A DNA stretch of 63,991 bases, the filler included, from Basidiobolus ranarum (lineage: Eukaryota): the NCBI GenBank assembly GCA_040143965.1. It is 3 parts of 3 records of this genome, joined end to end, with 100 filler letters (N's around TTAATTAATTAA, not from the genome) between each part and the next. Parts side by side here need not be neighbours in the genome. Positions count along the whole stretch, not along the records: positions 21,736 to 43,341 come from JASJQH010007076.1; 2 more parts are not named here. One strand, given 5' to 3'. Both the position numbers and the translations under genes were made by a program. Every line of letters begins with the position of its first letter. Positions within the stretch are counted from its first letter, which is position 1. The notes beneath the pieces were generated by a model. The model searched no databases, was not told the origin of the DNA, and saw only the letters and a program-made list of their open reading frames with translations. Positions 1-63,991 of this stretch are shown here, piece after piece.

Positions 1-1184
1 TGGACCTGCCAGTTGGATTTGTAGACTCAGATAACAATAAAAAAGTTTGCAGACTCCAGAAAACACTCTATTGCATAAAACAATCTTTAAGAGCTTGCAA
101 TAGCCAGATGGATGGTTTTTTGGAAATACACAAATTTTAAAAGAGTAAAGCTGACTATAGTATCTACTTCAGGCCAGATACAACAAGCCCAGCTTTATTA
201 GCCTTATATATAAATGACCTTATTGTAGCAACCAGTGACTCAAAGACTTTGGCAAAAACCAAATCTAGCTGATCTGGCAAATTCAAAATGACTGATCTTG
301 TTGAACTCACATCCTATCTTGGAATACAAATTAAGATAGATAGAACTACCTAAACAATAACTTTAAACCAGTGTAAGTATATCCCAGATATACTAAAAAA
401 GTTCAATGTGGAACCATGTGATTGGTATCCACCCCAATGGAGACATATCTTAACATAACCAAAAATGGCTCAAATCAGATGTTCTTGGATTCAAATGAAA
501 GCTGGAAATTTGCTTATCAATCTATGGTTAGTAGTTTGATGTTTATCATGGTTGGAGCATGGCCAGATATTGCATATTGTATGGGAGCTATGTGCCAATA
601 TCTTCAAAATTAAGGAACTGATCAAATCAAAGAGATGAAGTGGTTTTTCAGTTATTTGAAAGGTATTGTGGATCTGGGCATAAAATATACATATTCTGAA
701 TCAAACTTTGATTGGATGGGATATTCAGATGCAAATTGAGGAAGAGATATTGAAGACAGGAGATCTACAACAGGATACTTATTTCTTTGCTATAATGGAG
801 CTATTTCTTGGAATTCAAACAACCTACCATAGCACTTTCAACAAGAGTAGCAGAATACAAGGCTGCCTGCAAAGCAACTAAAAAAGCAATATGCTTAAGA
901 AATCTCTTAACAGATGTAAGTTATTCTCAATATTTGCCAACTATAATGTTTCAGGAACAGCAAAGTTGTATCAAATTAGCTAAAAATCCCATGTATCATA
1001 ATTGAAGCAAACATATAGATATAAGACATCACTTCATTAGAGAGACTGCAGAGAATAGGTGTATTGACTTTACTTATTGTTCAACAGAAGACATCATTGC
1101 TGATATATATTAACCAAACCATTAGCTAGACAGAAATTTGAGAAATTTAGACCTTCCTTAGGATTAGTTTATATGACTACTTAG
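1..1184 (+). mobile_element. Degenerate Ty1/copia pol fragment (reverse transcriptase and RNase H) with many stops and frameshifts
   Basis: Translated fragments match copia RT/RNase H: LALYINDLIV (decayed YVDD), YQSMVSSLMFIM..WPDIAY, GYSDAN, KQPTIALST..AEY and KHIDIRHHFIRE. It is followed by a purine tract AGGGAGAG (1188-1195) and an LTR. Confidence 0.93.
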
Positions 1185-1195
1185 TGTAGGGAGAG

Positions 1196-1877
1196 TGTTG
1201 TATTAGCATTGCCTAAACATCTATATAGTCATATATAGGTTAGTACTTGGTTATCCTGTATTTGACCAAGATATTATCCATTATTTGTTAAACTGTTTGG
1301 GAGCCTGTTGGAATTGGTTTGGAGAATTACAGGAATTGGTGGTTTTCACTTGTTGATTTATTGAGTAGAAAGTTGACATTTAAAGTTTTGTCTAGATGTA
1401 AGCAAACAAACATGTAGAATGTGTTGAGGAATGTCCCAGTAACATGTGTGCAAAGTTTGGGGCTTCCAGCACAAGCTTGAAGAATCTATATATCTGAGAA
1501 CTTCTAAGTATATTCTGTATGAGAATAATGGATAATATCTTAGTGAATTATAAGATAACTAAGTACTAAGCTATATATGACTATATAGGTATTTAGGCAA
1601 AGCTAATTTCAACATTATTCTCAGTCAGAATTAACTTTGAATATAATTGCCAACTTGGAAGTTCTCAGATATATATATTTTTCAAACCTGTGCTTGAAGC
1701 CCCAAAATTTTGCACACATGTTTCTGGGACTTTCCTTGGCACTTTCTATACATTAGCTTGTTTACATCTGGACAAAACTACCAATGTCAACTTTCTACTC
1801 AATGAGTCAACAAGTAAAAACCACCAATTTCTCTGATTCTCCAAACTACTTCCAACAGGCTCCCAAGTACTTTAACA
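1196..1877 (+). repeat. 3' LTR of the copia element, split by a nested inverted solo LTR
   Basis: Begins TGTTG immediately after the PPT and ends TTTAACA. Segments 1196-1285 and 1620-1877 together match the LTR copies at 15002, 15313 and 39050. Confidence 0.9.
1286..1614 (-). repeat. Solo LTR of the same family inserted in inverted orientation, with 5-bp TSD TTATT
   Basis: Reverse complement of the family LTR with TGTT...AACA ends. TTATT lies at 1281-1285 and 1615-1619, whereas uninterrupted copies read ccattattctc. Confidence 0.9.
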
Positions 1878-3055
1878 GAAACTACTCATCTAGTTTGTTT
1901 CTTAAACTCCTCCAAAACTCCCAACACTAAATCCACAATGTTCTGAACACTTTTGGAATACATCTCCACTGCCATTTATCTTTATTCGTCACATAAGTAT
2001 AAGTACTCATTTCAATATAACCATGAGTGTAGATCATATACTTCTTCTAATTATCCTAAATAATTTCAATTCCTCCTAATACTCTTACAGCTTTCAATTA
2101 ATGGGTACTTTGAGTGATTATTGTCAATTCGTCACTCATTTAGTAAGCTGCACAGGCAATCTAGTCATAAGCATCCACTGATAATGATGGTGAGCCATGG
2201 TATGGCAAGATATTAGCTTGAAATGGATTATTAAGGGAGGCCTCTGTTGTGCATAATTGAAATGCAAATTAAAATATATTATAATCAGAGGTCAAATATC
2301 TCATTTAGCATATATTCCAGTTCTTTCACCGAATTGATGATACATAGTAGTCATTGGGATGAAGTAGCTGCTAGATAGCAGTAGCTCTAGAAAGAGAGGG
2401 TGAATAAAAGTGCAATTTTGCAGAGTTATCATCTAGGTTGGTATTCTTTTGCTTGAGTTAGGAAGATGGGAACTAACATGAGTAAGGGTACATTATTGTT
2501 TTCTTCATGTAAACAGGAATTCCTTGTTTGCTACCTACACTGCTTAACATAACAAAAGGAGTGGATTTGTTAGTGCTAAGCATGATCTACTGTGAATAAT
2601 AGTAACTATTTGTACTTTGATAATAATCTCAAGAGATTCAATCGCTTTATCTACCACGATGCTGGCAATTTCATCCGCAACTTTCTCCTAGTTTGTGTTT
2701 AAACTTGTTCACACGCATGATTCCCCCGGGGTAGCCCTTCTCACAAGAGCTTCACTACATACTGCCCCGATATATATGGAATAAAATGAATTCTGTGTGT
2801 CAATGAACACAATTTGAAACTCCCCTGCCATTGGTAGAGAATACTACGATAAGATTCCCATAATAATGAGAGTGTGTTTCGTTATATACATCTAGCCTAT
2901 TGTTTCACCACTTATCATTGGCTAGCACAGCCCACAAAATGAGCAGTAACTTGTTACACCGCCTTTCAAGAGGTGAGCAGTATATTCCAACTTGATTTAG
3001 GAATCCTACTTGTAATCATACTTTTGATACTTTCTGTAACCGATCCAAAGTGTTC

Positions 3056-3125
3056 TTACGTAGGCACTTCTTGACAGTTGTATTTCTAAATTACGTAGGC
3101 ACTTCTTGATAGTTGTATTTCTAAA
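3056..3125. repeat. 35-bp tandem duplication (2 copies, 1 mismatch)
   Basis: ttacgtaggcacttcttga(c/t)agttgtatttctaaa occurs twice in tandem. Confidence 0.9.
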
Positions 3126-3752
3126 TATTCCCGTCGTACTGACTACTCATATGTATGTCCTATGAGGGGAAGAAACATCGAGTATATTGTCAAATGTTTC
3201 TTTAATGTCTATTTTGCTCAATAATTTTGGAGTTCGAAGAGTCCACAGAATCAAGTTACATATACTACATACCAACGTGATCCCCATTGAATAGGTTCGC
3301 TACTTTCTATTAAAGGTAGTCGTAACAAGCTTAGATCCATGAAACAAACTAGTTTAGATGGCATCAGGTGAAGAAATTCCAGGCGCTTGATAAGTCACAA
3401 TATGGAGTATTTATTCTGGAAACTAAGTAGCATTATATTCGCTCATACTAGGGTGATTTAGTTAGGGATTAGCCAAAGAATATAATAGGTTATGTATCAG
3501 TCTGATGGTGAATAACTCCAAACATTAGATGACTTGGAGAATTCTGAATAATACTATGAAATGAGCAATATTCCAAAGCAACATCAACACTGATAATACT
3601 AATATTCACATGAACCATCACGTACTACTTGGTAGATCCATACTATATGAAGTTCCAAAGTGGCTTAGAACATAGCAAGAAACGAGTACTTAAATACCTC
3701 GGCTCGGTAACTTCAACATTATACTTTTCAGTACTTCGACCAATCTCATAAC

Positions 3753-4202
3753 ATGCCTACCTCTACCGAATCTTTATATCAATGGGTCCCAGTAAAGAAT
3801 GGTGAAGTCCCCACTGACAAAGCATTGAACGTTTCTGAGACCTACTATATTGGTCGTTTCAATCATCCCGAGAGTGGCGAACTTGTCTATGGTACTGCTG
3901 CCTCAGATACCAAAAAACTCTGGTATCCTTGGGGTGGAAATGAGCACACCACTGAGAACTATGAAATTCTAGTTCTTAATCCAGGAAGTAAGGCACTTTG
4001 GGTACCAACCAAGGCACCTCAGGTTCCTGAAAACGCAGCCGGTGAACAAGGCACCTTTATTGCTCGTGCCTCAGTAGGTGGTAGATTAATTCCAGGAAAG
4101 TACATTCCATACCAATGGGGTGGCAAGTTCTACGCCGCTTTACACGGAAAAGAACATGAGCTAACTGACAACTTTGAAGTATTGGTAATTAAATCCGAAT
4201 AA
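3753..4202 (+). CDS. DM9-repeat (DUF3421-like) protein with two repeats, putative lectin
   Basis: Two units of WVP...VP..A......Y/FIG/AR......G.....Y....G.EH....Y/FE.LV. Intronless, with an AATAAA downstream. Confidence 0.8.
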   Translation: MPTSTESLYQWVPVKNGEVPTDKALNVSETYYIGRFNHPESGELVYGTAASDTKKLWYPWGGNEHTTENYEILVLNPGSKALWVPTKAPQVPENAAGEQGTFIARASVGGRLIPGKYIPYQWGGKFYAALHGKEHELTDNFEVLVIKSE

Positions 4203-5261
4203 TGCCTTTAGTTGATATTGATTATACGTAATCGGTTATCATCAGCATCAACCATTAAAATGATTTGACTGGCAAAATAAATTTCATTTCATTTCAAATT
4301 AATTCAATTGTATCAGTAGTATTGAGAGATGCTGAGGCGATCTACAGTCATAGTTCATAGTAGTTTTAGCTCGTAAATTTGTGGCCGTGTGGTAATTGAG
4401 GTACCAATATGTATTGAAGTTAATATCGTGGCACTGACATGTTTATTAGGGTCTGGTCAGAGAGCTAGAGTTCAGTCATTAAATGACCATGAGATAATGC
4501 TGGTCTAAGCCCTGTAACTAATGGAGTCAAGAGTTGGCAATCGCGCAATCTTGCAATCTCACCATGAATGAGCTAAGGATCCTTCGACCATAGTGAAGTT
4601 ACTCCATAAACCAATAAATTCATTATTGCAAGAAATAGCTTGCATACATCATAGTTAGCTGGAAAGTGGAGTAGGAAGATTTCGTTTCATATAGCAATTT
4701 CAATGTGCGAAGTAAGTGACTCCAGAGAAACATCACTCCTCCAACCTGCCACTCCCCTTGTGCATCGCCTCTCTTTTCTTGTCACTCCCCTTGCCTCATC
4801 ACTCCTCTTGTCAATTTAGTATTAGTCATAATATATATCAGTGATCAAGATCTGTCGTAGCCCAACAATTGGGAATGTTCGACCTGCGATTATGTAACTT
4901 ATCAATACTGACAGGGAGGTGTAACAAGGTACTATCTGATCAACTACTCAAATAAGCGGATGCTTATCGATCAGTCACGATGGTCATTATTTCTTCGATG
5001 ACCTCATCGTTGCTGATTGTTCTCTTTTTATACAAAAATCGGCGTAAATAAATAGTTCGATTAAGCAGATCAACCGAGTCATTGGGGCGAGCACGCATTC
5101 CTTGGACTAAACATCCTGATACACAGTTTTTTTAGAAGATACCATGTGATTTTGATTGTTAAAGTTCTATTTTAATATCGTAGGAAATTTACAAAGCATT
5201 TACATTGTTATGATAGTTATATACAAAGGCGAATAGGAACATGTGGTACATATAAGGCAAA

Positions 5262-6278
5262 TTAACAGATATCGTAAGATGGAGGTAGAGGAATTGAAGT
5301 GGCCTCTGAATCTAAAGGACGGATAGCTACGTGATAGGAAGGTGGCAACTCCACGGTATGATAAGCGGGAAGTTGATCCAACTCCAGTGCATTAACCGAT
5401 GCAACTATCTCAATTGGGATATTCAAGGTAATACAATCTTTCTCACCGGTTTCCTTTTCCCAGTCGACACGAACCACGATATCGTGAGTAACATCGACTA
5501 AGGTATTGATGCAATTTAAGCTGGTGTTCTCCGGCACCTTCATGAGTAATGTCTTGGTATTTTCATCAGTGTTGAACAGAGTAGATGTAGTGCTGAGACG
5601 TTTTACATATTCTGCCACTGATAGGCGAGTTTGATCACTCTTAGAGGGGATGTGAAAGTAAGTATATTCCTTGAGAGCACAAGTGACATTAGTCACCTTC
5701 ACGGTTGGATCAAGTGCTAGTGCAGATATCTGAATATCGAACTTTTCACCGGGTGTGTATTTGGCTGTGGGTAATGCGGCTTTGCAGGCAACTTTATTAG
5801 GAAGGGTCTGATCGAGTTTGTACTCTTCGGAGGGCTCTTCCATCATATCAATGTTACGCTGAATATACACCGGCACCTCCGACTTCAGATCTGAGCTAAT
5901 AAATGTTGTCTCAACCACCGCTTTGAGGGTATACTTGATCTTTCCATACTCACTTCGGAATGATTCGGGTAGATCATTTGGAAGCAAGATTTCAAAGGGG
6001 AACATATGCTGTCCAGAGATTGAAGCAACCTTCTTAGGTTCGAGGAGAGTAATTGTGAGGTCGACAATATTTCGACGAGTCTTTTTCAAAGTACCTGGAA
6101 AAGTCATGGCTAATTTTCCACTGAATTGTAGAAAAATTCTTTTCACTTTTAACAATGCACTGGAGTTCAATGCTACAACGCCACGCAGACTCATCTGTTG
6201 CATGTCTAAACCCATGTAAGGGTTGGCGTAGATGGTGTTGTTCTGAAGGATAACACTTAGTGATGATGATGAAAACAT
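5262..6278 (-). CDS. Alpha-arrestin (arrestin N/C domain) protein with PPxY motifs
   Basis: Contains FPFEILLPNDLPESF..EYGKIKYTLKA and C-terminal LPAY, PPSY, PPSY. A TATAAA-like element lies upstream on the minus strand. Confidence 0.88.
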   Translation of the reverse strand: MFSSSSLSVILQNNTIYANPYMGLDMQQMSLRGVVALNSSALLKVKRIFLQFSGKLAMTFPGTLKKTRRNIVDLTITLLEPKKVASISGQHMFPFEILLPNDLPESFRSEYGKIKYTLKAVVETTFISSDLKSEVPVYIQRNIDMMEEPSEEYKLDQTLPNKVACKAALPTAKYTPGEKFDIQISALALDPTVKVTNVTCALKEYTYFHIPSKSDQTRLSVAEYVKRLSTTSTLFNTDENTKTLLMKVPENTSLNCINTLVDVTHDIVVRVDWEKETGEKDCITLNIPIEIVASVNALELDQLPAYHTVELPPSYHVAIRPLDSEATSIPLPPSYDIC

Positions 6279-6381
6279 CTTGACTTGTGAATTAGTGATG
6301 GTGTATCACTTTGTGGCGACCCTCAGCCTTTATAAATCTCAACGAAACGAAGATTAAGAATTGATTCCATATAAGGGAATG

Positions 6382-6455
6382 TGATTGTTATCAATAGTTA
6401 GTGAGTATATGATTGTTATCAATGGTTAGCGAGTGTATGATTGTTATCAATGGTT
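6382..6455. repeat. 28-bp tandem repeat (about 2.6 copies) in the arrestin promoter, each unit with a GATA site
   Basis: tgattgttatcaat(a/g)gtt starts at 6382, 6410 and 6438. TTATCA reads TGATAA on the minus strand. Confidence 0.75.
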
Positions 6456-8177
6456 TGCAATTACAATCACGCTGCGGTGACAAAAAAGAAAACAAATAAA
6501 TCAAATGGATTATATCAACACATTGATATAAAGCCTAGTTCGGTGCTTGGATAGGATCCAATCGATAAAACCAACAGACACATCTCCAGATTGTATGAGA
6601 AGTCCATGAGAAATCCATCGGATAGGATGCACCATCCCTATTTGGGGAATTGAATTTAGATAACCGTTACTACAATGGAAGATCAGGGGAAATGATTAGT
6701 GAATGGCTAGGGTTTCAAATGGAATCCCATTTTCTTGATTTGGTAACAACGTGGTTAGTGAGGTACGCAATAACCAGGTAAAGAACGCGATCCAAGATGT
6801 CAAGATTCGCCCCAAGTTGCGGAATACAGATATATTAGAGATGGTATTGCCAATTTCCACACCCTGCAATTTACTAGCCATCCGTAACAAGTAACCTGTT
6901 TGAAAAATGTTTCAAATACGGTGCCTCTATAATTATCCCACTGATGCCCTGATAATGGGAAGATCTTTTATGTCAAGGAGGGCGATATATATAGTAACAC
7001 ACTGTATATACATTTGGTATAATACTAATGGTGATGTTGCTTCAATTCACTATCTATCTCACAATTGACTATCTGAAAACTGTTCATCGACCGGATCTAT
7101 GGATATTGCATTAGTGACTTATAGCTGAATATGGAGGGCTTGGGAGTCTATCCGCATATCGTATATTAGATATCGCTTCTGGATACGAACGAGAGCCATT
7201 TCAAGTAGATAATGATAAGGGAGAAGCGATTTCTTTAATAACATTGCGCTTTCCTAACTAGATGATCAACAATACGCATCAATGATTTAGAAAAATGAGC
7301 TGGTAGACTTAATTGAACCTACATATATATTACCATTTGATTCTGTCTGACTAAAACATACAGCACATCATTGGGAACCAGATAAGATTTGCGCTAAAAT
7401 TAATTCACTCCTCTATGAGACAGTTATTAAATTGTTGGTTTAGTCTATATTTGTATAATAAGGGATCTGAGACTTGGGTACGAAAATAGCTGAGACTGAT
7501 CCCTGATACCAACGATAACGAAATCATTAATATTGTCACCACATTTGTCGAGTCACCGATCCATAATGATGTCAAGATTAAGTTCGGATCTACCACGTTG
7601 TAGCTACAAACAATTAGATTGTCGTATCCACTTTGAGCGTATGACTGTCTTCCAGCTCCCTTAGCTAAATCCACTCGTATCAGTAGTATTGCCTATCTTC
7701 ACCATCACTAGGATCCGCCTTTTACCTCAACGATAGTGAATGGTCCAGCTATCGTGATTAGACGATTTTCTTCTGCTATCATCAGCTATATGATTGCCTT
7801 TAGCCAATGACTACATTGGGGCCATATCAAGATTAGCTTACTATTTTGGCGTTGAATTGAATGTGTATCATGCGTTATCGAGGAAAACCTATTATCGGGA
7901 AGCTACCAACCAAATGGTGTGCGCTATCGAGTAAGCACTGTATATTATGCGTTATCGCGAGGTACTTGGGGTGATCACAACACTTCAACTAGTAAAATAG
8001 GTTATTGGTGTTACCATTATGGTAATCAAATTTGAATTACACTGACTGCTTTATCAAAGAATGAATCCTCTTTTCAAAGCGCCGCCTATATATAAAGGCA
8101 CATTAGTTGGGTAATGCTCACCGTCCAACTTTCCCATTCATAAGTGAAAGCATATCAATCACAAATAAGTTATCCAA

Positions 8178-9179
8178 ATGTTCTCTTCTTCATCACTTGA
8201 TATTGTTCTTCAGAACAATACGCTCTATCCAAATCCCTATAATCAGGAGGAATCTTCCCAAATGAACTTACAGGGCTGTGTTGTGATCAACACAAGCTCA
8301 GTATTGAAGGTTAAAAAGATATACCTCCAATTCAGTGGGAAATTAGCCGTGCACTTCCCAGCTGCCATCAAAAAAACTCGTCGCAATCTTGCTGAGCAAA
8401 CCATTATACTTCTTGAACAAGATAAACCCACTCCCATCTCTGGCCAGCAGGTTTTCCCCTTTGAAATCCTGCTTCCAAATAATCTACCCGAATCATTCCG
8501 GGGTGAATTTGGAAAGATCAAATATACACTCAAGGCTGTGGCTGAAACGACATTCACTAGCTCTGATTTGAAATCAGAAGTGCCAGTATACGTTCAACGT
8601 AGTGTCGACACGTTGGAGGAGCCCTCAGAAGAGTATTCACTCGAGAAGACACTTCCTAACCAAGTTGCTTGTAAAGTGACATTACCCACCATGGAATACA
8701 CACCTGGCGAGAAGTTTGATATTCAAGTATCAGCGGTAGCACTTGATCCAAGCGTGAGAGTAACCAATGTTACATGTTTTCTCAACGAATACACCTACTT
8801 CCGCATTCCCTCCAAGAACGATCAAACCCGATTGTCAGTGGCAGAATATGTGAAGCGTCTCAGCTTTTCATCCGCTCCCTTCAACGCTGATGAGAATACC
8901 AAAACCTTACTCATGAAGACTCCAGAGAATGCTAGTCTCAGCTGTGTCAATACTCTTGTTGAGATATCTCATGAGTTAAGTCTTCGTGTTTATGTGCAAT
9001 CTGCCGAGGGAGTAAAGAACTGTTTACCAATCATCGTTCCTATCAATGTTGTTTCGTTTGTGACCACACCTGAATTGGATCAACTGCCCATGTACCACGC
9101 CGTGGAGTTACCACCAGCATATACCCATTGTTCGGATGAGTTGATCTCACTCCCTCCAGTATATTGCTCTTCCGAGTAA
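8178..9179 (+). CDS. Alpha-arrestin protein, paralog of 5262-6278
   Basis: Colinear similarity to the first arrestin over its whole length, with LPMY, PPAY and PPVY motifs. TATATAAA lies near 8088. Confidence 0.88.
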   Translation: MFSSSSLDIVLQNNTLYPNPYNQEESSQMNLQGCVVINTSSVLKVKKIYLQFSGKLAVHFPAAIKKTRRNLAEQTIILLEQDKPTPISGQQVFPFEILLPNNLPESFRGEFGKIKYTLKAVAETTFTSSDLKSEVPVYVQRSVDTLEEPSEEYSLEKTLPNQVACKVTLPTMEYTPGEKFDIQVSAVALDPSVRVTNVTCFLNEYTYFRIPSKNDQTRLSVAEYVKRLSFSSAPFNADENTKTLLMKTPENASLSCVNTLVEISHELSLRVYVQSAEGVKNCLPIIVPINVVSFVTTPELDQLPMYHAVELPPAYTHCSDELISLPPVYCSSE

Positions 9180-9771
9180 GATTCCTTGTACAAACGCTGT
9201 TGATCCATATTTAATAATCTAGTATATATGTATTGTGTAAAGTGCGTGTAAATAAGCCTAAATTCCTTCATAACCCTAACCCCTAAACCACATCGCTATA
9301 GAATGAGTGATTAATTAAAGAAACTATAAATATTATCTTATCCAAATACTTGATCGTTTGATAACAAATTGGCATCGTTTTGTAAAGTGGATTAAGTGGG
9401 TTATATAATCATTATGTAATCATGGATTGTTGATGTTTAAACGACGGGTGCGTATACAAAAGCATCTGTCCAAGTAGGAAAAAAAGAAAACAAAGAAAAT
9501 TTTTCATCTCTAATGTGTCAGAAAAAAAATCCAAATTACTTGCCATTAGGGAATCTAGTAGAAAGTAACAGAAGGAAATCTCAGTGGAGAATCATTTTTT
9601 TCTTTTTTTTTCTAAGGAATTCTCTGGCTCTGAACTATCATTCGAATTTCGCACCCCCCCTTACAAGTTACTAACCCCGGTTTGCTTTGGTGACTACAAT
9701 TCAATTCTTGTTTTTGATTAGTACTCTTATCGCTCCTCTTTGGTAAAAATAAAGCAATAGAATAACCGATA

Positions 9772-11787
9772 ATGAGCGCTGTTTACGCAACCGACGAATA
9801 TGGTCGCCCCTTCATCATTGTTAGGGAGCAACAAAGAAAGAGCAGACTTCAAGGTATCGAAGCACAAAAGGTGAGTTTTGCTTTTGATCCCCCATGGTCT
9901 ATTCCATCCGAGTCCTGATGATGAAGGCTATATTGTTTATTACACCTATCTACACTATCTTACAATCCTTTGTCTTCGTAGTCTCATATTTTGGCTGCCA
10001 AAACTGTCGCAAACATCATCAAATCTTCTTTGGGTCCAAGAGGTATTACTTTGGTTTCACATATATCATCCCGAATATCATAAAGCAAGTCATAATCTGT
10101 TAGATTGTGCCCGATCAATCGCTTATCCACTCTTCAATACCGACATTTCCGACATATATTAAATTCTTCCTATTCCCTAGGTCTCGACAAGATCTTGATC
10201 TCTTCAGATGGTGATATCACTGTCACCAACGATGGTGCTACTATTCTTGGTCAAATGGAGGTTGAACATCAAATTGCTAAGCTTTTGGTTCAATTGTCCA
10301 AGTCACAAGATGATGAGATTGGTGACGGTACTACCGGTGTAGTTGGTAGGTTCACGCTTATTTCTCATCATATGATGATATCAACTGTTGCAACAAATAT
10401 TAAATCTATACATGTGTACTATAGTCCTTGCTGGTGCCCTCTTGGAGCAAACCGAGGAACTTTTGAGCCGTGGTATCCATCCCATCAGAATCTCCGATGG
10501 TTTCGAAAGAGCTTGCCAAGTGGCCATCTCTCACTTGGAAACTGTATCGGATGTTGTGGAGTTCAGCAAAGATAACACCGAGAACTTATTCAAGACTGCC
10601 ATGACCAGTTTGGGAAGCAAGATGTAAGTAACATGATCAGTATTCTTTCATATCTTTTCACTTTATCTGATCAATTTTCTTCAACTAGCGTCTCCAAATG
10701 TCACTCACAATTCGCCCAAATCGCTGTCGATGCCGTTTTGGCCGTTGCTGATCTTGAGCGTAAGGATGTTGATTTCGAGTTGATCAAGGTCGACGGCAAA
10801 GTTGGTGGCTCCATGACCGATACCATTCTAGTCAAGGGTGTTGTTGTCGATAAGGAGATCTCCCATCCTCAGATGCCCCGTGATATTCAGAATGCCAAGA
10901 TTGCCATCCTCACATGTCCATTCGAGCCACCCAAGCCTAAGACCAAGCACAAGCTTGACATCACCAGTGTTGAAGAATACAAGAAATTGCAAGATTATGA
11001 GCGTGAACAATTCGAAGGCATGATCAGTAAGGTCAAGGAATCTGGCGCTAACTTGGTCATCTGCCAGTGGGGTTTCGATGATGAAGCTAACCATCTTCTT
11101 TTACAAAACCAACTTCCAGCTGTTCGTTGGGTTGGTGGACCTGAACTTGAGTTGATTGCCATTGCTACTAATGGTAGAATCGTACCCCGCTTCGAGGATC
11201 TTTCCCCCGAAAAGCTTGGTACTGCTGGACATGTCCACGAACTTTCATTCGGTACCACCAAGGATCGCATGCTTGTTATCGAGGAATGTGCCAACACACG
11301 TGCCGTTACCGTATTCGTTCGTGGTGGTAACAAGATGATCATCGATGAGGCCAAGCGCTCTCTCCACGATGCCATTTGTGTTGTTCGTAACTTGGTTCGT
11401 GATAACCGTGTTGTCTATGGTGGTGGTGCTGCTGAAATTGCCTGTTCATTGGCCGTTTCCAAAGCTGCCGATGAGATCTCCTCCATTGAACAATATGCTA
11501 TGCGTGCCTTTGCCGCTGCTTTGGACTCAGTTCCTTTGACTTTGGCTGAGAACAGTGGTCTCTCACCCATCGAGACTTTAGCTGATGTCAAATCACGTCA
11601 AGTGACCGAAAACAACTTCCGTCTTGGTGTGGATTGTATGTTGAAGGGTAGCAATGATATGCGTGAGCAACATGTGTTCGACCCACTCATTTCCAAACGT
11701 CAACAATTCCTTCTTGCCACTCAATTAGTCAAGATGATCCTCAAGATTGATGATGTCATCACGACTGCCCCTGACCAACAACAATAA
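9772..11787 (+). CDS. CCT5: T-complex protein 1 subunit epsilon (5 exons)
   Basis: The spliced model gives [47 protein letters not shown] and [20 protein letters not shown] introns are at about 9871-9981, 10043-10180, 10346-10424 and 10624-10688. Confidence 0.96.
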
Positions 11788-12301
11788 GTTCATCTGTTTG
11801 TGAGGGGGAGAGATCCCTTAGGTTCTCTATCAATACACACTATGCTCTTTCCCCCTTTCCTGCCCCTTTCTCTCTCTATTTCCCATGAATTATACACACC
11901 ACGACTTTGATAAAGATGTCATATAATGCTTTAATCTTCCGAAAATTTTATTCATTAATATATTTGATGTATACTGTTGCTCCTCAAACTAGTTTATATG
12001 AGTACAAATGTGGGTACGGGAATAGGAATGGGAATGGGATGCAATTCAGTAAGAACACATACATCCTTGACATTTATCTTCAATATCAAATAAATCATTT
12101 CAAAAATCCGTACCAGGTGTTTATTTAGTGTTTATTGAATGAAAAGAAATGGAAGAAGCTAGGTCGATGTGGGAAATTTCGCTCTACTCCGCAGCCAATT
12201 CCCACGCTCAACTGGGGTTACGTTGTTCACGGACACTATATAATAACCTTATTTGCGAAGGGCTTATATCAGTGACCTTGTTAACCCTAAATCTACATAT
12301 C

Positions 12302-12700
12302 ATGTCTACAGAGCTTATCTCGAGTCGAGGAAGTTGTCACTGTGGCAAAGTAGAATTCACCGTACTTATACCGAAGGAGATCACCGCGATAGACTGTAAT
12401 TGTTCAATTTGTATGAAGAAAGGTGGACCACACTTGATTGTAGGTCAAAGTAAATTTCATTTGAATCCAAACAGTACCGAGTATCTTAGCAAGTATCAAT
12501 TTGGCACTCGTGTGGCTCAACATTTCTTTTGTAAGATATGTGGAGTTCATCCTTATAGCATACCTAGAAGTAATCCAGATGGATTTGATATCAACGTGAG
12601 TTGTTTAGAAAACCTTGATCAATTGAAGGTCACCGTGGATCCTTTTGATGGTCAGAATTGGGAACAACAACGTTCTTTGGAACATCTATCCGCAGAATGA
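12302..12700 (+). CDS. GFA / CENP-V (Mss4-like) zinc-binding protein
   Basis: Motifs GSCHCG, CNCSIC, HFFCKICGV, PRSNPDG and FDGQNWE. Likely start is MSTELISS at 12302, although the ORF is open from 12149. Confidence 0.9.
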   Translation: MSTELISSRGSCHCGKVEFTVLIPKEITAIDCNCSICMKKGGPHLIVGQSKFHLNPNSTEYLSKYQFGTRVAQHFFCKICGVHPYSIPRSNPDGFDINVSCLENLDQLKVTVDPFDGQNWEQQRSLEHLSAE

Positions 12701-12885
12701 TTCTTGACTAATCTAAACCATTCAACTTCGTTCATGTCACAATAAACATTCCAAAGCAAAGCTCTTTTTGAAAGTAAAGAGGATTTATTTTACAAGATAC
12801 GTTCAATGACAACAAAATTGAGAGTTAAAGTGATTAGCTTTCTCAAACCTTAACCCCTAAGCCTAACCTTTTAATTTGGTTCCTC

Positions 12886-14265
12886 CTAACGTACAAATTT
12901 ATTTTTGATAGATTCCAAAGGAATAGGTTCATGAAGGTATTGCTTATCATTTTCACCGATTCCGTAGGAACCTGTGGTTTGTCCTTGACCATACAATCTA
13001 TATTTGTAGATCATCAAGCCTTCTAATCCGACCGGTCCACGAGCATGTGTTTTGTTAGTAGACACACCGATTTCCGCACCAAAACCGTATCTAAATCCAT
13101 CAGCAAAACGAGTAGAGGCATTCCAGTAGGTACCAGCGGCATCCACCTTAGTCATAAACAATTCAGCATCAGCAGCATTTTCAGTGACGATGCATTCAGT
13201 ATGTTTAGATCCATGATCATAAATATGATCAATAGCATCATCCACCGAAGACACCACCTTAACCGCCATAGTAAGGTCCAAGAATTCAGTATCAAAGTCT
13301 TCATCTACAGCTTGGATAACTTTTCCACCCAAATTCTGAAGTACGGGAAAACTTTTTTCATCAGCATGAAGTTCAACTCCTTTGGCGAATAATCCTTTGG
13401 CGATGGCTGGAAGATGACTTTCTACTACTTGTTCATGGATTAAGAGGGTTTCGGCAGAGTTACAAGCAGCTGGGTAATTGGTTTTCGAATCAACTACTAG
13501 GTCAACTACCTTATTTATATCCGCTTCTTTATCCACATAAATCGAGCATAGACCATCGGCGTGACCAAGGACTGGAATACGAGTAGAATCCTGAATATAT
13601 CTTACCAATGATCCCGAACCACGTGGAATAACGATATCAATGTATTTATCCTGGTCCAAGAGGGAGGCGATCTCTTCACGAGACGAAACTAACTGAACTG
13701 CATTAGCAGGGATGGATAATTCAGCAGGAAGAGATTCTAACGCGGCTCTTAAAGCCTTATATAATGCGGTCATAGTATGAATAGCTTCTTTACCACCTTT
13801 AAGGATGACTGCGTTACCTGACTTGATAGCCAAAGCGGAAATATTCACGATCACTTCAGGTCTAGCCTCAAAGATAACCAGCATAACACCTACTGGTACA
13901 GCGACTCTATACAAGTCAAGTCCATTATCCAAACGAGTTGCCATAGAAACTTGACCAGAAGGGTCCGGAAGGGAATCTACCTCCGAGACTCCCTTTAACA
14001 TAGTATCAAACTTGGAACCATTGGTACCTTCAATATCTAAACGTTTAAATAAGGAAGCCGAAAGTTTGCCTGCTTTCACCTCTTTCTCCGCATTGGCACG
14101 GTCTAAAGCGTTAGCTTGAAGGATATCTTCTTTAGCATTTTTTATGTACTCTTGAATACGAGTTAAGGCGGCAGTTTTATGTGCGGCAGTAATTCCTTGA
14201 AGTGATTTGGAGGCTTCACGTGCTTGTTTGGCGATATCAACAGCGGCAAGATTTGTATTGCTCAT
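12886..14265 (-). CDS. PRO2: Gamma-glutamyl phosphate reductase
   Basis: Motifs IFEARPE, KSGNAVILKGGKEA, YPAACNSAETLL, NASTRFADGFRYGFGAEIGVST and HARGPVGLEGL. Confidence 0.97.
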   Translation of the reverse strand: MSNTNLAAVDIAKQAREASKSLQGITAAHKTAALTRIQEYIKNAKEDILQANALDRANAEKEVKAGKLSASLFKRLDIEGTNGSKFDTMLKGVSEVDSLPDPSGQVSMATRLDNGLDLYRVAVPVGVMLVIFEARPEVIVNISALAIKSGNAVILKGGKEAIHTMTALYKALRAALESLPAELSIPANAVQLVSSREEIASLLDQDKYIDIVIPRGSGSLVRYIQDSTRIPVLGHADGLCSIYVDKEADINKVVDLVVDSKTNYPAACNSAETLLIHEQVVESHLPAIAKGLFAKGVELHADEKSFPVLQNLGGKVIQAVDEDFDTEFLDLTMAVKVVSSVDDAIDHIYDHGSKHTECIVTENAADAELFMTKVDAAGTYWNASTRFADGFRYGFGAEIGVSTNKTHARGPVGLEGLMIYKYRLYGQGQTTGSYGIGENDKQYLHEPIPLESIKNKFVR

Positions 14266-15001
14266 AGTTTATGTATAGGCCAAGGGAATGGGAATAGAGT
14301 GGTGGTTAAGTGTAAAGAGAAATTACCAAATTTTACTTTAAATTTACAATACAAGCTTTGGAAGTGAGATTGATGATGACGTTTACCAGTATTTATATGG
14401 ATGGATCCAGGAGCGATGAATGATTGTTGATGAATTCGATACACAGTTCCACCTATACAACATATCCACCTATATAACATAGAGAGTAACAATGATGATA
14501 ATCAAAGCGTCATTCTCAATACTATTAAGGTAAATCTGGACACTTTCATGATGACTACAAATCTATCCAAGTAATGCGTCATTATTAGTAATAGAAGGTA
14601 AAATTCATGGATAAACTCTATTCCATTCTGAGAAAATCATTGAAATTAGAATTGAGTAAATGGTTCAAGTTAACATTCATTTTCTTAGTGGATTTCTCTC
14701 GGCTTTGAAAGTGCTTTCAAAATTTCATTGGTGGAGTATCAAATATAATATCCAACATAAAGATATTCAACGTCAATATTTATCCGTGATGTGAAATTTG
14801 CCATGGCAGAATTAGTCATTCATTTGATTAAAATCTCTTGATAATATCTCAAGAGTGTAACTTTCAACAAAAGATACCAAATACGGAAAATATAAATGAC
14901 CACTAAAATAATTGTTATCTTGAATTCTTTCAGGATGATATATTATATAGAAATATGCTTTTCATAATTAGCCCAATAATATTACTCAAATGTCATAGAT
15001 T

Positions 15002-15529
15002 TGTTGATAGCATTACCTTATAGTCATATATAGCTTAGTACTTGGTTATCTTATACTTCACTAAGATATTATCCATTATTCTCAATTAGAATTTACTTGA
15101 ATATATTTACCAACTTAGAAGTTCTCAGATATATAGATTTTTCAAACTTGTGCTAGAAGCTCATACTTTGCACACATGTTCCTGGCACCTTCCTTAAAAC
15201 ATTCTACATATCAGTTTGTATCATCTTAATAAAACTATAAATGTCAACTGAATACTCAATAAATCAATGAGTGAAAACCACCACTTTCTCATATACAAAA
15301 TACACTTGGGCCTGTTGAAATTAGCTTTGCCTAAGCTCCTATATAGTCATATATAGCTTAGTACTTGGTTATTTTATAATTCACTAAGATATTATCCATT
15401 ATTCTCAATTAGAATTTACCTTGAATATTTTGACCAACTTAGAAGTTCTCGGATATATAAATTATACAATCTTGTGCTAGGAGCCCCAAATTTTGCACAC
15501 ATGTTCCTGGGACTTTCCTAAACACATTT
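15002..15529 (+). repeat. Two 3'-truncated copia LTR copies in tandem (about 15002-15290 and 15313-15529)
   Basis: Both begin TGTTGA and match the family LTR (tatagtcatatatagcttagtacttgg...gcacacatgttcctgg). Confidence 0.88.
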
Positions 15530-17230
15530 TAAGGTAGACCCTAGTGTTGAAGTATATTCTCCACCATTATCAGTACATATTTTCTTGATTTTAGTTCCAG
15601 TTTCAGTCTCCACAAGTGTATTAAAATCTCTAAAGATAGAGAGAGCTTCTTCTTTTCTTTCCATAAAGTAGACCCAAGTGCATCTTAGATAATCATCAAT
15701 ATATGTGAATAAATGTCTTTTTCTGGCTAAGGATAAATCTTGCATAGCTCCACAAAAATCTAAATGAATTAGATCCAATATTTTGGCAGATTTGATTAAA
15801 CCAGAGTTCTTGAATAGTTGCCTGACTTGTTTTCCATATATACAACCCCCACAAATTTCCATTTTGGCTGGGGGGTTAATTTGAATTCCAGAAATTAGGC
15901 AATATTTGATCATTTTGCACAAATAATCAAATCCAACATGGCCAAATCACTTATGCCATAATTGAATAGTTTCTTGATTGGAATTACTTAACTTTACATA
16001 CAAACCTCTTGGATTATATGTAAGTTTGCATAAGTTTTGATCCCTTTCTCCCAAAGTTAAATAATACCCATTTTGATCAGTGATGGTGCATCCTAACTTA
16101 TCAAAATTGAATTTTAGCTCTTTTGAGATGGCCTTGCATACAGATGTTAAGCTCTAGGCAGTATCCAAAACATATAGTATATCCTTAAAAGTATACACAT
16201 TCTCTTCAGAAGCTCCAATTAAATTGACTTGAATTGTTCCCATGCCAATAGTATCCAATGTGCAGTCATCTCCCATGAAAACCTTTCTATTTGGGATTTC
16301 TTTGTAATCCACACATCAATGTTTTCCATTTGTGAGTTGTTGTGAGGCTCCAGAATCACTATACCATGTCTGAGAATCCTTTTTGGTAGTCATAGATAGA
16401 GCAGATATAAACAAGTGATTGTCTGTTGTACCACATTTCCAGATTTAGTATGTTTTTCTTCTTTTTGCAATTCTTTTAAAGCAATCTTTGCTTTAATGGT
16501 CAGTTCTTGTACAGTAATCACAGAATGTGTTACTTTTCTTCTTGAAGGCTTTTGACCTATATAGGAAGGTTTCCCATAGCCTATTAAAGCATTTTCTTCA
16601 TTCTTTTAGTTGGATCCCAACTTGCCTGAATCTTCATCCAGAAGTCCACCAAATACATAATTTAAGGCCAAATTTTTGGTTCTTGATTCAAGAGCCATTA
16701 CCAGACTCTGAAACATGTGTGGCAGGCTATTCAGGACTATAACTATGATATCTTGATCAGTAGCAGGTACTCCATTGCATTCCTTTCCATACACTCAAAT
16801 AGCAACTTTATCAATTAGTGAATTGATGTCTTCTCCTGGCTTCATCTTTAAGTTAAGGAATTATCTTCTTAGAAACATCTTATTGGCAGCAGAACTTGTT
16901 TGGTAGCTATCTTCCAAGGCTTTCTGTACCTTCTTGGCAGCTTTAGCTCTTGAACATTGATTTAGCAATTTATCTTTAAAATTAAGACTTGTTATGTTGA
17001 AGGCACTTTGTTCTTTTGTGAACCTGGAATAAAACTTTGGTTTCAGATAGTTTTAAATTGTTAACTTCTCCCACAACAGTGTCCCAAAGTCCTCTTTCTT
17101 GCAGCAGCATTTTCATTTTAATATTCCAAACTTGATAATTGGTTCCATCCAATTTTTTGGAAGAGGGAAAAGTTCCATAGATTGGAGAAGTAGACATTAG
17201 AGAGAGAGTGCAAGTTTGGGGCTCATAACC
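15530..17230 (-). mobile_element. Decayed copia internal region: PBS, gag, protease, GAG-pre-integrase and integrase N-half
   Basis: Contains KLDGTNYQVW.IKMK.LL...GLWD (gag), a CxxC zinc-knuckle remnant, WYSDSGASQ (protease) and C..C..GKQ / LIHLDFCG / FTYIDDY / TDNGGEY (integrase). PBS GGTTATGAGCCC at 17230-17219 abuts the LTR. Confidence 0.92.
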
Positions 17231-17577
17231 TGTTAAGGTATTTGAGAGCCTGTTGGAAGTGGTGTGGAGAGTTAGAGAAATTGGTGGCTTTCACTATTAC
17301 ATTTATGTAGTAGAGAGTTGACATTTATAGTTTTGTAAAGATATAAACAAACTAACATGTAGAATGTGTTAAGAAAGGTCTGAGGAGCATGTTTGCAAAG
17401 TTTGGGGCTTCTAGCATAAGTTTGAAAAAACATATATATGAGAACTTCTAAGTTGGTAAAAATATTGCTAGTAAGTTCCAAATGAGAATAATGAATAATA
17501 TTTTAGTCAAGTATAAGATAACTAAGTACTAAGCTGTATATGAATATATAGGCATTCAGACAATGCTAATTTTAACA
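17231..17577 (-). repeat. Full copia LTR, preceded by a PPT and followed by a PBS (shared LTR)
   Basis: TG...CA ends. CTCTCCCT at 17578-17585 is the PPT on the minus strand, and the PBS lies directly on the other side. Confidence 0.9.
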
Positions 17578-17585
17578 CTCTCCCT

Positions 17586-18874
17586 CAACTAAATGGTAAT
17601 ATAAACTAGTCCAAATAAAGGTCTAAATATCTCTAATTTCTCTCTAGCTAATGGTTGGGTTATTATATCAGCAATCATATCTTCTGTAGAGCAATATGTC
17701 AAGTTGTTAAACTTGCTCTCTAAAGACTCTCTAATGAAGTGATACTTAATATCTATATATTTGCTTCTATTGTAAAACATGGTATTTTTAGCTAATTTGA
17801 TAAAACTTTGATTACCTCAAAATACAGTAGTTGGTGATTTTGAGAATAACCTAACTCTGTTAAGAGTTTTCTGAACCATATTTGTTCTTTTGTTACTTGA
17901 CAGACAGCCATGTATTCTGCTTCTGTTGTTGAAAGTGCTATGGTAGGTTGTTTCTTTGAATTTAAAGAAATAGCTCAATTACAGTAAAGAAACAAGTATC
18001 CTGTTGTAGATCTTCTGTCTTCAATATCTCTTCCCCAATCTACATCTGAATATCCCATCAGATCAAAGTGTGATCCAGAATATGTGTATTTTAGGCACAT
18101 ATTCACAGTTCCTTTCAACTATCTGAACATCTGCTTAACTGCAATGATTTCATCAGATCCATAATCTTGAAGACATTGGCACATAACTCCCACATAATAT
18201 GCAACATCTGGCCATGTTCCAACCATGATATACACAAACTACCAACCACAGATTGATAAGGAAATTTCTAGCTTTCATTTGAATCCCAAAAACATCTGAT
18301 TTGAGTCATTTTTGGTCAAGTTAAGATCTGTCTCTAATGGTATAGATACTGGATTACATTCTTCCATTGTAAATTTCTTTAGTACATCTAGGATATACTT
18401 AGACTGGTTTAAAGTTTTTGTTTTGGTAGCTCTATCTACCTTAATTTGGATCCCAAGATAGTATGTCCATTCACCAAGATCAGCCAATTTGATTTCTGCA
18501 GATAATCTGGATGTGGTTTTCTCCAAAGTCTGCAAGTCATTGATTGCTATAATAAAGTCATCTACATATACACCTCATAAAACTGCATGTGTCTAATCTG
18601 GCCTGAAGTATATATTATAGTCAGCTGTAATCTTTTGGAATTTAAGTATTTCTAAAAAAGCATCTAGCATTATATTCCAAGCTCTTGCAGATTGTTTGAG
18701 TCATGGAGTGTTTTTGGGAGTTTGCAAGCTTTTTTTGGGTTTTCTGGGTTCAGAGATCCATCTGGCTGGTCCATATAGAACTTCTCAGCAAGCTCACCAT
18801 TCAAAAAGTAGTTCTAACATCCATATAATATATATTAAATTGATATTTAGCTGAAATTGCTATAATCAATCTAA
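17586..18874 (-). mobile_element. Decayed copia RT/RNase H, interrupted at 18875 by a DNA transposon
   Basis: Contains MDVRT, NGELAEKFYMDQPDG, VYVDDFII, DLGEWTYYLGIQI, GYSDVDWG and YIDIKYHFIRE. It is a close paralog of 1-1184. Confidence 0.92.
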
Positions 18875-21385
18875 CCCTAACAAAAATAAATTCAATTTGA
18901 TCCAGATTGGATCCACCATCCAAAATAGCAAAACTGTCAGAGTACCATCACAATATTGGTGGCTTGCATTCTGCCAGGGATTTTAAAAAGGTGTGATGGC
19001 AGTCTCTTGATGGTATTTTGACAGTGTTCATACATGATAAAATATTGATCCTCAAATTTGGCATGCATCATCCAATATCTGGCTATTTTTGCAAAAATCT
19101 AATTTTTGAATGGCAAATTACTGGGTTTACTGCTCTAGGAATTTGAATTAATATTCATGCCTTTATTTAGATATATTAGGCTTTGTATTCCAGCCATAAT
19201 GAGAATCAAAAAATACAAGAATCTTGTTGTGTTTGGTCTTTACATATGCACATACTTGACTGATCAGACATAACTCAACAACATCAATATACTTTACCAA
19301 CAAACTGATAGTGAGAAAATTGCTAAACATCTAAAATTTTGAATAGCACTGACACTTGGCAAATAGCTGACTCTTGTTACCATTCAGAATGAGAATAAGC
19401 TCATTGATTTTGGCAAATTTCCATAAAGAATTCAGCCAATATATCCCTGACTTGCAGTCAACAAATGTCCTGCCACAAGCAGATATGTCATTGCTTGAAT
19501 AGATTACCCCATGGCTAAAACAATAATACTGCATATCTTGATCTATCTCACCAAGAAGTCTGTCTTGCTGCTTTCCTAAAAATACCATCATATTTTTACA
19601 CAAACAAATTAGTCCAAATTGTAGAGATACTTACTCTGTGTCCATGGATTAGGCTTTGTTGCTGTTATTGTGCTCAAACAGTGCAAAAACCCATGCACAC
19701 ATTGAAATGAGCCCTTTGTTGGCAGGGTAATAAAATCTGTAGTCTCCTTAACCCATTGCTTTACATTCATCACTGATTTTGCTGATATATTGTTAATCAG
19801 ATTAGCATACGGTAATACTAACAATTTCACATGGAGCATCATTTCACCATAGGTGCACTCTGTTGGGAACTCCCAGAATGTATAGCAAGGGCCTATGATC
19901 TCTAAGCATTGTGAAAGATGTAGCAGGGAATGTATTGAATACCAACATAGATTCAGTCTATCTTCTTTAAACCTGTAATAAAGTTTTTCATATCCAACTA
20001 CAAAATCTATGCACAGTCACTGTATCTGCCTAAGATCTACCAATGTAAGTTGATGCTGTAAGAATATGTTGACAATATTGACAAGCAACTCCCAATGTTG
20101 CCAATACTTATTGGGCAGAAATCTTCTCAAAATTCCACTTGAATATATACAAATCCAATACTTCCAGTCTTTGCACTTGAATAAGCTCCTAGATGAGTGG
20201 ATATTGATGGGAGTCCTGGTAAAATATGATGGCATCTTGATGTTATCAAGCACTTTCTTAATTGATTCAAACTTTGATCCTGTCTTGAATGGCTCATTCA
20301 TTTTGAATTTTCCACTATATAGCTGAGTAAGTATTATTTGAATGCTGTTAAATAGTAAGTGCATAGTGCCTAATGGGAAGCTCTGGCTCCAGCTGATCCC
20401 CTTTAGCAATATAATCTTAGGCTTATGGCTAATACCAAGTTTGATGCTAGAATAACAATTTGGTGAATTGATATCAGTGATCATGTTGAAATCTGACTGA
20501 GCTCTTGATGGTAAAATCATGATGTTTAGTGTTGTATTTGGATAGTAGTAATTCATATGCCTGTTAGAGTAAACTCCATTGATTTGACAAAATCTACAGC
20601 AAGATAGTGCATTGTGCCCACAAAAACCTCCAACTTTACTGATGGCAGGATTTTCAACAATACATACAATGATATTAGCTTTAATAAAATATTCACCAAC
20701 TGAACCTCATTAGATTACCATTCAAATTCAGCAATCAAAGGATCCAAGAAGCTATCTATAAGCACTGGTGATTTAGGTCTAGATAGGATGAATAGTTTCA
20801 AAATATTATTACTCTTATACTGTTCAGAAGGAGGAAGATGTAAGTCAATTAAAATTATTGGCCAGCAAGCCGTTCCAATGGTATATTTGTTTACTGAGAA
20901 ACCATCCAGAGCCAATGCAAATGCATGATCATATGTGTCCTCAAAGAAACCTTGATATTTTAGATTCTGGTAGTGATATCCTTCAAGTTTATTGGTAATA
21001 CCATCAGCTTCATGGTGAGTACTATGGTATTTGAGCAATGATCTATATTTGGGTGATTTCATCAAAACTTTAAGGTGGGGAATCAATGGTATGTAAGCCA
21101 AATATGAACAATATTTACCTGATTGAGTGATTGCCAATTGTTTGCAATCAGTACATGACTTCAGGTTTTTCAGATCACTGGTCAGAGCCAAACAACCTTT
21201 TGGAGATGAAGATAGTTTAATTACTGAAGGATTATAAGTCATACAATTGACAAGTGTTTACCACTTGTACCAGGTCTGTGGTAAGCAACTGTTACCAATC
21301 AACTGTGCTAAAAGTGTAAGAAAACCATTTGGATTGAACTCTCCCCTCCTCAATAATCAAAGCTGCTTCCTCTACAGTAAATGCT
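18875..21385 (-). mobile_element. Decayed CACTA/EnSpm-like (CMC, tnp2/Transposase_21-type) DNA transposon
   Basis: Minus-strand fragments read YIPLIPHLK, LALDGF......CWPIILI..HLPP..Y, PKSP..IDSFLDPLIAEF, GHNALSCCRFC, MHLLF and KCKDWK.W. The element terminus begins CCCTAACAAAAA. Confidence 0.75.
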
Positions 21386-21635
21386 CCCTAACAAAAATAA
21401 AATTGATTTGATCCAGATCAAATCCACCCTCCAAAATAGCAAAACCATCAGAGACCTGTCACAATATCAGTGGCTTGCATTCTGGCACGGATTTTGATGG
21501 TGGTTTCTTGACAGTATCTTAATGGTATTTATAAATGTTAAATTATTGATCCTCAAATTTGGCATGCATTATTCAACATCCAGCAATTTTTGCAAAAATC
21601 TAACTTTTGAATGGCAAATTACTGGGTTTACTGCT
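21386..21635. repeat. Second copy of the ~255-bp transposon end (direct repeat of 18875-19134), running into the gap
   Basis: Both copies read ccctaacaaaaataaa...gatccag...ggcttgcattctg...gaatggcaaattactgggtttactgct. Confidence 0.85.
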
Positions 21636-21735
21636 NNNNNNNNNNNNNNNNNNNNNNNNNNNNNNNNNNNNNNNNNNNNTTAATTAATTAANNNNNNNNN
21701 NNNNNNNNNNNNNNNNNNNNNNNNNNNNNNNNNNN
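21636..21735. other. Artificial 100-nt N spacer with a six-frame stop linker
   Basis: N44-TTAATTAATTAA-N44. Confidence 0.97.
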
Positions 21736-22527
21736 AATGGAAAACATGAATATAACTAGTATCATCAATAGAGAATGAACAAAGTGGAAAATGTTGCACA
21801 ATTGATCAATAATGATCAAAAACGACGCAAAAGGCTGAATCCATTGATTATGCCCTATTGTAGTGTGTAAGCTACTGGGTAATGTGAGCCATACTTGTCT
21901 CCAGTAGTCTTAAATAAATGAGCATGCAAGTGATATTAGTAGTTTTCATGTTACTAGCAATGTCTTCAACTGCATCTACTGTAGTTTGAACGTGCTGTCG
22001 TCAAAATACAATTTGGCTCATGAAGCGCCCTCATTTCAATTAGTAATTAAAATAATGTGATTGAGTGAAGGATATACTTTTAGTACACACTCCACCAAGA
22101 CTTCATTGAATCCAAATAAATGGCACAACCCTCTTCAATCCAGATTTCTGGTTCATATACATAGCTGTCTACTCGAATTGGTTGCATCAGCAATTATCTG
22201 TTGGAGCCGAAAAGCAAAAGATTAGGAGTAAGGTTAGGATCCTCGTAGTCTTAATTTGAGCTCCAACTGTATCTGCATACATTAATAGCAACTCATTTAA
22301 TCAGTTAACATTTCATGCGACATCAAATGATTAAGATAGTAAATGGTTAAGGTATTCGATATTAATTTGTGGAGGAGGGAGATGTTTGGGCTAAAGTACC
22401 GAATAAAAAGTGCTTAGGAGATGCGAGCATTGAGTAGGGGACATTCAAAAGAATCGGAAATTGTATCTCGCTAAATATCCCCAAATAGATTAGTTCAAGT
22501 ACACGCCAATATTTACAAACAACTTAC

Positions 22528-23244
22528 CTAAATCTTTAGCAAGCCCGCTCGCTCCATTACCAGAGCCGCTGTAACTAAGAAAATCTGCTCAAATCGATCA
22601 TCTTGGAATATGTCTTTTACCATTCTTTGAAATATCCAAACTTTCCCAAGGGTGCAGGTTTCCCTATATCTACTATCAATCTCAATTCCACCAACGGACC
22701 GATTGACTCGTTTCCCACTAGGATCGACCGACTGAAGAACACACACAAGATCAGCACCATCGAAACTCCATCGTAAAGCGTGAGAATTCCAGGTAAATTT
22801 ATAGATACACCGGAACACTGAAGCTGATTTCAGAACTACGGATGGAGGATGAGAATGCTCTATGGTGAAAGCATCTAAATGGGAAATATCCTCGGTAGCT
22901 TTCACAACTATTTGGTTAGTATAAGAATTGATTAAGGCAAATGTACATGTAGTATTATCAAAATAACATTTATTAAACAAGTATAATGGTAGGTTGTTTT
23001 CCACCGATCTAATGTCTAGCTGATCGTAAAGATTAGCTGAACGCATTAGTGGTGAAGAAAATTTAAGCTTAAGACTAAAAAATATCATGGGCAAGTCAAT
23101 TATTCTATATGGAGGAGGTGACACCGATCCGCACTTGGCCTGACTTCTACTGTCAAATGAATACCCAGGGAGTACCTGAACACTAGTTGTAGGCTCTTGT
23201 ACGGATGCGGAGTCGGTGGAAGCTGATGTAGTAGGGACGCTCAT
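22528..23244 (-). CDS. Hypothetical protein with an N-terminal PPPY motif and a possible tubby/LURP-like beta-barrel
   Basis: 238-aa intronless ORF with an upstream TATA-like element. A beta-strand pattern ending in a hydrophobic helix (IFLVTAALVME) is visible, but the fold assignment is inference. Confidence 0.6.
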   Translation of the reverse strand: MSVPTTSASTDSASVQEPTTSVQVLPGYSFDSRSQAKCGSVSPPPYRIIDLPMIFFSLKLKFSSPLMRSANLYDQLDIRSVENNLPLYLFNKCYFDNTTCTFALINSYTNQIVVKATEDISHLDAFTIEHSHPPSVVLKSASVFRCIYKFTWNSHALRWSFDGADLVCVLQSVDPSGKRVNRSVGGIEIDSRYRETCTLGKVWIFQRMVKDIFQDDRFEQIFLVTAALVMERAGLLKI

Positions 23245-25940
23245 AGTAAGTGAGTATTATAGAGTCGAATGAGTGATGGAAGTGTTGGTTCTCCAACTTG
23301 TACCTCTAGATTTATATAAGTTGAAGGGTTCAATTCAACACTCTTGAGCAGGGTGGTGCAATACCACTATTGCCAAAGTAATTTTTCTCATCCAATAATA
23401 ATGGTCGACTACGTGTTACACAAGGCTTTGTTTGGAATGCTTAGTAATTGAGCATTCTAGCTTGTAACACTGGAAATTAGTAAGGCAAGGTTTGAAGTAT
23501 CTTTTGGGGCGGTTTCTCAGATGCAGTTCTTTAGTCTTCTCCAGGCAAATATGAATATAAGATACGGATTAGAACGATTTGATCATGGATGCTATATAGC
23601 AGTTGATATTTTATGACAAACGATGAGGATACCGACAACATTTGCTCTTTACTTCGCTCAGAACATGGTGAAGATGATGTTATTATCTCCACTTTATTGG
23701 CACATATTGTGAATATAAATGACTCGGAGATGTTCCGTCGCTGAATATTAGTAATCATGGCATCTTGTAAGTATAGATCTTGTTTTAAAGGTGACCTAAT
23801 TGGAGTAATTTTCCCGGCCTTGATCTTATCATTCTCACGGAGGTGAATATGCATGAATGCCTTTGGTTTGGTCGAGTATGGTGTGTCAAGATATTATCAG
23901 CATTAGTCCCAGGCCATTTATCCTCACGAACCTGAGTCATTTTTCAAAATCATCTCTACTATTACATATGTAGAAATTTGAATCGGATGTGCCATAAGTA
24001 GTGCAAGATTTAGACGTTTGGAATGTGCACGATGCTGATGAAAGCTTCAACTGTGTTTGGTTTTTACTCACCGACTACAACATATCAACTCTTTTGCCTC
24101 GTAATTAATTAACTATTTACTTACATTCTAATTGGTGTAGAATAGTACTTTTGAGTGCTTTATTTATCTTTATCACTATATCCAGAAAGATAAATGTGGG
24201 AATATTTAGATACATTTAAACCTCAATGAGACAAGAAGGACTTCCAAGAGCAGTTTGCTATCTTTAATATATTAACAAAAAGTGTATGCTTATCTTGGTC
24301 ACTATTCTCAGCTTATTAATATATCTGAATAGAATAGTGCACTTTTATACTTAGTAACCATTGATGGTTTTCACCCTACTTATTTTTTACCTACAAGTGT
24401 TTCATTTGCGCAACTGTTTGAATGTATAAGTTGGTAAGCAGTACTTAGATTCGATGAACTCTCAACCTGTCAATAATTCATAGTATAGTTAATCAAGCCT
24501 GTATTTCCAATCTCTTAGTATAAGTCAGTTCTGCATTTTGAAGAAGAATCCCAAAATACTTGTAATTGAAAAATATTGTATATGTTTTGGATAAATGTTC
24601 TTATTGATAGATGCAGTTGATGCTTATAGAATATACATTGTATTTAACCTTGATGATTATGCATCTAACTATTTTTTATCTCATGTTTAAATCAGTAAGC
24701 ATTTGTTTCTCACATATTACTTAGCTCAACAAAGGAACAGATGAATGGGATATGTGTTGAGTAGCCAAAAATTAATAATTCTGAGCTTGATATCCTTTGA
24801 TACCTTTAAAAAAGGCAACCATCCAGAGTACTAGTGAGTTCTTACCCTACTAGGTAATTAGAGGCGAGAGGTTTCATGTCAAGCGAGAGTGGTAAACAGT
24901 GTATGGGCTTATGGGATATGTGTGGTTATCAATCTCAAAGTATGCTCAAGTATGAAGTAACGAAATCTCATATTATAATCTCTCGGGTTTGGTTATTGCG
25001 GATTACTCAAGAGACAAAAGGATGAAGTTGTGTAGGTGAAGAAATGCTATTGACTTTATCTTGTATACCTTGTAACATCATGTATATTTTCCATGGGGTG
25101 TAATAAGATACTAGATAATAATAAATTAGAGAACACTTGGTAGAATAAGAGCTCACCAATGATTGACTCTTGTAGTCTCTAAACATAAGCATATATGAAA
25201 CACCACAGTATATTGTGTTGTAACGGGTAAATAGAAATGGGTTCTAAAGTTGCGACTTGTACTCCACACCTTGTTCATAGTCCATTCTGATTGGAGGCAT
25301 TCCAGTATATACTTCTGATTTATTCCGGTACTGAGATTCAATAAAGGGTTTGACATTGCGTGGGTAATTTCTCACCCAACTGGAAATGGATCAATTGCTC
25401 CATTAGATGCATGATGGTATATTTAGAGAGAATGATTTGACCATCATCTAGATTTTATAAAGAAAACCACCAACATACTTGTTAATTAAGCATAAAGTTT
25501 GGGATACGAAACAACTTTAGTACCATTAACAAGCATCGTAAGAACCACACAAAATCATGCTTCAAAAGGAAAAAAAGTGGCAAGTTCCGAGGATTATACA
25601 GTTATGAGAGCAGTATCTAGAATGATGCAATGAAAGTAACAATAATGATTCCGGGGGTTGACATCAACTAGAGCAAGTTCAAACTGGTTGGTTGGGTAAG
25701 GATTGTAAATAGATGTTCTCCCTCGTAACAAGCTATAATGTGACGTAAACGTATCCTATTGAAGTGATTCTATTTGCATTTTTCTATCCACTGCCTGTTT
25801 TTATTTCAACCATCAAATTTAATATAATGGAACTCATATGGAATGAAAAATAATACGAGCAAAAGAAACTGATTATACGATGCTGAAATGCTATGAGATT
25901 TAATGTGAATATAAATATGCATTCAAAGAGAAGTGAATAT

Positions 25941-26861
25941 CTATTGAACAAAGCGAGCATTGAACTTGACAACTTCTCGAAGAGCAGCAAGTTGCTTCCA
26001 ACTCAATTGAGCAACATTACGAGCAATGGCCCAACGAACGCCCTCCTATGAATGAACCATTATGTTAGTGACAAGTTGATGCGGCAACACTTGTAAGCTA
26101 ATTGCATATTTACCGTGCAAGGTGGAGTGGTAAGACTCCCTTCATATGCCCAGTACTCTTGAACATTACCGATTTCATTGAAAAGACTTTGAAAATCAAG
26201 GCTGCTGACTGCAATAGATTGACCTGCTATAGTAGGGATATTTCTCTGATATCGGAGGTCTGTTAGCAGAGAAATCCATTTGAAAGATGATTCCAAGAAC
26301 TTACATTATTACTCAGTTGATTTATGAATTTGTTTTTCTTGTTAGTGACTTCGAAAACAATCCCCACCACGTGATTCTTATTCAACTCCGCATTTTTCAT
26401 AACGAAATGGATTTCCATATCGAAATATTTACCCAAGATATGGTGTTCAGACGGTGTGTGGATGTGGAATTGACCCAAGCGATAGGCAACACCATCACGA
26501 GTCATAGTCAAGTTAGTGTGGTCTGGAATGTCTACTTGTAAGGTGTGTCCATTATTGGTTACTTGTAGACCATGGGTACGCAAGTTGGGCCAGTTAATTT
26601 GTAGAGATTGGTCAGTGATGATTTCTGCACTTGTGCGAGTCAAGTCAATGGGTGATTGATACTTTCCAGTACCGCAAGTAGCATAAGCAGGATCCAGAGC
26701 ACCCCACTTAGCTGGGCCATCCTGACCACTGTACTAAAAGAAAGCATTAATAAAGGTATCATTTGAGCAAAGTGTGAAATACTTACCCCCCAGTGAACTT
26801 GGCTAGCACTTATACCGAGTAAGAGCTGAAACAATGAGATAGCGGTAAATTTTAAAAGCAT
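25941..26861 (-). CDS. Secreted alpha-carbonic anhydrase (4 exons)
   Basis: The spliced model gives a signal peptide, HWGYSGQDGPAKWG, C..GKYQSPID, NNGHT, QFHIHTPSEH, MEIHFV, YEGSLTTPPCTEGVRW and NARFVQ. It has three GT-AG introns. Confidence 0.93.
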
Positions 26862-28081
26862 GTTTGAAAGTTAATCAATGAGGAAATTGACTGTAAGCTA
26901 GTAATACTGACTCTCTTTATAAGTTCTGCGGGATGATGGGGATAGAAAATGGATTCCTTCGAAAATTACACAAACACACTCATATCAGGATACAATTCTT
27001 AAAATAATTGGTGTTACCACATGAAGTCTAGAAGTTTAAGATGTTAAGACGTAGGTCGGAACACAGTAGATTTGGATCTTGACCTAATTGTCTGTTCAAA
27101 AATGGAAGTCTGGTCGTAAACAATTTGTTCCCAAATTCTGATTCAATAAAGAACGATATCATTCCATTAATATATACATAATCCTGACCCTAACCCATTA
27201 CCATAGAAATGATGAACTTGTTCTCAGATCTGCGATTTCTATGCTATGTGGCATATCCTATTGGTAAAGTACCCTATATTATTATTCTAGCGGTATGTTG
27301 CTTCTCTAACATAATCCCACCCTACAAAATACTTCCGAGACGTCATGGTTATAGCTCTCAAGCTTGATTAATTTTACTTGTTATTTACAGTGCTATACCG
27401 CGGATCAGTATCTATATATGAAAAGTACTTCTATTGGTAATCAAGTGTAGAGACGACGTTTCTTCCACTGATACTTATGTCGAATAATAGTGGGAACTTC
27501 TTTCTTAGTTTAGCACTTGACTCTCTGTTACTATAAGTGAACTTTCGTACTGATGTACATAAGAGTATACCTCATACCTTCTTCAGAGTAGAAACTCATT
27601 TTGCATGCTTATAACGGTAGTGACCTCTTGTTCTATTGCCGTGCGCCAAGTAGCGCTGTGTAAGTGATACTGAGAAAAGTGACCCCATCTGATATTTATA
27701 GTGATTTCTATTCTTTTTTCTAGCTTAGAAGGTATATGTCCCAACTTCTTTTTCTAAAATATCAATATACATAGTGAAAAGTATTATTGTCAACTCCAAT
27801 GATACTGTATATAATTTTTGCTGATGCTCTATACTTGATAGTGACTTCTACCTTTATTCTACCTGCTTTTATTGAGTGAGGACCTGCCAAATGATCAACG
27901 TTCTAATATGCATTACAGAAGATTGATTTTCCTTGTTTGGAATGACGGGTCATAGAAGCTATACATGCCAACTTAGTTCTCATTATTTGTAGAGTAGTAA
28001 TAAACGATGAATCCTATTCCAAGTAACCAAACAAAATGTTGATCGAATTAGAACATTTACTATTGAAAATAGTAAAAGTAG

Positions 28082-28154
28082 CGAGGCGCATGGGACTCGA
28101 ACCCACAATCCCCAGATCCGAAGTCTGATGCCTTATCCATTAGGCCAACGCCCC
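28082..28154 (-). tRNA. tRNA-Arg (anticodon UCG)
   Basis: The reverse complement GGGGCGTTGGCCTAATGGATAAGGCATCAGACTTCGGATCTGGGGATTGTGGGTTCGAGTCCCATGCGCCTCG folds as a cloverleaf. A TTTT terminator follows. Confidence 0.93.
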
Positions 28155-28869
28155 ACTTGAAGAAATATTCATAGTAATAATGAGAAGGGTAGCTATTTTT
28201 ATGGACCTAATTCTAGTATTACCACAAAATATCAACAAAGTAATTCATGACCTAGTTAGTAGTATGCAGATTTATAGCAGATATCCAAGTTTTGTTCATC
28301 CATAAGCGGGTTTATGTTGATGGCACGTGCATAGTTTATTTTCATTCATTCATACCAACATATATGTAATACCGATTTTGGGGATTTCAGGGATAGTAAC
28401 ACAAATAGGGAGTTTACACACATTGTCTTATAATTCCGACTTTAGTAATATTTTTTAAGAATCAAGTGATTCATTCAGGAGGAGGATGTTCAACCTATTC
28501 GTCTACACCTACACCTATACAAATGCGAATATTTGAGCTCCCACCATCCATATACATTCCAGTTCTATAGGGATGTATCCATTTGTACTTTGATCACTCT
28601 CCTTTTTTTGTTGGAGGGGATAAAAGTTCTTTTGGTAGGAAACTATGCCCACTACAACAAGTCCTATGAAGTAAGTAAAATCTTCTACTAGATATATTTG
28701 GTCACTTTATTGACCTCTTTAAACCATCAAATATAGTGAAGAAAATCAGTTAAGTCTAAGAAAAAGCAGGAGAAACCAAGTGAAAGGAGTAACTAAAGAA
28801 ATTGAAGGTTCTATGACCGACCAACCCGACAGGGCTGCGGAGATATTTAAGTTTCAAGCCAAAGTTTCC

Positions 28870-31800
28870 ATGTATACTTTAGTCTCCTCTCTACCCAACG
28901 ACGTTTTAAAAAGAATTTCTCAACTATTAGAGTTACAAAAAGATCGATTATCTTTTTGTTTAGTGAATCAAACTTGGTATAAAGCAGGTAACCAAGTTCT
29001 TTGGGAATCTCCTTCGTTTTGGAGTACATCTAGGTTTGCACTATTTTATAAAGTCGTTTCACTTAACTCAAAGTTAGCGGAAAAAGTGAACGAGTTGAAA
29101 CTAGTAATAGAAGAGGTGCCAAGAAATAAGAAACTCTTGTCCGAAGAACCAGCCCAGTTTCTATTACGTAAATCTCCGATTGCCGACCCACATATCGTAC
29201 AAAAATTAGTAGAGTCTTGTAAGAGATTGACGAGACTACATCTTTATGGCTGGAATTTTGACGATAACTCTTTGAAAAAACTACTATCGACCATCAGTGA
29301 TATGAACACACTACATATAGTTGGTTCAAATGGGTTAAAAACCGAAGTCTCTCCACCGTTAATAGAACTTCCGCCGCATTTAGAAACTCTCAGGTTGGAT
29401 GGAGCTTTCTTATTGGAAGATAGTTTTATACAAAACCATACAACAAAGTTTCGTTCACTGGTCACTCTACATATAACCACAAGTAAACTCACTGAAAACG
29501 GGGTAAACTTACTCTTTGAAGAGTTGGTGAATATCCGGGAGATTTACGTTCACAATACCAGTGAATTAAGTGATAGAAATATGGAAACTTTGATCAGTGG
29601 TGGTTCTCCCTTGGAAAGGATCTCTCTTCAAAACTGTGGTATAAGCTTGACTACTTTACAATTATTAGTAGAGAATTGTATTCAGTTGAAAGAGATTCGT
29701 TTGAATTTTCCGACCATAACAACGGACATGAACAAGGATGAAGAGAGCTCTATATTATGGACGATGCCAATATGTAAATATCTGGAGATTTTATCCATTG
29801 AAAATGGATCAATTGACGATGATTTTCTACAAAATATTGGTATGCATTGTAACCATTTAATGGAGATTGAATTAATTCAATGTAAAGGGATCACAGATGA
29901 CGGTATCAAGTGCCTATCCGAGAGTATATCTCAATTTAAGAGGATAAATCTTTCCAAAAATTCACATTTAACTAGTAATTCTTTGATAAATTTATGTACG
30001 AATTCTAGGTATTCTTTACAATTCATTACTTTCGCTTGGAATGGGGATGAGGAGGAGAATTTTACTAGGTTCAATGATTTAGTGGTGCTTTTACGTGACT
30101 CGAAGAATCTTTCGGGATTTCTTCTTCAAGGATATGATCATGTAACCACCACTAAGGAATGGTCCAATCTTATGGATAGATTGAGTGCTCCTAAGCCACC
30201 TTCTTCAACTGCGCTCACAAATTTTACTTCAAATCTGATCAGTATAGCCGAGATAAAAAATCAAGAATCTTCTTTTATCAATGATACATCGGAAGAGATC
30301 CCCCAAACAATCTCTATTGAGGAGATAGAGGATCCGAACATAAATCTTCAATCAAATATCGATGAAACGATTAATCAAGTACAGGAAGAGAAAGAGGAAC
30401 TCATTGATCATGAGGAGGTACAGGGAGAGAAGCAAGAACAAGAGAAAGTTGAGCAGGAACTCATCAATCATGTAGATGTAGAGGAAGATACACAGGTATT
30501 ACCCAATCAAACAGAGGAAGTAGAGAAAGAAGAGCAGGATCACATAGAGCATGTTGAGGAATCAAAAGAGAAATTGCTTGATGAAGTGGAGCAAAAGGGC
30601 CAGGAATTCATTGATCATGCGGAGGAAGAAAAAGAAGAATTACTCGATCAAACGGAGGAAGTGAAGGAGGTAGAGGAAGAAAAACAGGAACTACTTGATG
30701 AAGTGGAGAAGGAGCAGGAATTTGTTGATCAAGTTAAGGTAGAGGATGCGGAGGAGGAGCTCATCGATCAAGAAGAAGTAGGAACACAGAAATTACTCGA
30801 TCAAACAGTGGAAGTAAAGAAAGTAGAGGAAGAAAGGCAGGAGTCATTTGATGAAGAGGAGGGAAAGGAATCGGAATTTATTGATCAAGAGAAGGAAGTA
30901 GAGGAAGAAAAATTGGAATTACTAGTTGAAGTGGAGGGAAGGGAAGAAAAGCCCATTGATCAAGTGGAGAGAGTAGAGAAAGAAGAGCAGAAACCTATCG
31001 ATCACACAGAGAAACTTGAGGAAGAGGAGCAAGAATTCACCGATCATATGGAGGAAGAAACACAGAAATTGATCGATCAAACTGAAGAAGTGAGAGAGGT
31101 AGAGGAAGAAAAACCGGAAGCATTTGACGAAACGGAGGATGGATTTATTAATCAAGTTAGTGTAGAGGAAGAGGACCTCATCGATCCTGCAGAGGAAGAA
31201 AAAGAAAAAGTACTCAATGAGGTAGAGGGAAGGGAGCAGGAATTTGTTGATCAAGTTGAGTTGGAGGAAAAAGAGCAGGACCTCATCGATCACGAAGTAG
31301 AAACGCAGGAATTACTCGATCAAACAGAGGAAGTGAATGAAGTAGAGGAAGAAACCCCGAAATTACTTGATAAAACGGAGAAGGAGCAGGGATTCATTGA
31401 CCAAGTTAAGGTTGAGGAAAGACAGGAGTTATTTGATGAAGAGGAGGGAAAGAAATCGGAATTTATTGATCAAGAGAAGGAAGTAGAGGAAGAACAACTG
31501 GAATTATTAGATGAAGTGGAGGGAAAGGAACAGAAACCCATTGATCAAGTGGAAGGAGTAGAGAAAGAAGACCAGGAGCTTATCGATCACACAGAGAAAC
31601 TTGAGGAAGAGGAACAAGAACTCATCGATCATATGAAGGAAGAAACACAGAAATTGATCGATCAAACTGAAGAAGTGAAAGAGGTAGAAGAAGAAAAACA
31701 AGAAGCACTTGACGAAGTGGAGGAGAAGGAGGACAGATTTGTTAATCAAGTTAATGTAGAGGAAGAGAACCTTATCGATCATGCGGAGGAAGAAAAAGAG

Positions 31801-34800
31801 AAATTACTTAATGAGGTGGAGGGAAGGGAGCAAGAGTTCGTCGATCAGATTGAGTTGGAGGAAAAAGAGCAGGAGCTCATCAATCACGAAATAGAATCAC
31901 AGGAAGTACTCGATCAAACGGAGGAAATGAAGGAGGTAGAGGAACAAGCGCAGGAATTACTCGATGAAGTGGAAGTAAAGGAACAGGAACTCATTGATCA
32001 AGTAGAGGAACAAACACAGAAATTACTCGAGCAAACGGAAGAAGTGAAGAAGGTAGAGGCAGAATTGCTTGATGAAGAGGAGGGAGTAAAGGAAGAACAA
32101 GAGGGATTACTGAAGGAAGAAGTGCAGGGACTCTGCGATCAAGTTGAGAGAGTAGAGGAAGAAACACGTGTATTACTTGATGAAAGGGAGGAGGAGCAGG
32201 AATTCATCGATCACGCAAAGAAAGAAAAAGAGGAATTACTGGAGGAAGGGAAACCACAACTCAATGATCCTGCGGAGGAGGAAACACAGAAACTACTTGA
32301 TCAAGCGGGGGAAGTGAAAGAAGTAGAGGGAAATAAGCCAGAATTGCTCGATGAAGAGGAGAGAGAGGTGCAGGAACTCATCATTCATGCAGAAGAAGAA
32401 AAAGAGGGATTACTCAATGGAGAGGAGGAAAAAGAACAGGAACCCATTGATCATGTTGAGGAAAAAACACCGGAACTACTCAGTCAAACGGAGGAAGTGA
32501 AGAAAGTAGAGGAAGAATACCAGGAATTACTCGATAAAGAGCAAGAGCAGGAATTACTCGATGAAATGAAAGAAAAGGAGCAGGAATTCGATAATCAAGT
32601 AGAGGAAGAAGAAAAACAGGAATTACTTGATAAAGCGGAGAAGAAAGAACAAGAGTTCGTTTATCACGCGGAGGAAGAAACACAGGAATTACTTGATGAA
32701 GCGGAAGAAGAACAAGAGTTCATTTATCACGCAGAGGAAGAAACACCGGAATTACTCGATGAAACAGAGCAGAAATTCATTGATCAAGTTGAGGTAGAAG
32801 AACAGCAATTACTCGATGGAGTGGAGGAAGAGGAGCAAGAATTCGTTTATCATACAGAGGAAGAAACCGATATGTTACATGATGAAGTAGAGGAAAAGAA
32901 GCAACAATTCATTAATCAATTGAAGGAAGAAGAGAAAGAATTTGTTTATCACATGGAGGAAGAAACGCAAGAATCACTGAAGGAAGAGGAGCATGAATTT
33001 TCTTATATGGAGGAAGAAAACTACGAATTACTCGATCAGGTGCAGAGAGAGGAGCAGGAATTTATCTATCATATAAAGGAAGAAACACAGGAATTACTCG
33101 ATGAAGCGAAGGAGAAGGATCACGAATTCATCGATCAAGTGGGGGAAGTAGAGGAAGAAAAGGAGGAATTTTTTTATCACGCACAGGAAGAATCACAGGA
33201 ATTACTTGATGAAGCGGAGGAGAAAGAACAAGAGTTCATTTATCACTCAGAAGAAGAAATACCGGAATTACTCGTTGAAGCAAAGGAGAAGGATCACAAA
33301 TTCATCGATCAAGTGGGGGAAGTAGAGGAAGAATTTATTTATCACACTGAGGAAGATTCACAAGTATTACTCGATGAAGTGGAGGAGAAAGAACAAGAGT
33401 TCATTTATCGCGCAGAGGAAGAAAAGCATAAATCACTTGATAGAGTGGAGGAAGAGGAGCAGAAATTTGTCTATAAACCAGAGGAAAATACACAGGAATT
33501 ACACGATCAAGTGCAGGGAGAGCAGGAATTCATTTATCATGCAGAGGAAGAAACACAAGAATTACTCGATAAAGCGAAAGAGGAAGAACAAGAGTTCATT
33601 TATCACGCAGAAGTAGAAACACCGGAATTACTCGATGAAGCGAAGGAGAAGGATCACGAATTCTTCGATCAAGTAGAGGGAGCAGAAGAAGAAAAGGAGG
33701 AATTCTTTTATTACGCAGAGGGAGAATCACAAGCATTACTCAATGAAGCGGAGGAGAAAGAACAAGAGTTCACTTATTGTGCTGAAGGAGAAAAGCAGAA
33801 ATCACTTGAGGGAGCGGAGGTAGAGGAGAAGGAATTTGTGTATGAAGTAGAGGAAAAGCCACTGGGATTACACGATCAAGTGGAGAGAGAGGAGCAGGAA
33901 TTCATTAATCAAGTGGAGGTAAAAGAGGACGAGAAGGAATTCATTTATTGTGCAGAGGAAGAAATACATGAATTACTCGAAGATGTGGAGAGAGAGAATA
34001 ACGAACTCATCGATCAAGTGGGGATAGAGGAAGAAGTAGAATTCCTTTATCACATAGAAGAAGAAATACAGAAATCACTGGAAATGGAGAAAGAAAGATT
34101 GGAATCTCTAGATGAAATTGAGGAAGAGAAGCAGAAGTTCACTTATCACGCAGTGGAAGAAACACAAGAATTTCTTTATCACATGAAGAAAGAAAAACTA
34201 GGATCACTCAACCAAGCTCAAGACGAGAAGCGAGAATTTGTCTACCAGGTAGAAGAGAAAGATGAACAGGAATTTTTTTATCGCGCAGAGGAAGAGGCAC
34301 AACAATTACTGAATGAAGCTGAGGAAGAACTCGTTTATCGCACTCGCACAGAGGAAGAAACACAGGAATTTCTGTACCATATGGAGAAAAAACAACAAGA
34401 ACTAATCGATGAAATGAAAGAAGAGGAACAAGAATTCGTTTATCATGTGGAAAAAGAAGGAATCAGTGATAATCAACAGTCGATGGAGGAATGTGAATTT
34501 GTTTACAATCCAAGTGAGACGGAGTTTCTTTATGAGCGGCGGAGGGATTCTGTTACTGATGAATGGAATTATCTTGCATCATCCTCGTTGAATAACAAAG
34601 AGGTTATCTACCCAACCGCCAAATCAACAAGGACGGCAAATAATGGAGAGATTCTTACTACTGAATCCAGCGTAGACGACTCAATTCATGGCGATGAGTT
34701 TAAAGCGACTCAAGAGCAACAGCAGGAGAACGAAGAATTTAAGTACTCAGATGAAAAAGATAAGGAAGAGTTCATCTACCATGTTGAATCTAGACCGAGT

Positions 34801-35952
34801 GATGTCTACACAGGGCTTGAAGGGATCGTACCAAGTCACGATACTTGTGAGAAAACAAAGAATGTTAATACTCTGTCTCTTTCAAACAGTCCTACCGCTG
34901 CCTGTGGAGAGACATTTGATTACGCTGAAAGCAAAGTTCAAGAGGATATTGAAGCGAGACCAGAATCAATTGATGAGCCAGAAATCGAAAAGCAAGAGCT
35001 CAACTATCTAGTTGAAATGACAATGAAGGCCAATCATTGCCTTGGATTGAGGAAGACTGGGTTCGATTACCTTAGAACCAATGTGGACTACCCCAAAGAT
35101 GACTTGCCTCTTACGACAGTGAAGGAAGAACCCATTCCAACATTTGTTTATGTTGAGGCTAGAAATGAGACCACTGGTATTTCCTCTCGATTCGATAATC
35201 CTACACAACACTGTGAGAATAGCGAAGTGCCCACTGATCAAGAGCCCAACTATTTACCCAGGCTGTCGAGAAAGGGTATGAATGGAAGATTACTACTTGA
35301 AACCGATCAAAGATCTGCAGGATACTTGACCGATCCAACTCCATTATCTCCTTTCGAAGTCAGCCCATCGTGGGAACGTCAAATATTCAAAGAGGAGCGT
35401 GAGCTTTTTGATCAATTGGACGCCAAAGCCATCATAGAAACAAATGAACCAGAGCTTGAAATGGAAGACGAGTCACTGCGGACTACATATTTCACTCCTT
35501 CTAGAAGCAGAACTGAACATTCCGAAATATTGGATTTCATTCGGGAAGATACATGGTGCACATTTGCATCACAGCAATCACATCAATCACACGACTCACC
35601 CATTGAGGAAAATGAAGTTCAATTGACCGAATCTTCATTCTACACCTCCAGAAGTGATCTCTCCACACCCAGCTCAAGGTCCAGGCAAAAGTCACAGAAA
35701 ACCAAGACTCTGGTGCGATTAGACGTTGAAACTCGTAAACACGGTTCCCAATTACTTCGTGTTACAGAGGTAAGAATATGGTTATTTGGCCATCATGAAT
35801 GTCACTAATCCGTTTACTTATTTTACAAGATGGATCAACCCGATGATGTAGTTGAATGCTTCTGCTATGAATACAATTTAGTTGACCTTATGCCCGGTCT
35901 CCGTCGCTATGTCAAGAAGATGATTGGTAAAAAACAAAGAGGAAAGTCCTGA
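28870..35952 (+). CDS. F-box / RNI-like LRR protein with a ~1400-aa Glu-rich repeat array and a small C-terminal domain (2 exons)
   Basis: F-box SLPNDVLKRI...LSFCLVNQTWY...VLW is followed by LRR units such as LIQCKGITDDGIKCL, in an uninterrupted 7-kb ORF. The intron at 35770-35829 joins a final exon MDQPDDVVECFCYEYNL. The start could instead be 28813. Confidence 0.8.
30360..34540 (+). repeat. Coding imperfect tandem repeat (about 10-14-aa units) with a higher-order ~585-bp duplication
   Basis: Units resemble EEEQELIDQV and EEQEFIYHAEEE. The block starting at 30832 recurs at 31417. Confidence 0.9.
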
Positions 35953-36121
35953 TCTGTAGGTAGCATATATATGCACATATATACATCCCCCTCATTGAAT
36001 GAATCACTATTCCAAATACCATTTGAATGCCTCAACGCAGTGTGGTTTATCTTTTTGCTTTAAAAAATAAAAGAAAATAGAATGACAAACAACCCTAATC
36101 TATAAAGTACACAGCATTCAC

Positions 36122-36918
36122 TTAGTTTTGCGATACGCGGCCGACAATGCTGTATCGCTTCATGAAAAATTGATACCAACCATCCAAGGTTTCTCTCTAC
36201 AGTTCATACGGAGTTCGTTAGTATATAAAAGAAACACCTTTCCCTTCCCCCTCCCCTTCTCTTTCATAGAAATCGATGATAATTTACCTGCTTATCGGTT
36301 AAGCCACTATAATCCGCAATACAATCTTCACTTTTAAGTGAGCTCATTCCAAGTGCCTAAGCATTGGTAAGAGTTGAGTTTCGATAAAAGCACATGGGAA
36401 GAAAGTAAACCTCATAAACTTACTTTGGATGCATCTTTACCAGCGAACACATGATATCCACTTCCTGGTGCATAAGCAGTTCTATTCCAAGTGACATCGA
36501 ACACTACACCTTTGATGGCGACATAGATGGGGAGTTCCGGATTAGTTCCGTCGAATTTGGCTAATTCTGTAGCTTCAAAGGGATAATCTTCAGCGGGTTT
36601 CAAAGGAGGAAATTCTCTTTTTTTCTTCTCACTAAAAGTAATATTAAAACACATTCAATGAAAAAGTATCAAAAATGGTTCTATCAGGTAAACTAGGTCT
36701 TACGGAGTGGCTTTTTTCTCCTCTTGTTTAACTTCTTCGTCAGACTGACTTTTTTCTTCTTCAGAAATATGCTCAACAACTTGATCCTTTCCACTAAACC
36801 TTACTTTCTTTCCGTTCTTGGTGGCCTTTGAGAAGTAAAACCGAGATAAAGTGAAGTGAAGTAATATTGGTACCGCTATCAAGTATAGCATATCCACATA
36901 TGACCAATTTTCCAACAT
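36122..36918 (-). CDS. Cytochrome b5-like heme/steroid-binding (MAPR/Dap1-like) protein (4 exons)
   Basis: An N-terminal TM helix is followed by ELAKFDG..PIYVAIKGVVFDVT, YAPGSGYHVFAGKDASK|ALGMSSLK and LDGWYQFFMKRYSIVGRV. Confidence 0.9.
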
Positions 36919-37263
36919 ATTCGCTATTATCAGTAAAGCTACAACTTTGAGAGGGTTAACAAACTAATCAAGAGTAGATCAAAAATGAACACGACAAATA
37001 AATATCACTTTGACAAGTAAGATCTGGATGAATTTCAAGGTACATTGGATGGTGAAACAAGGTGGATAATCGAAATGCTACTTTACACCAATTTCGTGAG
37101 ATAATTAGGTTGAATTTACGTGAGAGAATATCTAATGCGCATGTTGTTACCCATCCATTCAATAACAATACTGTTCAGGTAAAGAGATGTATATGTAAAG
37201 CACAAAGGCCAAATTTATTGTTGATTTGTTGGATTAAAAATCGTGATGAGAACAACCATCTGT

Positions 37264-37655
37264 TTAATCGAAAAGACCGAAGCCCATATCGTCATCAGAC
37301 TCTTCCTTAGCCTCTTCCTTCTCTTCAGCGGCAGGGGCATCTTGGGCAGCGGCGGCACCAGCAGCACCACCAGCAGCGGCGGGAGCAGATCCAGCGGAAC
37401 CAACGTTCATCAACAAATCACTGAGGTTCTTACCGGCCAAAGCCTTGGCGAAAAGGGAAGCCCAGACAGGTTCGACATCAACATTGGCAGCCTTGGTAAG
37501 GGTGGCAAGTTTATCGGCCTAAATATTGAGAGCAACAAGTTAATATATGATTGATGCTAAATGGTGCGCATATGCTTTGATGAACTTACGGTGATCTCAA
37601 CACCGTCGTCTTGAAGGATGAGGGCAGCGTAGACAATAGCTTGTTCGGCAGACAT
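37264..37655 (-). CDS. RPP1: 60S acidic ribosomal protein P1 (2 exons)
   Basis: [49 protein letters not shown]...[13 protein letters not shown]. Confidence 0.96.
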
Positions 37656-39049
37656 CTTAAATTGGATGGTTGCAAAGGAGAAGGATCCAGCACTTGTCAC
37701 TTACTCCTTTTTGTTAGATCCCGTTCATACAGTCCAGGGTATTTTCTTTTTTTTTTTTGCGCTTTCAATTTTTTAATGGATACCCCCTGTTTCTACACGA
37801 ATCAGATCTGATCAAAAGAACCCAAGAAAATTCATCTAATTTCTAACGCATATCCCAATTATCTAGATCAAACATCCAAAATCGAATTAAGTACCCCATA
37901 ATACTTAACTGTTGGAACTCCACATGTATTATTAGAGTTATTCTTAGATATATGCTTGGAATTTTACGAGACAACTCGACCGAAATCACTACAAAATTAT
38001 CTCTTCTCTTTACTAAGTGAATGGCACAACTTAATCTAAAATGTATGCTTAATATTTTTAGACTGGTGTAACTGATTTTTATATGTAGTAAATTTAACAT
38101 GAAGTTAGCGCCAAATTAAGCAAACTTGCTTATGCCCAATAAAGAAAACCAAGAGAGAAATCAAATTGTATCATAAATCCAAAAGTTAATTGAATAGCTC
38201 TTTTCATACATAACCAAAAATCTCCATTTTCATCGGGGGACATATAAGCAAAAATACCCATCAATTTTCCACACTTTTGGGTTAATAAATGTCTTATCTT
38301 GTTCATTGAATTTCGATATATGATTGGAAGAAAATTTGGAGAATTCTATATTAACTTAGGAATATTAGCGTATTTGATGATTAAAAAATCCCAATTCTGT
38401 TCTCGCGATAAAGTATTTAGTGTATGTAGGGTATCCAGATATGTAACATAATAAAATATCTGATCTGTTGTTGAAGCAATTAGAATGGTAAAAAGATCAA
38501 GTAAATCTCTAATTAATCATTATTTGTTGAAATATTAAGTTTATGCTTAGAATACCGAAGCTTTATTATTTTGAATATTTCGTGACTAAAATGTACCTCA
38601 GAAATATCGAGAAAAGTTCAATAGTCCAAACTTGACCAAAACTCGCTAAATTGTTTCCCATACTTTTTCTAGTAGAAAGGCAATGTTTATACATTTCTTC
38701 AGTGCCAACCCAAGTGTAAATATTAAGTTTCAATTTAATTCAATAATAATTATCCAATTTAAACCATTGCAATTCAAATCCATTTAGAAAAATGGAATTA
38801 AAATGACGATGACTTGTATTTGTTGCCTGCATCTTAGAATATCGAACTATTTATTGAATCACACCTCAGTTAGTTAACATTGTGTAGTGAATTATCAATC
38901 AGCCCGCATACAAAACTTCAATTCAGGATAATAAACATCTCTGTACTTCTTACGCTCCTCTCCATAAGTTTCACATTGTCTGGATCAATTTTTACAAATA
39001 TATCATTCTCGGAAAATAAGTATGTATCTTTCAAATGTAAAGTTACTTT

Positions 39050-39599
39050 TATTAGAATTAGCATTGCCTAAACACCTATATAGTCATATAGAGCTTATTA
39101 TTTAGTTATCCTATATTTCACTAGGATATCACTCACTATTCGTTATTCTCAATTGGAGTTCACTTCAACATTTTTACCCACTTAGAAGTTCTCAGATATA
39201 CAGATCTTGCAAACTTGTGCTAGAAGACCCAAACGTTGCACACATGTTCCTGCAACATTCCTTACCACATTCTACACATTTGTTTGTCTACATTTTGACA
39301 AAACTATAAATAGCAACATTCCTCTCAATATATCAATAACTGAAAACCACCAATTGCTCTAATTCTGTGGTTTTGTCAAGATGTAAGCAAATTAACATGA
39401 GGAATGTGTTACAAAAGGTCCCAGGAATATATGTGCAAAGTTTGGGGCTTCTGGCACAAGTTTGAAAAATATATATATCTGAAAACTTCAAAGTAAATTC
39501 CAATTGAGAATAATGGATAATATCTTATTGAAATATAAGATAACTAAGTACTAAGCTGTATATGACTATATAGGTGTTTAGGCAATGCCAATTTCAACA
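39050..39599. repeat. Two truncated copia LTRs joined tail-to-tail (plus 39050-39366, minus 39367-39599)
   Basis: The first part matches the family LTR forward. The second matches its reverse complement and ends precisely in TTTCAACA. Confidence 0.85.
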
Positions 39600-39783
39600 G
39601 AACCAATTATCAAGTGTGGAAAATCAAAATCATAATGCTGCTGCAAGAAAGGGACTATGGTATACTGTTATAGGAAAAGAAAACAGTGCAAAATTATTTG
39701 AAATCAAAAGTTACTCCAGGTTGAAACAACACCTGTGTTGAAGTTAAAGCTAAATTGCTAATTCAATGCTCAAGAGTCAAAAC

Positions 39784-40065
39784 TGTTGAAAGTCTGGTGA
39801 CTTGTGGTACAAGCAGTAATTCCCAAAGAGGAAAATATGGAGTATGGTGACTGAATCTGAACACAAAGTCTAAGGCCAATCAGTTGCTTGTATAGTTGAA
39901 ATGCCAAAGTATCATACATTGATGGACTAGGTTAAGGTTACCTAGCAATATAGGCATAGCATACAAGGACTGGTAGCTCAGTGGTTAGAGCACCTTGCTA
40001 GAGTGAAGGAGGTCTCAGGTTCAAATCCTGGCCAGACCAATATTTCTCCCTAAATAATTTCAATA
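39784..40065. mobile_element. 282-bp solo-LTR-like insertion of a different family, with 5-bp TSD AAAAC, carrying a tRNA-like cassette
   Basis: Ends are TGTTGAAA...TTTCAATA, with AAAAC at 39779-39783 and 40066-40070. Removing the insert restores colinearity with the gag copy near 16910-16960. Confidence 0.8.
39967..40039 (+). ncRNA. tRNA-like sequence (degenerate, anticodon position reads AGA) inside the LTR-like insertion
   Basis: GGACTGGTAGCTCAGTGGTTAGAGCACCTTGCTAGAGTGAAGGAGGTCTCAGGTTCAAATCCTGGCCAGACCA is 73 nt with an A box, a B box and intact D and T arms. The acceptor and anticodon stems each have one mismatch. Confidence 0.8.
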
Positions 40066-41158
40066 AAAACCACTAAGAAGGTATGGAAAGCCTTGGAAGA
40101 CACCTACCAAACAAACTCTCCTACCAATAAGATCTTTTTAGAAAGACAATTCTTTAACTTAAATATAAAGCCAGGAGAAGACATTAAATATCCAAATAAC
40201 AAAGTCACTATTTTAGTGGATGAAAAGCAATTCATTGAAGTACCTACTATTTATCAGGACATTGTAGTTACATTCCTGGATAGCTGGCTACATGAGTTTC
40301 AGTGCCTAGTTGTTGCTCTAGAATCAAGAACTGACAATTTTACCTTAAATTGTGTATTTGTCAGACTCCTGTAAAAGAATTGGAAAAGAAGAAAAATATA
40401 CAAAATCTGTAAATGTGGTTATAATAGAAGATCACTTGCTCATATCTGCTCTATCTATGACTACTAATAGGGATCCTCAGATATGGTATATTGTCACTGT
40501 AGCATCTCAACATTTTATAAATATAAGATGTTTGCTTGTGGATTATCAAGAAATCCTAATTAGAAATGTTTCATAGGAGATGGCCTTACACAGAATGCCC
40601 TTTGAATGGCATCAACTCAAACCAATTTAACTGGTGCTTCTGAGGACAAAGTGTATACTGTTAAAAGCATACTACATGTTCCAGATATTGCCAAGAATTT
40701 GATATCTATATGCAAGGCCACCTAAGAAGGGCTAGGATTTATTTTGATAAGTCAGAATGCACCAACACTGATGAAAATGGGAGATATTTACCTTCAGGAG
40801 AAAAGGATTGGAACTTATACAAGTTTACATATAATCCAAGGGGTTTATGTACAAATATAAGTTGTTCCAATCAAGAAAATATTTGATTATGGCAAAGAGG
40901 TTGGGCTGTATATGACTTAATGATTTGTGCAAAATGATCAAAAATTGCCTAATTTCTGGAATTCAAATTATCCCCTCCAACTAAAATGGATATTTGTGAG
41001 GGCTTGTATATTGAAAAAAGCCAGGCAACTGTTCAAGAGCTGTGGCTTAATCAAATCTGTTAAAAAACCAGATGTAATTCATTGAGATTTGTGTGGACCT
41101 ATGAAAAATTTATCTTTAGATGGAAATGGTACTCAATCACATTTGTTGCTGCTTATAA

Positions 41159-41506
41159 TGTTGAAGTATTTAAGAGCCTGTTGGAAGTGGCTTGGAGAAT
41201 TAGAGGAATTGGTGGTTTTCACTTGTTGATTTATTGAGTAGAAAGTTGACTTTTATAGTTTTGTCAAGATGTAAACAAGCTAACATGTAGAATATGTTAA
41301 GGAAGGTCCCAGGAACATGTGCGCAAAGTTTGAGGCTTCTAGCACAAGTTTGAAAAATCTATATATCTGAGAACTTCTAAGTTGGTGTCAATATTCTAAG
41401 TAAATTCCGATTGAGAATAATTGGTAATCTCTTAGTGAAATATAAGATAACTGAATACTAAGCTATATATGACTATATAGGTGTTTAGGCAATGCTAATT
41501 TCAACA
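41159..41506 (-). repeat. Full-length copia LTR, inverted relative to the adjacent internal fragment
   Basis: Runs TGTTGAAG...TTTCAACA and matches 17231-17577 and 1286-1614. The flanks TATAA and CCATT do not form a TSD. Confidence 0.9.
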
Positions 41507-42042
41507 CCATTTAGAAATCCACTCGATGTATCAATGAGAAATTACTTATTTCCCACGTAAATATATTAGTGAGGGTCAACCTTAACTGGGGCGAAGGTTC
41601 TTGATCGAAACCAATGAGCAGATCTACCTGTAATTGTACGTGGAAATATTTTTATTCAGAACACAAAATATGGGTCACTAATATATCATGGTTTAATCAA
41701 ATACGTATAATAAAGAAAAACACTACTATTGAGTACGGAAAAGGATTATTCCTTAATGCGAAATAGGGAAATTTTGTGAAGTGATGAAAATTAACGTTTA
41801 CCAAGTGATATTAAGTAGGTGGTCAACCCTTTTACATACCAATAAAAAAGTATGCTAAACTAAGAACAAGAAATTACGAGGGCAATCCATATCTTCGGTA
41901 TAGTGGACAAAATGGAATTTGCTATTCCAAATAATAAATGATCTTACTAGAGGTCAATTTGAGTGGAGATGTATATGTATAAGTGATGCGTGCGAGGAAG
42001 AATTGATTTGGATAGCACAGTATTCAGAATCAACATTAGATT

Positions 42043-43341
42043 TTAACAGACTGGAACATTTACCGCCAAGCCACCTTGACTGGTTTCCTTATATTTGCTT
42101 TGCATATCCAAGCCAGTTTGTCTCATACTCTCAATAACTTGGTCGAGAGTTACACGATGAAGACCATCACCATTCAGCGCTAACTGGGCTGCGGTGACGG
42201 CCTTCACAGCACCAAGAGCATTTCTTTCGATGCAAGGAATTTGTACAAGTCCATCGATAGGATCACAGGTTAATCCCAAGTTATGTTCCATACCAATCTC
42301 TGCTGCATTTTCTACTTGCTCAACTGTACCGCCCATAACTGCGGCAAAACCTGCGGCAGACATCGAGCAGGCAACACCAACTTCTCCTTGACAACCGACT
42401 TCTGCGGCACTGATACTAGCGCCTCTCTTGTACAACATACCAATGGCTGCTGAGGTCAATAAGAATTCCATAACATCCTTCTCTGGGTCATCAGATATGA
42501 ATTCCAGATAGTACTTCAGTACAGCGGGAATGACACCACTGGCACCGTTAGTTGGTGCGGTAACTACACGACCTCCAGCAGCATTTTCTTCGTTCACCGC
42601 AATGGCATAGACTGATAGATAGTCTAAAGCTGGAAGAGATAAGCGCTTTGGTGTTCTACGGGGAAGATACACTCTACTTAATCCAGTTTCAGATGTACTA
42701 TTTTCGGTGTTTGCGGTAAGAGATTCCTCTTTGCTTGGCTCGGATGCTATCGATGAGGAACTATATCCAACGGAGTTGTTATTATAAAGACCGCGAAGGA
42801 GCTTTTTATAGAGACTAGGTGCTCTTCTCTTGGCGGACAATCTTCCAGGAAGATACTCTTCGTTACTGAGGCAACCATTTTTGATTGAGAAGTCCATTGT
42901 ATTCCAGATGGCAAACAACTGAGCTTTGATTTCTTCAGGTGTTCTCCATTGAAGTTCGTTCTCATAAACGACTTGGGCAACCGTCATGTTTTGCTTGCGA
43001 CATACTTCGAGCAAATCCTCCGCATTGGTAAAAGGTAATGCAGCAATAACCAAATCCTGGTTCTTACGCTCGTCATCACCAGCTACCATAGAAGAAGATT
43101 CTTTAACATCTTTGAAGTAAACGTTTTGTCCATGAGCAACGTGAGTAGCTTCGTTAACTACGAAACCTCCACCAATTGAGAAATACTCGTTTGTCGCAAG
43201 CATATCACCATTCTCGTCGAAAACAGTGAAGCGCATTCCATTAGGATGTTGAGGGAGTGACTCGAAATAATGGAAAACTAATTGGTTTGTAGGGTCGATG
43301 TTGAGATTTTGAGTACCATTAATGGCGGTGGTTTTGTTCTC
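42043..43341 (-). CDS. sdaA: Fe-S-dependent L-serine dehydratase (SdaA-type), 5'-truncated by the gap
   Basis: Motifs [66 protein letters not shown] and [11 protein letters not shown]. The frame is open up to the N run. Confidence 0.93.
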
Positions 43342-43441
43342 NNNNNNNNNNNNNNNNNNNNNNNNNNNNNNNNNNNNNNNNNNNNTTAATTAATTAANNN
43401 NNNNNNNNNNNNNNNNNNNNNNNNNNNNNNNNNNNNNNNNN
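43342..43441. other. Artificial 100-nt N spacer with a six-frame stop linker
   Basis: N44-TTAATTAATTAA-N44. Confidence 0.97.
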
Positions 43442-43728
43442 CCACCCCATGGCTTGGAGCTCATGTCCCCGTATTGACAAATATAGCAATCCTTCATCCA
43501 CTGATCCCCTCCCATATGTCTCAGATACTTATTGACACTTCAAATCTTGGAACAACTGGTGACTTGGAATTCACTAGTATATCTTTTCTTCCTTATGGCC
43601 CTCACTAAATAAACAAAGTTCTTCCCTATGATTGACCTGGTTTTATTACCTGCAAGCCCTTTGGGATATGCTGAAGCAGCGCAAATCACATGAAGATATC
43701 TTGATGAAGAAAGGGTGAGCATCGGGGG

Positions 43729-45526
43729 CTAGGCTCCGACACAGAAGAGCCGCCCAAAGGCAGCAAGCAGATTCATGCTACACACAGTAAGCAGGGAAGT
43801 GGCTGAAGTGTTTGCTGACTAAACGATGATGTGAGGTTAGTGGCTTTGCAGGGATGGGAAAGCGCGTCCATTACAACTTACAAGTAGCAATATTGTGGCC
43901 ACAAAGATATTCAATGGAATCCCAAACAGGTTCATGATGGTGGACCGAGAGTTCTCGGGTATGTAGTTGCTTCTCAGCGTTCCCATCATGGGGAAATACA
44001 TCCCGCATGCGAATTCAAATGCATTGAAGCACCAGAAAATCCAATTCTGGGTCTACATTCACGATATCACCAGAATGGTTATTGTTTTGGCTCAAAGTAA
44101 ACACTGCTACGCTTTCTTACCTGAATCAACTTGGTACTGATCAATGCCAAGCCTGAAACTAGAAAACATATCTTTCCTATATCAGTAATGGACCACTGAC
44201 GATCGCACAAATATTGGAAGCTTAAAGAGCCAATCATCATAGACACCATAAAGCTGGAGAAAATGATGCCGTATGGAAGTTCCTTTTGGTCGACTACAAA
44301 CAGTTGGTGAATGGATTGCACAGATGATTGATAGTTATGTTGAACGCATTACCACTGGCAGCCTCTAAAATTGGTCCCCATAAAGATATCACGCTGAACA
44401 TGGCGCCTTCGAACAACACCTGGAGCATACCGACCAAGGCAATTCTACGGTCTGTATTGAAATCGATAAACAAAGAGCAGTAGAAAGGGGCTGCTTGACT
44501 ACGTTACCTTGCGTAATTTGTTTCAACGAATTCAAAAGTGCATCTGTCGTTTTTTCGGATTTCTGTTGAAATGGGTATCAATGAAACGAAGCATCTCGAT
44601 TTCTTGTTAGTTCTCTCACCTCAGTATTGCCATAGTTCTCATTCCATAGAGAGTATATCAACACTGCTCCAGTGAAGAATACTACAATAGCGGCATAAAA
44701 TGGAGCAGAATTACCCGCGCGTGAAACTAGGGAGTCTGCAAATAAACCACATAATATGGCTATGAGGCCATTAAGAAATGTTCCCCATGAGAAGGTTTGA
44801 GACAACATGGGTGTTGTAAAACCTAAACAGCAAGACATACAACTAAATTAATCGGCCTAAGGTAGATTCGAATGAAAGGCTTACCCTCTTTAAAATGCTG
44901 ACTAACCATCCAAGATTCAAACACAGAATACAGCAGGGAAGTACTTATTCCTCCGATAATCTTTCCTATCATAAGTAGAGGGAAGTTCGGGATGGTGGCC
45001 AAGATGCTTGCTATAGAATACAAAACAGTAAACCATAAACAAGAGCGCTTTCTTCCGCTTTTCAAAAATGATGATTAGTTTTTTGCTTTAGACATAGTAT
45101 GTCACGAAAGACCTACTATTGATCGGAGATAGACCCAACTAACGCTCCGAAAACCGCACTTGATAAAAACCCTGTCACAAGTAAAATGGAAATTGCATTC
45201 ATCTCCAGACCGTGGCTCCTGTATAAAGAGTAGACGTATGGGCCTTGCAACCAGTCTCCAGCTAAACATTTTAAGAGTTGTAGAATAGTTTGTTTTGCAA
45301 GATTTCATAGTATAAAATCGTACTCACCCATCACTGTACAAAGAACAACTAGGTATTTATTTCGAAACCTGTTATATTCTTGCACTTTGGCCATTTCAGC
45401 TTTATCAGCTTGGTTACGCTCTTTCTTTATGTCTCCTACATCTTTCGTGGGGGACTTTCTGGAATTTAGATACGCAAAGGTTATTGCGGGAAAAGTGAGA
45501 GCGTAGAATGTCTCGGAGAAAACCAT
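43729..45526 (-). CDS. MFSD5 / molybdate-anion transporter family MFS protein (multi-exon)
   Basis: Exon fragments read DWLQGPYVYSLY, YGRKRSCL, GGISTSLLYSVFESWMVSQH, FEGAMFSVISLWGPIL, LPYGIIFSSFMVSMMIGS, FEFACGMYFP and IPENSRSTIMNLFGIPLN. Confidence 0.9.
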
Positions 45527-48331
45527 GTTTATGTGGTCAAGTATTGTTCAAAAGGGTGATGTGCTAGTTGCAGTGGTTTAGACACTTCAAAGACAGGTAG
45601 AGAACTTACAAACTAGATATAACACTGAGGTCATGACTACTATTAGTAATATATATATCACCAAGTTCAAATGAAGATATAAATTAGCATGCAAATGTTC
45701 TCCTTTTTTGTGTTGATCCCATGATTGTCATTAATATTGGTATATGCTATTGCTCTTCCATGGTACTGAGGCTTAAGGGGATATGCTCTGAAAGGGCAAG
45801 GTTTCTGGGACAATAGGATCCGAGTTACTGTATCAAATCACATATAACACGTATGAGGGATATACATACTAGATACTAAAATGAGTCTAATGGATGCCCG
45901 TTGAGGATCTTTATTGTCGTATTTCTTACTAGAACGGGTTGTGGGCTAAACAGAACAGGAAATGATCTTCAACCTCACACAACTGATTCATTCATCCCTT
46001 TGGAAGTTATTGGGTTGAATCTAACATAGTGGGAGGAAACATGTTCCCAAGTCCGCCAGCCAATTATTACCGATTTCTCCTTAAATTTGCGGCTCATTCT
46101 CCTACACTTGAGAGGTTATGATGTACCTCTGATCAATTTGTCTCAAATGACAATTTTGCACGTGGAGTAAATCTTTGGAAAGTTACCATACTGCGGCTGC
46201 CGAAATATCCCTATAGACTTGCAGGATCCATCGCTTACGTCGTCTATAAGATCTTATATTTACGTGCCATGCTGGTACTTGGTTTCTATCTCTGTAGTTG
46301 GGTACCTACTAAGCCTTTGATGTCCATCCAATCACAGAACATTTCGAAAAGTTGAATGCACCTGATAACGGTTGTTTTCCACTGTTATCTCTCCATCTGC
46401 ACATCCAAAGTCTGTAAATGGAAGAAACCTTTGCGGCATATGAAATAACTGATTTCAGTATTGATGTTCTCGCTAAAAACTTCTTTAGAAGTGCAATTAC
46501 CTACTAATCAGTATTGATTGAGGCAATCTCGTCTCGCCATTAGCAATATTGAAAGCTAAGGTGTTGTTAAACTTGGTAATCCGGATGCGATTTTTTAACA
46601 CTGGTTCTCTTGATAGAGGAGATGACCAAGATACTCTATGAAAGTTTGAAATTATAATGATTTCGGAGGGCTTATTCAGAATTGTAGAACCCTAAAAGAT
46701 TACAGTGTTTTTGAGCTGCTGGTCAAAGTGATCACTGCCACATTCTGGAGAATATTTCATCAGGCTCTTGTATCCATCACTTTTTGCCATTGTTTGAGCA
46801 GTTTAAGACAAGACGGGTGCCTATATTTTCATTTTCCTAGCAGTTCAGAAATCATGTGTTGAATGGTTGGATTTTATGGGATTATTCTAAACATAAATTT
46901 AACCTATATCAATAGTGAAACTGATTAAATATTTTGTCTGGTAAAATAGAAAATCGACAAACGAAAAGTTTGCCAGCAACCTTTCTCGAATTATTATCAT
47001 GGAGATATGTAAGCCTATCGTGAAGCAGCCAAGAATAGATCATTTTCTAGAAATCAAGCAAAATAACCACAACCTCTGGGAGGTGTCTTGGAGTAGGCGA
47101 ATGTCTACTTTCATAATCAAAGGCAGCTATGACCCTCCGTGTGGACTATTGGTTGGGATTTCAATAAACACATGAACCCAATCGAGTGTTAAGTTCGCAG
47201 TGCATATCAGCGCAATCCCAACATGAGACCAGAACAAGAGATTTCACTCCTTGGCCATTGCTGTCGATTGACACAAAACAGATAGGCCAAGCAGTCAAGT
47301 ATTGCATCAGCACGGCAGATTTACTCCTTTGTAGCCATAGCTAGGTTTCACTCGATCATATCACCTCCACCTTGGGCATCTTTGCTCAAACAAATTCTAG
47401 TTCTTAGTCAGGTGAGAATGCTTCTATGATTGGTGGGCTCATCTATGGTCATAGTGTGTCATGATCGGTAGACGATGGAAATAGCCTAGGAATCGCAGGT
47501 GATTCGAAGTAGCTGGCACTTGAATGGGGAAGTTGTACTTCGCGGGTGGGGTCCAATATAGGTCTCGGTAGAGGTAACATGAGCATGTACTCGGAGGTTG
47601 GTGATTCACGTAGCAAGGAGGAGGCCCCTTAGCCATGTACCTTGATCGAGGCGCATGTGATCAAAAATAGATATGGTTTCACTAACTTTCAATCTTATCC
47701 GAGCCATCTACTTTCAGCGATGCGGATGGGGAGCAGAGAATTAAGCATTGAAGGCTTGGGATAGGATGGCCAGCAATCAAGCTATCCTCTGAGCATTCAA
47801 TCAAGCTAATATTAGTCAAGCTACTTCCTGAATAATCGGAATCTCTGCTGATGATCATTCGGTGCCGCTGTGTAGAAGTCATTGGCTACAGCATCTGTGC
47901 TGGTAATGAAAGAATTTGATCACCCCTTCCTTGTACTGTGCATTCCCTTCCCTTTCCTATCTTCACCATCAACAAGCCATTCGGCCACCCACTGAGCGTA
48001 CTCCTGCCCATCCAATGAAAAAGGAGTTCCCCAAGATAGAAGCACCGAAATTCCTATATTTGCAAGCCATGATTTGTCCAAATCGCGGCTTTTCTAAACT
48101 GAGATAAGAGACAAGATGAGTCAATATGCTTGTATGTTGTTCAAAAGATTCCCATTTCCAGACACAAAAAAGATTATCACAAATCCGGCTGCCTCTCCGC
48201 TTTCCAAATTTAGCCTCCCATCAGCCAACCAAGCTTGGTCGTATAAAAGCCTTTGCACACTCTTCTTTTTGATTACTTTTTTCCCTATCGTTCTGGGATC
48301 CATTTCAATTTCTCTTTGATCTTAAATTTTT

Positions 48332-49810
48332 ATGACCATGACTCTTTATTCTAACCCTGAAAACAAACCTTGGTTAATTTTGAAGTTCGGCGGAACCAGT
48401 GTTGGAAAGTTCTTGGACCAAATCACTAATGTTATCATTAAGGGTGCTGTCGAGACCCATCGTGTTGTAGTTGTTTGCTCAGCTAGAAGCGGTGACACGA
48501 AATCCAAAGGAACCACCAGCAGACTGATCCGTGCTGCCGAGGAGGTTCTTGTTTCGGGTTCTAAGGGTCATCTTGAAATTGTGGCTGACATTTTGGAGGA
48601 CCATGTTGAAGCTGCCAATGCAGTCATCCAGAATGTGGAGATTCGTCAACAAGTAATCAAGGACTTGTCTGACGAATGCTCCAGACTTAAGGTATTCTTA
48701 GAGGCTGCCGAGGTTATTGACGAAGTCTCTCCTAGGTCTAAGGATATCATTATTGGCTGTGGTGAGAAACTAGCTTGTATCTTTGTTGCAGCCGCCTTAA
48801 GAGACAAGAGCGTTGACGCCCAATATGTCTCTTTGGAGAGAGTTGTCGATCAGCATTTCGAGGCAGGAAAGCTTGATCAAACTTTCTATGACTATCTCGC
48901 CGAAAGGTTCGCCTCCGAGGTGGCCCAGTGTGAAAACAGAGTACCCGTCGTTACGGGGTATTTTGGCTCCGTTCCAGGCGGTATTTTGCATAGTATTGGT
49001 AGAGGTTACACTGACCTTACCGCCGCATTATGCGCTGTTGGCCTTCGTGCTGATGAGTTGCAGGTATGGAAAGAGGTGGATGGTATCTTTACTGCTGATC
49101 CTCGTAAAGTGCCTACAGCACGTTTGTTGACTATCATCACACCCGAAGAAGCAGCTGAGTTGACGTACTACGTGTCGGAGGTCATCCACCCTTTCACCAT
49201 GGAACAAGTCATCCGTGCGCAGATTCCCATTCGTATTAAAAATGTACAGAATCCTTCAGGCAATGGAACCATCATCTTCCCTGATGGTGCAGCTAGTAAT
49301 AGAGGAAGTCCACCTCCAGCTCCTCGATTCTTACTAGAAAATGGGTATCATCTGGATCTGTCTAGAAGACATCCCACTGCCGTCACCATCAAAGATAACG
49401 TTATTGTTTTGAACGTTCACTCCAATAGAAAGTCCGTTTCGCATGGTTTCTTCGCCAACATCTTCTCCATACTGGATAGATACGGGATTATTGTCGATCT
49501 TATTTCAACCAGTGAAGTTCATGTGTCTATGGCTTTGGGTGCTAATATTCTTGAGCGCAGTCTTGAAGGCGCTCTCAATGAACTTGGAAAACTTGGTCGA
49601 GTTGATGTCATCAAAAACATGGCTATCTTAAGCTTGGTAGGTAAACAAATGCGCAACATGGTGGGTATATCTGGCTTGATGTTTACCACACTGGCGGAGG
49701 CTCAAGTGAACATTGAAATGATCTCGCAAGGAGCTTCGGAAATCAACATTTCATGTGTTATAGAAGAAAGCAAGTCAGAAGACGCACTTCGTGCAATAAA
49801 CAATACATAA
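48332..49810 (+). CDS. HOM3: Aspartokinase
   Basis: Motifs LKFGGTSVG, GRGYTDL, WKEVDGIFTADPRKVP and SEVIHPFTM, plus two ACT domains (VDLISTSEVHVS and NIEMISQGASEINISCVI). Confidence 0.96.
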   Translation: MTMTLYSNPENKPWLILKFGGTSVGKFLDQITNVIIKGAVETHRVVVVCSARSGDTKSKGTTSRLIRAAEEVLVSGSKGHLEIVADILEDHVEAANAVIQNVEIRQQVIKDLSDECSRLKVFLEAAEVIDEVSPRSKDIIIGCGEKLACIFVAAALRDKSVDAQYVSLERVVDQHFEAGKLDQTFYDYLAERFASEVAQCENRVPVVTGYFGSVPGGILHSIGRGYTDLTAALCAVGLRADELQVWKEVDGIFTADPRKVPTARLLTIITPEEAAELTYYVSEVIHPFTMEQVIRAQIPIRIKNVQNPSGNGTIIFPDGAASNRGSPPPAPRFLLENGYHLDLSRRHPTAVTIKDNVIVLNVHSNRKSVSHGFFANIFSILDRYGIIVDLISTSEVHVSMALGANILERSLEGALNELGKLGRVDVIKNMAILSLVGKQMRNMVGISGLMFTTLAEAQVNIEMISQGASEINISCVIEESKSEDALRAINNT

Positions 49811-50618
49811 TTAGATAAGATTGATTACGATAATAATATGGATTAATAATATCATCATGTACATTCATCCCGTTTTGACAACCATTGTTTATAACAAACG
49901 AAGCGGTGTAGATTTCTTTCACCTACAATGGACACCATCTTGTACTTGGTATCTGTTGGGATGTTCTTCGCCCATGTTATTTTGTCTTATACTTCGTAAA
50001 GAACCGTGGAATAAATCATTGAGAATCACCTTTTCTTCCTTTTGAAATTATTTGAAGTGGCTTCGTTGACCAAACATTTGACCCATAATAGTTACCTTTA
50101 TCTCTCTCTACAGAACCCATGCATAGGTAATATTGGTTTGTTCTAGTTACTCCGCTTGTTTGTAGGTGGTCATGGTTATAATGAAGTGGTCGAACTACCA
50201 TCTATTTTCACTATCAACATGTGTGTGACAATTTAGCTGATACATGTCACAGGTAAATAGATATCCACATTTACGATTATCAAGACGCTCTCTGTTCCAT
50301 TACATGAAGTGTCGGATATTCATTTACCAAGGATAAATAGATGCGAAGCAACATTCCCCCTTCAAACCCTCAATCAAGGAATAGTCTCAGAATTGTAATG
50401 TGGTTGGGTAACTTTGAAGAAATTTGATTTGGTACAGAGGTGGTGGTAGTACTTCGCTTTGACTCATTGTAACTCATGGAAATTCTCCAGATCGTTCCCA
50501 TCGGATCACGTGGACACCATGAAATTGGTCGTACTAGTTAAGAGCTATGGAGTCAAGATGAAACTTCAGTTCCAAGCGAATTATCTAGCTTCATCGGCTT
50601 TTACATAGAATAGAGAAT

Positions 50619-51517
50619 ATGAGAGCAGTTTTACAACGAGTGATCAATGCTAGCGTATGGGGTAAGTAAAGAGTCCATTGGTAAATACACTTTTGAGGTT
50701 ATGGGCGACTTATACATCTTATTGACTTAGTTGACGGGAAGGAGGTTAGTTCCATCGGTCAAGGTATTTGCGTTCTGATCGGTATCGCAGTAAACGATAC
50801 TCAAAAAGACCTCGAGCACATGTAAGTGGATTTTATTGAAGGAAGAAAACAATGCTTGGTACCTTATGAATAAGTTACTTATTTTCCATTCAATACGATA
50901 GGGTCAAAAAAATTCTCAACGTTCGTGTTTTCAACGATGAAGACGATAAACCTTGGACAAAGAGTGCCAAAGATCTTGATTTAGAGATTCTATGCGGTAG
51001 GCTTTGAAAGATAAAATTCACCTGGTAGTCGTTTATTTACCTTCGAATTGATTTAGTCTCTCAGTTCACACTTTATGGAAAAACTACTAAAGGTATGGTC
51101 CAAGTTGAAAACTCACATCGCTAAGACTGTTGCTTACTTCTAAACTTCAGGTAGTAAGCCTGATTTCCATGACTCTATGAAATCCGATACTTCAAGAGCA
51201 TTCTACGACGAGTTTCTGGAGAAACTAGGGGCTGCGTATAAGCCTAGCAAGATCAAAAGTAAGTCATGGTTATTTCCATTTTACCATTACTTTGTTCTAA
51301 GTTTTATTCTCTGTTGATCTCAGATGGAATCTTTGGTGCTCAAATGGTCGTAAATATCGCTAATGATGGTCCAGTCACATTGGAGTTGGATTCACGTAAG
51401 TTTGACTACAAGGAGCCAGTCCCACAAGGTAAAGATAAAGTCAAAAAGGCAAATAAGAGAGAGATCCCTACCCCACCGGATTCAGAGGCTATCTTGACGA
51501 CAGGTTCCGAATCTTAG
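50619..51517 (+). CDS. DTD1: D-aminoacyl-tRNA deacylase (6 exons)
   Basis: The spliced model gives MRAVLQRVINASV, SIGQGICVLIGI, ILCVSQFTLYG, GSKPDFH and FGAQMVVNIANDGPVT. Confidence 0.94.
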
Positions 51518-51749
51518 GATATACATATACATAAGTTAATTCCCACTGTATTTGGTTGATTAGTGCAGATTTTCTTAGATGCAATAATAAATTACTCGAA
51601 ATATGAAGATTATTTATTCAAGTTACTTTTCTCATTAACTGTTAAATGCTGGAACAAGTGATTTTTTGGTATGTGAAGTATGTTTCTCCCAAGTTGAGGA
51701 TACATAGAAGCGTATGTGCATAAAGTAGAGTTGCTGAACATCAATACTC

Positions 51750-53239
51750 TTACGATTTCTCATCTTCAATGGGGTCATCATTGGCCTTGGCTTCGTCTTC
51801 GCCTTGGATATCAACTTTCTCAACTACTCGGTGGGATGTGGTTACTACTTCACCGCACCGTGGACATGAGAAGCCACTGGGGTCGACCATCAGCTTCGTT
51901 TGAATACAGTAATAGCAGTATCTGTGTCCACAATTGGTTTCGTAGGGTAAATTCAAAGTGCAACTCAAAACATCTCCATTTTCATCTTGATTGCTGTAGC
52001 AAATAGCACAAATATGTGCAGGTAGCTCAGAAGCACCCTCATGTGTACCGCCAAAGATCTTCTTTACTACGGTATTTTTTAGTCGTTCCAAGTTCACCAA
52101 AGGTACCAAGAACATGAGGAATTCGGTGAACGCGTGCCAGACCAATTGTCGGTTGAGGAACTCGAAACTAACATTGCGTGTAACCTCTCTTCTAGCATAG
52201 ACCAATCTCATGGACAATACACGCTCGATTAATGTACGATATCTAGCAATAAAATGTTCAACCATTAGAATGTAAAGCTTGGGGGGAAGAGTAATGATTA
52301 ACCTCTCTTACTTTCCGGTATACATGAAATAAAGGTAGTTTACTAAACTCATCGCCTTAAATGCCTTCTCAATCACTTGAATTGACTGCCAAATGATTTT
52401 ACGTGGATTGTTCTACAAGCAATTGTTCAAAAGATATTGAGCCTATAGCCACTTGAATACAATATGTTTCCATGATGTTTACCGCATCTAATTCACTCCA
52501 TCCCCAACTGGACAGTAGTCTATTAATTCTGCTCCATAGGTATTCGCCACCGATCTGTAGGACACCGTACATAGTCTTTTGATAGTTGCTCAGAGGTGAA
52601 TCCACAGCTATCGATTGTACTAAACCATAGGACATTCTTTTAGTAAATACAAGTTAGGACTTGGAATTGATTTCACGTACGTCCGCCTTTATGCGCTCTT
52701 TCGTCGCGAAATTTCAGATTTTGAAGCTGACAACCATATGTAGCATTGCTTGGAGCACAAATGGACAACTTGTACAGAGAGAACTGGAGTATAGCCGATA
52801 ACTCAGGTTGAAATTTCTCCTTAATATTGAATTTCTATAAAAGAAAATAGATACACATAAATATTGAACCGACAGTACATTTCGTTGCTTTACTTCCTTC
52901 TCATACCTTAAATAAACTGAACGCCGTCCATAGCTGTTCTTTTAACATATCCTCCAATTCGTTATCTAAGAGCTCGGCGTCCAACTGACTTACACGCAGA
53001 ACCCGTAGTGGAGTAGTAGATGCGGTAGCTAGCGCTTTCCTGAGAGTAGTTAAGCCGGACTTCATGTTGTCCCAATCTGATTTCCAGAATTGGTTTCTGG
53101 TCTGTAAAGTAGAAATAGGAACATTGGGTGGTGGTCTTGGCACTTCTTGTGTAGTATTCGTTGTCTCCGTTGGATGAATATCTTTTGTTAAAGGAAAGTT
53201 ACGTTCACTAGTCATTTGGGTTGGTACTCTGATTGTCAT
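51750..53239 (-). CDS. PEX2: Peroxisomal RING peroxin Pex2 (multi-exon, start uncertain)
   Basis: Contains RVSQLDAELLDNEL, ATYGCQLQNLKF, RNVSFEFLNRQLVWHAFTEFLMFL and RING CAIC...CGHRYCYYC...CPRC. Confidence 0.92.
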
Positions 53240-53868
53240 TGAAGTATATACACCCAAAGATTTACCCTTGTATTTGAAATGTTTTTGCTTTTGTTTCCTT
53301 GTAGATGACGAGAGTTTATTAAGCTACAAGTAAAATATGTGGTTTGGTCTTCCAGTGTTACACGTTATTAGAATTTCACAGATTTGTCATCTTCCTTTAA
53401 GAAATCAGAGATTATCAATTGCATTGGATATGTGTGAGTCACGTGAAATAAAACAGGTCGTAATTTCCAATTGAGATTTGTAATATACATACACACTTGG
53501 ATCATCTCTTTCACATGAGACGTTGAGTCTCAGATATTACATAGATCACGATGTGAGCAATGTTAGGCACTGGGACCATTTTATGATTGTATTAGCTTTA
53601 TAGGTGATGGGGGGGGGAATTATAGCGTAAGGTCACAGTGATCTGGAATATCATTGGGAATGTTGATTGGAATATGCAGACTTCGAAGGAAAACAGACTA
53701 TACAAAGGTTTAGATCCCGAGTGCCCCCTTCTCACCCTGGTTCTAGAGTATTGTTCAGATCGGGTTAGATGGGGAGGATTTGGAAATTTTTTTTGATTGG
53801 TAAATTGTAGGGTTTTTAAGACCACAATGAAATCTTTGGCATCTTTCTCTGTCACAATATAGGTCCAA

Positions 53869-54307
53869 ATGGTACGTATAGATTTTCAGAGCATATATTC
53901 CTAGTGAAATTAGACTATGATGGATGGATAACTGTCGATGTGTAGATTGAAGATTTGGTAAACAATGCTGACATTCATCTTAATTTCAGGCCAAGAAAGA
54001 CGCCCCCGCTAAGCCTACCTCCGGTGGAAAGAAGACCAAGAAGAAGTGGTCCAAGGGAAAGGTCAAGGATAAGGCCAATAACTTGGTCGTTTTTGACCAA
54101 GCCACTTTGGACAAGTTGATGAAGGAAGCTCCCACCTATAAGCTTATTACTACGTCAGTTTTGGTCGACCGCCTTCGCATCAACGGCTCCCTTGCTCGTG
54201 CTGCTATCAGAGAGTTGGAAGTCCAAGGTTTGATCCTAATGGTCTCTACCCACGGTTCTCAACTTATCTACACCCGTGCCATCTCCGCCACTGAAGAAGC
54301 TAATTAA
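53869..54307 (+). CDS. RPS25: 40S ribosomal protein S25 (ATG-only first coding exon)
   Basis: ATG, then an intron at 53872-53989, then AKKDAP...[15 protein letters not shown]...[19 protein letters not shown]...QLIYTRA. Confidence 0.96.
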
Positions 54308-55003
54308 TTTCAATAAAGAAGCTTTCTGAATCAGTCAACTTGTTATTCCTTCATTTTAAAGGCTGTATGTAACAACCTCAATTGTGTCCATTGAGAAAGC
54401 CATGTAGTTATCAAATAACTACTGTCGGTCATGCCTACTCTGTCTAACTGTAGCATTAGCTAAAATTTTACTTGCTGACACAAATAGTCCGTTCTTGAAT
54501 ACATATTCTTGGGCGTGTAGATTATGTCCTGTGTCCCGGTTTTATATACCTTATTATACCAAGTGTTACGATTTCTGGGCATATTCCAGGCATGCTATGA
54601 CTGATGGTTACCAGATCATAGAATGTTGAATACCCAAGGGTAGGTTTCTGGTATTGATCCAGTCCTCAACATATTCCGCTTGTACTCACATTTGCTCCAA
54701 ATAGTGCCAATCTTTTTGAATATAATCGACCATTTGATAAGCCATACCTGTTGTTGGTAAATCTCTAGAAATTAAAAGGTACAATCTAAAGGCTGGAAAA
54801 TCCAATAGAATATCAAAATGCTGCAGACATCCAAAAAACGAAGCCTAATCCATTCCTTCCCTCACATCGAACCTTTTACATATTTTCAAAATGGCGATCA
54901 AATTTCTTTTTTTATAGCATATTCAAGATGTAATCAAGTGAGGAAATAAACCAATCAATCATCTAACACTAGGTATCAAGTATTTTCTTTACCAACACAA
55001 AGT

Positions 55004-57149
55004 ATGTCGGAGGAAAACACAAAGGCCCGAGTGTAGAGTCATATCAGAAATTTCTACCGGTATATGAGTTCGGTTCAGGGCCAACCGAAGCTGTTGATGG
55101 TTGGAAGCCTTTGGTAAAATGTGAAGTGGAGTTCGGTATAGAGGAGTTTTCGAAAGTAATGGTTCGTACAGCTTCAATATATATATTACCCCATTACCTA
55201 TCACTCGATCTCTTTCCATGCTTCTAAAAGAAGGAACTAGAGGCTTTATTACGCTTTTCCTTTTCTCTTATATCGGTATAGAGTTGTTAGTTGGCTATTT
55301 GAGATGACGCCAATTCCTTTCAGAGTTAGAGAGTAAAGTAACTGATAACGAACCAAATTTTTTGCTCTTAGAACCAGTGGACCCTTCAACCGGAACTTGT
55401 TATACCACCTATAAAGGAGGCGAAATGTGTCTCAGAGGAAAGAGAGGATGACGGCAATTTTCAAGTCACTCGTGTGTTGATACCAAAGAGGAAACTGAAA
55501 GACGCGGAGCTAACAGAGGTAGTCGAGTTTGTTGAGACCGATAATGGTAGGCTTACCGAGGATTTTCATACTTGTATTTCACAAATTTATTTTATATCGA
55601 GGTTGAAGCATAGACATCCACCCACTATCCATAGAAAATAACCCAAATCTTTCCTACGCTTACAGAGGCTTTCGCATCGTTTACCCCACGCGTTCAATCA
55701 GACAAAGGGCTACCCTTCTATTATCCTAAAGTAGAGGCATTTCGATACAGATTTATAAATGGGTATGTAGTTGTGATGGAGTTCAATTATTTCTTCAACA
55801 TCATGGACTGGCGTTAATGAGGTTCCTCTCTACTCAGCCATGTACCAGAAATTCGTTTTGAGATCCGTGAATTACCCGGTGGCTCCGTATTCGATGAAAA
55901 AATGGTGATTAGCACTTCAATCTAACCTTGCCTCTGTCTTGGGATCTACTCCAATCAAACATATTCCATGTATAATATGAACACCTTGCTATTTTCGTTT
56001 AACAGAAATATGCCGTGTCACAGCTGATGAAGAAGTTGTTTAAATGGGGCATCAGTACTGCGTTAGGATACCAGAAGCGGGTTCACCACGACATCATTGT
56101 ACCAAAAGACATGTATTTAAGCACTTACGAACGATTGAGTAAGTATCTACCGATCCTACCACAGTAGAGCCTGCCTGTAAGAACCACTTTTGCTGAAATC
56201 CCTTTTCCACTTGATAGAAATGAAGTATGCTAAGCGATGGGTGGATAGTTGGCCGGAAAAAACCGATCCCCGCAAGTTTGTTTACGAGGATATCGCTATC
56301 GCTACCTGGTTAGTGTGCGTGTGGGAGTTGGAAAGAGAAGCCACATCCAGAACCAAGTAATGCATTTGTGAGCATGTAACTTTGTCTTGGCTGCTTATTC
56401 ACACCAATGTCAATGATGCTTCAAGGTATCAAACTTTTGTAGATATTGGATGCGGAAATGGCTTGCTCGTACATTTGTTGAACGAAGAGGGATATTCTGG
56501 ATACGGAATCGATCAGAGCTCAAGAAAAGTTTGGAGCTTATTTGGAGAAAACACCAAACTCGTTAGTGAAACCCTTTTGCCTAACGAATTTAAAGTTCAA
56601 TCCGAATGGATCATTGGAAATCACGCGGATGAGCTGGTGCCTTGGATACCTATTATAGCCGCAAGATCTAGCTACGATACAAAGTAACTCTCTTTCATTC
56701 GCTTGATGGCTTTCATCGCAAAGGATACTCTTTATCTTTGATGCTTCTACTGACTCCTTTTCTCTCACTTGTTTTGTCCTAGGTTTGTCATCATTCCTTG
56801 CTGTCTCTTCGAACTGAGTGGGAAGAAGTTTGTGAAAAAAGTGGAGAATCAAGGAAGGTTTCATTGCTACTTGGAATACCTGAAAGAATTGGTGGATATT
56901 TGTGGATATGAGGTTGAAGTAGAGAGTCTGCGTATACCATCAACAAAGAATGTCGCCATCATCGGCAGAAAACGAAATTTCGCACTTGATGATGAGCTTG
57001 CTAATGAAAAAACTAGAGAAAGAATCAATGGGTTGATCGAGGCTTCTGAGCAATTCGTGCCTAGAATCTCTGATAGAGAGAAGGAGGTTCTAAGACGAAG
57101 CAAACTAGAGAAGCGCAAAAGAGTTCTTTCGCCAGAGCCTGTTGGTTAG
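55004..57149 (+). CDS. TRM44: tRNA (uracil-O(2)-)-methyltransferase Trm44 (multi-exon, 5' end unresolved)
   Basis: Contains LPFYYPKV, GYQKRVHHDIIVPK, WPEKTDPRKFVYEDIAIATWL, FVDIGCGNGLLVHLL, IIGNHADELVPW, IPCC and LRIPSTKN. Confidence 0.9.
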
Positions 57150-57338
57150 CTACCAAAAGATCCCTCTGCAGCTAAACTAGCATTTGGATGTGGCAAAGAA
57201 TCTCACGAAATTCAATTTATTCTTGAATAAAATCATCTTTAAACAATCCGGTAAACGGTGGTAACACATTTGTACCAGGATATCAGGATATAAGTAAATG
57301 TGCAAAGGGGATCAATATCAATCGGAGTGGAGGTGCTC

Positions 57339-58381
57339 TCAATCACGTTGTTCGTTGAACAATTGGATAATATCCGATAAGGTGATTACTTCAATAGCTT
57401 TTCCATTCTCGACTACCCAGACTCTGTGAGTGTGGGCTTCGATGATCTTTGTGAAAACCTCGGTTAATGGGGCGTTTCTGTCGCAAACCTTCAATGGTGA
57501 TTTACCATGATCAGTTTGCTAGAAAGATGGTTAATATCATGATACAAACATTCGCTAACAGTACTCAAATTTACCTCGAGAAACTCAGGAATACTCTTAG
57601 TTAAATTGTTGAAGGCCTTGGGATTGAGTCCACGTAAATCAGCGGCACTCAATGCCATTACTATTTTTCCATTGGAGTCCACCACCGGCACAGCGGAATA
57701 ATTTGCTTCGAGCATAATGTGATATGTGTTCAGTGCTGAGTCTGTATTTTTGGCGGCGAGAAGTTCGCGGCCACGAATCAACCCCAAGTCTGAAATGCTC
57801 TTACTAGTATCCACTTTTCCTCCAGCTTTAGGGTGAGCAATGAGGTATTTGATTACATCAGATTGAGTGATAATATAAGGTGGTGAGTTGTCGACATAAT
57901 CATATACGAGAACTCTGTGTGTCCCACTTGAGAAGGCTTTCAGTACCTTTTAAAGTGTGAATGTCAATAATCTTCAAAGGAGCAAAGGATTGTTTAAAGA
58001 AATAATCACCTTCTTCAAAGGGTCAGTAGTTTCCGTCTCGATGATGCGGTAGCTCTCCTTTTCGGTGTCCAGGGTCATGACCACTTCAATATTCTGATCA
58101 AGCTTCGCCAATTCGTCGGTATCTAAAGAAGTGGCTATTTCACCTGAGGGAGTTTTGGTAATGGAGACAATATAGGATAGAATGTCCATAGCATTAACAA
58201 TGTTAACAATCTTGTCAGGTCTACTATGACTGTAGATTGGCAAAGAAACAATTCTGTGTGAGGCCATTTTGTTTAGAGCCTCTCTAACAGTTATGTCTGG
58301 TTGAGCTGCAATCAACGTTTGACGTTCACTTGAGTGCTTTAACTCTGCAGGAGTCACTTCGAGGATAACTTTTTCTGACAT
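57339..58381 (-). CDS. Four-CBS-domain protein (Sds23/AMPK-gamma-like, 3 exons)
   Basis: CBS units read TVREALNKMASHRIVSLPI, FSSGTHRVLV..IITQSDVIKYL, YSAVPVVD...LSAADLRG and HTHRVWVV...VITLSDII. Confidence 0.87.
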
Positions 58382-59812
58382 GTTGCAAGTGGAAGGGCAA
58401 AGAGTGTAGGTTTGTTGAGTATTAGAAGTTAAAGTTTGGTAAATAATTCAAGACGGATAGGGGAGTTATATCTTTGGAACCGGTTGAGATCTCAAATAAG
58501 TGGCTTGGTTGAATAAGTATTCTAATAAGTAAAGTTACAAGAAAACTTTGTAGCTTAGAGTATATTCGTTGATTGGCTGATTAAGCCCAACCTGAGAACC
58601 TAATTGGTCACCTGAGCGAAGGTTGTCGTGTAACATATCCCTGGACAGGATGACATTGCCAGAGACGTCATTTTCCAGAACAATTCTAATCCAACATTGA
58701 CATATATATGGCATTGACAGAGTTAATATCACAAAGTGGAAAAGGAGGATAATATTTCAGGGATGCAGGAAGACGTAACCGCTGGTAAATTTTTACTCTG
58801 CCTAATATGCCCATAATGCTCATCCTAGCCGCAAAAGTGAAATAATTGTTTGAGATGAGTGCGAGTATCACGAGTATCATGATTTGAGCAATTCTTTTGG
58901 AGAACTCCAAACTCAGATGTTCACTGCCATTTCTTCAACGCATTCTAATAGTGGCTTCAGGTGGCACAGGTTTAGCAAATAGCACACCTGTGTAGCGGTC
59001 AGTTCTAAAATACTGGACACACTCTATCTCATTGAAGTGTCAAGCAGGAATGATAGCAGTTTCGTATTCACAATCTCCCGAGATAATCAATTAATTTCAA
59101 AATGTGGCTACAAGGCCTTGGGTTCAGATTGTACGCACGAATTATCCCAGCAAATCTTCGATATAGTCGCTTTGTTTCTCGAACCACATTTTTATTAAAC
59201 CATTCATTGGTTTACTAGACATATTTCATATTGGCCCTACGGTGAAAACATCATAAGCCGCAATGGACATCTTATTCCTGTTTCTGTGATAGATGCTAGT
59301 AAGTTTATTACAGGTTTTCTTTTCTTTCCTGGGGTTTCTAGGCAATTCCTGCCTGTATATGACGAATATGATCCTGTTTGTATTACAATCCGAGAATTCT
59401 TTCTTTACTACCATCATGCATCGAATATCACCTGACCTGCCACCATTGTTGAACACTCTTTCATTTCCCACGGATATCAGCCACTTGTCAATCTCAAATG
59501 CAAAGTCAGTGGGAAGCAGAATTAGCATCTGCCTCAATCAAACATGTTCAACCTGTATTCTTGTCATTGAGGACCCGTTGGGATTTTCTACTACTTAAGA
59601 ATTCAAAAATGTAACCTAGCTAGCCCTACTTCTACCAACAGTAACATGAGTTCTTTCAACTCCATCAATCATGCTTGGATCCATGCGGATCAAACATAGT
59701 TTTCATCACAATAGTTGAAACTTGGATATTTATAAAGTCCTACTAAACTCACTTCGAGACAACATGATACTGCTATTTCTGTCTGCATTCAGCACGCTTT
59801 GACCACGCCTAC

Positions 59813-62732
59813 TCACTCAGTAAAAGATTTGGCTGAACTCCACGGATGCTGATATATCAGATGAGGCTCATTGGAACTGGATTCTCCTAAGCCATCTTCT
59901 GGTTTGGGATATATCAGATGCAGCCGTTCCTCTCCAACAATTGCTTTGACCAGCTCTATAAGCACATCCTGCTCTACTGCTAGCTCAAACAAGGCGCCAG
60001 CATAGGCATAGATACCCAAATAGTCCGGTGAGGTAGCCTTGTCCCATTTCGTGATCCTTCTGTAATGGGATCGTCTCATGGCTTGAACTGAAGGAAGGTA
60101 CCTGGGCAGAGGCGAGTTGGTTTTCAATGCACCGGCAAGGACATAATAATTCAATATGGTCGTGGCGATGATCTCTCGGCGTTGTAAACTAACTGGAGCA
60201 ATGATGTCTTCAAGGGATTTGCTCGGTAAGGTAGCCAGCGTAGCATTAATTACATACAGCCAATCCAAACTAGCACGCAGATGCTTAATAAGATCATCGT
60301 ACATAATGGAATAAAATGGTTCCTTTAGCCGAGGCTCCATACACGCTTCCGCTAGCAATCCTTCGATTTTTATCAGCTGGCATTGTAGCTTGGTTAACAT
60401 ACTTTCCACTTCGGATCGAAGTTTTTTGTCCGAATTTAACTCACTTGGACCCATGTTAACACTGAATACACTTGAGATACTTTTCGACATTTGGTTGAGC
60501 AGACTTGATACCTCCTTACGAAGCTCTATGCGTGCAACAAATGGCCACAACGTAACATTCACAATCATTGACAAGACAATGCCCAATAGGACAGTGATCC
60601 AGCGCATCAATGCTAACCGAATGGGTTTCTCTCCTACGTTGTAATAGAGGAATTCATTAAAAACTACCGCATTAAACGTAATAATTGCGGTAGGACCGAT
60701 TCTAGGGTACGGGGTAGCAACACAGAAGTACCATGCTGGAGTGCCTATATAATACAGATCCGATTAATGACATTTCATACTAAACAATCCTGCGAAAAAT
60801 CTGGAGACCACTTACTTAAAAGACATACAACAAACGGTAGCGCCCATCTTTCTCCACCGGCAATAAGCCACGCTAAGTAGCCCAACACTCCACCCAGAAT
60901 GGTACTCAGAATACGCATATACGATGTTTGAATAACTGAGCCTACAGCTTTGGTAAAAATAATTACGATGGTGATCAGTCCCCATTGCCCATGTACGTCT
61001 GTGAACCACGTTGACGTAGATGGAAAATACGCAGGAAGGGAATACAAAAAGAGGGTAAGTGCTAGTTTAATGCCACACCGAACCTCAGAGCTTTTGGTCC
61101 ATTGCAAGGCTCTCCATAGATTATAGCGGATTGACGACTTTGAATGTCTCTTGCGCTCCTCATACATGCGTTGGCCGACCGACATTCCTTCGTAATTGTT
61201 CGCAGCATTGTTAGTAATCTCCACAGTGCTATCATTGTTAGGGGAATCCGAGCTTGATCCCGCAATTTCTTGACGGTTTTTAAACTCCTCTAGTTCTCTG
61301 GCACGCAACCACTTGGAAAAATTCATTTTCGGTACCCACAAACGCTTGCGATCCCGGCGTTCTTGCTTGACGTATTGTTCGTTGCTTAATAGCTCTTGGA
61401 TTGAGCTGGTGGTGTGTTGAAGTCCAAAAAAGAAGGTGTACACTACCCAAGCCCAATTGCCAGGGTCACTTCCCTCAATTGCTCTCAACTTTGGTAACAG
61501 CTCTTTTTGCATATTGATAATTTTCTCTAAGGTTTGTTGAAGTTCTGCGTGTAACTCAACAGTAGATGTAACACTGTTATCGATCAGATTGGATTGCTTC
61601 ATCGATGGCTGACAATCAGTTAAGCTTTGATAACTTTGAATTAATTGATCGATAGCTTTCACATTCGTGGCGATCACTTCGTTAAGAACCGATTCAATAG
61701 CAGGCAGAACTTTAGACACTGCTTCATGTAGCTTTGTAGAGTCCTTGGCTACTGTCAGGTCCATAGCTATGCTCGCGTGATCGGAGATCATTGTTTCATA
61801 AGTGCCGTATAGACTATTCCGAATTCGAATAACATTCTGAACCATTACTCCAAGTTTTCGGCCCATTTCGGCAAGTACTTTGACAGAGCCAAAGATGTGA
61901 CGAGGGGCGATTCGACCGTAAGATACTTCATATTTAGCTTGGGTCATGGCAACCTGCATGGTTTGAACACAGATTTGCAATTGAGCAGCCTGCTTACTCA
62001 ATTTACTTATACTTTGTGCTTGCTGATCCGAGTCATAGAGCGCGATAGGAATTTCGGCGAGAATGTTACGCGATTGGACTAATGTATCCAGGAACGCTTG
62101 GCTAGTGTTATAGAATATTAGCCCCTGGGCACGGTTGGATTAGAGAAGTTAATTTTCACTTACCAGGCTTTCTGACCCGCACTGGTGGGCCAAAATAGTA
62201 TGTTAACTAGGAAACTAGTCCACACGCAGATGGTTTGAGCAATAAGATTCTTGTATGAAATCTCAATGTTAAACTTTACACTATCAATCTTGTAGGTGAA
62301 TTGATAAAGAGAAGCGATTGCACCGAGCTGCCACATAAGAGTGAATTTGGGGTGTCTAGTTCGACCGTAGCCGGCCAAAAACCCGACACCAATTAAAAAA
62401 CCTGCCGCAATCCAACGACCTCCAGTAGGGCCATACTTGCGATTAAAAGAGCTAACTGCCCATGAACCTAATGAAGCATAGGCGATTTCCCAAATCAACG
62501 CAAGAGTCACCCATAGGATAGCCTCAATGTGTGCGCCTAACGTTAGATATGGTGGCACTAAGGCTATTATAATGATAATAATATATACTGTTCCAACAAA
62601 ATACTCCTTCACTCCGGGTAAAATAGAGATGAAAGCAGTTAGAAAAATTGCCAATACACCTTTAGAGATGTCTAGCCATTCACGTCTACTAGGGGGTTTG
62701 ACCCAAAGTGGAAGCCAGTGCATTCGACTCAT
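59813..62732 (-). CDS. FUSC/ArAE (aromatic acid exporter/ALMT-like, Bre4/YGL140C-type) membrane protein (3 exons)
   Basis: Two TM bundles each end in VNxxxWP. Also contains GQWGLITIVII..VGS...MRILSTILGGVLG and EPRLKEPF. Introns are near 62102-62163 and 60747-60816. Confidence 0.82.
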
Positions 62733-63555
62733 AGACAAATATTGCGCGGTAAATAGAAGTGGTGAATTGTACTAAGCTTGACCTTTATATTACACTTACT
62801 TTCATTCTTTAAAATTTGAAACACACTTGAAACACAACGATTAGTGGCACCAAGAGTCAATGGATAAGCAGTTTATCCGACAAAGATTGGTAATTATGAA
62901 GACTGTGATTGTGCGAAAATCAGGCGAGCTATCCAGGAATTAGAGCCAATTGCTCATTTCCGTTGGCAATGACAAGATGAAAACGAAACAGCGGCTACAG
63001 CCTTATTCGTGTGGCCCAAGATATTGTTGTTTAATGGGCTCAATGTGTATGACATAAATGGAAATACAGCTGCATACGATTGTTTAGTTTGAAGATCAGC
63101 ATTGAAGCTTAAATCGCTATTTCTGGAGCGGATCAATCATCGCTTTTGGTTGATTTCATAAACGAACTCAGTCGTCATTGGATGGTCAACCCGTATGACG
63201 AATGTCAATTTTTGGGCTGCTTTTTGTACTAGGATCAATTAACAACCATCATTGAGATATAAGGGTTTGATCTGCTCTAGTTGCACAATGAAAAAGGACA
63301 AGCAGTCACCGATTGCGGAACTATCTCGCTATTATGGTATCATTTTCAGCATCTCGGAGAAAATCGGTTCAGTGGTTCGATCAGATTGCAAGGGATTTTG
63401 CAACAACATTACAACACATATAGCGAATTAGCACACAGTAGCGGGCTCTTCATCAGTAAAGAGAATACTCGAAATATGTGTAATTATTCTAACCATGATG
63501 TTACCTATGGATATCTCTAGAGTCCACACAAAGGTGGAAGAAATCGGTGAAAGGC

Positions 63556-63991
63556 TCGTTTCCCTTTGTCTCAACGGAATGTGGCACGTCTGTAGCCCAA
63601 TCCATAAGGGCCATGAGGGCTTGTCTTGATCCCTTTACTACCCGGCTAACTCAAGGGTAACCAGACAGTTGGAAGAAGCTCCGGTAACTGTCTGGGGGGG
63701 TTTTGTTCGTTAGCGCACTTAAGCTGAGATTTCACAACACGAATTGTTTATTTTGGGTTTCAGTCTTGCGACAGTACTCCCCAGGTGGAGTGTTAGGGGG
63801 TTCCCTGGGCGATTTCTTATTGCAAAGCCGATCGGGGCAGCATGAAATAATCGCCAACACTCATCGTTTAGGGTGTGGACTAATAGGGTATCTAATCCTT
63901 TTCGCTACCCACACTTTCGTATCTGAGCGTCAGTGTTTAGTTAGAAAGAAGCCTTCGCCTCGGGGGTTCCTAGAAAATTCTATGCATTTTA
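63556..63991 (-). rRNA. rns: Mitochondrial-type small-subunit rRNA fragment with an internal deletion (probable NUMT), running off the window edge
   Basis: The minus strand shows GGATTAGATACCC, GGGGAGTAC..TCGCAAG, TCGTGTTGTGAAAT, AAGACAAGCCCTCATGGCCCTTA and GGGCTACAGACGTGCCACA. Confidence 0.78.

Follow-up and report, generated by a model that had tools for sequence, protein, structure and literature searches.

A probable solo LTR of Helenus type with a tRNA-like, putative Pol III cassette inside a decayed copia element of Basidiobolus ranarum

What kind of sequence has landed in the gag gene of a copia retrotransposon of Basidiobolus ranarum, and what would a tRNA-like cloverleaf be doing within it? 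The locus lies in a stretch of 63,991 nucleotides, hereafter the 64-kb window, and its host is a decayed and internally deleted copia element on the + strand, delineated from Pfam matches, the ORF list and comparison with a paralog. The internal region of this element (39600–41158, interior about 1.65 kb) contains gag followed by remnants of protease/integrase-like sequence with stops. It is bounded on one side by a 3′ LTR (41159–41506, + strand, TGTTGAAG...AATTTCAACA) and on the other by a partial 5′ LTR (39370–39599, + strand, ending in ...AATTTCAACA), itself preceded by an inverted LTR copy (39056–39366). Positions 40066–40371 match the copia-type gag domain Retrotran_gag_2 of Pfam (E 1.6e-15, profile positions 60–159 of 172), and this match begins at the first residue downstream of the insert under study. 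The Pfam score refers to this downstream piece only; the gag piece upstream of the insert carries stop codons according to the ORF list, and the host copia is therefore dead. When 287 bp are taken out, the gag reading frame, as read from the sequence, is continuous across the junction. Together, the downstream domain match and the joining frame confirm that a copia gag is interrupted here, as a sequence-only reading of this DNA had proposed.

We then ask whether the interrupting segment is a true insertion. Re-read from the sequence, it spans 39784–40065 (282 bp), opens with TGTTGAAA and closes with TTTCAATA. Its termini are thus TG...TA, one change away from TG...CA, and they form a terminal inverted repeat of 8 bp in which 7 of 8 positions are complementary. 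On either side stands a copy of AAAAC, at 39779–39783 on the left and 40066–40070 on the right. The same window contains a paralog of the host copia on the minus strand (about 17145–15689, 73–78% identical) that lacks the insert, and the filled and empty sites were compared by separate local alignment of each flank. On the paralog, alignment of the left flank extends to 16940 and that of the right flank begins at 16944, i.e., both overlap on a single AAAGC (16944–16940, the empty target site on the minus strand) onto which each AAAAC copy maps, and the two copies therefore correspond to one unduplicated target. The insert-free paralog proves that the 282-bp segment was truly inserted and that 5 bp of target were duplicated (target-site duplication, TSD), and the near-perfect inverted termini and AAAAC duplication described in the sequence-only reading stand after this re-examination.

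Which class of element would leave such a footprint? The resident copia family offers a direct comparison: a solo LTR of this family at 1286–1614 (+ strand), nested in another, inverted copy of that LTR, is flanked by its own 5-bp duplication, TTATT, at 1281–1285 and 1615–1619. The family thus makes 5-bp TSDs on integration and leaves solo LTRs behind, while no autonomous copia with a reverse transcriptase (RT) was found within the window. The ends of the insert were compared with those of the resident LTR, counting for each end the window-wide positions that match equally well. At the 5′ end, the resident LTR (TGTTGAAG... or TGTTAAAC...) and the insert (TGTTGAAAGT...) agree at 6–8 of 12 positions, a level reached at 815 of 127518 positions. 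At the 3′ end, resident LTR (...CTAATTTCAACA) and insert (...ATAATTTCAATA) agree at 9–10 of 12 positions, a level reached at 25 of 127518 positions, the true LTR ends being included in that count. Multiplying the two rates yields a chance of about 1e-6 that both matches would fall exactly on the TSD-defined ends. Judged by these counts, the ends of the insert resemble the resident copia LTR ends far beyond chance. Towards the 3′ end, the insert and the resident LTR have three more bases in common (AAT ahead of TTTCAA), which favors the + orientation for the insert, so that the tRNA-like sequence would be in sense and near the 3′ end of the LTR. The terminal TA instead of CA would most simply reflect a later C-to-T change.

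Similarity to the resident family stops at these ends. For the body of the insert, the best local alignments to the resident copia LTR score 18–22, values that between 54 and 218 out of 300 shuffles attain. A remote relationship between the two bodies was accordingly rejected, its scores lying inside the shuffle range, and the earlier impression of an insert unrelated to the resident LTR apart from its ends was upheld. Within the insert, a repeat search returned direct repeats of at most 12 nt and no internal terminal repeats. The insert is therefore a single LTR rather than a whole miniature element with two of them, and a SMART-like element of about 290 bp contained within the 282 bp was rejected on the same grounds, i.e., a longest direct repeat of just 12 nt. 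Based on the empty site, the ends and the lack of internal repeats, we annotate 39784–40065 (+ strand) as the probable solo LTR of a Helenus-like, tRNA-bearing LTR retroelement.

Inverted-repeat ends, 7/8 complementary and flanked by a TSD, would also be expected of a MITE, here one that had captured a tRNA gene and whose terminal inverted repeats and TSD measure 8 bp and 5 bp. However, the inverted repeat extends over just 8 bp, none of 10 nt or more was found in the insert, and the ends match those of the resident copia LTR, including the 3 more 3′ bases that lie outside the inverted repeat. To our knowledge, no cut-and-paste superfamily combines TGTTG ends with 5-bp TSDs. We consider a MITE origin very improbable, and the reading as an LTR is retained below.

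The second part of the question concerns the cloverleaf. ARAGORN calls a tRNA-Ser(aga) at 39967–40039 on the + strand, i.e., a sense-oriented sequence of 73 nt with anticodon AGA and a 5-nt variable loop. The Rfam tRNA model (RF00005) is matched over its full length (1–71) at 55.3 bits, the gathering score being 29, with an E value of 3.4e-9 across the window, and all four arms are present in the Rfam alignment. The tRNA-like sequence begins 183 bp from the left end of the insert and stops 26 bp before the right end. Its A box, TAGCTCAGTGG (39974–39984, + strand), fits the TRGCY...YGG pattern published for Helenus, and its B box, GGTTCAAATCC (40018–40028, + strand), contains the GGTTC published as conserved in the same elements. 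The cloverleaf is also the minimum-energy fold, but since the folding energy is no better than that of shuffles (z = −0.28), it is uninformative. Overall, the program call and the Rfam score agree with the 73-nt cloverleaf, its two boxes and its distance of 26 bp from the right end as initially described, and no other tRNA relic was found within the 64-kb window.

A cloverleaf of this quality could be a working tRNA gene carried by a mobile element and adding to the tRNA supply of the host. Its 55.3 bits come near the 57.0 bits that the ordinary tRNA-Arg(TCG) of the window obtains on the same model, and a few fungal Helenus elements may encode a usable tRNA-Thr or tRNA-His (PMC10886601). The details of the sequence argue against this, however: the AGA anticodon, which would be that of a serine tRNA, is combined with a variable loop of 5 nt, and two pairs in the stems are non-standard, namely 3-70 (A.A, acceptor stem) and 31-39 (G.G, anticodon stem). 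Serine tRNAs are class II tRNAs with a long extra arm. A serine anticodon on a body with a short variable loop is therefore not a proper serine tRNA, in line with the doubt voiced in the sequence-only reading, which the A.A and G.G mismatches now reinforce. The insert also has no nearby T-run terminator, unlike the tRNA-Arg of the window, which has a TTTT 4 nt past its end. None of the marks of a functional tRNA-Ser gene, i.e., a long arm, fully paired stems and an adjacent T-run terminator, is thus present. It is very unlikely that the cloverleaf serves as tRNA-Ser, and a contribution of any kind to the tRNA supply of the host appears highly improbable to us.

If not a tRNA gene, the cloverleaf could still act as a Pol III promoter, and the distribution of T-runs bears on what a transcript from it would look like. 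A T-run scan bore out the claim that no TTTT terminator stands between the cloverleaf and the right end, and the + strand of the insert lacks TTTT altogether. TTTT was also absent from 305 of 1261 sampled 282-bp segments of the window (24%), and for this reason its absence from the LTR is compatible with Pol III read-through without being evidence for it. Past the tRNA-like sequence, the first T-run of 4 or more is TTTTT at 40135–40139 (+ strand), located 95 nt downstream in the host gag. This run would likely be the stop for a Pol III transcript begun at the solo LTR, and a putative short Pol III transcript of ~170 nt could extend from the tRNA-like sequence to it.

The presence of a cloverleaf in an LTR does not by itself make it a promoter. 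The insert could be the solo LTR of an ordinary LTR retrotransposon, i.e., a long or autonomous element transcribed by Pol II, in which the tRNA-like sequence would be a passenger or a chromatin/insulator-type module. Only the solo LTR is seen here, and it does not give the size of its parent element; moreover, ‘not a few’ LTRs in Repbase have tRNA-like parts, of which only some belong to TRIMs (PMC10886601). Yet the insert displays a complete sense cloverleaf with perfect A and B boxes close to the 3′ end of the LTR, and with no T-run of 4 or more on the sense strand its layout suits Pol III read-in, although neither observation settles the matter. On balance, we regard an ordinary LTR as unlikely.

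Another possibility is that the cloverleaf is private to this copy, i.e., that a solo LTR without a tRNA later received a tRNA retrocopy or a SINE, in this copy or in its immediate parent only. CAATAT occurs at 39946–39951 and again at 40038–40043, flanking the tRNA-like sequence as a 6-bp duplication would, and the insertion of a SINE into an LTR is the very origin proposed for Helenus elements (PMC10886601). Against this, AT-rich DNA would by our estimate yield a 6-bp match as near as this (about 20 bp) to both boundaries with a chance of roughly 10%, and the bracketed piece consists of a 15-nt leader and the cloverleaf, lacking a SINE body as well as an A-rich or repeat tail. The outer TSD and the ends of the insert are also intact. 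A private insertion seems quite unlikely to us on this evidence.

We looked for additional copies in the window and beyond. No second copy of the insert was found within the 64-kb window, nor did we see a partner LTR, a PBS or a PPT for it there, the solo LTR alone being present. A 21-nt pattern from the anticodon arm matched neither metagenome contigs nor prokaryote genome contigs (0 matches each), and a 20-nt pattern spanning the tRNA-like 3′ end gave 2 matches in metagenome contigs. These 2 matches were rejected as relatives and attributed to chance, as the sequence around them is unrelated, looks coding and receives no tRNA call. Since both collections hold little or no fungal DNA, such blank scans are uninformative on the copy number in the host.

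Taken together, we conclude that the insert is probably the solo LTR of a non-autonomous, copia-mobilized LTR retroelement that has a tRNA-derived Pol III promoter inside its LTR, i.e., an element of Helenus type. In favor of this reading count the 5-bp TSD, the copia-like ends, the lack of internal repeats and the intact sense cloverleaf near the 3′ end. Against it count the single copy in the window, the missing partner LTR, PBS and PPT, and the TA rather than CA end, and the CAATAT motifs that bracket the tRNA-like sequence leave room for a private tRNA insertion into this copy. The sequence-only reading had likewise suggested a possible LTR element family with a captured tRNA promoter, perhaps mobilized by copia in trans. 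That proposal, in which the family is putative, fits the TSD, the ends and the A and B boxes of this copy, and the kind has already been published under the name Helenus.

The life cycle that such an element may follow can be sketched from the logic of Helenus and Cassandra elements and from the anatomy of the insert. Directed by the A and B boxes, Pol III would initiate at the opening base of the 5′ LTR's tRNA-like sequence, and the transcript would run over the last 26 nt of that LTR, the PBS, a short interior, the PPT and the T4-free 3′ LTR, before ending at a T-run past the 3′ LTR, in the manner of SINE transcripts. Everything between the start of the tRNA-like sequence and the LTR end would provide a terminal redundancy of 99 nt for strand transfer. 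A copia-type element acting in trans would then package the RNA and reverse-transcribe it, and its integrase would recognize the TGTTGAA...AATTTCAAyA ends and generate the 5-bp target duplication. Finally, recombination between the two LTRs would delete the interior and leave a solo LTR such as the one observed here. Of this cycle, the sequence itself displays the footprint of integration, the likeness of the ends to a resident copia family and a cloverleaf of promoter grade.

How closely does this picture follow the published one? Helenus elements were described as TRIMs with tRNA-derived sequence in their LTRs, or ‘TRIMp3’ in Kojima’s terms, from fungi, animals and one plant (Kojima 2024, PMC10886601). 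In this description, the TRIM layout consists of two LTRs around a PBS and a PPT, non-coding and below about 1000 bp (311–1263 bp observed), and the tRNA-like sequence carries conserved TRGCY...YGG and GGTTC motifs. Fungal members depend on elements of the Copia superfamily and have 5-bp TSDs and Copia-type PBSs, with Copia-type internal sequence in one case; their PBS pairs with a host tRNA at its 3′ end or its anticodon loop. They often survive just as solo LTRs with TSDs, and their anticodon usually disagrees with the tRNA body (PMC10886601). According to Table 2 of the same paper, false tRNA-Ser-AGA or Thr-AGT calls that are Helenus LTRs number dozens to hundreds in rust genomes, with Helenus-derived Ser-AGA calls given for Puccinia striiformis, Uromyces viciae-fabae and Cronartium ribicola. 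Pol III transcription from the tRNA-like sequence is putative in that source, too (PMC10886601).

The reported fungal hosts are Pucciniales together with Agaricus, Coprinopsis and Amylostereum; the main text makes no mention of Zoopagomycota or Mucoromycota, and the Basidiobolus lineage is absent from the host table (PMC10886601). The published screen began with Repbase LTRs and then moved to related genomes, and other fungal phyla were consequently not covered in a systematic way (PMC10886601). The window analyzed here is Basidiobolus-like by its aspartokinase (encoded at 48332–49807), which shares 87% identity with the B. ranarum protein and 84% with that of B. meristosporus, followed at about 71% by proteins of the Kickxellomycotina. 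For Basidiobolus and other early-diverging fungi, a limited literature search returned no report of tRNA-bearing LTRs, under the names Helenus and TRIMp3 or otherwise, and two later papers naming Helenus do no more than cite it.

The likely news of this locus is thus a new host lineage and a visible similarity of the LTR ends to those of a candidate copia helper. The tRNA-bearing LTR as such is a published kind, and a single copy is a tidy example of it that brings no new principle. It is possible, if somewhat short of probable, that Basidiobolus-type fungi have a tRNA-promoter LTR family of their own, which would have originated separately from the Helenus elements of rusts and mushrooms and whose ends would copy those of the resident copia. 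If so, LTR ends of this kind would name the autonomous partner directly, i.e., a non-autonomous element and its likely copia helper could be paired through their LTR ends, and part of the predicted ‘tRNA-Ser-AGA’ genes in Basidiobolus-type genomes would be LTRs. These fungi are early-diverging (Zoopagomycota in the broad sense), and if the pattern holds genome-wide, TRIMp3/Helenus elements would be known outside Basidiomycota, in early-diverging fungi, which would support a repeated origin of the design. More generally, tRNA-bearing LTRs inflate tRNA gene counts through false tRNA-Ser annotation calls and scatter potential Pol III start sites across the genome.

Among known systems, tRNA-derived SINEs (SINE2) share with the insert an A/B-box promoter, a short non-coding mobile sequence and transcripts expected to end in flanking DNA. 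In SINEs, the tRNA part sits at the 5′ end, the tail is LINE-type or A-rich, and mobility relies on target-primed reverse transcription. The insert differs by a tRNA-like sequence that is internal (from position 184 of 282), by its TG...TA inverted-repeat ends and by a TSD of the 5 bp typical of copia. An assignment to SINE2 was rejected based on this internal position and on a 3′ end, ...AATTTCAATA, that has no tail.

Two further systems place a Pol III promoter in an LTR. Cassandra, a plant TRIM with 5S rRNA in its LTRs, resembles the insert in having an internal Pol III promoter in the LTR of a non-autonomous element, as the sequence-only reading had stated (PMC10886601). It carries 5S rather than a tRNA-like sequence, however, and is described from plants only, and its LTR includes a conserved Pol III terminator with an 18-nt terminal redundancy (PMC10886601), whereas the LTR studied here is devoid of T-runs of 4 or more. 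Ajax, likewise an LTR element, combines 5-bp TSDs with a promoter module for Pol III, in its case a partial 5S rRNA promoter (PMC10886601). It had been cited as a tRNA-bearing element of plants, which needs correcting: Ajax is 5S-derived, comes from two nemertean worms, and the tRNA-bearing group is Helenus (PMC10886601).

Helenus is the system to which the insert is best compared. Unlike published members, the insert resides in Basidiobolus and is seen as one solo copy with no paired LTRs, PBS or PPT, and its ends resemble the resident copia LTR's; by contrast, the Helenus paper reports no LTR similarity between LTR-1_PTrit and Copia-9_PGr (PMC10886601). A putative dependence on copia draws indirect support here from the copia-like ends and the equal TSD length of 5 bp, there being no PBS to compare. 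The likenesses are several: an LTR holding a tRNA-derived sequence with conserved A (TRGCY...YGG) and B (GGTTC) boxes (TAGCTCAGTGG, GGTTCAAATCC, 55.3 bits); LTR-type ends (TG...TA) with the 5-bp target duplication of fungal members, here confirmed by the empty paralogous site; a putative link to Copia; survival as a solo LTR with its TSD; and an anticodon at odds with the tRNA body that elicits a Ser-AGA call although the sequence is not credible as a working tRNA (AGA, 5-nt loop, two non-standard pairs). Likened in this way by published description, the insert shows every fungal Helenus feature that a single solo copy can.

Within the resident copia family, i.e., the copia-type LTR retrotransposons of this window, one and the same deletion is present in the two internal copies and leaves about 1.6 kb consisting of gag and an integrase remnant. 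Given this shared deletion, the family appears to have spread as a non-autonomous derivative. Inverted, head-to-head, or nested LTR layouts also recur in the family. At 1202–1877, a solo LTR (1286–1614, TSD TTATT) is nested within an inverted LTR. At 39056–39599, the host element (the decayed copia interrupted by the 282-bp insert) has a truncated 5′ LTR, which an inverted LTR adjoins. At 15014–17577, the LTR of the second, insert-free copia copy (17231–17577) lies in the orientation opposite to its own interior.

Probable traces of a different transposon type lie on the minus strand at 20017–21257, in the form of two neighboring open frames. With its match to Pfam Transposase_21 (tnp2 family) at E 2.6e-8, the upstream frame probably derives from a large DNA transposon, of which it would be a remnant. 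These frames are followed by a masked stretch (21636–21735). Overall, four runs of 44 N were observed (21636–21679, 21692–21735, 43342–43385, and 43398–43441), forming two pairs with 12 bases between the members of each; the second pair (43342–43441) cuts the N-terminal part of an L-serine-dehydratase-like frame (42043–43389).

Among the other coding regions, the paralogous frames at 5262–6305 (−) and 8169–9179 (+) are divergently placed, span ~340 codons each, and terminate in PPxY-like motifs; by eye, their putative products look arrestin-like. A single open frame of 2361 codons (28723–35808, +) carries a long glutamate-rich repeat array in its middle, with a strong GC and AT skew at 30–34 kb of the window, and its first 526 residues returned no Pfam match at a cut-off of E 0.001.

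Finally, the minus strand at 63719–63991 matches a bacterial-type small-subunit rRNA model (129.9 bits), spanning model positions 682–1533 with large gaps and being cut by the window end. This piece adjoins nuclear genes. On visual inspection, it resembles a degenerate rRNA fragment of mitochondrial type, and possibly represents a nuclear copy of mitochondrial DNA.
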